NCBI GenBank assembly: GCA_903813345.2 | Contig: CAIIXF020000001.1 | Location: 11,346,001 to 11,410,000, forward strand | DNA from: Owenia fusiformis | Taxonomy: Eukaryota | Direction: 5' to 3' | DNA: 64,000 nt | In this document: positions 1-64,000 of the stretch, one piece after another | How positions within the stretch are numbered: position 1 is the first letter of the stretch | How the letters are laid out: every line of letters starts with the position of its first letter | Translations under genes and position numbers: made by a program | The notes under the pieces: generated by a model | Database searches by the model: none | The model's input: the letters and a program-made list of their open reading frames with translations, nothing else | Told to the model about the DNA's origin: nothing

Positions 1-3000
1 CAGGGATTACCCTAACATTTGAGGGAGTGGATGCTTTCATGCTACATCCATGGAATTTTTAAAATATGCTTGCACCAACATGAAAACAGTTTTGCACCAA
101 GTTAAAAATCATGAAAATTCGCCAAATTTGACCAACTTAAGGCTTTACTATGTAAAAAGAATTTCGAACTCATTTGGAAAAAGACGACTGAGTTACACAT
201 CCAAAAAGTTGATTCATTAGTTACGAGAGTTCAGGAAGGCAACTCCTGCTGTTTGAGCATTCCTAGTTGTCGAATTTGCACATTCAGTACAAGAATGAGT
301 GATGTATCTATTCTTGACGATAGAGCCGGATATTTAGGGCATCGATCATTAGGCGAAAAACTTTGTATTTTAAGGTTTTTAACCCGTATCATTATAACTT
401 TCTCTACCTTTTTTCATAATCTGTGTTACATGGTCGACCTTCTTCCAGTTTCATATCTACATCTCATAACTCTTTCATGTAGACCACCAATACCTCAGAT
501 CAATTACATTCTAAAAGCAATCATGAGTTTTACCACATGTGGTTATTTTGTGCAATGATATCCCCATCAAAGTCTAGCTTTTATCTACAGAGGTCCTTTA
601 CCCACCCAGGGGTTACATTGTTCCACTACATACTACTTTAATTTGTTCATTTATCAGACGGGAAATTTTTGACTTTTGCATCGTCTTTATCATCAGTGCA
701 CATTTGCTGTCTGGAAGGAACCATTAAATCTTGAGGAACATTACCTTCCAGTAAGATATATTGCATATGAGAATGTAAAGAGCGTTATTCGGAAAGAACC
801 CACAAATGGTAACACAAGAAGAGCAAAATTACATCCAAATCAAATATATATTAATCAATAAACAAAAAATGGACCGATACATTATATCAGATACAAGATT
901 TATATAATATGGGTAATTATTTGAAGTAAGTAATTTGAGCAGGTTTTTATAAATATTTTTATAAGTGTATATTTCAACGTCAAGTACTTTAATTTCTGTT
1001 TACCATATCCCCCACAATGATCCGTCCTGGCCTTGATTTTCAAGTATAAACCGATAAAGTTGTTATTAGAAAAAAATGTTAAAGCGGCAGTGAATGACCG
1101 AGAGTGTAAAATATTGGAAGCAGTTTTTAAGACGCATTCCTGGGTGAATAAATATAATCCTAAATGTACGATTTCTGAAACAAAAATTGTGATATCTAAT
1201 TAATCAAATATGATATTTTTTGTACGATTTAAGGTGCAGATATGTCCAAATTAAAGGACATCCACCCCTTCAAAATTATTGCTATGAACAAGGATAAGGA
1301 TTATCATGAAATTAACTTTTGAACTATTGTGAATATTATATGATTTTGTGAAAGTTGTTCTCAATTTGTTTCTTGTCTTAGTTGCACTTTAAGACAGCTG
1401 TATATCATAAAACATTCAAATTAGTCTGTTCGTTACATCATGGCCTTGTTGGAAAAAGTACACATATGGTTTATTTAAATCATTCTGATCGTTGTAATAC
1501 ATTTTAAAAACATGGGTTTCTTTTCTAGTCCTGTAATTCGCTGACTTTAAATGAGACTGTTTAATTGAGGCAGACAAACTCGTTTTTATTTCTAAAAACC
1601 CTTCTTGTTTTTCAAATGTTCCTACTTCAGTGTTTTCGTATTTGCTGAAATCATCTGTCTCTTATAATTGTTGTGTTTCTTTGTGACAGCACTTTTTGCG
1701 AACTACTCTTATTTATTATCGGCCAAATATCATACATTTATTTTCAGTTTTCCGTCTTTGGATATGTTTGGTTTTCTTCAAGCTAGATGCATGCTGTGAC
1801 TAATGAAATTATTAATGGTATATATGTCAAATTCAGAAGTAGAAGGCAATTTAAACAGTCATGCCGGCTGTTAAAAGTTAAAACTCGTTACTTATCCTAG
1901 AAAATCACAACAGGGAATGGGAATATACAAGGTAAATAGTTGACCTTAGAGTGTCCTGAAAGGTTGGACGTAATGGGTAGTTTTTTTAGTTACGTTTACA
2001 CAATATGTACTTCATCACCAAGAAACGGGGTTTACATACTGGAATTTGTTTTCAAAAGTTCAATGACCTTTTGTTTGCTGATACTGTCACTCCACAGTGT
2101 TGGAAAATATATTGGTTAAATAAATCTTTTTTTGCAGTGTCAGTTTTCAGTAGGGAGTTCACTGAGCATATCAGCTGAACGATTCCGTTTTGTGTGGGCG
2201 TCTGAAACTGCACAGAACTTTGATATAATGATATGCTTCTGGGAAATGTTCTCTATCAGCAAGTATCCCATGAAATAGTGAAACACATAAGACTTTGAAG
2301 AATTTTGCACTCATTTTGGAAAATACAGATACTCATGTATAATGCAATGATACAAAAACTTCTAGATATATTTACTAACGTTTTCACATAGTTCACAAGA
2401 ATGCATAATTTGTCACAACACTATTCCAAACTACTATATTATCTAAAAACAATATGTAGCAGTCTTGCATAACTTTTGACTTTTGATGGATAAAAAGTAT
2501 GGGTCATTATATTTTAGTCTTTTTGCGGTGAAATATAATCAGCACGTTGTAAGCGTTTCTAAAATTACCCAGCTTGAAACAAGAATAGGTTTCGCACAAC
2601 ATATGTGTTTGCAGACAGAGGAAGTGTGTTTATGCTTAACTGAAGTTGATAAATGCTGAGTTATTTTGACATTTTTGATTATTGATATAATTTGTTGCTG
2701 GTTCATCTACCTAATTCTACACCTTTTCTGTCTAGCATTACTGAAAACATCCGTCTAGAGATGGACGATTCCAGTCACAGTCAGTGCGGGCAGACCACTT
2801 GAATTTTTTTAATTCACTTTTTTATTTATTCAGTTGCAATTTTGTCCATAACTTCATCTCCATGATTTCTCCAAGGAAGTCCTTGATATCTCAGAGACAA
2901 ATACGCAGTATTTCAGAGGGTTTAGCATTCATGCATTCGAGACTCAGCCATTATTACGTGAGACCTTACATCCGATTGTAAAACTTCTTTTAAACACCTG

Positions 3001-6000
3001 GTATACGAGACTTGTTATGTCTACCCCTCTCCAAAAATATCTTTATCGATATCCAAGCCCAAAACAGTTCTTCGATGTTTAGGCGCAGATTACCGTACAG
3101 GTTCTAAATGTTATGTAACTGTGAGAGTGTTTTTGTTCTTTACTTTCCGACCCTTCACACAATTAATAATCTTTGGAGAATTAAAAGAATTCATTTAAAA
3201 AAGCATATTTCCATTTGTTTTTGGTGTTGCTTCACTCAGAACGACATATCAAGGTTTCACCACTATGTTTCACTGCTACCATAAGGCGTTCTCTACATTT
3301 GCATACGTACTTGTCTCAAAAGTATGAAACACCATTGAAAAAACAACTTAAAGCATAACTCCCTATACACATGAAGGAATGCTTCACGGGTCCTTTCTCA
3401 GAGAAAACACCCTTTGTATAAACAAAGATACTAAACATAAGAAGCTAACATAATATGTGTCAACACCTTTAGTGTGGCGAAGTCTGCTAGATAAGAGATA
3501 TATGTATTTTCCTGACATATAACAACCTTGTGCACTATTAGTTCGGACAACCTGCTAACACTAACAAACGTAGATTATTTGGAAAAGTTTTAATCTTTAC
3601 ACTACTTTTTCTTGAAATGGTTTGTTTTATTTGTTCTCCTTTAGTAGTATCGGTATCCATGATAGTCAGAACTGTTGAAAGTACACGATTAAATTTGTGT
3701 TAGGTAGTCGAATTTTCCTTTGAAATGGGGTACAATAACATAATATATTGTACTGTAATCGTGTCTGATACTTTTTCCCCCGATACTGTCGAATTCAGAG
3801 AGTCACAAAACCGACTGTTGGTGATCTCGTCAAATATCAATGTTCTCACGAGTGTCGAAAGTATAAATAACCCAAACTATGCAAGAAATACAGAAGTACA
3901 GTTAATTTATTTTTAAAGTAAACTGTTTCTAACTATTTCTTAAAATGCTAAAGGCCAATTACAATTCCTTTGAACATTAATGTGAGACCGACATAATAAT
4001 AAATTGTTTTATTGTAGATAGGCATTTTCTGATATAACACTATGTTAAGTAATACTTTTCAGGACGATAGCCTCAATGAGATGACAATATCTCTTGTTCT
4101 ATTCAGTATTTTTACACCAAGTTTTGACAAGTTGTTTAAATGTGATAATCCTTATTAAAAATTGTATTTCAGTGATAAATTTTGAAATATAGGACCAGCG
4201 GTAAAGGTAATTTGCAGTTTTTCCTTAAAAAAGTATTTTTCGTATCCATCACCAGCCAAACATTTTCCTTTTATATTCACCTTGGGAAAGGGTTAAGCGT
4301 TTGTGAGTATCATTCTTCTTTTCGTACTTCACAAGCTACTACTCCTTTTTTTGGTTACTCTCACTAGTACCATGAAGCCGCTAGTAGTAATTAGATTAAG
4401 TTCTCTTTTCAAAGAAGCAAAATTACTAAAAAAGAGTACATAATTGGTTACAGTAGTTCGACGGAGTTCAGACGGTTCCCAAAGTCTTTTGACAGTTGCT
4501 ATAACAATTTCACAAGTGTTGGGAGGTATTTCAACTCCTGTTGTGTAAGTGTATTCCTTCAGTGATGGGTTCAGCCCAACAAGTTTCAATATTGGACAAC
4601 ACAGTACCAGTAGTTTATATAAAAAAAATCACCACAAGAATGTATCTGATATTATTTTTTGTCTAGAGTCCGTCAAAAATTGCAAACTGATCTTTGAAAT
4701 GTCAACATGTACAAATTGTTTTTCTTCCATATTTTCTCCTATTTCAAGGTTTGCGTGACCTTTCCGGCCATATGTTTCTGATGTCAATGTGGAATTTGGG
4801 TCATTATAACAGTCTTCACTCATATGAAATACTTTACTATGTCCAATACGTTTGACACGCGTGTCCCGAGGCTGCAACCTGATCTATATATTTCAGCATA
4901 AGAAATTGTTTTTGTTCTATATTTTCTCGTATTTCAATGTCAACATGACTTTTCCATTTGTTTCTCTGTAGGATATAATAATGCCAATGTGGAATGTAGG
5001 TCATCATATCAGCCTGTACTCATATATACATTATTTCATTAATCTTTTATGGAAAATGGAGTCCAAGCTATTTTGCTTTGATTTTTGTATCCCTGGTAAA
5101 AACTGTCTAAAACATATGTTTTCATGTTTGTCATCAATCGACACCACTTGAAATTTCAGAATGTTACAAATTATTTTCCTACGATTTTCTTACCTTTCCA
5201 ATGGGTTGAGTATGAGGAAATCGCGCACAGAATTTTTAAATATAGGTCATCGAAAAAACGTTCATCATGTCAAAGAGCATTTTTGACATGTGTATTGTAC
5301 GTATGTTCTAAGTCTGTGTAATGTTGTAGACAAAATCTCAGCGTGTAATTACAAACTGTTGTTGCAGTAATGTCAAAATATATTTCCCAGCTGAACGCTT
5401 CATCCCCCCCTTAGGCAATGACATTGTGAATTTAATGCAATGTGAACGAGGTCATGAAAATTTGCTTAAGTACCATTTTTTTCTTGGATAAAAACAGAAG
5501 AGCCAGAGACATATGATTCTTGAGTCGCTGCACCACTGGAGACAAATTCCAGCATGTTGCAAATTTCTTTTTTTTCATTTTTTCGTATTTCCATGTCAAA
5601 ATGTTTTTTGAGATGCTCGCTTTTTGTTGCAAGGATCACTTTTCGGCGGGAAATTATTTCAAATTGTCAAAGACATATTTTGAAAAGACAACTGTAATGT
5701 GAGAGTCTAATATTAGAAGTGTAAACTTTTGTAAAACCCTTTCTCGAGGTTAAACCAACCTTCTTAATTGGTGTTATAATGAACAGATACACAGTTGGAT
5801 AAATGATAACTTGACGCTTTGTTCAAAATATCAATCTTTTTTGGTTGAACGTATGCCACGTCAGCTTGGAGAATTTATCACTTTTGTCAGGAGACCACCC
5901 TGTGAAGTTTGCTTTTAATTATTCATAACGAAATTAACGTGCGCCGAAGTTGTGCATTTGTTTGGGAATTTATCAAGATATCTTTAAATGATTAATGCAG

Positions 6001-7814
6001 TTATGTTTTGGAGATTATTTAAAGAGATCACCATCCAAACTGGGATTTCCTTAGTTAAAAATGAGCAGACATTATTTAACACTTTCGAATTCTAACATAA
6101 GTGTAGTACAGCATTTGCGTTTTTAGGTTTCTCCATTAACATTCTGAATTTCAAATTACCCAGATCCTACATTGTGTTCTCTGTCATTAGTACCAGTTGA
6201 TGTGTTTACCTTTGCGCAATCTGTTATCTTTCCCTGTTTTCTGGCATCTTTTGATGTAAATGTCTAGCTTATTTTTTGATTTCCCCTTCGAAAACAGTTA
6301 TTTGGATCAAAGTCTGGACGGAATGTACATCGTGTCATCTCAACCTTATGGTTTTTATACCCCATAGCACTTATTCTCCCGAGAGTTATCTGCAAGAAGT
6401 CAAAGGTTATTGTTCAGTAACCACAATTTATATTAGTTTGACGTGAGACATGCACACCATTCGAAACCAATAATTAGGCTAAAAAATGATGCTTTATTTT
6501 GTTGAGAGTGGCATGTTTTTAGAATTATTTCACCCATTAGATGAAACATATGGTTTCATGGAGTCAATGCTCGTTTTACATACTTGACATTATTTTTTAC
6601 ATCATGCAGGAATTCATTTATATACATGGCTCTGAGAATGCAGTATATTACCGGTTATATAATCAATGAATAGTCCTCGATCCTTGAATTAATTTTTATT
6701 CGTCGATGTATGTAAAAGTCTATAATTGATCTGTTGCGTTTAGCACATAATGCATGCCAGACTGGATCTATGTCATACCAGACGTAACGTATTCCCAAAA
6801 CAAAATACAATTGCGCTGTGTAAACGTGTTAAATACCAGATAAAAATAGTTGATACGTTGACCTTACCTGGTAACTGGCGGTTCATATCACATATCTGGC
6901 ATTCTAAATGTAGACGAATCGCGTCTTCATACTTTGTGTAAGTCAATTTAATTTACTTTTGATTATTTAAAGTTTCAAGAGAGATATACAAAATATGTTT
7001 GTAGCCACTGGTTCACTGATTAAATAAAATTTATTGTTCGTTATCCGACGTATTCCCAACTTTTAATTCCCAGAAAACAAGCGAAAATTGAATAAGAACA
7101 AAACAGAAAACATATTGTACATATTGGGCTTATGATAAAAGCGCGGTAAAATAATGATGGACGTAGTTAAAGTAACACCCATTAATTTTCCTGTGTACAC
7201 ATTAACAAAGGCCGAACGTAATACCTGGAACGTGCCTCGTTCGCAATTTCAATGTATTCGACGTTCGGCTTTTTACCGTATACTATTCTATCAACCATGA
7301 AATATAAACCATTGGGAAATTCCACAGACGAATGCTCTAATGCAATACATCGAAATCATCGGATTGATTATGAAAAAACAAGGATTTTCGATACATAACC
7401 CCATATACCACGGGGTAGCTCCATATATGTCCCCTCTCTAATAGAAATAATACATAGATCACCCATTGAGACAAAAGGATATGGCCGAATCATTTCGTCA
7501 TACTTTTTATAAAATTAACACAAGATAAACAAAATAAAAAATATATAAAATATGTATATTTTCACTGGTGATTACACTGATAAATCTTTATTTCAATCAA
7601 CCATCGTCCCAATTCTTGATTTCGATTTTTGTCTTTTACCTTTTCAAAAGCGCCCTCTTCCGTTTCAACAGCACCCTCTGTGGAGTAGTCCCATTGTCTA
7701 ATGAAGATCATTTAAAGCCCCGGATGTCGTGTCGTTTCGTTTGATACACAACTTAAGCCCCGGGTATTAAATAAGCCCTTGCATTGCATTGACCCGAATA
7801 CTTTCTATTTTCAG

Positions 7815-7997
7815 CATGTAAATATGACGGAAAGACATATAAACACGATAGCGTGTGGCAACCGTATGGAAATCAAGACCCATGTTTTGTTTGCAAGTGC
7901 CATAATGGAGAATTCTTTTGTGAAACGCAAAAATGTGACAAACCTAATTGCCCAGGAGCAGTAGCCAAGGAAGGGGAGTGCTGCCCGAAATGCCCAG
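7815..7997 (+). CDS. Collagen N-propeptide VWC (chordin-like cysteine-rich) exon
   Basis: Translates [60 protein letters not shown], the VWC Cys pattern (CxxCxC...CCPxC); tttcag acceptor, gtaaag donor, phase 1-1. Confidence 0.93.
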
Positions 7998-10900
7998 GTA
8001 AAGACATCACCCAAACATCTATTGTATTGTATTGTATCTTTATATCATTTAGCGTATATATATAAATTATATAATAAATATAAATTGTAATATTTAAAGA
8101 TTATACGACAATAATATACTGATTTCTCTCTCTCTCTCTTTCAGATAGTGAAGAACTTGAAAAGGTACAGAATAGCTTGCAATTAAGTATACTTTCATAG
8201 TTTAAACATAAAAAACTATCGAACTTCACTATTGTGTTTTCATGATATATTTCTATTTATTGTGAGACAGAAATACACCACTTTGTATCTAAGCACAGGT
8301 GCAAAAGGGAAAGGACCAAAAGCTGTAATGGAACCTAGCAAGAAAAAGCAAACTCTATTCGTGCATACCAGTCATAAGAAAAGAACCAAGAACCAATCCA
8401 AGACCAGAACACCAACGGACATTTCATTCATACTGACGTCATTACAATAATATATGTAGAAGCAAAAATAGAATTTTATAATTACTTTCAAGGGTCAAAA
8501 CCCATTTGCAAAGCTGTCAAAGTAATCCATAAAACACAGTAATTCACAATGACCATTATGAAAAAACTATGGCTGGTTTCGATCCCAAATTTTTCAACCA
8601 TTAAAGTCATTTTATACTTGAACGTTACTTATAGTATACCATCATTCGGAAATATAATATATTTTAATATTTCAAGATGAGGGCTGCTGCAGAAGAGAGA
8701 CTTGTGACAGTACAAGTAAGTATACGCACATTGAAAACATTGTATCATGTAAATATAACTAAATGAATGCAAACATTTGCTTAAAACATTTAAGACTAAT
8801 GAATGTGCAACGCGTTTTCAGTAAATGATAATTATCATTCAAAATACGTTACAGAATGTTCATATTGTGTACACAATTTATATACATTGGGGATTTGCTT
8901 TTAGGGACCTCCAGGACGCATCGGAAGAGCTGGACCTCGTGGAGGTCAAGGAGATAGAGTAAGTAGCTATGTCTTTAAATCATTCAGAATAACACATACA
9001 TTAAAAAAGTACATGAGCTGTCTAAAAATTAAAAAACGCGCACCTTATCTATTCATCAGATATAACTGATGGTTGCTTGACCAAATTTTCGTTGGCACAG
9101 TTGTACCCTCCACAATACTCTAGACGATTCAGCGGCAATACATAATATACATGTATATATGAGCTTAATATATATGATTATAAATTATAGGGTGACGAAG
9201 GTAGCGATGGTAACAATGGCGTCCCAGGGCCACCTGGTCCACCAGGTCCTCCAGGAGAGGTAAGCCGACTTTATTGAGCTTTTTTATTTGTTAAATGAAA
9301 TATTATAACTTGTTCAATTTGACCAGTCATTGATATTTAATTCAACATCATTTTTGTAAAGTTCTTAATGATATGTGATGTGAAATAAATGTGTATGTGT
9401 AGAGATTTCTTTTAAAAGTATTCTTAAATAATTTATTGAAAATAGCCCCTTGCTGAAATCCTCTATAACTTTAAAAACTCCAAGCTTTAAAAACAGGAAT
9501 TAGAAGAGCAAAATGGATACTATTACAAGTGATAAAAACTAAGGTTCTTAAACAGGACATGTGTCTTGATTTTCTGAGGATTTAGGTTAATACTACAGAA
9601 TAGATCACAGTATGATTTCAAGATAAAAAAAAGTCAAATAGAGCTGAATTAGTTTATGTTTGTTTTTTAACATTCCATGTGCAGTAATTGTCAAAAAGTC
9701 TACTGATAGATTTCTATTTTAAGTGAAATGTACTTGAAGTATTGTATGTAATTATATACCAGTGTCAAAATTTTACAACAATTAGTTTTGCATCCAAAAT
9801 ATATGAAAATTATAATTTAAAACAATAAAAAAGTGTTTCATGTGCATTTTAATTATTTTCTGTAGATTTGAATTAGTATTTTAGTGTAAATAGAATGTCG
9901 TATAGAATATTTACTTGTATATTCTATACAGGCACTGTAGTGTATTCTGTTTTCTTAGTTTTATTTATTCAGAAAAGTTAATATCTCCTTGATTCAATAT
10001 TCTGTTACTTTTATTTTTGGTAATGTGTTTTTTTTATTTCTGAGTGGATTCTCCTCAATATTATGTCTATATTTTGTTTGCTTTACATCCTTGGTTGCTT
10101 TGGTTACGTTATAGGCTGCAGCATCTACTTGGGACCAAGTTAGGTCAAACTGGCAGAACTCTGATAAAGCAGGCGGGGCTCAGTTCCCTCCTTCTATAGT
10201 TGCACAACAGGTACCATTGTCTGTGTGTCAACAAATAATCCCCTAACCCTCCTAAACCCCTAACATCATGTAACACAGTCTAAAACATCGAAATTTCAGT
10301 CTCTCTCTAAGGAGCTGGAATTTGGTTGGATGGTGAAATATGTGGTATTGCATCAGAACTCAAGAGACGAAAACCAGGACAGTACAAGGATCCACTTAAA
10401 TATTCATATTAAATGCAAACCATAACTGTTTCACCATTATGGAACTGAAAGCACTTATTTACTACTTATATTCTACAGTATTTTAATGGCATTGGTTACA
10501 GGCACAGGCAGCATATTGGGATACATTGAGAGAAAGCTGGCAACAAACTGAGAAGGGACCTGGCCCAAACGCGGCCTACCGTGGTCCAGCAGTGATGCAG
10601 CAGGTTGGGAAGTCATATCTTATTAACCTTAATGTTCTCAAGGATATGGATACGTTTCTAAACATGTCTAACATAACACACACTGTTGAAATATTATCTA
10701 ACTCTCTAATGAATAAAACAATTGTTATGTTGATAAAAAACAGGAAAATTAACTTTTACAAAAAGATTACACGTTCATTTTTATCACTTACATATTTACT
10801 AATGAATCTTAATATAAACTAGAGAACCATCTAAAATAAACTAATGATATTATTGTATTTTCAATGCAACTCTATGTTTAATGTAACTAATGCATTTGTA

Positions 10901-13900
10901 GTATTTACCTTTAAACATGCAATAGTCATACTTAAAACAAAACAAAAACATTTTTAGATAATATAAAATATTTAATTGAAATGAATTTCAGCACAAGTTA
11001 GTTCACTATATACAGAAAAATCATTTCTTATATCTAGGTTTGCTTCCATCCCCTCAATTTTTGTATCTTTTATTATAGGGTCCAATCGGTCCAAGAGGTT
11101 CACCAGGACAACCGGGTCCAGCAGTAAGTATTTTAATCAGGGTGATATATTCTGTAAAACATAACGAATCACGACATGAAGAATAAATATTTAGACTAAA
11201 GAATATGATAAAGCTTTTTAAGAGCTGAGTTTCAGGATACATGTTTATAGTAGCGTTGTAGCGTAGTTAATACAAAGTAGTTCTGCTGCCTGGAATAGCT
11301 TTACACTATTAAGGCGTTCTTTAGAATGTCAGACGCAACCTTATAGTTGGAAACGATTAATATTTTACAGACAGATTGTAAAAATAAACGTTCATGAGAA
11401 CAATGTTTTATTAACGGTTTAACCTAAGGAACAGGCACATCTCATCTTTGCATGTACAGTCTATTGAATTGTACCTACTCGAGCGCAATAAACAAGATGA
11501 ATTAACAACAGATTCTAGAAATTAAGATAAATGGGACAAAAAAAGAAGTTAGTTTCTTCATAACCAAGAAGCTGGCTAGCTAGCTATACCACATGTAACG
11601 GAAACTAACGGAAATGCTTGCGGTCTTATGTTACCCATGTCAGCATAATAAACAATTTGTATTCAGACTTTTTTGATGTTCTAATTTCGGACTTATGAAC
11701 TAGATCTAGCTACTCTGGTAAAAAATAAAAATTATTTTTGGTGGATTGAGCGTTGTCTGCGTCAAACATGCTGTTAAGTGAAAACACGTGGGGCACTACT
11801 ATCGACTACCCGAATATCCTAAAATAAATTAGTAAGGCTGGAAATGTTGTTTTTTGTATTGTTGGTAACCGCAGACTCACCACAAGGACATTTTTCTTAT
11901 TTATTGTCTCTTGTTTTAAGAAAAAAATTAAAATCAATGTTCTTGACATAAGGGTTTTCCAGAACAGTCTTGTTTCTGCTGGTCGCCGGACAGTTGGCAA
12001 AAACAGGATATAGATTTGACCCACCCGGGTCACCGCTAAAATAATATATTATTGCAAAGAAAATGAAATTATAATGAACCGATTTAGCCTTCTTAAATGT
12101 TTGAATGTTAATATGTTGACGTTTTGTTATAGGGTCCCCAAGGTTTCCAGGGTATTCGAGGAGAGGCAGGAGAGCCAGGACCACCGGTACGGATGCCTTT
12201 GATAACATGAAATATTTCTATAAAAAGAATTATAATACGAATTATCTACGAAAAGTAATATAATTTTAATATATACTTGATATTCTATTATATAATATAT
12301 ACATAAAGCGACATCCATAAATTAGAATAACATTGGTGAGAAATATTTATACAAAATAAACTAATTCTAATCTTTGTATATTTCAGGGTCCATCAGGTTT
12401 GAGAGGACCCCCAGGTCTTTCTGGTCTGCAAGGAAAAGATGTAAGCATTAGTCCTGAAAAGTTTAAAAGTCAACGTGCCCTAGTCATTACTTAGCTTTTA
12501 TAGCACAAGTATGCTAAAAAGTATAAACGCGTATTTATAGAAATAGTTTCACACCACTATTTTACCTGATCACATGTCTGAAAAGTCGCAAGATTCAACT
12601 GCAAACAGTTTATTCTCTTTTCAATCCGTTCTAACTGTATATCCTGGAGAGGCCACCCGCATTCATAAGTTCATAACCTAAACCGTTACTCCATGGATAA
12701 ATCTCAAATTTATTCAATTTTTGTGTGGTTCATGAATAATTCGAGGGGTTGCTAACAGTTCTATAAATCCTGATTAGATGGATTTACTTATGCAAGTTCA
12801 AGTGTGAATCCATTTGGTGTGGATTGGCTAAATCCAAAATGATCTGGGATTTAACTTTCGGCTGTCGGCTATCGGATTAACCTACTATTTTATGACCAAC
12901 TGACTTAAATATGAATAGTACCTGCCACTATTCCTTGCATATTTAAATGAGTTTTCCACAAAAAGTAAGTTAATCCGGTAGCCGACAGCCGAAAGTTGCA
13001 TTCGCGTATACAAGATAACATTTATTTGGATAATCCCCGGCACAAGGACTATAGTTAAATTCTTCAATGTTCCAGGGTGAAGTTGGACGTGATGGTGATC
13101 CCGGCTCAAGAGGTCTCCCAGGGTCTCCTGTAAGTTTTACTTATATATCTTGTATTAGAAGGGAAATTGCAGTATTCGTAAATGTTATACTTTTAAACAA
13201 GTAAAATTGCTAACATGTCATAATGGCTTAGCTATGAATTTTGGTCAATAAATCAAAAATGCTTATCTGTCTTTCCACTCAAGTTCCAAATTGAATTACG
13301 ATTATGTCTGGTTTTTGTACAACCTCCTTGCTCTCTTTCAACATGTCAGCTTTAGTTAGACCAATTACAAATTCCGATTTTGCTTTTCTGTGCTCCTTTA
13401 TTGTAGAGTGTGTAGTTTGCAGAACTATGAACGTAATAAACCATTTGTTTTAGGGTCCAAGAGGTCCATCCGGAATGCCAGGTATGCCAGGACCAAAGGG
13501 ACACAGGGTAAGTATAATATACCTTGAACAAGCGAATAATGTTCGAATATGATGTGTAACCTGGATAAACGGAGATTTAAGGCATGAGCAAAAAGATCAA
13601 TTCTAATTGGTCCATATTAATAAATGAACGTATAAGCATTCATTTGCCCGATTTGCTGCTTTACCACTATTTTATGTTTTTGGAATTTCATTTTAGGGTT
13701 ACCGAGGTCAACCAGGATCTAAGGGAGAACAAGGGCGTGGTGGTGAGAAGGGTCCCGAGGGATCCCCTGGTCCACAAGGTCCTCATGGACCAGTTGTAAG
13801 TACATGTACAGTTTCAATGTTTACTAGGATATAGCATCATGAAGGCTTTAAAACCAACATCAAAATGAAAATAACACAAATGTTCAATGATTGTTTCTCA

Positions 13901-16900
13901 AAAAGTTGACAAGCTAAAGCATATATATATGATATTTTATATAGTTATTACTTTATGCAGAAGAAATGCAATCCAATTCAGTAATTATTCTATCTTAAAT
14001 AATATCAATTTATAGGGAATCAATTGCATTGTGTTGTTGACTTAATCTTAATGCTTGTATCATCTCATGTTTAGGGTCCAAGAGGTCCAGCTGGTGAGCG
14101 AGGTAGAGATGGTAAACCCGGTCCTGCAGTAAGTATCCCTTCTATACAACAGCATGCAAGTGGACCAACATAGTTGTAATAGTAATAGAATAGAAAAAAT
14201 GGTTTGTACTTTCCTAAAAAAATATAATTTAGAAGTCGTCCATTCGTGCAAAATAAAGTAAAATATCACGCTTACTTGTTCAATATTTTAGGGTCTTAGA
14301 GGTGTTGATGGTCTAGGAGGTCCATCTGGTCCACCAGGTCCAATCGGTCAACCAGGTCCACCAGGATTCCCAGGCGCACCAGGAGCCAAAGTAAGGATTT
14401 GAGTGTGAAAAAATATATATCATTACACTATAAATTAGTCCTGATTATGATAGTATAGTTTTAATGCTGTAATTTACAACACTACTCCAATGTGCCTCCA
14501 AAAGCAGGCTAGCAATAACAAGACATGTGCGGCAAATCTAATCATCATAATTATTATATTATAGGGAGACAGAGGAGCACTAGGTTTGAAGGGTAATCAT
14601 GGTTTACAAGGTCCACGTGGTGAAAATGGAGCTCCAGGAGACGCTGGTCAACCAGGACACCAAGGTCCCCCCGGTAGAGATGGAGTTAATGGAGACAAGG
14701 GAGACAGAGTAAGTTTTCATAGTATTTATATTAAATGTTTATTTTTATATTTATTTACATGTCAGGTGTGAACCTTGGTGGATGGACAAGATGCGAGTAG
14801 AAATAATTTTGATTTAGCCTACATCATTAAATAAATAAAATTCAGTCAAAGTGATATCATTTTTGAAATACACTTTATAGAAAATATTCTGAACATTTGG
14901 CCTCACTAAAATGTGATACTTCATTGCTCCATATCACGCGAATTCAGTTTTCCGTTTTTTTCATTTTAGGGATCACCCGGTGGCCCAGGAAATCCAGGTT
15001 TCCCAGGACCCCGTGGCCAGAACGGACAAGATGGACAACCAGGCATTCAGGGAATCAAGGGAGACTCTGTAAGTTGATATTCCAAAGTTACTTTGAGACG
15101 ATTTCATAACTATTGCCCTTATTGTCAAAATGTTTGATATTTAATGTTGTTATCTGTAGGGCCAACCTGGACAACAAGGTTACCAAGGAGAAGCTGGACC
15201 AAAAGGTTCACCTGGTACTTCTGGAGATAGAGGTGCCCCTGGTCTTACCGGACCACCAGGCAAACGTGGATCAAGAGGTGCCACCGGAGCACCAGGACCT
15301 GCTGGCCTTCAAGGAGAGAGAGGTCCCCCAGGTGGTAGAGGTGCTGCTGGAGCTGATGGTCCTTCTGGTCCACCAGGTCCATCCGGTGAACGAGGAGAGA
15401 GAGGACCCAATGGAGAAGTTGGACCAACTGTAACTATATTATTATTAGTTTTCTATAATAAAAATATAATAATTCTAAAAAACGTTCGGTTGTATAATAG
15501 AAGTATTTTACATAATACGATCAATTGTTTCTATTTCAGGGCTCACCTGGTCCCCGTGGTTTGAACGGTCCACCAGGTCCAAGAGTAAGTATAATCTTAT
15601 AAACATATTATAAAGTAATCATAATCATAAATAACTTTTTTAATATTCCTGTAAGCTGTGATTCATTTGGATATAACGTTTTTGTAATTTCCTTTTTAAA
15701 GTATTTAGAATCTTAGACATAACATGTCATGTGTATTACTATGTATGTTTCTTTTAAAGGTCTATGGGTTCTTGTTGCTATTGTTTCTTTAAGTTTTGTA
15801 TTCTTGCAACTATTGTAGGGTATTGATGGCCGAGCAGGATCAGATGGTAAACCAGGACCCCCTGGTCCACAGGTAGACAAATGGCAACGATATAACACTG
15901 TTTGCTTCCCAACATTGCAACATGTGTTGAGACAAGTTTCAGACATGACGTGTAACACGTCAAAGTGAAAAGGAAACGGTTGATCGTGTTACACATGTGT
16001 TGACAGATTAAGAAACTTTTCTCCATACAGTTGCTGTTGTTTCATGAGTTCATTCATATAATGGTAATCACATACTAACTTATAGGGAACTAATGGATCA
16101 CCTGGTAAAGATGGCTTACCCGGTCCAGCTGGATTCCCAGTAAGTATGAGCTATACTGATCCTTCTAATTAGAGACGATATCATTTCTAATCAAACGACG
16201 CTCTCAAATGTTAACATAACATGAGCAATTCATTATCATCATTATTGCATAAAATTGTATTAATATCATTTCACATCAGAATAGTACTATAGCTTTAAAA
16301 GTCAAAAAAAGCTTAAGATTATATTTCCGACTCAATTTGGTATTTGGGCACGAATATATATTTACCTATACAATAACATAGGGTTTTGAAACCTATAGTA
16401 CATTAAATTATTATCAAACGCTACGTATTACATTGCATCCAATATTATATGTATTTCGCCTTCTTCACAGGTATATTTATCATTACCTAATTGAGAATAT
16501 ACGCGTACTAAAACGTTGAATGCCTATTTTCATTTATTAATTATAAACTTTTTGTTTTATCTTTTTTCATATTAATGTTATTTATTATTTCATATTTTTT
16601 AAATTATATTTTATGATAAAGTTATATTTTGTTCGTTAGACGTAAATATTTTTATCTTTATGAATTATTACAATTTTTATTTTACCTATATTCTATTCTT
16701 TCTGTTGAAATAATTTAATAATAGATATATATAAGTACTTTCATTTTTGGTATTTCAGTGACAAAACATATAATTTTGTTAATGATATTGTTATAGATGT
16801 ACTAATTTTATCATAGCTGTCGTTAAACGTCTCATTTTCTACATTTAACCCAGTGCTATTTACAATAATAATTGCTTTGGTATGTTTCAATGAATCAAAT

Positions 16901-19900
16901 ATTTTAGGGTGAAGCTGGTCAAGACGGCAAACCAGGTGAACAAGGACCACAAGGTATCCAAGGTCTTCCAGGTATGCAGGGAACGCCCGGCCAGAGAGGA
17001 TTCCCAGTGAGTTCATATAATTAGTATCAAAATATATCATATAAAGCAATAGCGATGATTCGATTACTGACTAGCATTATAATTTACAGGTTTGATAATA
17101 TTCTATATTTTATTTAAGTAAGATCTATGTTATAAGTGATATCACTTAATTCAAGATGAATAAAAACAGAAGGAGCTCACGTGTCTCGAACTGAAGACCT
17201 CGTGGTTATGACACAGCGCCTAGTTTGGCTTGTTTCTTATTGATGTGATGTATTCTAGGGAGAGGCTGGAAAAGATGGAAAACCTGGAGAGACTGGACCA
17301 TCAGGACCACAAGGGGACCGAGGCAAACCAGGCAACGATGGTAAACCAGGACCACAAGGAGCTCCCGTAAGTTACACTAAGTAACTATATAAATGTGATA
17401 ATATTTAGGATTTTTGTTCCTCAGATTTCATAATCAATAATATGTTTAATATCGTGAATTCCAATTCAATTCTGATTCATGAATGCTTTTCACATGATAT
17501 AAGCTTTGATTTCATTATTTGATTAATTTCACTTTAATGCTTTCTTTAGCAATATGATTATACTACAATACAATCACCAGGCCATGTAAATGATATCCAT
17601 GATGTCTATTTTGTATAGGGAGAGGCCGGTGATAGAGGTCAGCCAGGTAATCCAGGACCACCAGGATTCCAGGTATGTTCATATAAACAAATATAAAAAT
17701 GTATATACAGTAAGGGTATTTGACACAACAGCAATTATAGTTTCATGTCATTTGGGCATATAGGTCCGTGTTTCTGGTATAATTTGATTATCTAAAAATA
17801 TTTTTATGTTACATTGTATATTTCTCATATCTATGAATCATGCTACTTAATATGATGATATGTTTATTTCAGCATCATTGAGCGGCACAATGTCGAATGA
17901 TCAACAACGCTTTGTGCCCCTTCTCTGCGAAACTTCGTTTATTTTTAGTACAATACAGTACAACAGTTGACTTTGTTTTCAGCGATTTTGTAATATCTAT
18001 ACATTTGACATTAATTAAAGTTACATAATAAGAATAAATTCAAAAAATAACTTTAAAGTATACATACATTTTATTTAAATGATACAAGTTTTGTTATATG
18101 GTATTTCGGGCGGCTATTGTAGGGACTCCCCGGAGAGAACGGCAAAGCAGGAGAGCCAGGCAAGCCAGGAGAAGTCGGACCTCCTGGACCACAAGGGTCT
18201 AGGGGTGATGTTGGTCCACCGGTGAGTCAGGATGTGATCACAACACATCAAGGAAAGGACTAACCAAATAACTGCGCAACATTACATAACCACTGGACAT
18301 AACTCCATACCTAACACTCAGCTTTAATTGTTTTCAGTACTAAGGATGGCAACCATGGAGTAACATTAACTATAATGTCATCAACTAATCATCGCATAAT
18401 AATGTATCACAATTCAGGGTTTACCTGGTGAAGCAGGCACAGCTGGTGAACCCGGCAAAAATGGAGAAATTGGACCTCCTGGCCCAGCCGGGTCTCGTGG
18501 TGGCGTTGGCTTGCCGGTATGTGAGTGCCTGCTGCAAACGCACTTGGGCTCGGACTGTATGTCTGTTTTGTATGTTCAGTGTCGTTGCATCATACATTGT
18601 ATTGTCGTCTCTGTGTGCTTGAAACATCAGCCCTTGCATGTTAGGCAACAGTATGATTATTAGTGACGGAAGGTCGTCGACTTCTGCAAATGATGTCTCA
18701 ACAGGTGCATTAAAGAGCATGTAAGCATAAAGAAAATGTTCACTATGTGCATATTTAGGGTCTTCCTGGAGAAGTAGGACAACCAGGAACTCCTGGAAAG
18801 GATGGTGATGCTGGGGCAGCTGGTCCCCAAGGTGCACGTGGTGCGATTGGATTACCCGTGAGTGACCGCGATTTCCACACGTAGATTTGAAAGCTAGTCC
18901 ATTCAATACCCTTTGTATTTTAGACTCCGTAGTACTTTTAAGTTTCATTATTATCCTTTCGATCCTAGCTTACGAGATTACCTTTTCCTTGCTTCTAACC
19001 CTTGTAGGCACCAACATTATTACATCTTATACATCAACGAAATCAGAATTGACATCAGAGGAAAATTAGAAAAACATTCCTCTTCATTGCTTATATGTTT
19101 CTACTGTTTTATTGGTACTATACCTAGTACAAGTGTACAACACTCACAAATGAACTTTGGAGGAACAGCTAAATAAACAAACGGATTTTGGAAAAAACAA
19201 TTGGGCGAGTTGTACTCGTATTTTTACTAATTATGATTTTCTGTCTGGCATTTGAACTTTTTGTCTTTCGTTGTCTGGGATCAAAAGGTTCCAGTGCCTT
19301 TGCGGGTTGAGTTAACCTTCAGAGAGCTTTCCACCATTTCAATATCTCTTCTCAGCATCTCTTGGTGGTGGTTTACATCTTGAGATATCCTGAAACTGCG
19401 GTCCTATTCCACATACTATTTATGTTTCAATTGTTTACCTTTGTATATTTTCCTTTTATATTTTGCTGTCATTCAATTGCATGTTTATTTGCATTCAGTA
19501 TTTCTTTTTTGAATTTGTTAGTTCGTTCGTAATTGTCATGCATTCTTATTAATATTATTGCATGTATGTCAAGTCCTTTGTTTCACATTAACATGTTCAA
19601 CATCTAAACAAAATGCCAGTATTTGATATTCTTAACTGAATTAACCATAATTTTCTTAATTCAATATATGGAAGCTATTTAGTAAGATGCTTACTAAAAA
19701 TACTGATTTATAAAAAGATGAATATAGCTGCATGAGTGAGGGATATTATTTCTAATTGTTGTTTATTATGTTTTCAAAATGGAAAACGAGCAGAGGTAAG
19801 TGCACCCATATGGTACATTGATACAACTTTTATCAAATTTGATTCTGGAATTACTCTACGGTAACCTTTTTATAGTCCAAGTTGTACCTAAATAGATGGT

Positions 19901-22900
19901 GTTTATAAGCTGATCCCCTTTAATGTAATGTAAACAATCACGTCGAAATATATTATCACAAATAAATGTAATAGAGCAAATTAAACTAAAGATGTAGAAC
20001 AAAGTGTAACATATAACTTTGTGAAAGTACAAAGACTTCCTGTGGTAACAAAAGAACACGTTAACTTATAGGGAGAGCGAGGTCAACCAGGAGAACGTGG
20101 CGAGGCTGGAAAAACTGGAGCACCAGGAGATCGTGGACCAGGTGGACCCTCAGGAAAAGATGGTGAACGAGTGAGTTAATTAAAAAGTAGTTCATCGTCA
20201 AAAAATGAATCAAATGACATTATTAGATACTATATACATGTATGAATTTGAAGAAAAGTAGTCTACTTGGGATTTACTAAACAATTTAAGTTACATAAGT
20301 TAAAGCTAATATGTGGCCCCATCCCGCTTGGTTCTGTTATTGTTTTCTTGGTTGACTCTGATCGTTTCTTCATAAACATTTATGCTAAACATGTTTGTTA
20401 TCTAATACAGGGACTGCCTGGAGAACGAGGAGAGCCAGGACCCCAGGGAACTGCAGGTTTAGTGGTGAGATAATATTCTTTTAGCTTAGCATTCAAATAA
20501 TATCAATGATTTAAAACTAAAAGTACCCTAAACTACAAGTTGGAATACTCATATAATCAAAGTACATGATTTATCATAAACTTACTGAAAATTAAAAATC
20601 AAATCTCACTGGAGTATCAGACATTGAAAAGAACAAAAAAACTGATTGACATCAACTAGTGACAGAGTGTAGTGTAGTTAAGTGACGATACGTGTTTCTG
20701 AAATTCCAGGGTCTGCCAGGTCAACGAGGAGAGCCAGGAACATCAGGACCAAAGGGAGAACGAGTAAGTTAGGCTTGTCTGGATTTAAGTACTAGTATTT
20801 ACAGTAGAGTAATATGCTTTAAAATGTCAATTGGTAGGTTAAAGTCCTTCACAGTATGTAGTACGTTTGAAAAAAACAATTACAATTTACAATTACAGTA
20901 ATAACCTTCATATTTGTAATTACTTTTACAATAGAAATTCACTGTCACAGGTATGTATGCGGTGTTCGCAGGGGTTGGGTGCGTTGGTTGCGAACACACC
21001 CCCTTCTTGACCAAATGCCCAAAAATTTCGTTATTCAATACTCAGAGGAAATAACCATGTGCTCCAGAGAAAATGGTGGAGAAGCTAGGCTTCAAGTGCA
21101 AGCTATAATGTTTTTTAGACACACCCCTTGAAAAAATCCCAGGGACGCCCCTGGTATACATGTAAACTTGTACTTAAGTAAAATTGTTTATCTAGATGGC
21201 ATTATTAATTGTGTTCTTTAATTGATTTACTTTTCCTAAATGTTATATAGATGATTTCTTTGTTTTAGGGTAACAGTGGAAATTCTGGACCACCAGGACA
21301 ACAGGGTAAACAGGGTCTCCCCGTAAGTATGCAGTATTCAATAGACTCATTGAATATTAATGTTGATTATAATCAACCTCGTACATACATAGTAAGAAAT
21401 CAGAAAGGTATAATTTTTTCATCAATTATTCCTACATTATATTTGCGTTGCAAACTGTTAATAGGGTGAAGCTGGAACCCCTGGTCCAAGTGGGCCCCAA
21501 GGGTTAGCTGCTCCAAAAGGTGAAAATGGACAACCAGGTCCAGCTGGGCCTAGAGGAGCGACGGGTAAATCAGGAAACAGAGGGGCTCCAGGAACACCAG
21601 GACCAGTTGGTCTCCCAGGAACTCCAGGACTTGCCGGTAACCCCGGTCCTAAAGGTGACACTGGCGCTGCAGGTCCCCGAGTAAGTTCTAATTTTTTTCA
21701 TAAGCATTGAAAATATTAACATTGAATTTTATATTATAGGGTGAACAAGGTCCTAAAGGTGCAGTAGGTCTCCCAGGTAAAGATGCACCAAAAGGTGAGG
21801 ATGGCGCTGCAGGGCCACCAGGTCCAAGAGGTGCCCCAGGTAAAACTGGCAACAGAGGGGCTCAAGGGTCACCAGGATCTCAAGGACTGCCCGGTACCCC
21901 TGGACTTCCAGGCCAGGCTGGGGCAAAGGGAGACGGGGGAGCAGCAGGTCCACGTGTGAGTAAGGCGTGATCAACTGAGCCTGATGACCACTCACATGTA
22001 ACAAATGATGTTATAATTCAACTCACCTATAACTTTTTTCTCTTATAGGTCTAACTATAACACATGGTATGATACTAGCATACAAATGTACCAAGGATGT
22101 GCAAAAGGATGTGTCCATGCAGAAAAATAATATACATTATGATAACATAGAATATAACTTGTAATGAAAGCTAAGCCTACTATTCTAATCTCGAGATATG
22201 CATATAATAGATGTTTATTTTAATAAACCTAATTGAAACATTATGAAAATGGTTTGACTCAACCAGTTTGCTTGTTGTTTGGATGATATTATCATTTAAA
22301 ATGGGTTTGTTTTGTTTGATTTAAACCTGCATGTTTATTATTTACTCAGTTTTTAGGGTGTCCACTATCTTTAGCCTAATACTATCATGTAACCCTGTAT
22401 GTATCTTGATTTGTTTGAGTTATCTATCTTTTTATTAATTCTGATTGTGTTATATTACTTATAAATCATTTAGGTTGTAACTTTATTTTACCCGAATATT
22501 ATCTGTTATTCCTTTTGAAACAATTGCTTTCAAATGGTATTAGTTTTGCCCCAAAATTATTTAAGTTGATATCAATAGAATCTCTTTTTTATTTTGCCTT
22601 TCAAGTATTCTCGACCCTTGTGATTTTCATTTCGATTAACCTGAGTATATTATATTTATGTTTTGTTTTGCATTCTGTCCTCTATCCTTTAGATATTCTG
22701 TCGCTTAATTTGACCCTCTTTTCAATGTCCAAAATCAATAGTATAGCCTCTAACTACTCCATAATGCAATGTGTTTGATATTTGATGAATAGGGTCCCAA
22801 TGGTGCTATTGGTGTCCCAGGTCCCCAAGGAGAAGCAGGTCGAGCTGTAAGTATAACTTTTACACATACTGTACATCTAAATTTTACAATCTGACATATT

Positions 22901-25900
22901 TTTGTTTATAGTATATTTTAAAATTCTTTGTTAATATAATTGTGTATAGGCTCTGTAACTTGTTATATCAACTGATTCAATGATTCTCCTAAGAAAATAA
23001 ATGCTTCTGACATGAATGATTCTTAAAATAGGGAAAAGACGGTATCCCAGGTAGACAAGGAAAGAGAGGAGATCCAGGTGTTCCCGGAGACGCAGGACCA
23101 CCAGGTGCCCCAGGACGACCAGGTCAATCAGGATCTACTGGCCAACCTGGAAGCCCAGGTACCCCAGGAGCAGCAGGCAAAGAAGGAATCAAGGTATCAA
23201 TTTTATTGAATACTGGATCTGGGCGCTAAGACTGTTATCTTAATCAGAAATATGTTGCTCTCTTATTTATTTATTTTTAGTTCATTTGTTCATTCTTCAT
23301 ACATAACATCTTGTTCTCTTATTTAGAGTTGCAGGAAGACTTGATTGGTTCATTACATAGTGTACCAATATATTCGATAGGAATACTATAAGTATTCTAT
23401 ACTAGAGTATTAGGTTTACTCAATTCAATGTTTACAATTTAATGACATGTTACTTATTCATCTCTTCTATTACTTAGGGAAGCCGTGGTGAGTCTGGACG
23501 ACCAGGTAAGGATGGTATCAACGGAAACACAGGACCTCAGGGACCCCCAGGAGAGAAGGGCGGTAATGGTGAAGATGGCAAGGATGTGAGTGTTGCTCAG
23601 TTGCTGGAACATGAGAACTTAATACAATATGTCCCATTGTTTAGTTATATAATAGATCTTATTGCTAAATTAATGAAATTATCCAATGCAAATAAGCAAT
23701 TTATTCTATTCAAAATTGCAGTATATCATAAGAGTATATTCTAGGTATTCTTTTAGTTTTGCATAGTGCTGATATTAAACGAAACTTATAATGAGTAACC
23801 AATTTATAATAAGATGCATACCTTGCCATTTGTGCTATGATAGGGTTTACCAGGTCCCCAAGGTCCACCAGGCCCACAGGGAGAGCGTGGTCTCGTAGGC
23901 TTACCCGGTCTGAGAGGAGAGCGTGGTCCAACTGGTGCTGGAGGACCAAGAGTAAGTTGGATAGTTTGCCTAATATTAGCACTTACTAATACTTCTACAT
24001 GTGTGTTATATTTAGGGTGCACCCGGTGTTCAGGGACCTCCCGGTCAAGCGGGTAACCGTGGATCACCAGGAATGCCAGGTATGGCTGGGGAGAGAGGTC
24101 CTACGGGTCCCGCCGGAGGACGTGTGAGTTACATTCACCAGACTAAGCATGTGCCTTGCCACACGCTTACGATCACCTTGACGTGGTCGAACTTGCATTT
24201 CATGTCCAAAGAAGTTGCTGCTCCAGTAGACTCCGATAGGAATACTTTTTTTGTAGCTTTCCCTACCAATTTCGCCTTATCCGATGAAGGTTTTTGTTGC
24301 ATTCCTTCAGACATATCAGTTATCTCAAGCATATACGTTTGTTGGTTTGGCAGAAAGGAGAAGGTGACACCCGGAGTTTCAAGTAAACGTTTATTGTGAA
24401 AATAAATATATTAAAGTTAAGTTTTCTCAAAAGATGCAGACTCAACAACCATTCGTTCAAATCATATTCTGATTCATAGACGCTGCATGTCTTCTTCCTC
24501 CTTGGCCCCTTTGAACGCCAATCTCCATAGATCACATTCCCAAACCCATATGCGTGCATGTTTAGGTACTTCCTCGCAAAGCTACATATACTATATGAAT
24601 TCCCATGAGGCGTCTCTTTGTATCTTTGAAATGCTGTTGAAACATAGATGATGGTGCGCAACAATGAATTTAGGAAACAAGTTGGGCATGTGTTTGAAAG
24701 AAGAAGGGAGGCGGTTTATGATCGATGAAGTTGTGTAGGGTCTGTATCTTTAAAAAGACGAAACTTCGGGTGAGACGGGCTGCCCATGTAGTAGTTTAGA
24801 TTGCTATGGTATTACAAACACAGTCTGCATGTGTTTAAGGTGTGCCCTATGGCCAGCTGAGTAATTATTTTAGTTGTACATATATGAGCTATTATACCTC
24901 ATGAATGTTTGCCAAATGGACGTGATATTTCTGTTGGTGTGTGTATGAGACTAGCTTCTATAGTTTTATATTCAGTTTTACCTTGTATTGTATAAATGTG
25001 TGTTGCATTTTGGAATGCGATGTCAATCCAACTGCTGGAATCAAAGCACCAACTATTCAATTGTCTTCTCAAGATGTACTTGGTTTATTATATCGTCTCA
25101 GACTCCCGAGAGCCAAATCAATTACTATATATTAACAAACTTTTATTTTGCATCATGGAATAAGGTGTAATTCATTAAAGATGCAGCCCCTATCATTAAA
25201 CTCTTTACGCATTCATCACATTTCTACTTCATTTGCACATTAAATGCACTGGAGCATATCCACTACTGTTTCGCAACGTATTCATCGCATGAACATTGAA
25301 TATGACGTTTTTAATCAATACGTAGAATATGATATATTTTAAAGCATAGGTGAAGGTGTTTGGTCAAAAGTTTTCTTTAGAAATGAATTATACTGGGTCT
25401 GCATCTTTAGAGGATAAGATATGGATAATGTAGAATTTCTTTTTACTTAAATAACACTGATTTTTTAATGTATTAATTTAGAGATATATGTGTATTAAAA
25501 TTATGTAAGTGATGATCATAAACCATACAATTGTAAATATGTGTATGATAATGACTCGCGTATGCAAATTAGTTAAACCGTATGCTCAGCCAATCAGGAT
25601 CAAGATAAACATCTAAGCTTGTATTCGCGAATGCAAATAGCGGCTGTTGGCCACCGGATTAATCTACTATTTTATGACCAATTTATTTAAATATGAATAG
25701 GACTTGCCACTATTCCATTCATATTTAAATGAGTTTGTCATAAAATATTAGGTTAATCTGGTAGCCGACAGCCGAAAGTTGCATTCGCAAATGCAAGCTA
25801 AATGTTCTAACTGTTTTCGACAAATGGGCTACTTAACATATTTTTGATTTTTTAGTCAAACAATTTGTGAATGGTTCTAATTTTGATTTTGATTTTATAA

Positions 25901-28900
25901 CAGATTTCCTGAGAAAAAGTAACAAAATATTTTTGAAACTGGATTAAAATTACCTTTGTCATTTTAGGGTGAATCAGGATCAGCCGGAAAAGATGGACGG
26001 CCAGGTGACAATGGACGACCAGGACCACAAGGCAACCCTGGACCACCAGGTCTCACTGGAGAACAAGGACACGAAGTAAGTTTATTTAGAAGTAAGACAG
26101 ATATACTGTAGTTGTATTGTAGCTGTACTGTAGTTAGTACTATAGAATGCCATTTCATGTTTTCTTTTTAATAGCAATACACACAGACTCAGTTATATCA
26201 CGTTTTATATTTGCTTAGGGTACACCCGGTAAAGATGGTGCCCCTGGTCTTCAAGGACGCCCAGGAGACAAAGGACCACCCGGCTCTGCAGGCAACCCAG
26301 GACCACAAGGTCTCCCAGGACCTCAGGGACCCCCAGGCGCAACCGGATCTGCTGGTTCTCCAGGAGCCCGTGGTGAGAACGGAGAACGTGGTCCAGCTGG
26401 TGTCCGAGGACCTCCAGGTGCTAGAGGCTCAGCAGGATCTCCTGGTGTACAGGGAGAGAAGGGTCAGCGTGGAGATAGAGGAAACAAGGGAGATAAGGGT
26501 TGGCAGGGTCTTCCAGGTCTCCAGGGTGTGACTGGTAACCCAGGTCCCCAGGGAGAGGATGGTCAACCAGGTCCACCTGGTCCAGCTGGTTCAAGAGTAT
26601 GTAAAACTCTCCAAATTCATTTGATAATATAAACTTGTGATGATAATACAATCTGAAATAATATTAAATTCTTCCGTTTTTTTGTACATTTATATATATA
26701 AATCATTAATGCGTTGTAGGGTCAACAAGGTAATCGTGGTCAACCAGGTCAAGCAGGATCTCCCGGACAACCAGGTTCCATTGGACCCCCTGGTCCCCGT
26801 GGTCCCGAGGGTAGCGACGGGCGCAATGGGCCACCAGGACCTCCAGGTCCACCAGGTCCCCCAGGTCCTCCAGGTGGTGATGCTGGATGGGGTGGAAACA
26901 TTTGGTCAAGACCAGGACCAAAAGGACCCGACCCACTTTTGGTATGTCTTCACTTGTATGTTTCTCCTCTCCACCATGCTGAAATTGATAAACTTAATAA
27001 AAACCATACAAGTTTGAATATATAAGCGCAAATGCCAAAGGGAACGGACCAAAAACTGTAAAGAAAGCTAGTAAAACTGGGGCGTTATTTGATGATTTAT
27101 TTATAGGGTGACGAAGCACCAAAGGATGTCTTTGAAGCCATGAATCGTCTTGAAAAGGCCATTGAAACAATTAGGAAACCCGATGGTACACAAAAAGCTC
27201 CAGCAAGAACCTGCAAAGATCTCGCCAACTCCAATCCCGAATTTGAAGATGGTAAGTATTACTAACCAATTATGTCCAAATGTAGTGCCTATCATCATGT
27301 TCATTGATGATATTCCAATGCATGTAATTGTCCTCTAAGTTGGATTTGATATGTTTTCATCATATATATTCTGTTGATTGTAGGTATGTACTGGATTGAT
27401 CCTAACCAGGGCAGCATTGCTGATGCCATCCAAGTGTGGTGTAATATTGGCGATTATGAGACTTGCATTCTGCCAAAACCAGAAGAGGTAAAAACTTTGC
27501 TACATTAAAATGAATATTTCATCATTTATTTTAATACTTTTGTCTTGTAATATATTCGCGATTCATTTTACTCCTAGCAACACTAGTAGATGGGTTAACT
27601 ACATTTGGACTTCATTGTATGATGCAAATGTCCCATTTGGCATGGAAGTTCCTTTGTGCAATAGAAATAAATTTATCCAAAGACACAAGCTAGATGGCGC
27701 TTTATATTGGAAATATACACATTTTTTAAAATGGCCGCCAAAAATTCATCAGAGACAATATATTTGATTCTGTGCATGCTACAAGTATAAGATTGGTGTC
27801 AAAAAATACAGCAATGTAGTCGTAGAATCTATTTTATTAGATCTTGAGTCTTGAAAATTAAGAACTTCCACTTTATATTCAAAATATATGCATTTTTCAA
27901 AATGGCTGCCAGAAATATAACAAAAAAGATATCTTCGCTTCTAAGCATGCTACAATGATAAGAGTGGTGTCTAAGTATACATTAATATTGGGTTGTAGAA
28001 TCCATTTAAATAGGTCTTTCTTAATAAGACTTTTCACTTTATAGGAAATTATGTATTTTTAAAAATGGCCACCAGAAATATAACAATGATGATATCCTCA
28101 CATCAGTGCATGCTACACTGATCCGATTGGTGTCAAAATTTTATATTTATGGGGTAGGAGAATCAATTTTATTAAGTCTTGTCAATCATCGGATACTTCT
28201 TCTGCAAACTATATCAACTGCGGCGTCCCTAAGGGATCCATCCTAGGTCCACTTTTATTTTTGATTTACATAAATGACTTACCCGATGATCTTTTTGGAA
28301 AGGCATTTATCTACGCTGATGAAACATCACTATATTACCCCTTCGATCCATCCGATCCTGACATGCATACTATCAATCATGATCTTAATATCATAACTAA
28401 CTGGTCTAAAAAATAGAAAGACAGAGGAAGTTATCTTTCAAAGCCAGCGCTGTGTATTTGCTACTCCGCCACCTTTAGCCAAACTTGGAAATGGGGAAAT
28501 TAAAAGGAATAATCTTCATAAGCATCTAGGGTATACTTTTGATTATCTTCTTTCTAACAAAAATCATATATATGACATTGTCAAGAGAGTACAAAAACTG
28601 CTTAATCCATTGAAGGCACTTACATCAAAAATTAACTCGAAACATTTGGAGACAATGTACAACTCATTCATAAGGCCTCATTTTGATTACGCAGACATTC
28701 TTTATCATTCATCAACTCAAGTACTGATCAATATCCCTAGCAATTTACATTATCAGGCTGCATTATTGTGTTCTGGGTGTCTCCATGGCTCTGATACAGG
28801 TAAAGTTATGGGGGTCTTAAACTGGTGCACACTATCCCAAAGGAGGGAACAACACATTCTTAACTTCATGTACAAAGTAATCAGAAACCAGGTACCTTCC

Positions 28901-31900
28901 TATGTATCTTCAATATTTGAAGAATTCAAAAATCCAGCTACCAGAAGAACAAGCAATACAGAGGTATACCAAATTCCTATAAGGTCAACTGCCCAATTTA
29001 TTAAATCCCCTATTCCTAATGCAATATCACTGTGAAACAAATTACCTTAACCTCTTTTAGAGTATGCCTTAAAATTTTCCCTACGATCATTCAAAAAAGA
29101 AAGTAATAAACACTATCTGCCCAAGAGAATAATGAGTTCAACGTCCCTGATTAATTTAACAGGGTCTCAAGAAATCACTCTCAACTGAGCTCGTGTTGAC
29201 TTATTTTTGAAAGCAAGACTTTTTGCACACCAATTTACATTTATAGACTCGGCTCATTGTTCTTGCGGCAAACCTGAAACACTAAAACATCTATTTTTCA
29301 AGTGTCCTCTATGCCAAATTAATAGGCATGCCCTGATGGAAGAGGTCAACAAAATCATTTTTATAATAAGATCAGCCAACTAACAAACATGGATGATAAA
29401 CTTAATTTTCATTTATATGGTGACGAGACATTATCCTTAGCAGAACTAAGTAGACTTCTTATCATCGTCAGCAATTTTCTCCATGACAACAAGACATAGC
29501 AAAGAGGTCTCATCTAAGCCCTGGAGAACTCATAATATATATCTTGTTTTTTACACATCTACTTGGCACAAACCGCTCTGGTCCCTGGGATACCCTTCAT
29601 GCACAGTCGTCCTCAAACAACTAAATACTATTCTTAATTTTTTACATGTAAGTGATGGCCAACCTATAATGCCAATATGGCGATTGGTGGCCGAAAATGT
29701 ATTGACTTTACTTCAATAAAGTTTATACTATAAAAAAATTATAGTTTTCACTTTATATTGGAAATATATGCAGCTGAAAATATAACAAAGATTGTATATT
29801 TGCTAACAAAGATTGTACCTTTGCTAACAAAGATTGTATCTTTGCTAATAAAGATTGTATCTTTGCTTACAAAAATTGTATATTTGCTAAAAGTTTCTTT
29901 ACTTCTGGGCATAATATTTCATAAAATTGGCTTCAAAATCTACATTTTTTTGGGAATGTAAAATCTATTTAATTACTCAGATGCAAGTAGGTAGTTACCA
30001 TTTTCCCCACCAGGTGGATAATTTGGGTGAAATAACGTTGCAGGGTATTACAAAGTTCCCTTAAACTTGAATATTCTTAATTTTTAGTGGTTCGCATTTC
30101 ATATTACTCTTTTGTATCTGATAGTTGTACAAATTAAAATATCTCCAGTTAAAGAAAATATTATCTGCACAACAAAAGATATTTCACTTTTTGTGTTTTA
30201 TAACATGGACTATGGGGAATCTCCCTGACCTAAATTTCACATTTTCGAAGAAAATTCTATTTTAAAGTTGATGGACTCATTTCAAAACCACATTTCTTGA
30301 TGTATTTTTTCATGACGATTCCAAATTCAACATCAGTTAAGTTAGACTGAATTTTGAATTTTAATGACAAAAATTGTTACTACTCGCATCTAGCAAATTG
30401 GATTATGAGTCTTAAAAATAATAGTTTTCGCCTTAACACAGCAAATGTGTATTTATCTTTCACATGTTCTTTTTACTCAAATTCACCAGAAAGACCAGTG
30501 TCTCTTTAAAAACTTGCAATAAACATGTATCTGCAATGATAGTGCAACTTTAGTTGTTGCAATGCAACATACATAAGAAAGAAATGTGATAGATACATGT
30601 AGAAACCACGCAGGACAGACATACATATGTACCTACATAGTTAGAAAGGGCCAGAAACCTTCTGGCGAGAGAAAATCTTGAAGATCGGAATAGATTTCAA
30701 GGGCTGCATATTATGACAGTATTGCAGAACCCTCTTCATCTCCTCTGACCAAATCATGGACGATGTCTCTGTTTACCGAGTCTTCCACTAATCCAACCAA
30801 CAAACTTTTAAGCTTGTTGTTGATTGGCAACCATTTTGAAAAATACATGTATGTATACACATACAGCACTGAATATTGTCATATTGGGAAAAATATTCTT
30901 ATTTTCTCATTTGAACAATTAAGAGATTGAGATTTTAAGATTTTAAACGGTAATATGCCTCACCATGAGTACTTCCTGGCCATAGTTTCCGTCATCGCAA
31001 ATTGATATTCAAAATTACACTTTCAAACTATTCTACTTTTGAAGAAGTTTAAGAGCCCTTGTTAGATATACTTTTTTGTAATATTTTCCACACCATTGAA
31101 AAAAAGGCGTTATTTTCAATAAAAAGTGAAAATGTTTGTTAACTAATAGACATACAGTACAATATCAGAATTTCCGCTGATTTAAACATTTTGGTGACCA
31201 TTTAGTCAATGAATGCTAAAAATTATATTTAGACAATAAAAAAAATTGAGATCTAACTTAATATAATGTAGCCATACCTTGACGACATATCTAGTAAGTA
31301 ATAGCTAATCAACTCCTTCTCTGGGACATTTCGAATTTTCTGAGGCATTAATCATAAAATTAACACAATCTTCAATTTAATTGAGTACATATGGCCGGCC
31401 ATACTTTGAAGGAATCTGACAATAATTGCAAAATCATACATTCTGTAAGACAGACGAAGAACTGACAGACTGGCGGACGGAGGGCTTCACTATATTCCCA
31501 CTGAACTTTCTTCGTTGGGAAAATAAAGACTATAAACCTTATTAAATGAGTTCTACCACCCATTAATGTATACTTGGACATCAATCTTACTATTGTAGCA
31601 TGCATACACGTGAAGATATCATCTTTGTTACATCTCTGGCAGTCATTTTGAAAAAGGCATAATTTTTTGATATAAAGAGGAAGTTCCTAATTTTCAAGAC
31701 TCAAACCCATACTAAATTTATTCTTCACCCACAAATGTATATTTAGGCACCAATCGTATCATTATAGTATGCATAGAAGAAAATATATTGTCTCCGTTGT
31801 ATTTTTGGTGGCCATGTTGAAAAATTTGAATATTTCCAATATAAAGCACCATCTGGCGTGTGTCTTTGGATAAATTTGATTCTATGGTCCTAAGGTACTC

Positions 31901-33057
31901 TCGCGTCAAAGGAAACATTTGCATCATAGATTGAAGTCAAGACCCCCTAAAATGCAGTTAACCCATCTACTACACCGGAACTTATATTGATACATTCTAT
32001 GTTCAGTTGCGAAAGACCCGATTATAACTTATAGCTAAATTTATGACTTTTCCATTCATGAAACGGGTACTTTTGGTATTTTTCTAATATTCCAATCATA
32101 TTAAGTATTCTTATTTAAAAGGTATTGAATTTTTATTGGCCTTTTAGTTTATTATGGTCATTTTTCATAGTCGTTTTCAAACAATGGCAATTGTTCTTTC
32201 TCAGGTACACCGTGGAACATGGTACGAAGGTCCAAGCCGACATGTTTGGTTCGGAGAAGAGATGAACGATGGATTTACAGTAAGTTCGATCTTTCGGCAA
32301 CGATATAAAGTATATGTCATTTAAACAAAATTGAATAACTTTAAAAGAATACACAGCTATAGAGACACTTCTATAAAGGAGTCATCTAAATGTCTCACTA
32401 AATCAAAATTTTATTCATCGTAAGTACAAATATGATATTTGAAGTAAAGCCTTGTAGTGCTACTTTGACAAACCACCAATGATGCAAACAATCCTCAAGT
32501 CAGTTATTTTGTTTTTTCAGTTCTCTTATAAAACAGACAGGGTCCAACTGACCTTCCTGCAAATTCTCAGTGAAACTGCCTACCAGAATATCACATACGT
32601 ATGTAAGAACTCAGTTGCCTACCTTGATGCTTCCACTGGAGAGTATGACAAATCACTTAAGCTTATGACATATAACGATCTAGAGTTGGTCGGAACAGAA
32701 CCCGTCAAATTCAGATACAGTGTAAAGGAGGATGAATGCCAGGTAAGACTACACGCACATGAAATTACAAATGATATGAACGATAATGCTGCCAAAGAAT
32801 AACCAAGCGTTGCTAGCCAAGCCACAAACAAATGTCTCAAATAATTTTCATACATTACAGAGGTACAGGTGCCATAGAGAAATAAAATATGCATGTTTTT
32901 ATGATTTCAGTACAAGAAGAATAGCTGGGGTAAAACAGTATTTGAGATATCAACTAGTAAAACTCAAAGACTTCCAATCACCGATGTTGCTCCATTTGAC
33001 ATCGGACAGGCCGACCAAGCATTCGGACTTGTACTTGGCCCAGTTTGCTTCTCATGA
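7815..33057 (+). CDS. Fibrillar collagen pro-alpha chain (clade A-like: VWC + minor helix + N-telopeptide + 1014-aa Gly-X-Y helix + COLFI C-propeptide); 5' signal-peptide exon not located
   Basis: GT-AG exons read by eye. N-terminal: 7815-7997 (VWC), 8145-8164, 8677-8715, 8905-8958, 9191-9259, [10115-10210 | 10502-10603]. Helix: 11079-11123, 12133-12186, 12387-12440, 13076-13129, 13454-13507 (GPKGHR), 13697-13795, 14075-14128, 14292-14390, 14565-14708, 14970-15068, 15160-15429, 15540-15584, [15819-15872 | 16086-16139], 16908-17006, 17259-17366, 17619-17672, [18123-18221 | 18418-18516 | 18759-18857], 20072-20170, 20411-20464, 20710-20763, 21269-21322, [21465-21680 | 21740-21955], 22793-22846, 23032-23193, 23478-23585, [23844-23951 | 24016-24123], 25968-26075, 26219-26596, 26720-26941. 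C-propeptide: 27107-27251, 27384-27487, 32205-32279, 32521-32742, 32911-33057 (ends LGPVCFS*). Helix exons are phase 0 and are 45/54/99/108 nt or sums of these, typical of fibrillar collagens. Confidence 0.96.
10115..10210 (+). CDS. Collagen N-telopeptide exon, variant A (putative mutually exclusive)
   Basis: 96 nt, phase 0-0, [32 protein letters not shown]; atag acceptor, gtacca donor; paralogous to 10502-10603. Confidence 0.82.
10502..10603 (+). CDS. Collagen N-telopeptide exon, variant B (putative mutually exclusive)
   Basis: 102 nt (96 nt if the second CAG at 10505-10507 is the acceptor), [34 protein letters not shown]; weak gttggg donor. Confidence 0.8.
12853..13014. mobile_element. Palindromic MITE, copy 1 (left end truncated)
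   Basis: aactttcggctgtcggctatcggattaac...gttaatccggtagccgacagccgaaagtt is self-complementary; closely similar copy at 25616-25799. Confidence 0.8.
15819..15872 (+). CDS. Collagen helix 54-nt exon, variant A (vertebrate exon 24 position)
   Basis: [18 protein letters not shown]; gtag acceptor, gtagac donor. Confidence 0.88.
16086..16139 (+). CDS. Collagen helix 54-nt exon, variant B (vertebrate exon 24 position)
   Basis: [18 protein letters not shown]; atag acceptor, gtaagt donor. Confidence 0.88.
18123..18221 (+). CDS. Collagen helix 99-nt exon, variant A (vertebrate exons 29+30 position)
   Basis: [33 protein letters not shown]; gtgagt donor. Confidence 0.9.
18418..18516 (+). CDS. Collagen helix 99-nt exon, variant B
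   Basis: [33 protein letters not shown]; gtatgt donor. Confidence 0.9.
18759..18857 (+). CDS. Collagen helix 99-nt exon, variant C
   Basis: [33 protein letters not shown]; gtgagt donor. Confidence 0.9.
21465..21680 (+). CDS. Collagen helix 216-nt exon, variant A (contains Gly->Ala interruption)
   Basis: [72 protein letters not shown]. Confidence 0.92.
21740..21955 (+). CDS. Collagen helix 216-nt exon, variant B (same Gly->Ala interruption)
   Basis: [72 protein letters not shown]; only 59 nt downstream of variant A. Confidence 0.92.
23844..23951 (+). CDS. Collagen helix 108-nt exon, variant A (vertebrate exon 41 position)
   Basis: [36 protein letters not shown]. Confidence 0.9.
24016..24123 (+). 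CDS. Collagen helix 108-nt exon, variant B (vertebrate exon 41 position)
   Basis: [36 protein letters not shown]; 64 nt downstream of variant A. Confidence 0.9.
25616..25799. mobile_element. Palindromic MITE, copy 2 (full length)
   Basis: agcttgtattcgcgaatgcaa...ttgcattcgcaaatgcaagct termini; the whole element folds back; same family as 12853-13014. Confidence 0.82.
27107..33057 (+). CDS. Collagen C-propeptide (COLFI) exons
   Basis: Five exons giving ...PARTCKDL...MYWIDPNQG...VWCN...ETCILP...HVWFGEEM...[23 protein letters not shown]...DECQ...WGKTVFE...[13 protein letters not shown]...LGPVCFS*. Confidence 0.95.
28185..29738 (+). mobile_element. 5'-truncated, degenerate non-LTR retrotransposon (LINE, CR1/L2-like reverse transcriptase)
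   Basis: Translates [24 protein letters not shown]...IYADET (RT motifs), KHLGYTFD, and ORF 28610-29035 ([17 protein letters not shown]...RREQH); stops and frameshifts present; ends AATAAA...A-rich tail near 29738. Start boundary approximate. Confidence 0.88.
29783..29890. repeat. 21-bp tandem repeat (~5 copies)
   Basis: taacaaagattgtatatttgc unit repeated with variants. Confidence 0.85.
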
Positions 33058-34461
33058 AGAAATAACTAGGTCATTCTCAAACATTCATCTCATACAAAAG
33101 TTGCTTCTTAGATATATAGGCAACAAACATTTTACCATGAGAAACACGAAAGCATTTAAAAATGTGCATTTATAGGTTCCTATCTATGTAAATATTTGCT
33201 CACTGCTACGTAGAGTTATATTTTCAGTTTTGTGTAGGCTAGAATCAAGCCATAGTTTTGACATATAGAGTATTGGCGTCCTTATAATGGACACAGAGGA
33301 GCAAATATGTACACGGTTAGGGTAGAATTAAAACAATTTAAAACGACCAACCAGCTAGGAGAGGAGACTCCTTTCACTTGCAGGATGACGTTCTCCTACC
33401 TTACCAAGAAATGTAGGAGATTGAACCCCTGTATATGTGGCTATCATCCCGACCCCACACAGGAGGTCGGTTGATGTCCAACAGGCAAAGCCATGAGGGG
33501 GTTTCCTCCCTGGTTTAAAAATCGTCGACAACCAGTCGAACTTAAAGCACTTGTGATAATCTAGCTCAAACTGCCCTATTAGATATTATTTTGTATTTGA
33601 TGTATTTTATCGTTTTTCTGATTTCAAATTGGTGCTGAAGATGTAATGAGTTTATACAAAATGATTTGAATCTTACTATTTACTTACAACCATGATGTAT
33701 CATGCAATTAGAGACAGGACAAACATTCAAAAACAGTGTATTGAAAATACTTTCTCATATAGTCAAACGACAATCCCAAGGATATTCTTCTAATTGATGC
33801 AACGCTCAATTCATTCATTTGCTTTATTCTTAAGAATGGGCCCTACAATGAATATAATAAAATAGGTATGTTGACAACTCTTTATCCAGCAGTTCCCCTG
33901 ATGAATCTTCATCTTGACCTCCAAACAGTAAGTCTTGTTCTCTATTGCTTGAACCATGGAAATGTATTACTGTATGTAGTTGCAAACAAATAAACATATG
34001 GTAAATACCAAGTTTGAATTGTCTGTTAATCACTGTACCATTGACGTTTCAACATACAGAATTCAAATACTATATACGTACATAAAGAACATCGGTGCTC
34101 TTGTTGAGATCACTCAATCTGTCATTTTCTTATGTAACGTCTGATGGGATCAAGGTTTTCAATGTAGATTTGCGCATATATACACGTAATGTTTCCTATT
34201 TTGTTTTGGCATCATATTTTTATGTCTCCACCAATTAGCCTTCACCTTTGTGTGATCAGAGTCCTTAAAACATATGACAATTTAATTGAAATGTGGCTTT
34301 AACCAAGGTGTGATCAGCAGGCATAAAGTTCATAACGCCAAAATTATTCTGTAACATTATTCTGTAATGAAATTCCATATTTTGTAGATTCCTGATTCAA
34401 TCCACCTTTTACATGAATCCAATCCACTCAACCAATCCATATTTTAATGTTTACCAATGCC

Positions 34462-34643
34462 AATAAAAATGTTACAAGTGATTCAAGTTTTGGGCAATAT
34501 ATGTTACCATGTCAACAGATTATGGGACTTGAAACACTTCTCACATTTGCAATTCAGATGACTTGAAAGTCATACTTTGAACAATGAACACTAAAGACAT
34601 CTCCCGATTTTAGGCGAAATTGCTTACCATAGCAATGAATAAA
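34462..34643 (+). promoter_or_regulatory. Candidate polyadenylation signals of the collagen gene
   Basis: AATAAA at 34462 and 34638, about 1.4-1.6 kb after the stop and before the convergent gene; no transcript support. Confidence 0.35.
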
Positions 34644-35315
34644 GGAGCTTAGACAGGTTGCAACCATCTTAGAATACCTTGTTTTAGATGTTTAATGTAT
34701 TATTCGATTTTACTCTGGCACAACCATGACTCCATAAAAGGAAAACAATATATTTGATGTAAGAGCGACAAAACTTTTGAAGGACATTCCTCACAAGCAT
34801 GTTGATGTCCAGCTTGATATGGTTGCTATATAAAGAATCATAAACTAAATATGATAAATATTTAAACCGAATAACCATTAAAATGTATTCAATTCAACTG
34901 TGTTGCCACCTTGAAATATACACAGAATGGAGTTATGTCATCGATTCTTACATATAACAGTTTAGTGAAAAACTCAAAACAGCTAATGAAATTCGTGTAT
35001 GGCCACAAAAAAATGTATTCTGTATACTTTGATAAGCATTGGGTGCTCTTTGATGAGACATTTCCGTTATAACAACCGATGACACAACTTTTCAAAGTTG
35101 CCATTTCGCCTTTCAAAGATCTCCACGTCACATTAGAGGTAATATGAAACATGCATATAATCAAACATGCTATTTTAGTATTAATTTTTCTGAATAAACT
35201 TGTGTACAAGCTATCCCAGAAAAGAATGAATAAGTTTCTCTTGAAGAAAGATGCTTTTATTAAAATATTCAATATCATTTTTGATCAAATAATTTATTAA
35301 ATTTCTATTTGAAAG

Positions 35316-37105
35316 TCATTCAGAATCCGTGTCAGATTCTGTTTTTGATCTTGTAGAAACGCACAGATTCCTTCTGAGGAACGACCTAATTGCGTTCCGC
35401 TTGGTTTTTTCCTCAAGTGACACTTTTTCGGTTATCTCGACTGTTTCTGTTCCCCCAATTTGGCCGCCTTGTGCTTCCATGTCGGCAATATCATTTTCAC
35501 TGTTGGCATACCTATCTGCATAAGTGTCAATATAAGTATCAGTTTCGTACGCATCGTCAATGTTATGAAAATTCTCAACCTCGGAGTCGTTTTCATTATC
35601 TTCGTCGTCTTCATTATTCTCTTTATCATCGTCTTCGTCATCGTCTTCATTATTCTCTTCATCATGGCCTTTGTCATCGTCTTCATTATTCGCTTCATCA
35701 TCGTCTTCGTCATCGTCTTCATTATTCTCTTCATCATCGTTTTCGTCATCGTCTTCATTATTCTCTTCATCATCGTATTCGTCATCGTCTTCATTATTCA
35801 TTTTATCATCATCTTCGTCATCGTCTTCAATATTCTCTTCATCATCGTATTCGTCATCGTCTTCATTATTCGCTTCATCATCGTCTTCGTCGTCGTCTTC
35901 ATTTATCTCTTCATCATCGTCTTCGTCATCGTCTTCATTATTTTTGTCATCATCGTCTTCGTCATCGTCTTCATTATTCTCTTCATCATCGTATTCGTCA
36001 TCGTATTCATTATTCATTTTATCATCGTTTTCGTCATCGTCTTCATTATTCTCTTCATCATCGTCTTCGTCATCGTTTTCATTATTCTCTTCATTGTTGT
36101 TAAGGTTCATCCTGAGTTTAATATAGATAAGTCGTGTCACTGCGTATTTACAGAAGGATTTGTAGATTTTATCGAAATCTGTCAAATTTGGGCGATACTT
36201 TAATTCCAGCTGTAAAAATACATTGTGCTATATGTATTTTGCATACAACGATCACATTTTCAATTTTCTGAAAAGTGCTGGTCATTTTAAAAGCAATAAA
36301 ACGTACTTTGACTATTCGTATTTACGATTATTTGATTAACAATTCAACCTGAACGTACAACTTTGTTCCGGAAGTGCGAGATGAAGGCATCTATTGTGAC
36401 ACCATCACAATATGTAGCAGAATGTTCGTTTGTATTCATATCTAGGGATGATGGTCTTCCCCAATTTCTAGGCACTACCAAAGTACCGCCGGAAACAAAC
36501 ATTTTGTATATGTCGTTATGGTTGGAGGGAATGGTCGCAGTGCTGGATGGTTCGGACTCATGCCTTCTTTTAAAAGCTCTATTAAAAATTGCATAAGAAG
36601 TATTACCAGATCGTCTTGCAATGTCCGATTGGGTCGTAGAAATAGCGCCATGTCCCATGTATCTACGGAACAAACTAGATAAATTTGCCCGATGATTTGC
36701 CACGTCTCTTGATGTTTCGGGGCTATACGTTCCTTCTCTGCGATTTCCGTAGCTTTGTGGAGCTCGATATGGAACATTCGTAAATCTTGATACGTCAATT
36801 GCGTCTATATTCAACTCTGCTGATCCGGCTGACGAGTCTTCTACCTCTTCGCTTGATATAGAAGTGGTATCTTCATTATCATAATGAGGCAAATTGTAGT
36901 TAAACTCGCCCTCTTCAATTGGCATTGAGGGGGTATCTTCATTATCATAATGAGGCAAATTGTAGTTTAACTCGGAGGCTGAAAATGTGGCGCCTCGTCC
37001 TCTTGGGTTGTACTCTTCGGATTGGTCTGGAAAATTGTAAATACCTAAATTCAAGGTCCATTTTCTCAAATTGAATCTTTTGATCGTTAAAGCTCTTAAA
37101 CACAT
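35316..37105 (-). CDS. Orphan protein with long Asp/Glu/Asn-rich repeat; probably one spliced gene
   Basis: Two long stop-free ORFs (36344-37105, 35316-36185) can be joined in frame by a 149-nt GT-AG intron (36358-36210: RNKV|gtacgt...tttttacag|LELKYRPNLTDF); TATAAAAG upstream, AATAAA downstream on the minus strand. No family recognised. Confidence 0.55.
35595..36100 (-). repeat. Coding ~36-bp tandem repeat encoding (NNEDDDEDDDEE)n
   Basis: tcatcatcgtcttcgtcatcgtcttcattattctct unit, about 13 degenerate copies. Confidence 0.92.
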
Positions 37106-37207
37106 TCTTTTTTCACTTATAAAAATCGATATTGGATTATTTTAAAAACGAGTAACGTTTTCATAAAATTTCCTTCGAAAATCTGCATCTTTGTTATGCC
37201 TTCTTCC

Positions 37208-37215
37208 CTTTTATA
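37208..37215 (-). promoter_or_regulatory. Candidate TATA box of the acidic orphan gene
   Basis: TATAAAAG on the minus strand about 100 bp upstream of the ATG at 37105. Confidence 0.35.
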
Positions 37216-37369
37216 AAGATCACTTCTAGCATTTTACACTATGTATAGTTTGCCAGACTATGTCTTGAAAGACTGTAATAATCTCGGCCGTAACAACAGT
37301 TTCCTCCCAGCCCTTGATGATTTCAAGGCAACAAGTTGATACCTTCTACTACCCAGATCACATTATCTA

Positions 37370-37574
37370 CAGGCCCGTAGCCGGGGGAGTTCGAGACCCC
37401 CCCCCCCCCTCCCCCTGGCCAAAATTCTTTCAAAATCATGCAGTTTTTCACCATTTTGAGCACTTTTTATGTGATTTTGGTCAATTTTGGCCAAAGTTCT
37501 CAGAAGTGAACCTGGAATTTTTAAAAAGTGACCGGGTGTCACTTTGCCCTTGGCAAATCCTGGCTAGGGGTCTG
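37370..37574. mobile_element. Small TIR element (hAT-like MITE)
   Basis: CAGGCCCGTAGCC ... GGCTAGGGGTCTG imperfect termini; no clean 8-bp target-site duplication. Confidence 0.45.
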
Positions 37575-38032
37575 ATCTAGAAAAGGTGAACACAGGGCAA
37601 CCCCGACCCAAAAATGACGATGATGATGCTGATGATACGATAAGTAAGAAAATCCATAACAAAGTTGAATTTTTGAAAATCTGATGTCAATGTGATAAAC
37701 AGGTATACTAGATAGTACTAAGCTGTACCTATCTCAAGTTATCTAGATTATTGTTAACAAATATTAAAGACGTACCATTCATTTTCCAACATCTATTTTG
37801 AAGTAACCAGATTTCTTTTTATGGACGACTATGTTATGTTTACTAACAGTGTCATGGAATCCAACGAAATACCAATACCTTGAGTGTGGCGTCATTGAAT
37901 TGAATTGCCATGGTGTTATTTGCCATGGTGTTATTTTTAGAAACATTCTATTGTACTTTTGCAGAAGTGAAATAAATTGCACATCATTTTCACACCCCAT
38001 TCTCTTATCGTCGTAGCACTGGAAGTTTACGA

Positions 38033-38697
38033 CGTTATACCAAGTATTTTTGGCGGGAGATTTGTAAGTACTCATTCATTTCATGGTCCTTTCCCTTTCG
38101 TAGAAACATTGACCATACCATGCTGATATACCTCTAGTATCACTACGTCTCTACATTTTGTCTGAACACGATCTAGAACTTCTCAAACCATCTAGAAAGC
38201 ACGACAATTTCTTGAAAACATATGATAATTTTTCACGAAAATAATCATAGTTTCTAAAATTATAGCCTTATCATCTTGAAATATTGATAAAATTAAAAAT
38301 ACAATTTTTACGTATCATCCAGACACTTCAGTTTCCCAAATTAATAAAAGAATTCCTAGATATTAAATTTTCTTTGAATATATACAACGTTCGAAGAATT
38401 AAATATCTACACTGAAATGACATATACTACCTTCTTCACGTTGTATACTTTCAAAGAAAAAAAGATAATCTTTCAAAAAATTGTCCTGGTTTCTAGAAGG
38501 TTTGAGAGGTATATGTTTTTAAACAGAACTGACCCCAGGATCTAACAAATAAATGCTGGACTGTTAGCATTGTGAAAGGCTGCGCTCAACACCTGCATGG
38601 TATGGTCAATGTTTCTAGAAATGGAGAGCCAAATTCTCTCAAAACGTCTAAATAAATGATTACTTACAAATCTCCCGCTGAAAATACTTGTATAACG
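38033..38697. mobile_element. Foldback/MITE with long imperfect TIRs
   Basis: cgttataccaagtatttttggcgggagatttgtaagta versus tacttacaaatctcccgctgaaaatacttgtataacg, and tagaaacattgaccataccatgc versus gcatggtatggtcaatgtttcta. Confidence 0.78.
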
Positions 38698-38963
38698 GCT
38701 ACCTGGACAGTGTATGCAACATGATCTTAATGGTATGAAACTACTTTTTGCATTATCTCTGCTGAAACTAGAACTAAATATTGTTGAAATTACTGACAGC
38801 CAATCCTGATGATCACCACCCTGCTAGGCCTGCTCTAAGGGTATTAGCACTAGTTAAGAAGGCTCATATTTTACTATCAATAGTGGAGGGTCTTGTGCAG
38901 TTGTGCCAAGACCATCACAGAAGCTGACTTGGCACTAGATAAGGTGGGCCATATTGGACATTA

Positions 38964-40544
38964 GGGAGGTTAAGATTAGCGTAAAAATATACGTGTACCT
39001 ATCCCTATCCGTATGTTTGTTACGGATACGTTTAGGTAATGCGTATTGCAAAATGAGTTTAAGATTAACGTAAAAGGCTACGAAACCGTATGCTACAATT
39101 TATGATAAAATTAACTCCTAATCATAGAATAAAAACCATGCGATGGCTTATATGGCATATACCAGTACATCTCACCTCCAAGAACTGTTATATACTTCAG
39201 AGAGTGTGTGGTGTAGCTACTGTAGTTGGGAGGGGGTGATGCTTGAGGGTCCGCTAACCCCCCTATCACACCAAACTAGTTCTTACCCGTTCTTGCCAGT
39301 CCTACGAAAACGTCGTAAAACGGGCTCAATCTGACTGTGGTCGGGAAATATGTCTGAAATAATTAGCTTCTTCGTTCTTAAACAGTCTTCAATACGTCCA
39401 TCTCGTTCGCAGTTCGTTCAGGTCGCACCACGTCGGTGTGCAACGTACTAGAACGCGTCCCTTAGTCTAGAAGGTCAACATGACCTGATAACAGAACGGC
39501 ATGGTCGCCATCGAATTTTGAATCGATTCAAAATTCTAAAATCACATTCCCGTCTGAGAACGTTCATAAAGTTCGTGAATAGACCTTAGAAAGTTGCAGC
39601 TACGTTCATTCCGTTCGCACACAGTTTAAAACCAGTTTTGGAGAACGCAGTGGCAACTTGTTTGGTGTGATAGCTATATTTTTGCTAACTCGTTCATAAG
39701 CAGTGTTAAATACGTTCTTAATCAGTTTAAACCCGTTTGCAATTAGTTCTACCTCGTTCTAAACACGTCCTCAGACAGTTCAACTCGTTGTTAAAACGTC
39801 CCTAGTAGGATTGAAGTACGACGGTTCCGTTCATTGTACGTCCAGCTCGTCGTTAGTACGTTTTCACTCGTTCTAATTGTAGAACGTGACGACCACGAGA
39901 ACATTTTTAGCATTGTCTGAGTTCTAGAGGACCTACCGGTTCGAGTACGTTCGATGAAGTTTGTAAATAGATCCCAAACGGTTCTTAGTAGGTCCAGTCC
40001 GTTCGTACACAGTTGAAGCCCGTTTTCGAGAACGTAGTGAGAACTAGTTTGGTGTGATAGTAGGGTAATGGGGCAGTGACTTAAGCCGAAATGTTAAATT
40101 TCTAGCATGATCTAGCAATGAGAGTGGCCAAATAGTAAAGTTAGACAATTAAAACCACGATATAATGGCTGATTTCATACATTTACAATAAGCAAAACTG
40201 ATGAAGGATTTGTAAATTCAACAATTTCATGCATCATCACATGGCATCGTTTATCGCATCAATGAATGTGTTCGACCACTTAATTTTTATGCAGATCGAA
40301 TGAGAAATGTTTGGTGTTACTATTTTAAAGTTTAATGGATGATATTTGATGTAGAAATGACACAATTTGTTTGATTAGATAAAAACATACGTTTTCGAAT
40401 TACCTATCCTTGGCCATTTTTAGGTAATTACGTATCGTAAACCCTGTAACTTAGGTAAAATACCGCTTAGTGTAATAACAAACTACGTATAGGTACCTGT
40501 ACATGTATAGGTAAATGGGTTATTTACGCTAATCTTAAACTCCC
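38964..40544. mobile_element. Non-autonomous TIR DNA transposon (outer element)
   Basis: TA|GGGAGGTTAAGATTAGCGTAAA ... TTTACGCTAATCTTAAACTCCC|TA. Confidence 0.75.
39258..40065. mobile_element. Nested TIR element with TAA target-site duplication (PIF/Harbinger-like)
   Basis: TAA|CCCCCCTATCACACCAAACTAGTTCT ... AGAACTAGTTTGGTGTGATAGTAGGG|TAA; an internal partial copy of the right end lies near 39600-39672. Confidence 0.75.
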
Positions 40545-40978
40545 TATTATCAGAGTTTGTACTTAGTTTTTAACAGTTGGTGATAATAGTAATAACCTCA
40601 TTTCAGCGGGCAACATAGTGAAATCGATATGTTGCCCTTTGAAATGAGGCTATTGCTATATCGATTATACAATATCATATCGGAAATACAAAATAAGACA
40701 AGAATATATTTTAAATCATCACAATATTTTTATTCGGAAATCCATGATTTAAGAAAAAATAAATTCAATTCTACAAAATATACAAATGGGTTTTGTAGAT
40801 TTACACATTGTTACTTTACATTATATTCTTGATAAGATTAATTTGTAAATCATTGAATACAAAAATGGTATTGCAATATGACAAAATAAAAGAATGTCTC
40901 CCAAATCACTCATTTTTATGGCTAAAACATCTAAACCAGAATACTGCTCCATGTTAATCGTTTCATATGTTACAATTA

Positions 40979-50745
<9,767 letters not shown>

Positions 50746-51476
50746 TCGATAATAATTTCATGTTGTGTACGCATGTGCGAGTTTTAATTATTGTTTAGTA
50801 GACAGGCTATGTAAACAAATGCCAGTTAAATTAATCTAGATAAAGACACATTTTTATTGATTTTATATAAAACCTTCAAAGATGGAGGTTGGAGGTTATA
50901 TTTCTTGTTATATATCAAGTAATTGCACAAAACCCTATAATGGAACAAAACAAATTAGAAAAAGGCCAATTAATGCCCAAAAAGGCCCACTAATTGCAGG
51001 CGCCCTAAAAGTTTTTTGGCCCAAATTTTTCCTTTAGGTTCAGGGTCATTAAAACCATGGATAGCAAAAACTGGTAGGTGGAAACCTCTGCATGTTAATG
51101 GAACACCTTGAAAATGGAACAGATTTTTAAAGTCCATTTTTAAAGCGCATAGACTTATATCAATTGAACATGAAGTAACTTAAACACCTTATGCTCTGGA
51201 GGGATAAATTGCTATTAATAACATACACTGGATCCTTTATTACACACAGTTGCTAGCTTATCAGAATGATTCTTAGTTATTGTTAATAACATATGGCATG
51301 AGCATGTGCAAGATCAAAATTAATCTGACAATAAAAAGTAGTTCCTCACATCTGCTTGTGTTTCTGACTTCTTATGCAATAAAATATTTCTCGAATTGAA
51401 AAGTAAACCCATCCTTAGATACTGTTAGGAATAACAGAAACAAATATCAATTTCTCAATACAAATCAACATAACTA

Positions 51477-52744
51477 CAGGGTGATCAATAAATAAGGTAA
51501 AAGTATCTGGTATTTTGTAAATATTGGTCCAAACATCCTGAAATTTGGTCAGAATACTGTATAAGTGGTATTTAATCCGAGTGGTTAATTTTCCGAATGG
51601 TCAAATTTCATCATTTTCCTAATTTTAATTTTCCTAATGACAAGAAACCTACCATTGGATAACATTATAAAGACAATATTTCCGACATTTAATTTTCCGA
51701 ACCTGGCAAAAATTAGGAAATAGGCAAATTAAATGATTAGGCAAAATTACCACTTATACAGTATACTTTTTACATTTCTAAATTAAAATATTTGAATATA
51801 TAACTTCTGCCATATGATTGGTTAATATTATAGTTACCATGGCAACTGGAGTCGGGGGTACCCGGGGCAATTTTATTGCATCCAATTTGAACAAAAAATA
51901 ATAGAAGCATATCTTTTTCAAACTGAAAAGAAATAAATGTGGATGCCAGCATTTATTGTTTCTATAATACTTTGTTTTCATTGTTACATATTTTCTTGCA
52001 AATTTGATGTTTCATGTCACGGAAAAGATAAATATATAATGAAAACTGATGTGATCAAAGAAAGTCTTTGACACAGGTCAATGATGAAAAACAATACCCA
52101 CAGAAGAGATTTGATGAGAGCAAAGAGAAAGAAGCTAAGAGGCCCGCAAAACATTTCACATTGCACTGGGATAATGCTCCATCTCACAATGCTATTCTCA
52201 CGTTACAAACCATTGAAGCACTGGGTTTTCCTCTGTTAGGTCATGTACTATACTCTCCTGACTTGTCCCCTTATGATTTTACCTTCATGGTGAGCTGAAG
52301 AGGGAGTTGATGAAGTTTCTCATGGGAAGACCTGAAGTCAGCTATCTTGAAAATGTGCAGGCTATATAAAAATGGGTTTAAAAAGGTGTTCAAAGACTGG
52401 AGTAGAAGACATGAACTACAGTATATGTTAAAAACAAAGGACATTAAGTAGAGTAGTTATGAAGTATAAAATAAGAATATGATATGCCATTTCAATTGTG
52501 ATTTGAAATATATTTTCAAAAGTGCTTCGACTGAAAATTTAGTTTTTGATAGTTGCCCCGGGTCTTCATGCTTTCTGTTGCTATGGCAACCATAACTTCA
52601 ACCAATGACATTACTTTGATCTGTAACTTAATATATCAATTCAATAATGTTTGAACATTATTCTGTGCAAGTTTTATGAGGATTGGGTAAAATCTGAAGA
52701 AATCCCAGATACTTTTACCTTATTTATTGTCATTGATCACCCTG
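51477..52744 (+). mobile_element. Degenerate mariner transposon
   Basis: TA|CAGGGTGATCAATAAATAAGGTAAAAGTATCTGG ... CCAGATACTTTTACCTTATTTATTG...ATCACCCTG|TA; transposase remnant LHWDNAPSH...HVLYSPDLSPYDF (52068-52298) matches the mariner HDNA/YSPDLAP motifs. Confidence 0.9.
51555..51763. mobile_element. MITE nested in the mariner remnant
   Basis: TACTGTATAAGTGGTA ... TACCACTTATACAGTA 16-bp perfect inverted ends. Confidence 0.75.
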
Positions 52745-54729
52745 TACAAGTACTCGTGTGATTAAACTAAATTCAATAAGACAACTCATTTCAAGTTCTG
52801 GTGACCCTAGGTGGTACCTGTCTCTAGTCCTTATTGGAGGTGAAGTAGATGGGGTGGGTGGGGGGGGGAGACTTGATGGATGATATATGTTACAGGACCA
52901 TCCCTTAATAAACACCCATTGTATAATGGATTAGAATAAATGTCAAGCAATAAATAAAATAAAAGCAAAGTAAAAGCCTTGTGGGTGGATAAATAAGAAA
53001 TCTGGGGCTGAGTTGTATCCTGTATTGATAAGCATTTATTGAGGCACATTATGTTGTATCCCTTTTGAAATTGAAGCATGCATCTCAATGATTACATGAA
53101 ATGAAAATAAAGTGAATGTACTATTGGCACTATCAATCACATGCTCTGCAGTTCTTATTCACATCACACCTATACCTCAATGTATATGTAACTCAGCAAG
53201 ATTTTTATGTTACTATGGAAACTTGTTGAAATTATATATCAGGACAAAAGCAATTTCTCTTGTAACGTAAGCAAATTCTCTTGTAACATAATTCTTGCTA
53301 ATTGACTCTGTACAAATGACAGTTATTGCAGAGTTAAGATATCCACACATTTTATCATCTAGAAAGTAAAATATCAAATGTCATAGATGAGATAAATTAA
53401 AGTTATAGTTGAGTTTATCAGACCATTCTAACCTTAGTCAATGACTGAAGGTGAAATAGAATATAAGAAAACAAATGCAAAAATATTTCTTTATACACGA
53501 GAATATATTCAATACATCAATTTTATACAAAATTAGCACAAATGTCAAAAAGGTATACAAGTAGTGGCTTCGTAGAGAATTAGAATATACAAGATAATTT
53601 GTAATTCTTATTGCACTCCATTTTATATCAATTTATAGTCCAATGAGGATTGGCCAATGAGGATGGACCAATATCAATACACACTTCATATGACCACATG
53701 TTAAAATACTTCATGATCAATAGTGACATCTATGAAGTGTGTTTTAACATGGTACATGGAGAAGTCCCCCCATGATTTTTTCTCGATTTTCTTAGATGCA
53801 TACTCCTTCAAAAAATTCAAAATGTGATTGAATACAATTCATTTTGATGAGATATTTAAAGAATTACTAAAATCAATAAGATGATACATACAGGGTAACT
53901 AAAAAGCGTGTGTCAAACACCTAGCATTTAAAAACTAGCTACACCTCTAATACAGCAGAAATATGCACCTAATTTCAAAAAGTACCCGATATCATACATG
54001 GTCATTGAAATCAACTCAAATAAATAATAAATAGTACTATATAATACAATACATTGATTCACCTATCACAAAATTTTGTTTAAATCCAAACTTTGTTTGG
54101 GTTTAATCGACACAAAAAGAACTAAATGGGTCACCTACTACATGTACAAAAACAACATGTGTTAATATACATGTAGTTGTGTTACCATGGATAAAATATC
54201 ATAAGTTCATGTTTTAAAAACTTAGATAAGATCAATACTGAATAGGGAGCAAGTTTACCATGTGTACATGCAGATTGTTTTTAGGGACATATTTTTATTA
54301 AATTGAGGGGATCTGACATTTTATCACAACAAGGTATAGGAGTTAGGAAATTAGCTTAACTCCAGGAATCTTCTGTCAAAGTTTTTTTCTAATAACCCAT
54401 CGTTTTTTCGGAAAAAGATATTGAGATTTCCAGTGATCTAAAGGTTTGCCCCTCCCGTGTACAGTAACTATTGGATTAGATTTTAGATGTAGAATGATGG
54501 GGATAAAGTAAACATGGCCATAATGACATTTAAAGAACAATGATCGTCATAGCTACAGTTTAGCACACAGCCTCGAGAATTAGGTTACTGGCAAAAGTTA
54601 TGTATGGAAGGGTTGTGTCAAGTTTGGGCTGTGTAGTAGACTGTATCATCTGAGCTTAGAGATGACTACTTCTACAATTAACTCTCAGTAAAGTGTTTAA
54701 TAATCGATATACTTTCACCTTTTACAATA

Positions 54730-54832
54730 CATTGACATCAGATACTCACCATACTGAAATACACTGACATCAGGTACTCATCCTGATATACAGTGACATC
54801 AGATACTCATATTGGAAAGGTATTGACATCAC
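54730..54832. repeat. Short degenerate tandem repeat
   Basis: tgacatcagatactca core repeated about 4 times at ~30-bp spacing. Confidence 0.6.
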
Positions 54833-57800
54833 ATTTAGATCATGATACAGACTAATTTGAAATGTACAACTGATTTCAATCAGACTGTATATTGATTTCA
54901 GAGTAGTAATTAATGTACTTAGTCAGGTATGAGTTGATGTCAATGGCCTGTAAACTAGTTCAATGACTCTACTAAAAAACATACTTCATATTCATGATTG
55001 ATTGTTACAGTAACTCAAGATTGTTTCATTTAATTCTTGACATTTTGTGAATGTGACTAACACCATCCTGCAAAACACATGTATATTGATATCAGTTTAA
55101 TTTATATCGGTTTCTTTATACAAAATTGTGTTTTAAAGTATGATATTGTTACACCAGCTAATGTGTGGGCACATGTACAGATTATGCAAGCATTCACTTT
55201 ACAGTTTAAGGGATACAATTTTTCACAAATAAATAGTGAAATTGGCCCTATTCTACTAGCTACCTATAAATAATGTAAATGTATTTATATGCAGAATTGT
55301 GAACTTTTTGAAACAAGAGGCACTAAACTAAATGCCACTGTTCAAAAGGTTGCAGTAATATGCACATTCTTCAACTTTTAGTTAAATTATATTCAGAGCT
55401 AACATGTACAGTATCTAGTACACATAGGTGCACCATCAGAAGAATAACTAAAATGGCACTAATATATTTTTGAGATTTGCACCTGTACACCCATCTTGCC
55501 TTCTAAGCTAACATAAACAGGCACCCATGTAACCTTTAGGGCTCTTTATCAATTTGCTATCATTATAGCCCTATTTTTGCTTCAGACTTAAGTAGGAGCA
55601 AATTTAATAGTAACAAAAATGCTAAGACGAGATCATACCAGAGTTTAGCTACTTCTGGATAAAGGAAATGATATAAATTAACTCGTGTGTATAAGAGCTG
55701 CTACTAAGCATAAAGACGAACCTGCCAATTTCACAGTTTTCCATCTCGATCATTCACTACAGTACAGTTATAGTGCAATTTTCATGGTAAAAATTCATTT
55801 GATGAAGCAAATTACAATGTAGTGTTTTTTCATAGTCTGTACTATGCAATAAATAGATAATAAAATTATTAACAGATCTTATAATAAATTACAGGAAATA
55901 CACACGTTGGCAGGGTGAGATCTAGGTACAAAATACAATAAAGCATAAAATACAATAAGACAATGAAAATGTATTAATGATTATGACGCAAAGTTGTATT
56001 CAATCTGTTTTGATGTGAAGTAACACCTTACAACTTAGTTGCAATATTATCCCATAAAGGAAGAAATGATGTGTATGATATGGAGAAAATTGTCAACATC
56101 AACATTTTTGGGATTATATCAGTTTTAAGAAATTTGATCTGATACAGGTAAAGAGTAATGTTTTTAAACATGTAAAATAGAGATGAAGTGACAACATATA
56201 AAGCATGATGCACATCAACATAAACCCAAGTCCCCCAATGAATAAATAATACATGTGAATATGAGTGTTGACAATGAAATGAAGAAAGCTATAAATATTA
56301 TCTTTGGTAATTTAAAAGGCATTTAAGTATGGATGTGATCACAATATTTTCTCAAAACATTGTAAAGACATATTATAACTGTCTTTGAGATCAGATCATT
56401 GAAAGTGCAGATAGATATTTTCTAAATTATAATATACAATTATTTGGTTGTTTGCATGAGGTGCAATGCTAATTTGATATAAAGAATAAATGAGACTAAA
56501 ATAATATATATCCTAGATGCCCTAATAAGACCTGATGAAGTTTGATGAATTCTTGTCAAGTTGAAGCTATCGTACGATGCAAGAAATGCATTACCTCATT
56601 ACAATAAGGTCTGCAATGAAGCCTTACATATATGCACTACTTCAGACATCAACTTGAAATCACCAATCTCCATTTGGTTATCCTTTATCATGGGCAACCA
56701 CTTAAATTCAGCTGTATCACCTTCAAAATGCTACATATAACATCTGCATTTGCAGCTGTAGCAAGGATAAAACACTAAAAGGTTATTATCACATTTGTCA
56801 GATCATCAAATACTACTGTATACTTGTCGAGGAAATACTGACTTTTTTGATTTTCGATGAGGACCACCAGATGACATGAAATCTTGAGATACAAATGAAA
56901 ATGATCTGTTACTGCCGAAAAAAAGTTATGGTGCTTGAAACATTTCATTTTGTACAAACTTTTTGAATTTTGCCTTATAATATCCATGCAACCCTCATAA
57001 GGAGTTTAAATCAATGTTTCAATATTCATTACGACTTCACTGACCATTCAAGCTGCAGATCTAAATAAGGATAATGTTGACAATACAGTAGATTCACATG
57101 ATACGAGGCATTAACATGCAAAATGTCACCACCTACCATTTGTTTCAGATGCTGAACTATGTCATGAAAAAGTTGGACACAATTCAATATGTCAACACTC
57201 ATGGTGGTGACATAGGCATAACATATTAATAATAGTTTTCATATGTAGTAAAGCATATAGACAATTACAGGGATGATTCTATTACTTCACATAAAGTGAA
57301 TGATAATGAACAACAAATGCCACAAAAACTACACAAATACTATAAGGCAAAATATTTGCCACTATTGCACTTTGCCATTCATTTCAATAAATTCATGCAA
57401 TCAAGGTCTGATATAAAAACAGCATGTTTTTTAATCCAATGCTATTTTTCTATCTGATCTATAATTCCAGACTCAATTTGAGCATACTTTTAATGTTATA
57501 CTAATTTGTGCCCTTGCCGTATCAATCATTTTTTACTGAATTATATCGCACATGTTTCTGGTAGACAATTGTACTTGTTAAAATTTTATAAATAATCCTA
57601 AAAATAATTATGTTCACTGTTATGGATTTATGAACATTAAATAATCGCCCATAATGATCACTTATCACTCGTTCAAAAGTGACTAATAAAAATTTATGCA
57701 ATTTATCATGGACAAATGACTAAAATAAATATCTATGTACATGTACGATCATTACAAATAAACGTGAACAGATTTCAGGATGTGCTAGCGTATAGCACAT

Positions 57801-57926
57801 ACTGGCACCCATACATGTGGCAATCCCAATTGCTCTTCAGTCTTTCGAGACTATCTGGCTTGGTGGCATCGACTAGAGACAATGCTGTTTTTCACTCCAT
57901 ACTGTTTATGTCAATTTGTACCTGAA

Positions 57927-58124
57927 TAGGCGGTGGGGGGCAGGCTTCCTAGATCACAACAACGAATCATAATATTGATTCATTACCAAGATCTAACTCA
58001 CAGATTTACTCAATGAGTAAGTACAGACTCATTGAGTCAGCACTCACTCGTTAAGCATCATCATTGTGTGAGTTAGTTACTTGGAGTTGTTGTTATCCAG
58101 AAACCCCTCGCCCCAGCCTAGTCA
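57927..58124 (-). promoter_or_regulatory. Candidate stop-codon readthrough cassette of SPSB (UGA-CUAG plus downstream RNA structure)
   Basis: CAA TGA CTAG context; in-frame extension to TAA at 58079-58077; complementary segments 58067-58076/57993-58002, 58027-58037/58008-58018 and 58106-58120/57927-57944. Confidence 0.5.
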
Positions 58125-59391
58125 TTGGTACAGCAGATAGTTCTTGATAGAAGTAGGCAAGGGTAAATTGTGTATTTCATGGAGGCGATTTTTCCCGAGC
58201 TGCTTGCGGATCACCCGCCTACTGATGTCCATAAGAGGGAGGGGTTCAGCTGGAAAACACAGAGAGAAAGAATTACATTAAAGTGAAAACATTATGTGTA
58301 TCATCTCATTGTTATTTTGTTCACTTGTTTGCTAGCATAATTTCAGATCCTAGATATGAATCTGCTGTTATTAAGATATGTTTTTATCATTAACCTTTTA
58401 TGAAAAAAGTATAATTATAGGTTTATTTCTAGACCTAGTGATAATTGAATTTTGCTCTCCATGTGAGCTTATTTGCATATGAGCCAAGAACTAATAAAGA
58501 ATGCATCAGACATTTTCACTAACATAAGAAATACTCTTGATTCAAAATGTGGCTTTGCATTTACAGATATCTAAATCTTTTACTCACAAGAAGTTTAGAA
58601 ACGATGTTTTAACTTATGAAATTTGAACATACTATTTGTACTTTTGTAACTGTATTTGAAAAAAATAATATTGATAAAAAATTCTTAAACTTACGATCTA
58701 AGCCATTAATGTATCTCATTGTTATTTCACAATGGCCCCATACCGCACTAACTAGAGGGTAGAGTTTCTTGCCTTTGAGCCCCCTGAAGGCAATGCCCAG
58801 GAATTGTCCATCTACTATAAAGCTCATGGTGCCTTCATCCATATCAAGCACTATTCGAAATGAGTCTGGCACGACAAATGTCTCATCAGGATTCAACAAT
58901 GTTGGATAAGTTCTTCCTGGGGTTGTTTGCACGTCATGATATAACTTATTGCGGCCGAGGTCCCAACCCCAAGATTCTTTATTACTACCAACCAAGGACT
59001 GATAGCCGACGCAATGTAAAGGAGCATCTATTGTGCCTACACCAACTACAGCATGTGTGCCTCTTTGTCTTGTACTCCAATGTACTTCCCAGACATGGAG
59101 GCCACGTGTGAAGCCATAACGGCCACGAATACAGTCTGTGCTTTGGGCAACTGGGTGCCTATGGAACGTCATCTTATCATCTTCTTTTACAAATATATTT
59201 AGAGATCTATCATCTGTGTTCCATGAATGTTGTAGTTGCACTTCCCGTGGAGCGGGAGGCATATCTAGAAGCATGTCTAATCTCGCTGGCTTCTGGAAAT
59301 CTGGATTGTACGCCAGCTCTCGCTGGAGTTTATTGTTATAGTTTGGTTCACGGGAGATGGTCTTTATCCCACCTGATACTTTCTGACCCAT
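58122..59391 (-). CDS. SPSB1: SPRY domain-containing SOCS box protein (SPSB1/4, Drosophila gustavus orthologue)
   Basis: Exon 59391-58695: [11 protein letters not shown]...[13 protein letters not shown]...[17 protein letters not shown]...[14 protein letters not shown]...[11 protein letters not shown]...[19 protein letters not shown]. Exon 58249-58122: SOCS box [19 protein letters not shown]...[14 protein letters not shown]. Acceptor of the first coding exon near 59480; upstream non-coding exon not located. Confidence 0.95.
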
Positions 59392-62300
59392 ACTCATTTG
59401 TGGTGGCATACACACGACACTAACCAATATAATAATACACACTTGGTGGTGACACAGGTAGTCTTATTGTTTTATGTTCCTGAAAGCAAAAAAAGAGATA
59501 TTTATCACATGGAAATCACAAAGAAAATGGAACAAAAGTGACAAGGGGCTAACTACTGAGTGTACTGAAACTACCTGATGTTTCCATTCCAATGTGACAA
59601 AACAAAATCTAATAAAAAGAATGAGACTCATCACCATTGATTTTTTAACATTTTGTGGAAAGTGGGTTCAATCCAACTTGTATGACACTGCTCCTGGAGA
59701 ACAAACCTGTATTAAAACTGTTATGTAGAATGTAGTAGAGAGATATTTACAAATGGTTAGAACTCAAGCTTATCAACGTATTTACGAGTATAATGTAATA
59801 TAACTAAAACTGAAAGAAAATACAGTTCATATATTTCTATTTTCCTTTGTATAATTCCATTGTCAGATTGAACATTATTGATTAGAAGTCAGATGAATCC
59901 ACATGTTTCCGAGTTATACTGGCAGAATAGTATTACTTTTTCATATTAGTCGTAATATTCCATGTTGCTATCATTGATTTTGCATCAGTTAAAATGAGAC
60001 AGCTGCGTCAATAGGCGTCTTGCCACATAGCTTTTGTGGCATGACCGATATGAGTTCTCAACCTCAATTCCAACAAATATGGTTCTCACAGAATAAACTT
60101 AGTTCATAAAAAATAATTATGGTTCCAATCAAGTCTCTATAAAACTAACCTGTTCTTATAGTTGAGTTCCATTCTTCATATGTTATATAGATTCTATTTA
60201 CATGTTATTGTTTGCTAACATTGAATTCAAACAAAAACATCCTTGTTTACTGAACTATAAATCCTTAGAGAAATTGGAATGGTGGCGATGTATTTCCTCC
60301 TTACATGTTAGGTGCCTTATTTATATAATGACCTCATATACATACAGTTGTATAAACTGTATACCATTGCTTCCAAATAGTCACTGTTCAGAGAACTCAA
60401 CACAGATGGGGCAGACAGCTGTTTCTCCTATGATATAATTAACCAGATTGAACAAAGTGAACCAATATTGACTGCAATCAACTTATAGACATCTCTGACG
60501 GTGGCTGGCACCAAAGTGTGGACGTAGAGAAGCCATTCAATTCACTTAGTCATGAAGGAGTTAATCATTCCAGTTGGAACAAAAAAATACATATCTTTTA
60601 AACTGTATTAAAATTAGTGACTTTGAGGCATGTTTTCAATTTCAATGTGGGCACCATATAAGTGATAATAGCCCAAATTCTCTTGATAATTACACCTATG
60701 ACATAAGTGATGAGGATGAGGGATCTCCTACAGAGATGTTTGAGATTGATGCAGCTAATGACACAGCTAATGACACAGCTATACAGCTGCTATATTCACA
60801 GGTAATCATATTGCATTTGCTATCATGGTTCAGGTAGAACATTACTTACCTTACCGGTCTATATTGCAATCAAGAATGAATGTCACACCTGCTACAGGTG
60901 AATGCAAATAAAAGTGACATTGTGGTGATGTCCCTATAGGGAACGACAGACTGTGTAATTATTATTAATTAACGGTTTGTATGTAACATCCTGATATTAT
61001 ATATTACAGAGTTATCACAGACATGGCTTTTATTAGTCTCACAGACCTCAAATGAATAATCAGGATACAGTATATTCCTGGGACAGATGAATCCTATGAA
61101 GATATAGCCATAAACATAATGTTGTATATAGGCCTATATATACATCATACTTTTCCTTAATCCTTGGAAAGATATTCCACCGTGCTCTTATCACTATGTG
61201 TAAAACTTGGCCTGATTGAACTCCAGCAAATATTTTTTGAAGCCTAATCTTTATATTATACCATGAGTCAGGACATACTCCACTTAACCTGTTTAAACTT
61301 AGAGTACCCTACTATCTAACCATGTGGCCATAATCCATTAATCCAAAAGTAATAATGCTATTAGAAATCTAGGCACATGGCACAAGCATTATACGATTAA
61401 ATCCCGAAAGACGAAAGGAGTATTGGAAAGTGTGGCACCAATGTCAGACGTTATCAAATCTATGTCGGAAAATCAATGGAGAAAGTGAAAGCAAAGAAAA
61501 CCGACGAATTAAGATGAACTGTTGAATGAAACAGTTGAATGCACAGTTGAATGTTATCTTATCCAATATTCTCAAGCAATTTAGATACTAACACTTTTTA
61601 GACAAGCACTGTAAGTAACTTGACTTATGGGAGATTTTTTACATTTTGGAAGGGGTAACACATGTTATCTCCCATGTAAAAATATGATGACGCAAGATAG
61701 TACACCGTGTTAGATAAAGTAAAATTGATATAACATGTACTTATTCAAGCTATAACATTGTAATGATTATCTTAAATCATGGTTTAGATAGTGTCATACT
61801 TTTTAACTAAATCAATTACTGTATTTTATTATACATATATAATAGTGCTATAATAGATAATAGATTTGAGAGCATATAAAAAGTACCACAGTAGCTTGGT
61901 CCACACAAAAAGAATTGATATAAATTACATGTTTACTAAGCATTTCATGGCTGATGATAGTTTAGTCAATGACGATACAGAACCTAAAGCAACTGAATAC
62001 CATTGTGATATTCTTGTTAACAGATGGAAGGACAAAGAGTCTAGATGTTCAAGACAACACCTACCAAATGACCTAAATCACAGTCCGTCTTTCTGTCTCT
62101 ACAATGAATGAATTAATCACATATAATAAATGTATATTGCTTTCCCTGGATGACCTGATCTAAGTCAGCATTAAAAGCAATTTCTATTCTGAGAAAATAA
62201 TCTATTACTGATGAAATAGAATTTCAGCTTGGAGCATTTCTTTCGAGCCCACTCATCAATCTCAATGTTGTCTCAATATACAGAGTAGCATCTTATCTAT

Positions 62301-64000
62301 ATTAATGATGTGATTTATCATATAAAGTGCATGTATACACATGTATTTAACCATGAACAGAAACGTGCTTCACCAAATGTAAATATTTGTTAATATAGAT
62401 TGCCGTTAATGTAACTTTTTCACTATCTTTAAAATGATATATCATCTTGACTGCACATATGCCTAGTTGAAGGTAAAGCAAAGTGTTTGATCTGTATCTA
62501 ATGACCTAAGAAATCAATTATACACCCATTCATGTGTTTATAGGCATTTAAGTGTTTAATGTGTACTAAATTGATTGATTATAGATGAGATTGACTCAAA
62601 TCACAACATTGTAATGATGACAATAGATGTGGGCGACATGATATAGAATGAACTGGATTAAGAGGCCACTAACCTGTAATCTTTTTCAAACAATAGAGTA
62701 CAAATGTTGAGGCTATACATATTTTAAGGACATAACATGATTAACACTATCTGATATTAAGAGTATAGTAAGTACATGAGACAGGAGAACAATTACTTCC
62801 TATGTTATACTTTGTCTGATATTCTTAGTTTGATTGTTGTTTGACATTTCCTGCCTTGTTTATACTAAAAACTGATGAACTTGCTTGTCATGGATACTAA
62901 TTAGATGTTTTGATCAAAAATATTCCTGATTAAATAAACATAAACATCACATTATTGATGGTTTACAATGCTCATTGCCCAGCCATTAAATATTGTTGCA
63001 AAATATATATTTATAGAATCTATGAGGATACAGAAATAAAAAGGAGTTAATAAATAAAAAAAAATTACGAAGCAAGAATAAAACTAAATAAATCTTACCC
63101 TGGTCATTGTATGAGTGGAGTATACAATAAATCCGTATAAAATACAATGAAATCCAAAGCTGAAGTGTAATCCGAAGCATTTCCTGATTGAGCAAATAAT
63201 ACTTGAGCAGATTTTTTATAAAATATTAATATGATTCTATCTACAGTAGGCTGTAATAGCTTTTGTCTTTAAATGTGATTCTCTATTACCCGCAGGTCCA
63301 ATATATACTGTTGATCAAAGCAGTTCACCTAATTTGAAGTGATAATCAATAGAATGTATTCCCATACGTAGGTCACCTTAACTGGCCTACCCACATCAAA
63401 CATTGCCTGAAGCCAGCCTTCACTACTTATTACTGACCTAGATATAAGGTCTCATCAGGCTAGTATACTCCAGATATCTACCCCTTATCAGTTATACTTT
63501 TTACTACATCTGCTATTCTGCTTGGCCTCAGAGGCTGCCAAGGTGTAAATACTGCTCCAGACTGTAGTAGCATTCAGCATGATCATATCATTATTTAACT
63601 CCATAAGACATAACATCTGCTATCCTTGACAGTAAAGAACATATAATAGCCGACTATTATTGCAAGCTGTTTAAGAAGGTGCTATGTGATAATAATGCAT
63701 GTATTACTGAACATGTTTCAACTGCAAGTAAAATATAATTGGTAAATCCTACACAGAATATAGAACCGACCAATCGTATTGAGCAGATACAATGAGGATT
63801 AATATTGCATCTTCTATGTAGTGATAATCAAGCTAAGGTAAAATAATACTTTCCATTAAATGCAGAAGTCAATCTGTATTGTACAGTATGAAGAACAAAA
63901 GTATGTAAAATGACTGCTCAAAGAGCAACTGTAATGGTTCAAAGACAGATGAAATTCAAAATTAAAGAGAAGAAACGTGATAACAGAACTGATGTTATAT

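Follow-up and report, generated by a model that had tools for sequence, protein, structure and literature searches.

A fibrillar collagen gene of Owenia fusiformis with five sets of tandem exons, probably spliced one per set into a helix of constant length

Introduction

Within one gene, the major helix of a fibrillar collagen is commonly regarded as invariant, and the diversity of these proteins is ascribed to gene duplicates and to splicing of the propeptides. Alternative splicing affects the N-propeptide in COL2A1 (exon 2, VWC) and in COL11A1/COL11A2, and the alternative exons 64A and 64B of COL5A1 sit in the C-propeptide, outside the major helix. In the nematode gene let-2, the alternatives are exons 9 and 10, and the choice between them switches during development. 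Beyond the collagens, insect myosin heavy chain is spliced from several clusters of mutually exclusive exons, and exons 2 and 3 of alpha-tropomyosin exclude each other sterically, as a 5' splice site lies too near the branch point.

C. elegans let-2, the gene for alpha2(IV) collagen, carries an alternatively spliced exon pair (PMC2119826), the human COL5A1 exons 64A/64B are a mutually exclusive choice for the third-last exon (bioRxiv 10.1101/2023.05.06.539689), and Dscam1 combines mutually exclusive splicing in multiple clusters (PMC4835542). Here, we describe a fibrillar collagen gene of Owenia fusiformis, contained in a DNA stretch of 64,000 nucleotides (the window), with five sets of tandem exons. 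The gene resembles let-2 in that tandem exons are alternatives for one Gly-X-Y stretch with one of them per mRNA. Unlike the window gene, let-2 encodes a network-forming type IV chain that is interrupted many times and has no length fixed by a D-period, and it has one pair and no telopeptide variant. COL5A1 is likewise a fibrillar collagen gene with mutually exclusive exons, but its single pair leaves helix sequence and register untouched. With COL2A1 and COL11 the window gene shares alternative splicing in A-/B-clade fibrillar procollagens; there, the variable part is a propeptide that is removed, whereas the variable parts of the window gene remain in the mature fibril. Several clusters of duplicated exons, each contributing one exon so that the numbers multiply, also characterize Dscam1 and myosin, but the clusters of the window hold two to three copies and the product is a structural polymer of fixed length. 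A likeness to alpha-tropomyosin would be confined to two of the five sets, those with introns of 59 and 64 nt.

Results

Coordinates are those of the window, and all features lie on its + strand. The gene is an A-clade-type fibrillar procollagen gene that extends from ~7.8 to 33.06 kb, with the domain order VWC, minor helix, major helix, COLFI. RNA evidence was drawn from X7, a cDNA-like run of this species in public data, kept as contigs and with a guessed RNA label; 15 of its 38 joints and 8 of its 103 pieces were listed. In the N-propeptide, a VWC exon (7815-7997; 183 nt, phase 1-1, splice sites read) matched Pfam VWC with an E value of 1.7e-10 (41.4 bits, cut-off 27.6). This exon is symmetric and could be skipped. 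A short exon (8677-8715) is joined to 8905 in an X7 contig, whose loose end upstream of 8905 corresponds to window positions 8686-8715. Between the two, a putative 20-nt micro-exon (8145-8164), which scored highest among AG..GT candidates in the required phase, would restore the frame from the VWC exon to 8677. The minor helix consists of Gly-X-Y runs in two exons (8905-8958 and 9191-9259), and their joint 8958->9191 was seen in X7. A signal-peptide exon 1 was not found.

The constitutive part of the major helix begins with 12 exons (11079-15584) for helix residues 1-357, including KGHR at 84-87, which are covered by X7 joints and depth. It continues with three exons of 99, 108 and 54 nt (16908-17672), four of 99, 54, 54 and 54 nt (20072-21322) and three of 54, 162 and 108 nt (22793-23585). 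The final exons, which contribute 108, 378 and 162 nt to the helix and include K927, lie together with the C-telopeptide at 25968-26941, and an X7 contig of 2281 nt covers the 3' helix exons at a depth of 216.7. All 34 helix exons are in phase 0, have lengths that are multiples of 9 nt and follow a 54-nt plan (45, 54, 99, 108, 162 nt etc.) with a complete Gly codon first; we take their cumulative boundaries to coincide with those of human COL1A1. Five C-propeptide exons (27107-27251, 27384-27487, 32205-32279, 32521-32742 and 32911-33057) are connected by X7 joints, and their joined frame is open as far as the stop at 33057. Three of them matched Pfam COLFI (PF01410; E values 3e-22, 5.7e-18 and 1e-10, cut-off 26.2 bits). 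The 4.7-kb intron of the C-propeptide contains a LINE-like reverse transcriptase remnant with ORFs (28093-29035; Pfam RVT_1 on 28093-28413, E 7.1e-07), which is outside the gene product.

The five tandem sets are located where the earlier note had placed them, all in phase 0 and with AG and GT intact. The first comprises two telopeptide exons, T_A (10115-10210; 96 nt, 32 aa, DK motif) and T_B (10502-10603; 102 nt, 34 aa, EKGPGP motif). Helix residues 358-375 are encoded by two 54-nt exons, a (15819-15872) and b (16086-16139, with a TACTAAC-like motif just upstream of the acceptor), and residues 463-495 by three 99-nt exons, 99_A (18123-18221, RGD inside), 99_B (18418-18516) and 99_C (18759-18857). 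Two 216-nt exons, 216_A (21465-21680) and 216_B (21740-21955), cover residues 583-654, each with a Gly break (APK) at 598-600, and two 108-nt exons, 108_A (23844-23951) and 108_B (24016-24123), cover residues 763-798. Every helix copy is open, starts with a Gly codon directly after AG and ends directly before GT.

Nucleotide identity between copies was 0.68, 0.60 and 0.61 for the 99-nt exons, 0.66 for the 216-nt and 0.59 for the 108-nt exons, against a median of 0.48 across 107 equal-length exon pairs; T_A and T_B share 9 of 21 aligned residues (E 2e-06). Judged by sequence comparison, the copies are homologous above background in four sets (T, 99, 216 and 108). The 54-nt exons are weakly alike (identity 0.56; 3 of 12 non-Gly residues), and an unrelated exon pair, 20411/20710, scores higher (0.63) and is contained as a whole in an X7 contig. 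The 54-nt pair is defined by triplet count and RNA, without help from likeness. When the copies were ranked for homology by helix position, 99_A, 99_B and 99_C came 2nd, 2nd and 1st of 328 offsets, and the signal was weak for the 54-nt pair (19th and 93rd of 333) and for 108_B (41st of 327).

Consistent with the count in the earlier note, the helix from 11079 to 26881 comprises 402 triplets (1206 aa) with all 34 helix exons and 338 triplets (1014 aa) with one exon per set. The one-per-set major helix is almost uninterrupted: Gly opens 337 of its 338 triplets, and the lone break is at 598. The helical lysines had been claimed at residues 87 and 930 and were found instead at 84 (KGHR) and 927 (KGW), 843 residues apart. 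GFQ forms the end of exon 17619-17672 (residues 460-462), and KEGIK is found at residue 722.

We compared these features with relatives among metatranscriptome sequences, from which 72 loci were fetched. Sixteen of the 72 are spliced transcripts with a single break triplet 414 residues upstream of the helix end. All ten full-length relatives have a helix of 1014 residues (including L010, where the Gly-X-Y run begins a triplet sooner) in which KGHR occupies 84-87 and residue 927 is Lys, as in the window, and which is broken once, at 598-600. Each also has a single linker, 30-33 aa long, that contains one (E/D)K motif. The window gene agrees with their length, break and lysines only when one exon per set is counted.

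The main mRNA in X7 contains exactly one exon of each set. Among the joints listed, 9257->10500 skips T_A and 10601->11077 is also present, and the joints 23585->24016, which skips 108_A, and 24123->25968 each have a depth of 56.5. A spliced contig of 3020 nt matches one exon per set in both letters and depth. It has 1263 letters beyond 15429, where 1260 plus 3 letters (GGT) would be expected from one exon per set and 1728 from serial inclusion. The observed depth equalled the one-per-set expectation in bin 3 (T set, only 102 nt in the bin; 7.99, serial 15.51), bin 12 (4.23, serial 8.46) and bin 21 (216 set, 216_A alone; 18.2, serial 35.12). For bins 15 and 16, depths of 4.38 and 7.57 were observed, with 4.54 and 6.81 expected for one per set and 10.96 and 15.89 for the series. 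The bin 15697-16323 holds exactly 54.0 nt at contig depth, so one of the 54-nt exons a and b is absent in X7; 141.7 nt fall in bin 19 and 105.0 nt in bin 20, so both 20411 and 20710 are included. The variants 18800 in 99_C and 21557 in 216_A are carried by a contig of depth 49.1. Directly or by depth, T_B, 99_C, 216_A, 108_B and one 54-nt exon are thus present in X7 mRNA. From the depth left over in bins 24 and 25, and from the contig stopping three letters past 23585 (GGT, common to both 108-nt copies), we infer that 108_A is present as well, at a depth of ~17-36. Two further contigs agree with a window exon over part of its length and continue into sequence that the window lacks, one of them keeping to the Gly-X-Y frame, so a second collagen transcript is probably expressed in X7.

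No spliced transcript of T_A, 99_A, 99_B, 216_B or the other 54-nt exon was seen in X7 by joint, listed contig or depth, and 99_B had no clear spliced coverage there. The raw-read RNA runs X13-X15 placed 78, 76 and 70 reads, mainly in repeats, and hardly covered the gene. The mutual exclusivity proposed in the earlier note is supported by the X7 mRNA, with one exon per set, and by the register as fixed by the relatives; five of the 11 copies were not seen in transcripts.

This raises the question of whether each set has one working copy and the others are relics of old duplications, passed over by the spliceosome or spliced just as noise, in which case the gene would make essentially one chain, or two with the 108-nt pair. 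In favor of this, X7 shows a single unbranched contig through T_B, one 54-nt exon, 99_C and 216_A, and 99_A and 216_B were covered by unspliced contigs alone (depths 3.22 and 4.1); the poor likeness of the 54-nt pair points the same way. Yet the divergence between copies (dS 1.29-3.01, dN 0.23-0.45, omega 0.11-0.28) indicates that they are old and constrained: dS is saturated, and still Gly periodicity, frame and AG/GT are kept, no copy having lost frame or splice site, as is the net charge, which is equal inside each helix set (0/0, -1/-1/-1, +3/+3 and +2/+2). A scan of the introns at 8-28 kb for runs of at least four Gly-X-Y triplets detected no decayed copy, both 216-nt copies retain the break of the family, and 108_A is seemingly expressed alongside 108_B. 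Furthermore, other organisms have different types of linker, one resembled by T_A and another by T_B. Together, these observations make relics unlikely.

Intron sizes suggest how exclusion could work in two of the sets. The introns between 216_A and 216_B (21681-21739, 59 nt) and between 108_A and 108_B (23952-24015, 64 nt) are the smallest and second smallest of the 39 listed, the third-smallest having 91 nt. The distance from the 5' splice site to a branch-like A is 38 nt in the former (in TTAAC) and 37 nt in the latter (in TACTAAT). With introns of 59 and 64 nt and ~37-38 nt between 5' splice site and likely branch point, splicing of a copy to its neighbour may be impossible, which suggests steric exclusion for the 216-nt and 108-nt pairs. 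The introns inside the T, 54 and 99 sets measure 196-291 nt, and here the choice would be made by regulated competition between splice sites. For docking/selector pairing, a crude search of seven layouts, without G-U pairs or comparative data, found no 11-mer (at most one mismatch) that pairs with every selector segment in the 99, 54 or T sets.

The introns of these three sets could be spliced and would also fit loosely chosen cassette exons, with some mRNAs containing two copies or none and helices of varied length. All copies are in phase 0, so double inclusion would cause neither frame break nor decay, and minor forms of this kind could be hidden in X7, as its contigs drop rare forms. Against this, each set is represented by exactly one exon in the main mRNA, and all ten full-length relatives combine the 1014-residue helix with K84, K927 and one break; a chain of another length would sit out of register in the trimer. 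We consider loose choice quite improbable. Hardly credible is a 1206-residue helix with all copies in series, the other outcome that the earlier note had named against exclusivity: all exons are open and in phase, and ab initio gene prediction would probably string them together, but serial inclusion is contradicted for X7 by the two skip joints, by 1263 contig letters where 1728 are needed and by a depth model off by about two-fold or more in bins 3, 12, 15, 16 and 21, and it predicts two breaks where the relatives have one.

Discussion

Considering all evidence, we assign a probability of roughly 0.78 to the reading that one exon per set, drawn from old tandem duplicates, is spliced in and that the helix is thereby held at 1014 residues. 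The chain would be variable at five positions, namely the N-telopeptide and helix residues 358-375, 463-495, 583-654 and 763-798. All products would have the 1014-residue helix, lysines 84 and 927 in register, one break at 598-600 and equal module charge, and would vary in proline content, in RGD and GxxGER-type motifs and in the surroundings of the telopeptide lysine. No copy would go unused in the animal as a whole.

Mutually exclusive splicing itself is familiar; what is new is its presence in several clusters of one fibrillar helix with locked length, and our literature search found no paper on such an arrangement. A comparable case is L002, a gene on a contig of another organism, which has sets of two 108-nt exons (61-nt intron), three 108-nt exons and two 72-nt exons (68-nt intron). 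Its sets sit at helix positions other than those of the window; with one exon per set, the exon sums of the window gene are reproduced, as are the 87 residues between the KGW lysine and the end of the helix. The different positions suggest a recurrent evolutionary route, not a single oddity. Among near-identical transcripts of other organisms, no block-wise swap was detected in the 15 pairs profiled of 38 at >80% identity.

At somewhat less than even odds, the fibril-forming collagens of this invertebrate lineage might be modular, with swap cassettes through which a single locus gives dozens of chains, as many as 48 in the window gene, that fit one D-periodic fibril. Exon duplication would then have repeatedly made cassettes in a length-locked helix (five sets here, three in L002), and the chains would differ in local stability, cell-binding motifs and the context of telopeptide cross-links. 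Among the cell-binding motifs that differ between copies are RGD, in 99_A, and GxxGER, in its counts in 108_A and 108_B. As the C-propeptide is common to all isoforms, they could mix within one trimer.

In practice, annotation may suffer, as a gene finder joining every in-phase exon would give a false helix of 1206 residues. The copies are natural isogenic variants with which local helix stability, integrin-type motifs and cross-linking could be probed. An exchange of helix and telopeptide segments at constant length, lysine register, break and charge would reveal what the fibril truly constrains, and how a matrix is tuned tissue by tissue without new genes. If fibrillar collagens of this lineage are indeed modular, the splicing of a single gene would supply a variety of chains for which vertebrates rely on paralogues.

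A fibrillar procollagen gene with five tandem exon sets

A scan of the window revealed 38 Gly-X-Y runs on the forward strand between 8.9 and 26.9 kb, while the sole run on the reverse strand was the mirror of a GPP run. In 34 helix exons (11079-26881), the Gly codon stands right after AG and GT right after the exon end. On the same strand lie a VWC exon (7815-7997; Pfam VWC, E 1.7e-10), a short exon (8677-8715) 5' of two minor-helix exons, and, 3' of the helix exons, the C-telopeptide and five C-propeptide exons, whose joined frame is open to the stop at 33057 and three of which match COLFI. The combination of VWC domain, minor helix, helix exons and C-propeptide with COLFI identifies the gene as an A-clade-type fibrillar procollagen. 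No signal-peptide exon 1 was found in 1-7814, and a 20-nt micro-exon at 8145-8164, required by the frame, is a candidate that is only a guess. At phase 1-1 and 183 nt, the VWC exon is symmetric and could therefore be skipped without a frame shift; skipping of this kind occurs at the VWC exon of vertebrate COL2A1. The C-propeptide (27107-33057) contains six cysteines. Going by the vertebrate numbering, the missing ones are C2 and C3, which form interchain bonds and in vertebrates bear on whether homotrimers or heterotrimers form.

The earlier note had described tandem exons at five places, with 402 triplets if all copies are counted and 338 if each set contributes one, and both the exon coordinates and the triplet counts confirm this observation. 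All sets lie on the forward strand. The telopeptide copies T_A (10115-10210, 96 nt) and T_B (10502-10603, 102 nt) are outside the helix. Within it are two 54-nt exons (15819-15872 and 16086-16139; helix residues 358-375), three 99-nt exons (99_A to 99_C: 18123-18221, 18418-18516 and 18759-18857; residues 463-495), two 216-nt exons (216_A and 216_B: 21465-21680 and 21740-21955; residues 583-654) and two 108-nt exons (108_A and 108_B: 23844-23951 and 24016-24123; residues 763-798). All helix exons together encode 1206 aa. With a single exon from each set, the helix is 1014 aa long and 337 of its 338 triplets begin with Gly; the remaining one, at 598, begins with A.

Copies in the 99-, 216- and 108-nt sets have nucleotide identities of 0.59-0.68, compared with a median of 0.48 over 107 equal-length exon pairs, and T_A and T_B agree at 9 of the 21 residues that align (E 2e-06). 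The 54-nt pair, with an identity of just 0.56, is undefinable by likeness alone. The exons at 20411 and 20710 were also considered as the 54-nt set and ruled out: a contig of X7, a public run of the same species stored as contigs, contains both, so they are constitutive.

One explanation for the duplicates would be that all but one copy per set are dead. This is hard to square with the sequences, since divergence between copies is saturated at synonymous sites (dS 1.29-3.01; dN 0.23-0.45, omega 0.11-0.28), frame, Gly periodicity and splice sites are intact in every copy, a search of the introns from 8 to 28 kb for runs of at least four Gly-X-Y triplets found no decayed copies, and net charge is equal within each helix set (0/0, -1/-1/-1, +3/+3 and +2/+2).

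Transcript evidence for one exon per set

We mapped three raw-read RNA runs (X13, X14 and X15) and the X7 contigs onto 8800-27600, a stretch that begins 3' of the VWC exon. Runs labelled with the same species contained about 1/5-1/4 of the stretch's words, which corresponds to its exonic share; the run search returned no run that is on record as RNA and contains the stretch. The raw-read runs yielded 78, 76 and 70 fitted reads, mostly on repeats, and do not inform on expression; in X15, two constitutive joints were each covered by one read. The X7 contigs are spliced with GT..AG joints, and X7 is therefore cDNA.

Among the 15 of 38 X7 joints listed, 9257 to 10500 skips T_A, and 23585 to 24016 and 24123 to 25968, each at depth 56.5, skip 108_A. 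A 3020-nt X7 contig at depth 49.1 carries 1263 letters 3' of 15429. Taking one exon from each set would give 1260 plus GGT, the start of both 108-nt copies, whereas inclusion of all copies would give 1728. On the 5' side of 15160, the same contig holds 981 letters back to 8905, with only T_B counted, and 506 further 5'. Variants at 18800 and 21557 place 99_C and 216_A on this contig.

Given the flat contig depth, we converted each 627-nt bin into exon letters. Constitutive bins matched to the letter (108.0, 153.2, 315.4 and 43.0). With one exon per set, the depth model reproduced bins 3, 12 and 21 exactly and came close for bins 15 and 16; with serial inclusion of all copies, it overshot each of these five by roughly twofold or more. 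The bin 15697-16323 contained 54.0 letters and thus lacks one member of the 54-nt pair. Coverage of 99_A and 216_B came from unspliced contigs only, at depth 3-4. After subtraction of 108_B, the remainder in bins 24 and 25 requires 108_A to be present, with a depth of roughly 17-36, and the next X7 contig begins precisely at 25968, which is what the merging of two paths would give. This suggests that, in X7, only the 108-nt set is used both ways.

Some mapped sequences concern other elements. X7 contigs match 17259-17309 and about 18418-18487 and then continue as letters absent from the window, the one at 17309 staying in the Gly-X-Y frame beyond the match; these contigs probably derive from other collagen genes in which short stretches are near-identical. 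The intronic stretches 12861-12935, 14782-14869 and 25613-25736 had high coverage, with unlike flanks, in all four runs and look like fragments of repeated, transcribed elements. Most raw RNA reads fell on them and not on collagen exons.

Helix register in related collagens

A first metagenome scan with a single-exon query found no relative. A second, with a profile of the C-propeptide exon (alignment A1), recovered 72 loci on metagenome and metatranscriptome contigs. The major helix was 1014 residues long in all ten full-length transcripts, including L010, whose Gly-X-Y run starts one triplet earlier. KGHR at 84-87 and Lys 927 were common to the ten and the window.

Sixteen loci (L003, L006-L012, L014, L015, L017, L019, L020, L026, L027 and L066) were spliced transcripts, the ten full-length ones among them, with a single break, i.e., a non-Gly triplet within the major helix, 414 residues before the helix end; the break was thus present in 16/16 related transcripts reaching that point. 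It reads ASK, APK, SPK, AER or AEK. The window arrives at 597 + APK + 414 only if each set contributes one exon, and both 216-nt copies carry APK at the same place (21510-21518 and 21785-21793). To judge from these sequences, the Gly-to-Ala/Ser break at 598-600 seems to be an imperfection that this collagen family has conserved.

The linker between minor and major helix comprised 30-33 aa with one (E/D)K motif in all ten relatives, T_A resembling the L003 type and T_B the EKGPGP type of the others. We also scored each variant against the ten relatives' helices at every triplet offset. The 99-nt copies ranked 2, 2 and 1 of 328 at position 463, the 216-nt copies 7 and 11 of 315, the 108-nt copies 10 and 41 of 327 and the 54-nt copies 19 and 93 of 333. 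This positional test is only moderately sharp, since the ranks of six constitutive controls ran from 1 to 101.

The 72 loci included no close transcript of either the window gene or L002 (see below). In 15 profiled near-identical foreign transcript pairs (of 38 at >80% identity) differences were scattered and no block-wise swaps were found, and there is therefore no sign of the same splicing in those organisms. Protein searches returned only generic collagens among longer proteins for the 378-nt exon (35-54% identity), two fragments for the C-propeptide exon (66%) and no match at E <= 1e-8 among proteins of similar length for 216_A. HMMER against representatives gave 439 matches at E <= 0.001, the best 150 of which were all short.

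A second gene with tandem exon sets

L002 is a genomic contig with 18 helix exons and a C-propeptide exon 66% identical to that of the window; it lacks the break seen at 598-600. Of seven loci with at least two spliceable helix exons, it was the one with tandem homologous neighbours: 2x108 nt at 2072 and 2241 (2072-2348; 61-nt intron, 75% aa identity), 3x108 nt at 3444, 3894 and 4557 (3444-4664; 64-75%) and 2x72 nt at 5857 and 5997 (5857-6068; 68-nt intron, 67%). These copies share 0.46-0.50 of non-Gly residues, compared with 0.12-0.21 for ordinary equal-length neighbours.

Its helix end runs on as GPPGDA in the next exon. Counted from there with one exon per set, L002 reproduces the window arithmetic, in which the 378-nt exon equals 108+54+54+108+54, and places a KGW lysine 87 residues from the helix end. 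Such counting also brings the copies to the positions expected of them, with offset ranks of 6 and 1 at 799 and 3, 1 and 1 at 835; the 72-nt pair was weaker (141 and 9). The positions of these sets are constitutive in the window, and the L002 counterpart of the window's 108-nt set is single. At about 8096-8430, the C-propeptide peptide around a 16-residue stretch occurs twice in neighbouring frames, perhaps because of a short local duplication or an artefact of assembly.

How one copy may be chosen

The smallest of the 39 listed introns separate 216_A from 216_B (59 nt) and 108_A from 108_B (64 nt), the next being 91 nt. The distance from the 5' splice site to the best branch-like motif is 38 nt in the first (TTAAC) and 37 nt in the second (TACTAAT). 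Vertebrate spliceosomes are not known to tolerate distances this short between 5' splice site and branch, as in alpha-tropomyosin exons 2/3. The 216- and 108-nt pairs may resemble these exons: by the vertebrate limit, the intervening intron of either pair would be too short to splice, giving steric exclusion.

Introns inside the other sets measure 196-291 nt. A crude k-mer search found no docking site pairing with a selector beside every copy, and a repeat search in the 99-nt cluster returned AT-rich chance pairs only. Since every copy is in phase, frame shift and decay could not enforce the choice. By default, regulation by splicing factors would be our guess.

Other features in the window

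The 4.7-kb C-propeptide intron (27488-32204) contains a remnant of a reverse transcriptase, lying in two frames (RVT_1, E 7.1e-07; ORFs 28093-28416 and 28397-29035) and a 21-nt tandem repeat (29783-29890). On the reverse strand are a long ORF (35316-36227) that spans 13.6 copies of a 36-nt repeat (35605-36094) and has no Pfam match, an ORF with a SPRY domain (58609-59463, E 1.9e-20), and a weak FAD_binding_4 match (45840-46244) of 23.1 bits, under the cut-off of 26.4.

Relation to known cases and differences between copies

The full-text literature searched, which excludes most subscription journals, yielded no report of a fibrillar collagen whose major helix contains mutually exclusive exons. 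The nearest cases are the C. elegans alpha2(IV) gene (PMC2119826) and COL5A1 exon 64A/64B (bioRxiv 10.1101/2023.05.06.539689). The word collagen is absent from the main text of two surveys of human tandem duplicated exons (PMC8373072 and PMC9741552), whose supplements may list collagen genes, and the words splicing, isoform and exon are absent from a review of marine invertebrate collagens (PMC11766948). The isoforms may already be in public gene annotation as unnamed models.

The copies differ in content. 99_A has an RGD and eight prolines, and 99_C has five prolines and no RGD. Read by eye, 108_A carries two GER motifs (GPQGER and GLRGER) and 108_B one (GMAGER). 216_B contains five lysines versus three in 216_A, and the telopeptide lysine stands in DKAGG or EKGPGP, depending on the copy.

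The earlier note had proposed that one exon per set is used and helix length thereby kept constant, and the X7 letters and depth, the arithmetic and the relatives' register bear this out. Mutually exclusive splicing, with one exon taken from each set, is thus well supported by arithmetic, one cDNA sample and a register conserved among relatives.

Follow-up and report, generated by a model that had tools for sequence, protein, structure and literature searches.

In vertebrates a fibrillar collagen gene encodes one telopeptide, carried in the junction exon, and cross-linking or propeptide features are varied by mixing chains of different genes. Telopeptide lysines are acted upon by lysyl oxidase, giving rise to the covalent cross-links that make collagen fibrils strong, and the segment adjoining the telopeptide decides removal of the N-propeptide, which limits fibril diameter. 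Splicing variation in sea-urchin fibrillar procollagen reportedly concerns N-propeptide repeats and not a duplicated telopeptide exon, and exons 6a and 6b of vertebrate COL11A1 are not known to be homologous duplicates of each other. For the sea-urchin protein an alternatively spliced N-propeptide has been described, with maturation differing between chains (cited in PMC2852846); COL11A1 6a and 6b, long deemed exclusive, belong to the variable region within an N-propeptide of TSPN type (clade B), outside the telopeptide (PMC7558312). In the Caenorhabditis elegans gene let-2, which encodes alpha2 type IV collagen, exons 9 and 10 are mutually exclusive and developmentally regulated (PMC2119826), and clusters of mutually exclusive exons are also described for the insect muscle myosin heavy chain gene (PMC2257972).

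A gene on the plus strand of the window, the whole 64-kb stretch of Owenia fusiformis DNA that was analysed, is identified by its sequence as a fibrillar procollagen of A-clade-type layout, with a VWC N-propeptide, minor helix, N-telopeptide, major helix, C-telopeptide and COLFI propeptide in that order along the gene. Two exons, A and B, encode alternative versions of the N-telopeptide.

7815..7997, plus strand: VWC-domain N-propeptide exon (Pfam PF00093 VWC on window positions 7793-8062; splice sites read from sequence)
8145..8164, plus strand: putative 20-nt N-propeptide micro-exon with AG/GT borders, restoring frame between the VWC exon and 8677-8715
8677..8715, plus strand: 39-nt N-propeptide exon (30 loose contig letters preceding 8905 match 8686-8715 exactly)
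8905..8958, plus strand: minor triple-helix exon 1, 18 residues (Gly-X-Y run; joint 8958->9191 in an X7 contig)
9191..9259, plus strand: minor triple-helix exon 2, with the upstream donor common to A and B (joint 9259->10502 in X7 contig 9)
10115..10210, plus strand: N-telopeptide exon A, SDKAGG form, 96 nt, 32 residues (acceptor tatag|GCT, donor CAG|gtacca)
10502..10603, plus strand: N-telopeptide exon B, TEKGPG form, 102 nt, 34 residues (acceptor ttacag|GCA, donor CAG|gttggg)
11079..11123, plus strand: first major-helix exon, 45 nt, 15 residues, with the downstream acceptor common to A and B (joints 10210->11079 and 11123->12133)
26720..26941, plus strand: last helix exon and C-telopeptide, with a putative donor (from sequence)
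27107..33054, plus strand: C-propeptide exons, COLFI (Pfam PF01410), with a long intron holding a reverse-transcriptase fragment

The VWC module typical of A-clade fibrillar procollagens is recognised by Pfam PF00093 (E 6.4e-10; 39.6 bits at a cut-off of 27.6), and the COLFI propeptide by PF01410 matches, with E between 7.7e-13 and 8.4e-23, to each of the four exon translations that were run (Pfam), the part matching profile positions 82-116 not being located. A short minor helix precedes the N-telopeptide, comprising 41 Gly-X-Y residues over 8905-8958 and 9191-9259, and Gly-X-Y exons span 8905 to 26881. The reverse-transcriptase fragment in the long C-propeptide intron is an RVT_1 match at 28093-28413 (Pfam).

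As the original prediction had placed them, exons A and B sit between the minor helix, whose last exon ends at 9259, and the major helix, which starts at 11079; the pattern W-D-x-x-R-x-x-W-Q-x-[ST]-[DE]-K, likewise predicted, is common to both, and both finish with QQ. Aligned by BLASTP, A and B are identical at 9 and positive at 14 of 21 residues (E 2e-6); outside this core they are strongly diverged, the alignment covering these 21 residues only and the second halves being unalignable. The back-translated core TGGGAY-N6-MGN-N7-TGGCAR, with at most one mismatch allowed, has two matches in the 64-kb window, both strands counted, namely exons A and B, at an expectation of 0.04 and with at least two matches in 0 of 100 shuffles; the same scan of both strands found no third telopeptide exon copy. 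The two are adjacent, of similar length (96 and 102 nt), both in phase 0 and 291 nt apart, as in a tandem pair. By these comparisons A and B are homologous, and a tandem exon duplication would have produced two exons that each code a whole N-telopeptide.

Where vertebrates have distinct telopeptides, these come from separate genes, as for the alpha1 and alpha2 chains; in the present case a single gene supplies two. The W-x6-W helix motif is not known from vertebrate telopeptides, and the D-K-A-G-G-A-Q of exon A is presumably similar to the type II collagen telopeptide. Vertebrate A-clade N-telopeptides (-DEK- in alpha1(I)) resemble A and B in their place between minor and major helices and in the succession of an acidic residue, Lys and a small residue (PMC5120351). 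Like the sea-urchin gene, the present one encodes an invertebrate fibrillar procollagen with an N-terminal region varied by splicing (PMC2852846), and like COL11A1, another fibrillar procollagen gene, it has its alternative exons in the non-helical region at the N-terminal end; 6a and 6b, unlike A and B, are not known to carry the cross-linking lysine. The likeness to let-2 lies in similar tandem exons of a collagen gene, with transcripts carrying one or the other, and, for let-2, in alternatives whose differences lie mostly within a short segment that is not Gly-X-Y (PMC2119826); let-2, however, encodes a basement-membrane type IV chain in which the segment interrupts the helix, whereas the chain here is fibrillar and the segment is the whole N-telopeptide with a candidate cross-linking lysine.

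In the literature searched, which was that open without subscription, no paper described a fibrillar collagen with alternative telopeptide exons or with exons that exclude one another. Searches for homologues found no orthologue of the telopeptide exons. Exon A with 11 read-through residues gave 20 candidates among longer proteins, of which none was scored; the protein homologue search with the VWC exon gave no candidate, and the COLFI exon, searched against longer proteins, returned two fragments only (142 and 157 residues). Against protein representatives the COLFI exon had 439 matches at E <= 0.001, the best 150 of which were all fragments of 66-602 residues at identities of at most 67%, with no N-telopeptide among them. 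An ESM Atlas search gave no usable match, a PDB sequence search with exon A gave 0 matches at E <= 10, and a metagenome scan with the VWC exon gave five loci, none with collagen exons or the W-D..R..W-Q motif. Matches to the motif in prokaryote genome contigs (17, all bacterial or archaeal) were about the chance number estimated from the information content of the pattern, and were discarded.

Transcript contigs from two runs of different studies, X6 and X7, bear directly on the choice between A and B (62 placed contigs, 2% threshold). One X7 contig (contig 9; 734 nt, depth 9.8) comprises 8905-8958, 9191-9259 and 10502-10604 with 0 differing letters, skipping A, and another (contig 10; 1505 nt, depth 13.5) runs through 10150-10210, 11079-11123 and 12133-12186 and from 12387 onward, skipping B. 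B is also skipped in X6 contig 4 (depth 11335.5), which passes from 10130-10210 to 11079 onward. In the same run a piece over 10531-10590, within exon B, has a depth of 4490, the flanking piece 8905-8958 one of 20618, and a further piece, of depth 9413, ends at 9260; this end would mark the fork expected in the assembly graph at that position because exons A and B both start with GC. GT..AG borders are found at all five joints listed. The raw-read RNA runs X13 and X15, which bear the same species label, had 0 reads placed on the window, an outcome that counts neither way. The claim that A and B are alternatives with different lysine contexts accordingly holds for 9259->10502 (one contig) and 10210->11079 (two contigs, from two runs), which are two of the four joints expected for A and B, in a set of contigs that cannot prove absence; its counterparts upstream and downstream, 9259->10115 and 10603->11079, are not among the joints listed, which leave out 56 pieces and seven loose ends. 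For the acceptor of B, predicted as 10502 or 10508, the sole contig crossing the joint uses the former and not the latter, and the former scores 7.3 vs 0.3.

Mutually exclusive use of A and B is supported by these contigs, and the reading preferred here, at a probability of roughly 0.78, is that A and B are homologous whole-N-telopeptide exons from a tandem duplication, spliced as alternatives to give two chain isoforms from one gene. The donor at 9259 would be joined to 10115 or 10502, and 10210 or 10603 then to 11079, yielding isoforms that would differ only in a telopeptide segment of 32 or 34 residues.

Weak donors had been predicted for both exons and were borne out relative to the gene: in a donor matrix derived from 40 of its exons and applied leave-one-out, A scores 1.9 bits and B 0.9 bits, the fifth and second lowest values of the 40, at a median of 10.0 bits. 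Weakness does not extend to the acceptors of A and B, which rank 32 and 25 of 40. Selection between A and B probably rests on these two unusually weak donors. Candidate regulatory elements lie just downstream.

10222..10227, plus strand: UGUGUG stretch, 12 nt downstream of the A donor (only TGTGTG in 9260-11078)
10243..10264, plus strand: pair of CUAAC motifs, +33 and +50 from the A donor (sequence scan)
10668..10702, plus strand: pair of CUAAC motifs, +65 and +95 from the B donor (sequence scan)

A CTAAC pair within 100 nt past the donor is found at only three of 40 exons, A, B and 18123-18221, and the TGTGTG at 10222 is the only one within 50 nt of any of the four CTAAC pairs on both strands of the window. 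The probability of at least two CTAAC in a random 100-nt intronic window is 0.0128, for an observation that was made post hoc and with a motif also similar to the branch-point consensus. CUAAC repeats near the splice sites, as in exons regulated by STAR factors (ASD-2/Quaking), are present at both A and B. PMC3875643 reports that in C. elegans CUAAC repeats are bound by ASD-2 and UGUGUG by SUP-12, and that a let-2 splicing reporter is turned by ASD-2, a response with which the CUAAC pairs following both exons here may be compared. The pairs past the A and B donors, and the UGUGUG by that of A, would be elements of the type bound by STAR-family (ASD-2/Quaking) and SUP-12-type factors.

Other mechanisms of exclusivity were considered and rejected. 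No convincing competing (docking/selector) RNA pairing was found in 9200-11130, where the inverted repeats are short, AT-rich, 72-93% complementary and indistinguishable from background. Steric hindrance between A and B was rejected for an intron of 291 nt, and U12-type splice-site incompatibility was rejected from the sequence. Frame-based decay of a double-exon form was also rejected, both lengths being multiples of three, so that such a form stays in frame and escapes nonsense-mediated decay.

At the protein level the lysine in its [ST][DE]K context is kept in A and B, and W-D-x-x-R-x-x-W-Q-x-[ST]-[DE] is predicted in both exons to form a short amphipathic helix ending at this candidate lysyl-oxidase lysine, single-sequence AlphaFold2 models placing a helix at residues 6-18 of A and 2-18 of B with moderate confidence (mean pLDDT 68.6 and 67.3). 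From the lysine onward the sequence reads K-A-G-G in A vs K-G-P-G-P in B, and 14 residues in A vs 16 in B separate the lysine from the major helix. Procollagen N-proteinase (ADAMTS-2-type) cuts an Ala/Pro-Gln bond between minor helix and telopeptide; an A-Q dipeptide stands at the start of B only, given the 10502 acceptor that the transcript contig uses, and A starts A-A-A-S with no Gln ahead of W-D-Q. Metazoan telopeptide cross-link sites are described in PMC5120351 as X-K-X'-X'', where Gly or Ala predominates at X' and Pro at X''. The E-K-G-P of B fits this pattern fully and the D-K-A-G of A at X' only; the P-K-G-P of the C-telopeptide also fits. The same paper reports that a short -DEK- peptide is not oxidised in vitro by lysyl oxidase, so that cross-linking may depend on more than the local sequence. 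The isoforms would differ in telopeptide docking for cross-linking and perhaps also in N-propeptide removal, and exon choice could, as originally proposed, act as a switch of N-propeptide processing and cross-link chemistry.

The case for such a switch is to be weighed with the prospect that the functional difference between A and B may be small, because neither the lysine nor the predicted helix has been lost from A or B. Alternative use of telopeptides that are functionally interchangeable, the duplication being kept by regulatory subfunctionalisation or drift, is a tentative reading that we hold to be unlikely: core, lysine, terminal QQ and the predicted layout of helix plus tail occur in both, and A and B are both abundant in one run, X6, yet the two are strongly diverged outside the core and still have open frames, are spliced and reach high expression, a combination suggestive of selection for two distinct forms, and their differences fall exactly at the post-lysine positions that PMC5120351 gives as conserved.

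It is a good deal less probable that A and B are independent cassette exons, with both-exon forms (66 residues, two lysines) or forms with neither at meaningful levels. Lengths divisible by three put every combination of A and B in frame, the A-B intron is long enough for splicing, and zebrafish col11a1a 6a and 6b were thought exclusive before a 6a-6b form was found (PMC7558312); contigs lose rare variants, so that a minor both-exon or neither-exon form is possible and the absence of a form is not demonstrable from them. Set against this, neither 10210->10502 nor 9259->11079 is among the five joints listed (62 placed contigs, 2% threshold), the high-depth X6 contig goes from A to 11079 unforked, and in X6 the flanking 8905-8958 has a depth of 20618, which neither A at 11335.5 nor B at 4490 reaches. 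The original prediction had named a dominant A-to-B joint, or an exon never spliced, as telling against alternation; that joint is missing from those listed, and both exons are present in spliced contigs. Derivation of the two transcript forms from separate gene copies or haplotypes with one exon each is very improbable, A and B standing 291 nt apart in the same gene within the window and the contig pieces 8905-8958, 9191-9257, 10500-10604, 10150-10208, 11077-11123 and 12133-12185 matching the window with 0 differing letters. Alternative splicing of a duplicated telopeptide exon within one gene remains the preferred reading.

Four more clusters of duplicated exons, all Gly-X-Y, are seen in the gene.

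18123-18221, 18418-18516 and 18759-18857, plus strand: three similar 99-nt Gly-X-Y exons, candidate alternatives (X/Y identity 0.41-0.68)
20411-20464 and 20710-20763, plus strand: two similar 54-nt exons, candidate alternatives (X/Y identity 0.42)
21465-21680 and 21740-21955, plus strand: two similar 216-nt exons with a 59-nt intron, candidate alternatives (X/Y identity 0.50)
23844-23951 and 24016-24123, plus strand: two similar 108-nt exons with a 64-nt intron, candidate alternatives (X/Y identity 0.46)

For comparison, 119 pairs of exons of equal length have a median identity of 0.14 at their X and Y positions, and a Gly->Ala break (APK) is identical in both 216-nt exons. All Gly-X-Y exons from 11079 to 26881 amount to 1206 residues, and one per duplicated cluster would give exactly 1014, where about 1014-1020 residues are described for a fibrillar major helix (PMC2852846). 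The odds are about even that the telopeptide pair is one of five mutually exclusive clusters (the two telopeptide exons, three exons of 99 nt, two of 54 nt, two of 216 nt and two of 108 nt), with the helix fixed at 1014 residues and at most 48 chain variants; for the helix clusters, exclusivity is suggested by the arithmetic of their lengths and by a stagger test rather than by transcripts. Were the helix clusters alternative, the gene would resemble the insect myosin heavy chain gene, in which one exon is taken per cluster, many variants result and one gene stands in for the gene family of other lineages, for a different protein (PMC2257972).

If the preferred reading of A and B is true, exchanging a whole N-telopeptide through the choice of exon would be a simple way, other than that of vertebrates, to make cross-linking or retention of the propeptide tissue-specific, and the A and B isoforms would offer a natural pair with which to test the role of the sequence around the telopeptide lysine. 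If the five-cluster reading is true, chain diversity would be generated by splicing one gene, replacing an alpha-chain gene family, and the variation would cover the cross-linking telopeptide together with defined blocks of the fibril-forming helix; should the helix clusters behave alike, the length of 1014 residues would stay constant while blocks are exchanged.

A single fibrillar procollagen gene extends over positions ~7.8 to 33 kb of the window on its + strand, with 36 Gly-X-Y exons, all of phase 0 with AG/GT borders and mostly of the classic sizes 45, 54, 99 or 108 nt, lying between a VWC domain exon and the exons of the fibrillar-collagen C-terminal domain (COLFI). The features flanking and forming the N-telopeptide region are as follows.

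7815-7997, + strand: VWC domain exon (Pfam)
8905-8958 and 9191-9259, + strand: minor helix of 41 residues in Gly-X-Y exons (11 letters of its C-terminal end not shown)
10115-10210, + strand: exon A, 96 nt, encoding 32 residues (letters not shown), the SDKAGG form
10502-10603, + strand: exon B, 102 nt, encoding 34 residues (letters not shown), the TEKGPG form
11079, + strand: start of the major helix (GPIGPRG...)
between 27107 and 33054, + strand: COLFI exons (Pfam, four of four exon translations tested)

Positions 82-116 of the COLFI profile were not found among the translated frames listed for 27506-32520 and would fall in a further small C-propeptide exon within this intron. The same ~5-kb intron, which splits the C-propeptide exons, holds RVT_1-like open frames at 28093-29032, matching right at the Pfam cut-off (E 7.1e-07) and probably representing a retroelement fragment. 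Elsewhere in the window, a long open frame on the - strand (35316-36227) encodes an acidic, D/E/N-rich repeat with a period of ~10 residues and overlaps simple repeats in other frames; two more on the - strand, at 45840-46244 and 58609-59463, appear to resemble exons of unrelated genes.

Exactly two coding exons, A and B, separate the minor and major helices, confirming the original prediction in both number and position, and each encodes the whole inter-helix segment. BLASTP aligns the first 21 residues of the two, 9 of them identical and 14 positive (E 2e-6), and a back-translated search for the core W-D-x-x-R-x-x-W-Q on both strands of the 64-kb window returned exons A and B and no third copy, against 0.04 matches expected and with two or more in 0 of 100 shuffles. 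Similarity at the DNA level is concentrated in the first ~60 exon bases, the second halves and flanking introns giving no clear alignment, a restriction that points to an old duplication as the probable origin of the pair.

Fifteen sequencing runs of one organism were available, 12 of which contain part of the stretch, and four were compared with 8850-12450. Two contig runs from different studies, X6 (60 contigs on this segment) and X7 (2 contigs), are confined to exons, except for traces at depth 1-3, with GT..AG joints, identifying both as transcript assemblies. X7 contig 9 (734 nt) runs from 8905-8958 to 9191-9259 and on to 10502-10604 with no differing letters, omitting exon A and taking the acceptor at 10502; X7 contig 10 (1505 nt) begins at 10150 inside exon A, leaves it at 10210 and continues through 11079-11123 and 12133-12186 to 12387 onward, omitting exon B. 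The joint 10210->11079 recurs in X6 contig 4 at depth 11335.5, and X6 pieces within exon B (10531-10590) and in the flanking exon 8905-8958 reach 4490 and 20618, respectively, so that A and B are both abundant in mature RNA, each less so than the shared exon. One X6 piece stops at 9260, an end we infer to be a fork in the assembly graph, expected there because A and B both start with GC. Among the five joints listed for the X6 and X7 contigs at a 2% threshold, with rare forms dropped by contigs, neither 10210->10502 (both exons) nor 9259->11079 (neither exon) occurs; the rows displayed are also without 9259->10115 and 10603->11079, with 56 further pieces and seven further loose ends beyond them. 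Neither pattern that would speak against the proposed alternative use, a dominant A-to-B joint or one exon that is never spliced, was thus seen, and transcripts from two studies support A and B being used alternatively, apparently exclusively. Two large raw-read RNA-seq runs with the same species label (X13 and X15) gave no read on 3.6 kb of the gene and speak neither for nor against this use; gene depth exceeds 10,000 in another run of that species, and their emptiness may reflect a tissue without expression, the label or a filter.

Leave-one-out matrix scoring across all 40 exons of the gene bore out the weak donors noted in the original prediction, giving 1.9 bits for exon A (CAG/gtacca, fifth weakest) and 0.9 bits for exon B (CAG/gttggg, second weakest) against a median of 10.0 bits. 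Equally weak donors occur on two constitutive-looking exons (15819-15872 and 23032-23193), so donor weakness is not peculiar to the pair. Acceptors of both exons are average in strength and, of the two starts offered for exon B, 10502 scores 7.3 and is the one used by X7 contig 9; the downstream 10508 scores 0.3.

Several means of choosing between the exons can be weighed. Frame-dependent decay policing joint inclusion is out, as both lengths are multiples of three; steric exclusion is unlikely across an intron of 291 nt; and U12 incompatibility finds no U12-like donor on either exon. Inverted repeats in 9200-11130 were limited to short, AT-rich arms of 72-93% complementarity. The intron after each weak donor has a pair of CUAAC motifs in its first 100 nt (at +33/+50 for A and +65/+95 for B), a feature shared by only 3 of 40 exons, the third being 18123-18221 (+39 and +90, within 18222-18321), the first of a cluster of three 99-nt exons; all three exons with such a motif pair belong to duplicated clusters, and the probability of at least two CUAAC in a random 100-nt intronic window is 0.0128. 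The pair at exon A lies 16 nt from the sole UGUGUG in these introns. In Caenorhabditis elegans, PMC3875643 describes binding of CUAAC repeats by the Quaking orthologue ASD-2 and of neighbouring UGUGUG by SUP-12, with ASD-2 also turning a splicing reporter for the collagen gene let-2, two of whose exons exclude each other. On this precedent it is proposed, post hoc and with low confidence, that STAR-type factors acting beside the weak donors could set the A/B ratio.

Four further groups of adjacent, equal-length Gly-X-Y exons in the same gene are unusually similar at X/Y positions, compared with a median identity of 0.14 over 119 same-length exon pairs.

18123, 18418 and 18759 (span 18123-18857), + strand: three 99-nt exons, X/Y identity 0.41-0.68
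20411 and 20710 (span 20411-20763), + strand: two 54-nt exons, X/Y identity 0.42
21465 and 21740 (span 21465-21955), + strand: two 216-nt exons, X/Y identity 0.50
23844 and 24016 (span 23844-24123), + strand: two 108-nt exons, X/Y identity 0.46

The 216-nt exons, only 59 nt apart (the 108-nt exons are 64 nt apart), carry an identical single Gly-to-Ala break (APK) in the same triplet (21510-21518 and 21785-21793), and inclusion of both would place two helix breaks 72 residues apart. With all helix exons the major helix has 1206 residues, and with one exon per cluster exactly 1014, the usual length being 1014-1020 (PMC2852846). When hydrophobic and opposite-charge pairs were scored against axial shift, all 24 one-per-cluster combinations peaked at 235 (z 2.1-2.8) and 701 (z 2.9-3.8), near one and three D periods (D = 234), the corresponding z values of the all-exon chain being -0.9 (shift 234) and -1.5 (shift 702). 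This test favours the 1014-residue models, although their strongest peak, at 863 (z 3.9-4.6), is no multiple of D and counts against them. X7 contig 10 terminates, by arithmetic, ~4 nt beyond exon 17619-17672, at the entry of the three-exon cluster; no 31-mer shared between exons was found as the cause of the break.

Single-sequence AlphaFold2 predicts a common layout for A and B, a helix followed by an unstructured tail, at moderate confidence only (mean pLDDT 68.6 and 67.3). The predicted helix (residues 6-18 in A, 2-18 in B) spans W-D-x-x-R-x-x-W-Q-x-[ST]-[DE]-K and stops at the lysine; its tryptophans, seven residues apart, would share one face. Between the lysine and the collagen helix, A has a tail of 14 residues and B one of 16. 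Vertebrate procollagen N-proteinase cleaves Ala-Gln or Pro-Gln bonds between the minor helix and telopeptide. Exon B begins A-Q and exon A begins A-A-A-S, so a candidate bond exists in B and none in A, a lead to a possible processing difference. A candidate partner cross-link site, K-G-H-R, is retained at approximately helix residue 84 (13454-13507), similar to the vertebrate Lys-87 site, and another, P-K-G-P-D-P, in the C-telopeptide (26882-26941). Metazoan fibrillar collagen cross-link sites X-K-X'-X'' have mostly Gly or Ala at X' and mostly Pro at X'' in a survey (PMC5120351), a pattern matched fully by E-K-G-P of exon B and also by the C-telopeptide site, whereas D-K-A-G of exon A matches only at X'. 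That survey also records the failure of lysyl oxidase to oxidise a short -DEK- peptide in vitro, advising caution in inferring cross-link behaviour from local sequence alone.

The nearest collagen precedent is C. elegans let-2 (PMC2119826), a type IV collagen with a developmental switch between mutually exclusive exons 9 and 10, the alternative segment there being a helix interruption and here the N-telopeptide. In vertebrate COL11A1, the N-propeptide variable region includes the alternative exons 6a/6b (PMC7558312), which do not encode telopeptide, unlike A and B. Full-text literature searches whose coverage leaves out most subscription journals turned up no fibrillar collagen described as having alternative telopeptide exons or exons that exclude each other, and no orthologous N-terminal region was found in protein, structure, metagenome or prokaryote-contig searches; such isoforms may already be present in automated gene models of public annotation. 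Tandem-duplicated alternative exons are a known type, here replacing the whole N-telopeptide of a fibrillar collagen. Exon choice could plausibly act as a functional switch in processing and cross-linking, and the interest of the gene would rise if its helix clusters are also spliced as alternatives.

What the first reader, a model, noticed from the sequence alone, without database searches (positions are those of the whole stretch)
18123..18857. Triplicated 99-nt helix exon
Seen: three consecutive 99-nt exons all begin GLPGE, have GK at triplet 5 and G[SA]R at triplet 9, but differ widely at synonymous and X/Y sites. Only one fits between the GFQ exon and the GERGQPGER exon. Retention of every Gly and of the reading frame despite that divergence suggests an old duplication with all three under purifying selection (inference).
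Basis: partly seen in the sequence, partly recalled or inferred. Interest (0 to 1): 0.7.

Follow-up and report, generated by a model that had tools for sequence, protein, structure and literature searches.

The report
Alternative triple-helix exons in fibrillar collagen
Three look-alike 99-base exons lie side by side in an invertebrate fibril-forming collagen gene, and only one of them at a time appears to enter the mRNA, so a single gene can make several equal-length versions of the collagen rod.

Summary
Exons A 18123-18221, B 18418-18516 and C 18759-18857 are 99 nt, phase 0 and AG/GT-bounded. They share 9-15 of 22 X/Y residues, against 0-5 for all 25 other pairs of 99-nt exons.

They sit in a clade-A-type fibrillar procollagen gene (VWC, minor helix, major helix, COLFI). 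Third-codon positions are near saturation, dN/dS is 0.11-0.16, and the flanking introns no longer align.

Serial inclusion was not seen. In the RNA-derived run X7, a 3020-nt spliced contig carries exon C but not A or B.

With one exon from each of four tandem clusters the helix is 338 triplets (1014 aa), the canonical length; serial use gives 402. A related full-length mRNA (L001) is collinear with the one-per-cluster product.

The 108-nt pair shows a splice-graph bubble typical of mutually exclusive use. An unrelated genomic contig (L002) has similar clusters at other helix positions.

Use of A and B in mRNA was not observed. Seven literature searches found no description of this in a fibrillar collagen helix; the nearest precedent is C. 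elegans let-2.

The parts
7793..33057 (+). Fibrillar procollagen gene as far as traced: VWC exon, minor helix, N-telopeptide, major helix, C-propeptide and stop
   Evidence: Pfam VWC at 7793-8002; COLFI at 27107-27262, 32521-32742 and 32905-33054. Gly-X-Y exon table. Spliced joints in the X7 contigs.
17619..17672 (+). Constant 54-nt exon upstream of the cluster (ends GPPGFQ)
   Evidence: The bin depth of the X7 contig fits its inclusion.
18123..18221 (+). Alternative 99-nt exon A ([33 protein letters not shown])
   Evidence: Absent from the dominant X7 mRNA contig; seen only in a low-depth unspliced contig 18145-18416.
18222..18417 (+). Intron A-B, 196 nt
   Evidence: An unspliced X7 contig at depth 3.22 spans it.
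18418..18516 (+). Alternative 99-nt exon B ([33 protein letters not shown])
   Evidence: Absent from the dominant X7 contig. A separate X7 contig ends inside it at 18487 (table 7).
18517..18758 (+). Intron B-C, 242 nt
18759..18857 (+). Alternative 99-nt exon C ([33 protein letters not shown]), the form used in the X7 mRNA
   Evidence: A variant at 18800 is carried by a contig of depth 49.1, the depth of the 3020-nt spliced contig. Bin depths fit C only.
20072..20170 (+). Constant 99-nt exon downstream of the cluster (starts GERGQPGER)
15819..16139 (+). Two 54-nt exons (15819-15872 and 16086-16139), of which only one is in the X7 mRNA
   Evidence: Bin 15664-16287 has depth 4.25, which equals one 54-nt exon at 49.1. 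Contig length arithmetic agrees. Their mutual likeness is only background, 3 of 12 X/Y.
21465..21955 (+). Pair of 216-nt look-alike exons (21465-21680 and 21740-21955) separated by a 59-nt intron; only the first is in the X7 mRNA
   Evidence: 48/72 aa identical, dN/dS 0.21. Depth fits 216a only. The intron is the shortest of 33.
23844..24123 (+). Pair of 108-nt look-alike exons (23844-23951 and 24016-24123) separated by a 64-nt intron; the splice graph indicates either/or use
   Evidence: Joints 23585->24016 and 24123->25968 lie in one contig with sides of 27 and 30 nt. Both exons start GGT and then differ. Residual bin depth implies the other exon at about 36-38 (inference).

Best explanation
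The three 99-nt exons are a cluster of mutually exclusive alternative exons. They lie in the major triple helix of a clade-A-type fibrillar procollagen gene. Each mature mRNA takes one of A, B or C between the constant exons 17619-17672 and 20072-20170. Residues 463-495 of a 1014-residue helix are therefore swapped without changing helix length or Gly register.

The same gene has three further clusters: 54-nt x2, 216-nt x2 and 108-nt x2. Up to 2x3x2x2 = 24 equal-length alpha chains are possible.

Shown here: the exons are paralogous, old and constrained; the dominant mRNA in one sample has C only, 216a only and one 54-nt exon; both 108-nt exons are used as alternative branches.

Inferred: A and B are used in other tissues, stages or conditions.

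Mechanism of exclusion (inferred). For the 216- and 108-nt pairs, the intervening introns (59 and 64 nt, the two shortest of 33) may be too short to splice, as in let-2. For the 99-nt triple the introns are 196 and 242 nt, so exclusion must rest on something else, such as regulated splice-site choice or RNA structure. That was not identified. All exons are phase 0 and multiples of 9 nt, so nonsense-mediated decay cannot police double inclusion.
For: - Exon anatomy and paralogy.
- Constraint: dN/dS 0.11-0.16 with near-saturated synonymous sites, and unalignable flanking introns.
- RNA, run X7. A 3020-nt contig at depth 49.1 has GT..AG joints. It carries variants at 18800 (exon C) and 21557 (216a).
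- Its flat depth reproduces 13 bin depths best under 'one 54 + C + 216a'. The sum of |obs-pred| is 4.9, against 15.0 for A or B instead of C, 19.0 for A+B+C, 9.2 for both 54s and 21.8 for both 216s.
- The contig has 1263 nt after position 15429. That equals 1260 nt of one-exon-per-cluster sequence through 23585 plus the 3 nt (GGT) shared by both 108-nt exons.
- Helix length is 338 triplets with one exon per cluster and 402 if serial. The canonical value is about 338 triplets, 1014-1020 residues (PMC2852846, passages read).
- L001 is a full-length related mRNA (VWC + collagen + COLFI) with a single 33-residue unit at this position. It aligns with all 24 one-per-cluster products with only a 1-aa and a 3-aa gap; the serial product needs 196 aa of gaps.
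- L002, another organism's gene, has 3x108, 2x108 and 2x72 look-alike tandem exons. Its 3x108 cluster corresponds to a stretch that is present once in the window's fused 378-nt exon.
Against: - No mRNA containing A or B was seen. In X7 they appear only at intron-like depth (about 3-7), including an unspliced contig 18145-18416.
- The joint rows 17672->18759 and 18857->20072 were not printed: 23 joints were cut from the table. C-only inclusion therefore rests on the variant row, bin depths and contig length.
- Logan contigs drop rare variants, so minor isoforms cannot be excluded, including ones with two exons.
- Three raw RNA runs (X13-X15) had almost no reads on the gene.
- No mechanism enforcing exclusivity in the 99-nt cluster was found.
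- A and B have somewhat higher GC3 (0.36 and 0.30) than C (0.15) and the constant exons (0.23). This is compatible with rarer use or relaxed constraint but is not significant (p = 0.056 and 0.21).
Confidence: 0.72

Rival explanations
1. C is effectively a constitutive exon. A and B are dead or nearly dead duplicate exons that the spliceosome skips; they persist but contribute no protein.
For: Only C is in the dominant X7 mRNA. A and B were never seen spliced. Their 3' splice sites have low pyrimidine content (0.53 and 0.47, against a mean of 0.63 for constant exons). Their GC3 is closer to intron composition.
Against: dN/dS is 0.11-0.16. All 11 Gly codons, the open frame and AG/GT are kept in both exons, although the flanking introns have diverged beyond alignment. 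The neutral expectation for that retention is 2e-4 or lower. The splice-site and GC3 differences are not significant (p = 0.056).
Confidence: 0.13
2. A and B are optional cassette exons. They can be added in series to C, giving helices 33 or 66 residues longer in some tissues.
For: All three exons are phase 0 and 11 triplets long, so any combination stays in frame and in Gly register. The introns between them (196 and 242 nt) are long enough to be spliced. Contigs cannot show that rare forms are absent.
Against: The helix is 338 triplets only with one exon. A related mRNA has a single unit. The dominant X7 mRNA has one. Chains of unequal length would be out of register in a trimer and in the staggered fibril (established knowledge of fibrillar collagens, as in PMC2852846).
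Confidence: 0.1
3. Assembly artefact: alleles or paralogous gene copies wrongly laid in tandem.
For: None specific. The three exons are the same length.
Against: The copies are only 60-68% identical in nucleotides, far beyond allelic divergence. An independent run's contig (X7, 18145-18416) runs continuously from exon A through the whole A-B intron. Six other runs hold 53-84% of the sampled words of 17200-27000.
Confidence: 0.02

Closest known systems
C. elegans let-2 (alpha2 type IV collagen) exons 9/10
   Same: A collagen gene with tandem, homologous, in-frame exons of near-equal length (108 and 111 nt). Exactly one enters each mRNA and the choice is developmentally regulated (PMC2119826, abstract). 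The intervening intron is only 30 nt and is thought unspliceable by steric interference (PMC4165533, passages read). That parallels the 59- and 64-nt introns of the 216- and 108-nt pairs here.
   Different: let-2 is a network-forming type IV collagen and its exons differ mainly in a Gly-X-Y interruption. Here the gene is a fibril-forming collagen, the exons encode uninterrupted helix, there are three variants with 196- and 242-nt introns between them, and there are four clusters in one gene.
Multi-cluster mutually exclusive splicing as in arthropod Dscam
   Same: Several independent clusters of tandem duplicated exons in one gene give combinatorial isoforms of constant length. The Dscam cluster description comes from the abstract of PMC1397879 and the introduction of PMC4165533.
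   Different: The scale is far smaller (2-3 variants per cluster) and the product is a structural rod, not a receptor. No docking/selector RNA pairing was found here.
Vertebrate clade-A fibrillar collagens (types I-III and the alpha2(V) chain)
   Same: VWC N-propeptide, minor helix, major helix of about 338 triplets, COLFI C-propeptide, and exons of 45/54/99/108/162 nt that begin with a Gly codon (PMC2852846 passages).
   Different: As far as I recall (not from a call), vertebrate alternative splicing of these genes affects N-propeptide exons, not the major helix; helix diversity comes from separate genes. Here diversity is built into one gene's helix. This gene also has fused exons (144, 270, 378 nt) and one Gly->Ala substitution.

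Membership tests
Fibrillar collagen, clade A type | C-propeptide of the COLFI family | tested here: met
   Pfam COLFI on three exons, E = 7.7e-13, 3e-22 and 3.9e-18, covering profile positions 3-49, 116-186 and 187-233.
Fibrillar collagen, clade A type | VWC module in the N-propeptide, followed by a minor helix | tested here: met
   Pfam VWC at 7793-8002, E = 3e-10. Minor-helix exons at 8905-8958 and 9191-9259.
Fibrillar collagen, clade A type | Major helix of about 338 Gly-X-Y triplets | tested here: met
   337 triplets plus GGD with one exon per cluster; 402 if all are serial. One Gly->Ala at triplet 6 of both 216-nt exons.
Fibrillar collagen, clade A type | Helix exons of 54 nt or related sizes that start with a whole Gly codon | tested here: met
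   All 34 helix exons are phase 0. Sizes are 45, 54, 99, 108, 144, 162, 216, 270 and 378 nt.
Mutually exclusive exon cluster | Adjacent exons of the same length and phase that are homologous to each other | tested here: met
   3 x 99 nt; 9-15 of 22 X/Y residues shared against 0-5 background.
Mutually exclusive exon cluster | Mature mRNA holds exactly one member | tested here: met
   In the one informative sample (X7) the dominant contig holds C only. This is inferred from a variant row, bin depths and contig length, because the joint rows were cut from the table.
Mutually exclusive exon cluster | Every member is used in some mRNA | tested here: inconclusive
   No spliced A or B was seen. Three raw RNA runs barely cover the gene. 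Use is inferred from dN/dS 0.11-0.16.
Mutually exclusive exon cluster | Members are never spliced to each other | not testable with these tools
let-2-type steric exclusion | Intervening intron too short to be spliced | tested here: not met
   For the 99-nt cluster the introns are 196 and 242 nt. For the 216- and 108-nt pairs they are 59 and 64 nt, the two shortest of 33, but this organism's minimum intron size is unknown.
Dscam-type docking/selector RNA pairing | One docking site complementary to a selector beside each variant | tested here: inconclusive
   Inverted-repeat scan and duplex folding gave nothing clearly above shuffles. The best case was the upstream intron against the B-C intron, -111 versus -88 +/- 7 kcal/mol, over a diffuse region. 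No orthologous introns were available to test conservation.

The most novel reading that the evidence does not exclude
A single clade-A fibrillar procollagen gene carries four clusters of alternative, equal-length exons inside its major triple helix. That allows up to 24 alpha chains, all of 1014 residues. It would be a small Dscam-like combinatorial system built into the rod of a fibril-forming collagen. Comparable clusters arose at different helix positions in another animal lineage (L002). Some invertebrates would then diversify fibril types and trimer composition by splicing rather than by gene duplication.
Probability: 0.45. Interest if true: 0.8.

Novelty: new variant of a known kind. 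Interest (0 to 1): 0.62.

Why it matters
The major helix of fibril-forming collagens is usually treated as an invariant 1014-residue rod, with variety coming from separate genes. As far as I recall, exon skipping there in vertebrates causes disease.

A gene that swaps helix segments in register would show that local helix properties can be tuned by splicing. Here the three variants differ in imino-acid content, charge pattern and candidate binding motifs.

It would also give a natural system for asking what a defined 33-residue stretch of the helix does in a fibril. The short-intron pairs, found in two unrelated genes, offer a simple testable rule for how exclusion is enforced.

For genome annotation it matters too. 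Ab initio gene models that string all such exons together would predict helices about 190 residues too long.

Tried and rejected
- A search with the 216-nt exon was swamped by generic collagens. The best hit was 56% identical and no same-species product appeared.
- A search with a C-propeptide exon gave only two fragments at 66% identity.
- The representative library gave 439 hits at E <= 0.001, of which the best 150 were listed. Most were short gene fragments (the longest 602 aa) and none was a full-length collagen chain.
- A search with L001's C-propeptide returned only vertebrate collagens at <= 47% identity. No close annotated relative or isoform set was found.
- The window's own genome is not held.
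- RNA holders: no RNA holder was listed by the index. Raw RNA runs X13-X15 laid only 70-78 reads each. Most of those fell on three short intronic repeats, so they say nothing about this cluster.
- Genome-contig scans gave nothing, then four contaminant-like loci without helix exons.
- Docking/selector search was inconclusive.
- Pyrimidine content at the 3' splice sites is 0.56 for alternative exons and 0.63 for constant exons, p = 0.056, not significant.
- GC3 of A and B against constant exons is not significant.
- A neutral-drift simulation timed out and was replaced by the analytic calculation.
- The earlier-findings index had nothing for this genome, these words or this sequence.
- Literature searches found no paper describing mutually exclusive exons in a fibrillar collagen helix. 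Two candidates were checked by reading matched passages and were irrelevant (10.64898/2026.10.23.761307; PMC11270918). The library lacks most subscription journals, so this is not proof of absence.

Full report
**What is there**

Reading 17400-19800 and scanning all frames for Gly-X-Y runs shows a + strand gene built of collagen exons, from about 8.9 kb to 26.9 kb.

Pfam finds a VWC module at 7793-8002. It finds the fibrillar C-propeptide (COLFI) on exons at 27107-27262, 32521-32742 and 32905-33054. Spliced contigs of run X7 add a minor helix (8905-8958, 9191-9259) and an N-telopeptide exon (10502-10603). The gene therefore has the architecture of a clade-A fibrillar procollagen as described in PMC2852846 (passages read).

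All 34 helix exons are phase 0 and begin with a Gly codon.

**The observation**

Exons A (18123-18221), B (18418-18516) and C (18759-18857) are each 99 nt with AG and GT borders.

They share 15, 9 and 9 of 22 X/Y residues pairwise. All 25 other pairs among the gene's eight 99-nt exons share 0-5. So they are true paralogues, not generic collagen look-alikes.

**Age and constraint**

- Identity by codon position is 26/27/14 (A-B), 22/27/10 (A-C) and 22/27/11 (B-C) of 33.
- At fourfold sites the same base is kept in 12 of 20, 3 of 16 and 4 of 16 codon pairs.
- The gene's strong A/T bias at fourfold third positions puts the chance level at roughly 0.38 (my own sum of squared base frequencies). C versus A/B is therefore saturated, and A-B looks somewhat younger.
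- Nei-Gojobori dN/dS is 0.16, 0.11 and 0.16.
- The 100 nt on either side of the exons are not alignable beyond the splice consensus (z = -0.2 to 2.5, against 6.3-9.3 for the exons).
- If a copy had drifted neutrally by 0.35-0.73 substitutions per site, the chance of keeping all 22 Gly GG positions plus AG and GT is 2e-4 to 8e-8.

All three copies have therefore been under purifying selection for most of their history.

**RNA evidence**

No run is on record as an RNA holder, and three raw RNA runs barely touch the gene. Run X7 (Logan contigs) clearly contains cDNA. One 3020-nt contig of depth 49.1 has a chain of GT..AG joints, and others cover the 3' end.

Twenty-three joint rows were cut from the output, so the joints around the cluster are not directly visible. 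Three indirect lines agree.

1. A variant at 18800 (exon C) and one at 21557 (first 216-nt exon) are carried by a contig of depth 49.1.
2. Contig depth is reported flat, so bin depths can be predicted. The model 'one 54-nt exon + C + first 216-nt exon' reproduces 13 bins with total error 4.9. The errors for other models are 15.0 for A or B instead of C, 19.0 for A+B+C, 9.2 for both 54-nt exons and 21.8 for both 216-nt exons.
3. The contig has 1263 nt downstream of 15429. One exon per cluster through 23585 gives 1260 nt. The next 3 nt (GGT) are common to both 108-nt exons, after which they differ. That is where a graph contig should stop at a bubble.

Exon A appears only in an unspliced contig of depth 3.22 (18145-18416). 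Exon B appears in a low-depth contig that breaks at 18487. Use of A and B is not seen either.

**The 108-nt pair as a worked example**

One contig of depth 56.5 holds both 23585->24016 and 24123->25968, with only 27 and 30 nt on its outer sides. The next contig begins exactly at 25968. This is the shape of one branch of a k = 31 bubble whose other branch must also enter 25968 from a different exon.

Residual depth in bins 23152-23775 and 23776-24399 implies the other exon (23844-23951) at about 36-38. This is my arithmetic and is an inference. Both members of that pair are therefore used, one or the other.

**Helix length**

Constant exons give 284 triplets. Adding one exon from each of four clusters (6 + 11 + 24 + 12) gives 337 Gly-X-Y plus a terminal GGD. 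That is 338 triplets or 1014 residues. Using all exons gives 402.

The review PMC2852846 states about 338 triplets and 1014-1020 residues for prototypal fibrillar chains.

**Relatives**

A metatranscriptome contig, L001, encodes a full-length related chain (1455-codon frame; VWC, collagen, COLFI).

- Its 1010-residue helix aligns end to end with all 24 one-per-cluster products (582-595 identities), with only a 1-residue and a 3-residue gap.
- The serial product needs 196 residues of gaps.
- At the cluster position it has a single 33-residue unit: 21/33 identical to A, 21/33 to B and 19/33 to C.

A genomic contig from a different organism, L002 (GC 0.48), carries the 3' part of another fibrillar collagen gene with its own tandem look-alikes.

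- There are three 108-nt exons (23-27 of 36 aa identical), a 108-nt pair and a 72-nt pair.
- The three 108-nt exons correspond to the first 108 nt of the window's fused 378-nt exon, where the window has one copy (my reading of the exon tables). So only one can fit there too.

**Mechanism**

The introns inside the 216- and 108-nt pairs are 59 and 64 nt. These are the two shortest of 33; the next shortest is 91 nt. In L002 the introns inside the two pairs are 61 and 68 nt, the two shortest of 17; the next is 80 nt.

This matches the let-2 precedent, where a 30-nt intron is held to be unspliceable (PMC4165533). The minimum intron size of these organisms is unknown, so this remains an inference.

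The 99-nt cluster has introns of 196 and 242 nt and needs another mechanism. Repeat and duplex searches found nothing convincing. Because every exon is a multiple of 9 nt in phase 0, frame-based surveillance cannot remove double inclusions.

**What differs among the variants (read)**

| Variant | Pro residues | Notable sequence |
|---|---|---|
| A | 8 | contains RGD |
| B | 6 | ends GLP, giving GLPGER with the next exon |
| C | 5 | ends GLP, giving GLPGER with the next exon |

Whether these differences matter is untested.

**Known or new**

Mutually exclusive exons in a collagen gene are known for let-2, a type IV collagen (PMC2119826 abstract). Seven full-text searches found no report of such exons in the major helix of a fibrillar collagen. 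The 2010 family review mentions alternative splicing only in a reference title about an N-propeptide. The searchable library is incomplete. I file it as a new variant of a known kind.

**Verdict**

The best reading, at 0.72, is a three-way mutually exclusive exon cluster, one of four in this gene. The main open point is direct evidence that A and B are spliced into mRNA.

Noticed in passing
window 21465-21680 and 21740-21955: Both 216-nt exons carry the same Gly->Ala break (…A-P-K…) at triplet 6. The imperfection therefore predates their duplication. The related mRNA L001 has normal Gly there but a similar G-P-A/A-P-Q break 30 residues later.
   Followed up: partly
window 15819-15872 and 16086-16139: Only one of these two 54-nt helix exons is in the X7 mRNA (bin depth 4.25, equal to one exon). 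Their mutual similarity is only background (3 of 12 X/Y), so they may be an old alternative pair or one may be a skipped exon.
   Followed up: partly
L002 3444-4664: The three 108-nt look-alike exons of this other organism differ at 86-97% of synonymous sites. That is above the 75% saturation level, while 23-27 of 36 residues are kept. The sample is small and the cause is unexplained.
   Followed up: no
window 18189-18203 and the junctions of 18516 and 18857 with 20072: Exon A contains an RGD tripeptide (GSRGDV). B and C lack it, but both end in GLP, so the junction with the next exon reads GLPGER, which A does not give (GPPGER). From memory, RGD and G-x-O-G-E-R-type motifs are cell-adhesion sites in vertebrate collagens. 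Relevance here is untested.
   Followed up: no
window 28093-29035: A reverse-transcriptase fragment (Pfam RVT_1, E = 7e-7) lies on the + strand inside the long intron that splits the C-propeptide exons.
   Followed up: partly
window 12861-12935, 14782-14869, 25613-25645: Nearly all reads of the three raw RNA runs pile up on these short intronic spots. Their loose ends run into unrelated sequence, which looks like short dispersed repeats transcribed elsewhere.
   Followed up: no
L001, helix residue about 461-462: In the related mRNA the exon junction just before the 33-residue unit reads GPPGF-GIP. It is one residue short of the Gly-X-Y register. This is either a real imperfection or an assembly error.
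   Followed up: no
window 58609-59463 (-), 45840-46244 (-), 35316-36227 (-): Other coding-like stretches downstream of the collagen gene: an open frame with an SPRY domain (E = 2e-20), a weak FAD_binding_4 match below its cut-off, and a 303-codon Asp/Glu/Asn-rich repetitive frame without a Pfam match.
   Followed up: partly
window 18429-18440 and 18525-18536: A 12-nt inverted repeat (11 of 12 complementary) pairs the start of exon B with the sequence just after its 5' splice site, looping out most of the exon. It could hide that splice site, but it is a single short match in one species.
   Followed up: no

Follow-up and report, generated by a model that had tools for sequence, protein, structure and literature searches.

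Readthrough at a UGA codon followed directly by CUAG is known from vertebrate genes, which include OPRL1, OPRK1, AQP4 and MAPK10 and also MDH1 and VDR. The four mammalian genes that are confirmed or efficiently read through carry UGA and then CUAG; deletion of CUAG nearly abolishes readthrough, UGA-CUA alone supports 1.5%, and in human cells UGA with CUAG proved both necessary and sufficient for readthrough at the per-cent level (PMC4132726). UGA_CUAGGC is the sequence of OPRL1, Ross River virus and Getah virus, OPRL1 is read through at about 31% with its own upstream sequence and at about 5% without it, and UGA-CUA is also found in alphaviruses and in giant viruses of amoebae (PMC4132726). 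UGA_CUAG occurs in 23 human genes (39 expected), and a positive PhyloCSF score (coding-conservation signature) was obtained for only 4 of them (PMC4132726). [quoted passage not shown] The extensions that result act variously, and that of VDR reduces the calcitriol response (PMC5868278). Among annelids, stop-codon readthrough has been proposed for the FVa/EFLGa precursor of Platynereis dumerilii, where it would yield a second product from one mRNA; repeated neuropeptides lie downstream, are also present in Capitella teleta, and are supported by antibody staining (PMC3890597).

SPSB1, SPSB2, SPSB4 and GUSTAVUS bind peptides of the form [D/E][I/L]NNN (PMC2911665, PMC2923778), as found in VASA (DINNNN), Par-4 (ELNNNL) and iNOS (DINNN). 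By ITC, SPSB2 bound wild-type iNOS peptide (DINNN core) with a Kd of 13.3 nM, and alanine substitutions changed this to 21.6 μM (21,600 nM) for D23A, a loss of about 1,600-fold, 23.5 nM for I24A (about 2-fold), 17.2 μM (17,200 nM) for N25A and 826 nM for N26A, with binding of N27A not detectable; positions 1, 3 and 5 of the motif are essential and position 2 is tolerant (PMC2911665). Asn27 and Asp23 have been named the two most critical residues (PMC11203437). [quoted passage not shown]

The locus described here was found in a 64-kb stretch of Owenia fusiformis DNA (the window, meaning the whole stretch analysed; all positions are counted within it). Its UGA is followed directly by CUAG, as in the vertebrate genes, and the hexamer CUAGGC is that of OPRL1; its extension of 14 codons is short, as is the 13-residue extension of MAPK10 (PMC4132726). 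Stop, motif and extension of those genes are conserved across vertebrates, with a coding score for the extension, whereas none of 76 loci shares the context or the extension with the window gene, for which readthrough is only predicted. In this respect it resembles the 19 of 23 human UGA_CUAG genes with negative PhyloCSF, in which a leaky-looking context stands before an extension that is not conserved (PMC4132726), although the human genes rest on dense comparative data and the window gene has been compared with distant orthologues only. The tail encoded after the stop, which probably forms a disordered segment, has an Asn triplet with neighbouring acidic and aliphatic residues, as do the VASA, Par-4 and iNOS peptides. 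The order L-D, however, differs from the D/E-I/L of the substrates and places the acidic residue one position too close to the Asn triplet, and the tail lacks counterparts of Lys22, Val28 and Lys30, which flank the core in iNOS and raise its affinity; relative to the substrate peptides, the ITC table would imply a loss of a thousand-fold or more. Set against the repeated, shared and antibody-stained neuropeptides of the Platynereis precursor, the window gene offers one short, unconserved tail, known from sequence and RNA.

Gene model and transcript evidence

The gene, on the minus strand, is a two-exon SPSB1/gustavus orthologue with a SPRY domain and a SOCS box, and RNA reads show it to be transcribed (Table 1). 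Exon 1 matched Pfam SPRY (PF00622) at E 1.2e-20, and the SPRY exon matched, by phmmer, the GUSTAVUS structures 2ihs and 2fnj at E about 4e-113 (3.9e-113 for 2ihs), the human SPSB1 structure 3f2o at E 1.2e-110, and a human SPSB4 structure. The last exon matched Pfam SOCS_box (PF07525) over profile positions 1-39 of 39 at E 1e-15; the SOCS box is C-terminal, with an LPLP Cul5 box, and the protein ends in ...NYLLYQ, as do SPSB1/gustavus orthologues. The best matches to the gene in a search of 5.8 billion protein clusters had 81-83% identity and came from gastropods, a nemertean, a chiton and a brachiopod, a spread that marks the source as a lophotrochozoan without a near relative among those clusters. 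The segment AVWGHCEI and a second segment of 13 residues are identical in the window protein and GUSTAVUS and invariant in the orthologue alignment, their assignment to the NNN pocket being by position only. These domain, structure and cluster matches bear out the first-pass annotation, which had named the gene an SPSB/gustavus homologue, and its quotation of the sequence around the stop agreed to the letter with the minus-strand reading of 57800-59000. Three in-frame ATGs are present at the start of the gene (59391-59411, minus strand); since orthologues begin M-x-MGQKV, 59397 is likely the start codon, and an upstream ATG may add four residues. The normal adaptor product has 276 residues and ends in ...YLLYQ.

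Table 1. Features of the SPSB1/gustavus locus, numbered from the first letter of the window.
Feature	Positions	Strand	Evidence or detail
Exon 1, coding part	58695..59397	-	ATG at 59397 (MSMGQKV...); N-terminal helices and SPRY; phase 1 at exon end
Intron, 445 nt, GT..AG	58250..58694	-	RNA junction reads
Last exon, coding part, SOCS box	58125..58249	-	Pfam SOCS_box and translation
Stop TGA (UGA)	58122..58124	-	Sequence and RNA reads
CTAGGC (CUAG motif and GC), directly 3' of the stop	58116..58121	-	CTAG itself at 58121-58118
In-frame extension, 14 sense codons, LGWGEGFLDNNNSK	58080..58121	-	Translation
LDNNN codons CTG GAT AAC AAC AAC	58086..58100	-	NNN = AAC AAC AAC at 58094-58086
Second in-frame stop TAA	58077..58079	-	Sequence

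Two raw RNA-seq runs (X22 and X24) and two contig runs, together four runs from three studies under one species label, were placed on 57700-58760. The splice joint 58249|58695 was supported by 83 reads in X22, 101 reads in X24 and one spliced contig in X17, RNA depth inside the intron was zero, and the strand of the reads in strand-specific runs was that expected of a minus-strand mRNA. Read coverage of the 3'UTR was unbroken down to 57700, the edge of the stretch examined, and no second splice joint was seen in the RNA runs within 57700-58760. The sequence, the gene model and its expression are thus matters of observation.

Within 58077-58124, no variant at 5% or more was present in the two raw RNA runs and the two contig runs (depth about 66-132). 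At the stop itself neither T>C (A-to-I) nor any other change reached 5% at a depth of about 70-130, and the four runs from three studies gave the letters of the assembly, which rules out misassembly, common polymorphism and A-to-I editing as explanations of the stop. Two SNPs were found in the SOCS box, both synonymous by codon count: at 58152 the assembly A is the minor allele, with T in 95/96 and 112/161 RNA reads and in both contigs, and at 58212 C>T was present in 40/113 and 39/158 RNA reads. Variants at 5% or more numbered 0 in the 48-nt feature versus 9 in the 377 nt of 3'UTR that follow the TAA. About 1.1 variants were expected in 48 nt and the probability of finding none was about 0.3, so polymorphism says nothing on selection, either way.

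Several other features were recorded elsewhere in the window. Collagen Gly-X-Y exons are found on the plus strand at about 15-27 kb. On the minus strand, a stop-to-stop frame of 303 residues at 35316-36227 is made up almost wholly of Asp/Glu/Asn repeats (NNEDDDEDDDE...), and a frame of 265 residues adjoins it at 36344-37141. A further open frame at 45840-46244 has what we take to be an AGPS-like look.

Stop context, extension and predicted readthrough

The minus-strand letters across the stop are ...TAC CAA TGA CTA GGC TGG GGC GAG GGG TTT CTG GAT AAC AAC AAC TCC AAG TAA, so that the UGA-CUAG context reported in the first-pass annotation is present, and as the full hexamer CUAGGC. The extension has a GC content of 55%, above both the CDS (45%) and the 3'UTR that follows it (33%); at third positions its GC is 79%, versus 43% in the CDS, and only 2.7% of 42-nt windows of the 3'UTR reach the GC content of the extension. 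The extension is a GC-rich island without the gene's own codon usage. The (AAC)3 run is unique in the 64-kb window, where its plus-strand form GTTGTTGTT occurs only at 58086.

On both strands of the window, TGA was followed by CTAG in 5 of 2,799 TGA trinucleotides, which equals the expectation from composition, and the UGA_CUAG context alone is carried by about one gene in a thousand. Extensions of at least 14 codons make up 38% of the 8,061 inter-stop segments of the window, hence the length found here is ordinary. Of the 8,061 segments, 19 encode NNN and 2, the extension among them, encode [DE]NNN. The motif coincidence per extension is rare, about 1-2 in 10,000, and it was spotted post hoc and is not a match to the consensus. 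DNNN behind a readthrough motif in precisely a protein that binds NNN is a striking coincidence; acceptance of a near match widens the space of "hits", and the coincidence was picked after the fact from a scan of very many windows.

By analogy with the mammalian genes, about one to a few per cent of ribosomes are likely to read through the window stop. The first-pass annotation had called UGA-CUAG an established metazoan motif; its effect is shown in mammalian cells and vertebrate alignments, and "metazoan" is an extrapolation. No paper tying SPSB1 or gustavus to stop-codon readthrough was found in literature searches, and CG2944, gus and gustavus were absent from two of the three supplementary files of PMC5100048 and from two files of PMC3840789, a weak negative given that the files are possibly incomplete.

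Directly after the TAA, an imperfect hairpin of 84 nt (57993-58076, minus strand) was found, with a core that is unique in the window. A 151-nt fold containing it had an MFE of -57.4 kcal/mol versus -35.2 for shuffled sequences (z = -6.3), and none of 200 shuffles was as stable. Six SNPs fall in the hairpin, four at unpaired positions and two that break a pair. The hairpin begins 46 nt after the UGA, and it was therefore rejected as a stimulator of readthrough, 46 nt being too far for RNA structure to act on a ribosome paused at the UGA. It may serve in 3'UTR regulation or be a hairpin of small-RNA type.

Conservation of the stop and fit of the tail to the SPSB degron

Metagenome contigs were scanned with an alignment of 26 orthologues, which gave 80 loci, mostly spliced and transcript-like. 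When these were searched by tblastn with the last exon of the window gene, 77 of the 80 were matched and 76 had a readable stop; many are near-duplicates, so fewer are independent. The stops in the 76 SPSB1/gus loci were TAA in 32, TGA in 27 and TAG in 17, with C following TGA in only 3 of the 27. TGA-CTA was found in 0 of the 76 (comparators that are distant, with 61-81% identity over the SPRY exon), and NNN was encoded in the post-stop extension of none of them. The closest loci, in which identity is 78-81% for the SPRY exon and 83% for the SOCS exon, end in YLLYQS-TAG or YLFYQQ-TAG, and in the 13 loci compared by eye, the closest ones included, no similarity of post-stop DNA to the window was seen.

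Protein libraries were searched for the tail as well. A phmmer search with the SOCS box and the extension against 1.84 billion representatives returned 125 hits, none reaching beyond query residue 49, and FLDNNNSK, the last eight residues, is therefore covered by none of the 125. Word-indexed searches of 5.8 billion clusters, for proteins of near length and for longer ones, returned nothing that covers the tail. A recognisable C-terminal motif was present in 173 of 244 proteins, most of which end 0-3 residues after it; typical ends are YLLYQ and YLLYQS, with YLLYR-DRR in arthropods. A conserved TGACTAG, reading frame and NNN, which the first-pass annotation had proposed to seek by alignment across molluscs and other invertebrates, was absent from the 76 loci and the 125 library hits. 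At the depths available there is no conservation, and the stop context and the tail appear, as far as the compared sequences reach, to be specific to the lineage of Owenia fusiformis. The comparators are all distant (the best at 83%, for a very conserved protein), so a recent, lineage-specific function would be invisible to the survey.

Other C-terminal tails were noted in the course of these comparisons. A gustavus-like protein of the nemertean Tubulanus polymorphus (P0006) carries a constitutive tail, NHNNNNNMYPEKR, at residues 276-288, directly after YLLYQ, and contains the only NNN among the 173 readable C-termini. Its AlphaFold2 model, made from an alignment of 32 sequences, had a mean pLDDT of 72.0 and a pTM of 0.67, with pLDDT below 50 for tail residues 278-288. 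Three metagenomic loci (L025, L028 and L036) have tails of 41 residues after YLLYK, and a fourth (L046) has 19 residues after YLLYQ; these long constitutive tails of SPSB/gus loci are rich in Asn, His and Ser (EHNNHYAGKVG...SSSNHHNNHNSI...; DTNYHYFNYKSSDNGNTCS), and [DE][IL]NNN was found in none of the four. Among the proteins P0125-P0245 (for example P0128, P0133, P0136, P0144, P0197 and P0212), many ORFs start in the SPSB last exon and have W at the position of the normal stop, presumably where gene callers read TGA as Trp, so that the ORFs show post-stop sequence. One such group has an SPSB4-like SOCS box (...LKNYLQYQ) with a common W-L-T/I-P-A-E..., and four of its members also share ...HTES... 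in the same frame; the shared sequence may reflect conservation of a 3'UTR or of a readthrough extension within a vertebrate-like clade.

The tail F-L-D-N-N-N-S-K was compared with the degron in both possible registers. With the three consecutive Asn at positions 3-5, position 1 (two before the first Asn) is Leu and not acidic; with the Asp in register, position 5 is Ser and not Asn. LDNNN is accordingly a near and not an exact match to the consensus, as had been noted from the start, and it misses one of the three essential positions in either register. As an essential contact would be lost in either case, affinity of the tail for the SPRY domain is expected to be micromolar at best. Only nine residues of the extension precede the Asp, and since so short a linker would have to start from the far side of the domain, its reach to the pocket in cis is doubtful. 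That SPSB1/2/4 and Gustavus bind [D/E][I/L]NNN, on which the first-pass annotation had built, agrees with PMC2911665 and PMC2923778. Its two further proposals, that LDNNN mimics the substrate and that the tail closes a feedback loop of autoinhibition or self-ubiquitination, are not supported, given the mismatch at positions essential in SPSB2, the placement of the pocket opposite the SOCS box and the lack of conservation in the orthologues compared. A full-text literature search found no paper that joins readthrough with a pseudosubstrate.

Readings of the locus

The reading that we favour, and consider probable, is that the expressed SPSB1/gustavus orthologue has acquired a leaky stop by chance, with a neutral tail whose likeness to the degron is coincidental. 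The UGA would serve ordinary termination and, in this lineage, would have the leaky surroundings CAA-UGA-CUAGGC by accident. Most ribosomes would terminate there and release the normal adaptor, and about one to a few per cent would, judging from the mammalian UGA-CUAG genes, probably read through, add one near-cognate residue and then LGWGEGFLDNNNSK, and stop at the UAA. The extension would then be translated 3'UTR under no detectable selection, and the resemblance of LDNNN to [D/E][I/L]NNN would be a coincidence and not a working pseudo-substrate. That readthrough occurs, and that the tail does nothing, we infer; a weak, tethered or avidity-assisted motif could still matter.

Efficient termination, with no meaningful readthrough because the mammalian CUAG effect is absent in this organism or in this upstream context, seems unlikely but deserves the most weight among the alternatives. 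It draws on the origin of the CUAG evidence in human cells and vertebrate alignments, on the poor transfer between genes of effects outside -3 to +4, and on the strong influence of the -1 codon. The same sources report, however, that CU at +1/+2 acts alike in all three genes tested, and that UGA-CUA is used by alphaviruses and amoebal giant viruses, which argues for a general property of eukaryotic ribosomes or release factors.

A readthrough that is real and has been selected for some other reason, such as SOCS-box assembly with Elongin B/C and Cullin-5, localisation or turnover, with the NNN incidental, is improbable. It would fit the leaky context, the GC-rich island within an AT-rich 3'UTR and the various activities of known tails, of which the VDR extension is an example (PMC5868278). 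Against it, no conservation was found, no motif other than the NNN near match was recognised in the tail, and 14 codons are too short to give a measurable coding signature.

We regard as very improbable a programmed readthrough that yields a minor isoform whose LDNNN tail enters the SPRY pocket, as an autoinhibitor in cis or as a degron for another SPSB in trans, and so makes the adaptor self-limiting. In its favour, the UGA does stand before CUAGGC, chance seldom yields NNN beside an Asp, change at motif position 2 costs little (I24A, about 2-fold), and the SPRY domain is so close to that of GUSTAVUS, solved with a VASA peptide (E 4e-113), that it very probably binds NNN peptides; the Platynereis FVa/EFLGa precursor provides an annelid precedent for proposed readthrough (PMC3890597). 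These points are opposed by the tail itself, in which the NNN register puts Leu where D23A raised the Kd from 13.3 nM to 21.6 μM and the Asp register puts Ser where N27A left no detectable binding. Par-4 needs all three Asn and an acidic carboxylate in contact with Tyr129 and the NNN backbone; the pocket is opposite the SOCS box, with nine residues between the stop position and the Asp, and no conservation was seen in 76 loci, 125 library hits and 173 protein tails. Recoding of the UGA as selenocysteine, its loss through RNA editing or alternative splicing, and an assembly error are suggested solely by the open frame after an in-frame UGA and can be set aside with near certainty: an Rfam scan of 56900-58300 (E up to 1) gave neither a SECIS nor any other match on the minus strand, no change of 5% or more was seen at the stop at a depth of about 70-130, a single splice joint is present in 57700-58760, and four runs from three studies match the assembly.

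A more far-reaching version may be stated as a speculation to which we give very little credence. In an annelid lineage, a few per cent of SPSB1/gustavus would bear the LDNNN tail, the weak but tethered tail would be bound by its own NNN pocket or that of a neighbouring SPSB within CRL5, and the adaptor would throttle or destroy a fraction of itself. If this were true, the constitutive N-run tail of the nemertean protein P0006, NHNNNNNMYPEKR, would be a second, independent instance; an E3-ligase adaptor with a hidden copy of its own degron would represent a new use of stop-codon readthrough, and would offer a way into the control of SPSB ligases. On the favoured reading of a chance leaky stop, the locus is an example of a leaky context that arises without a conserved extension, like most human UGA_CUAG genes. 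It also provides a clean, expressed UGA-CUAGGC candidate outside vertebrates, suited to asking if animal ribosomes in general respond to CUAG.
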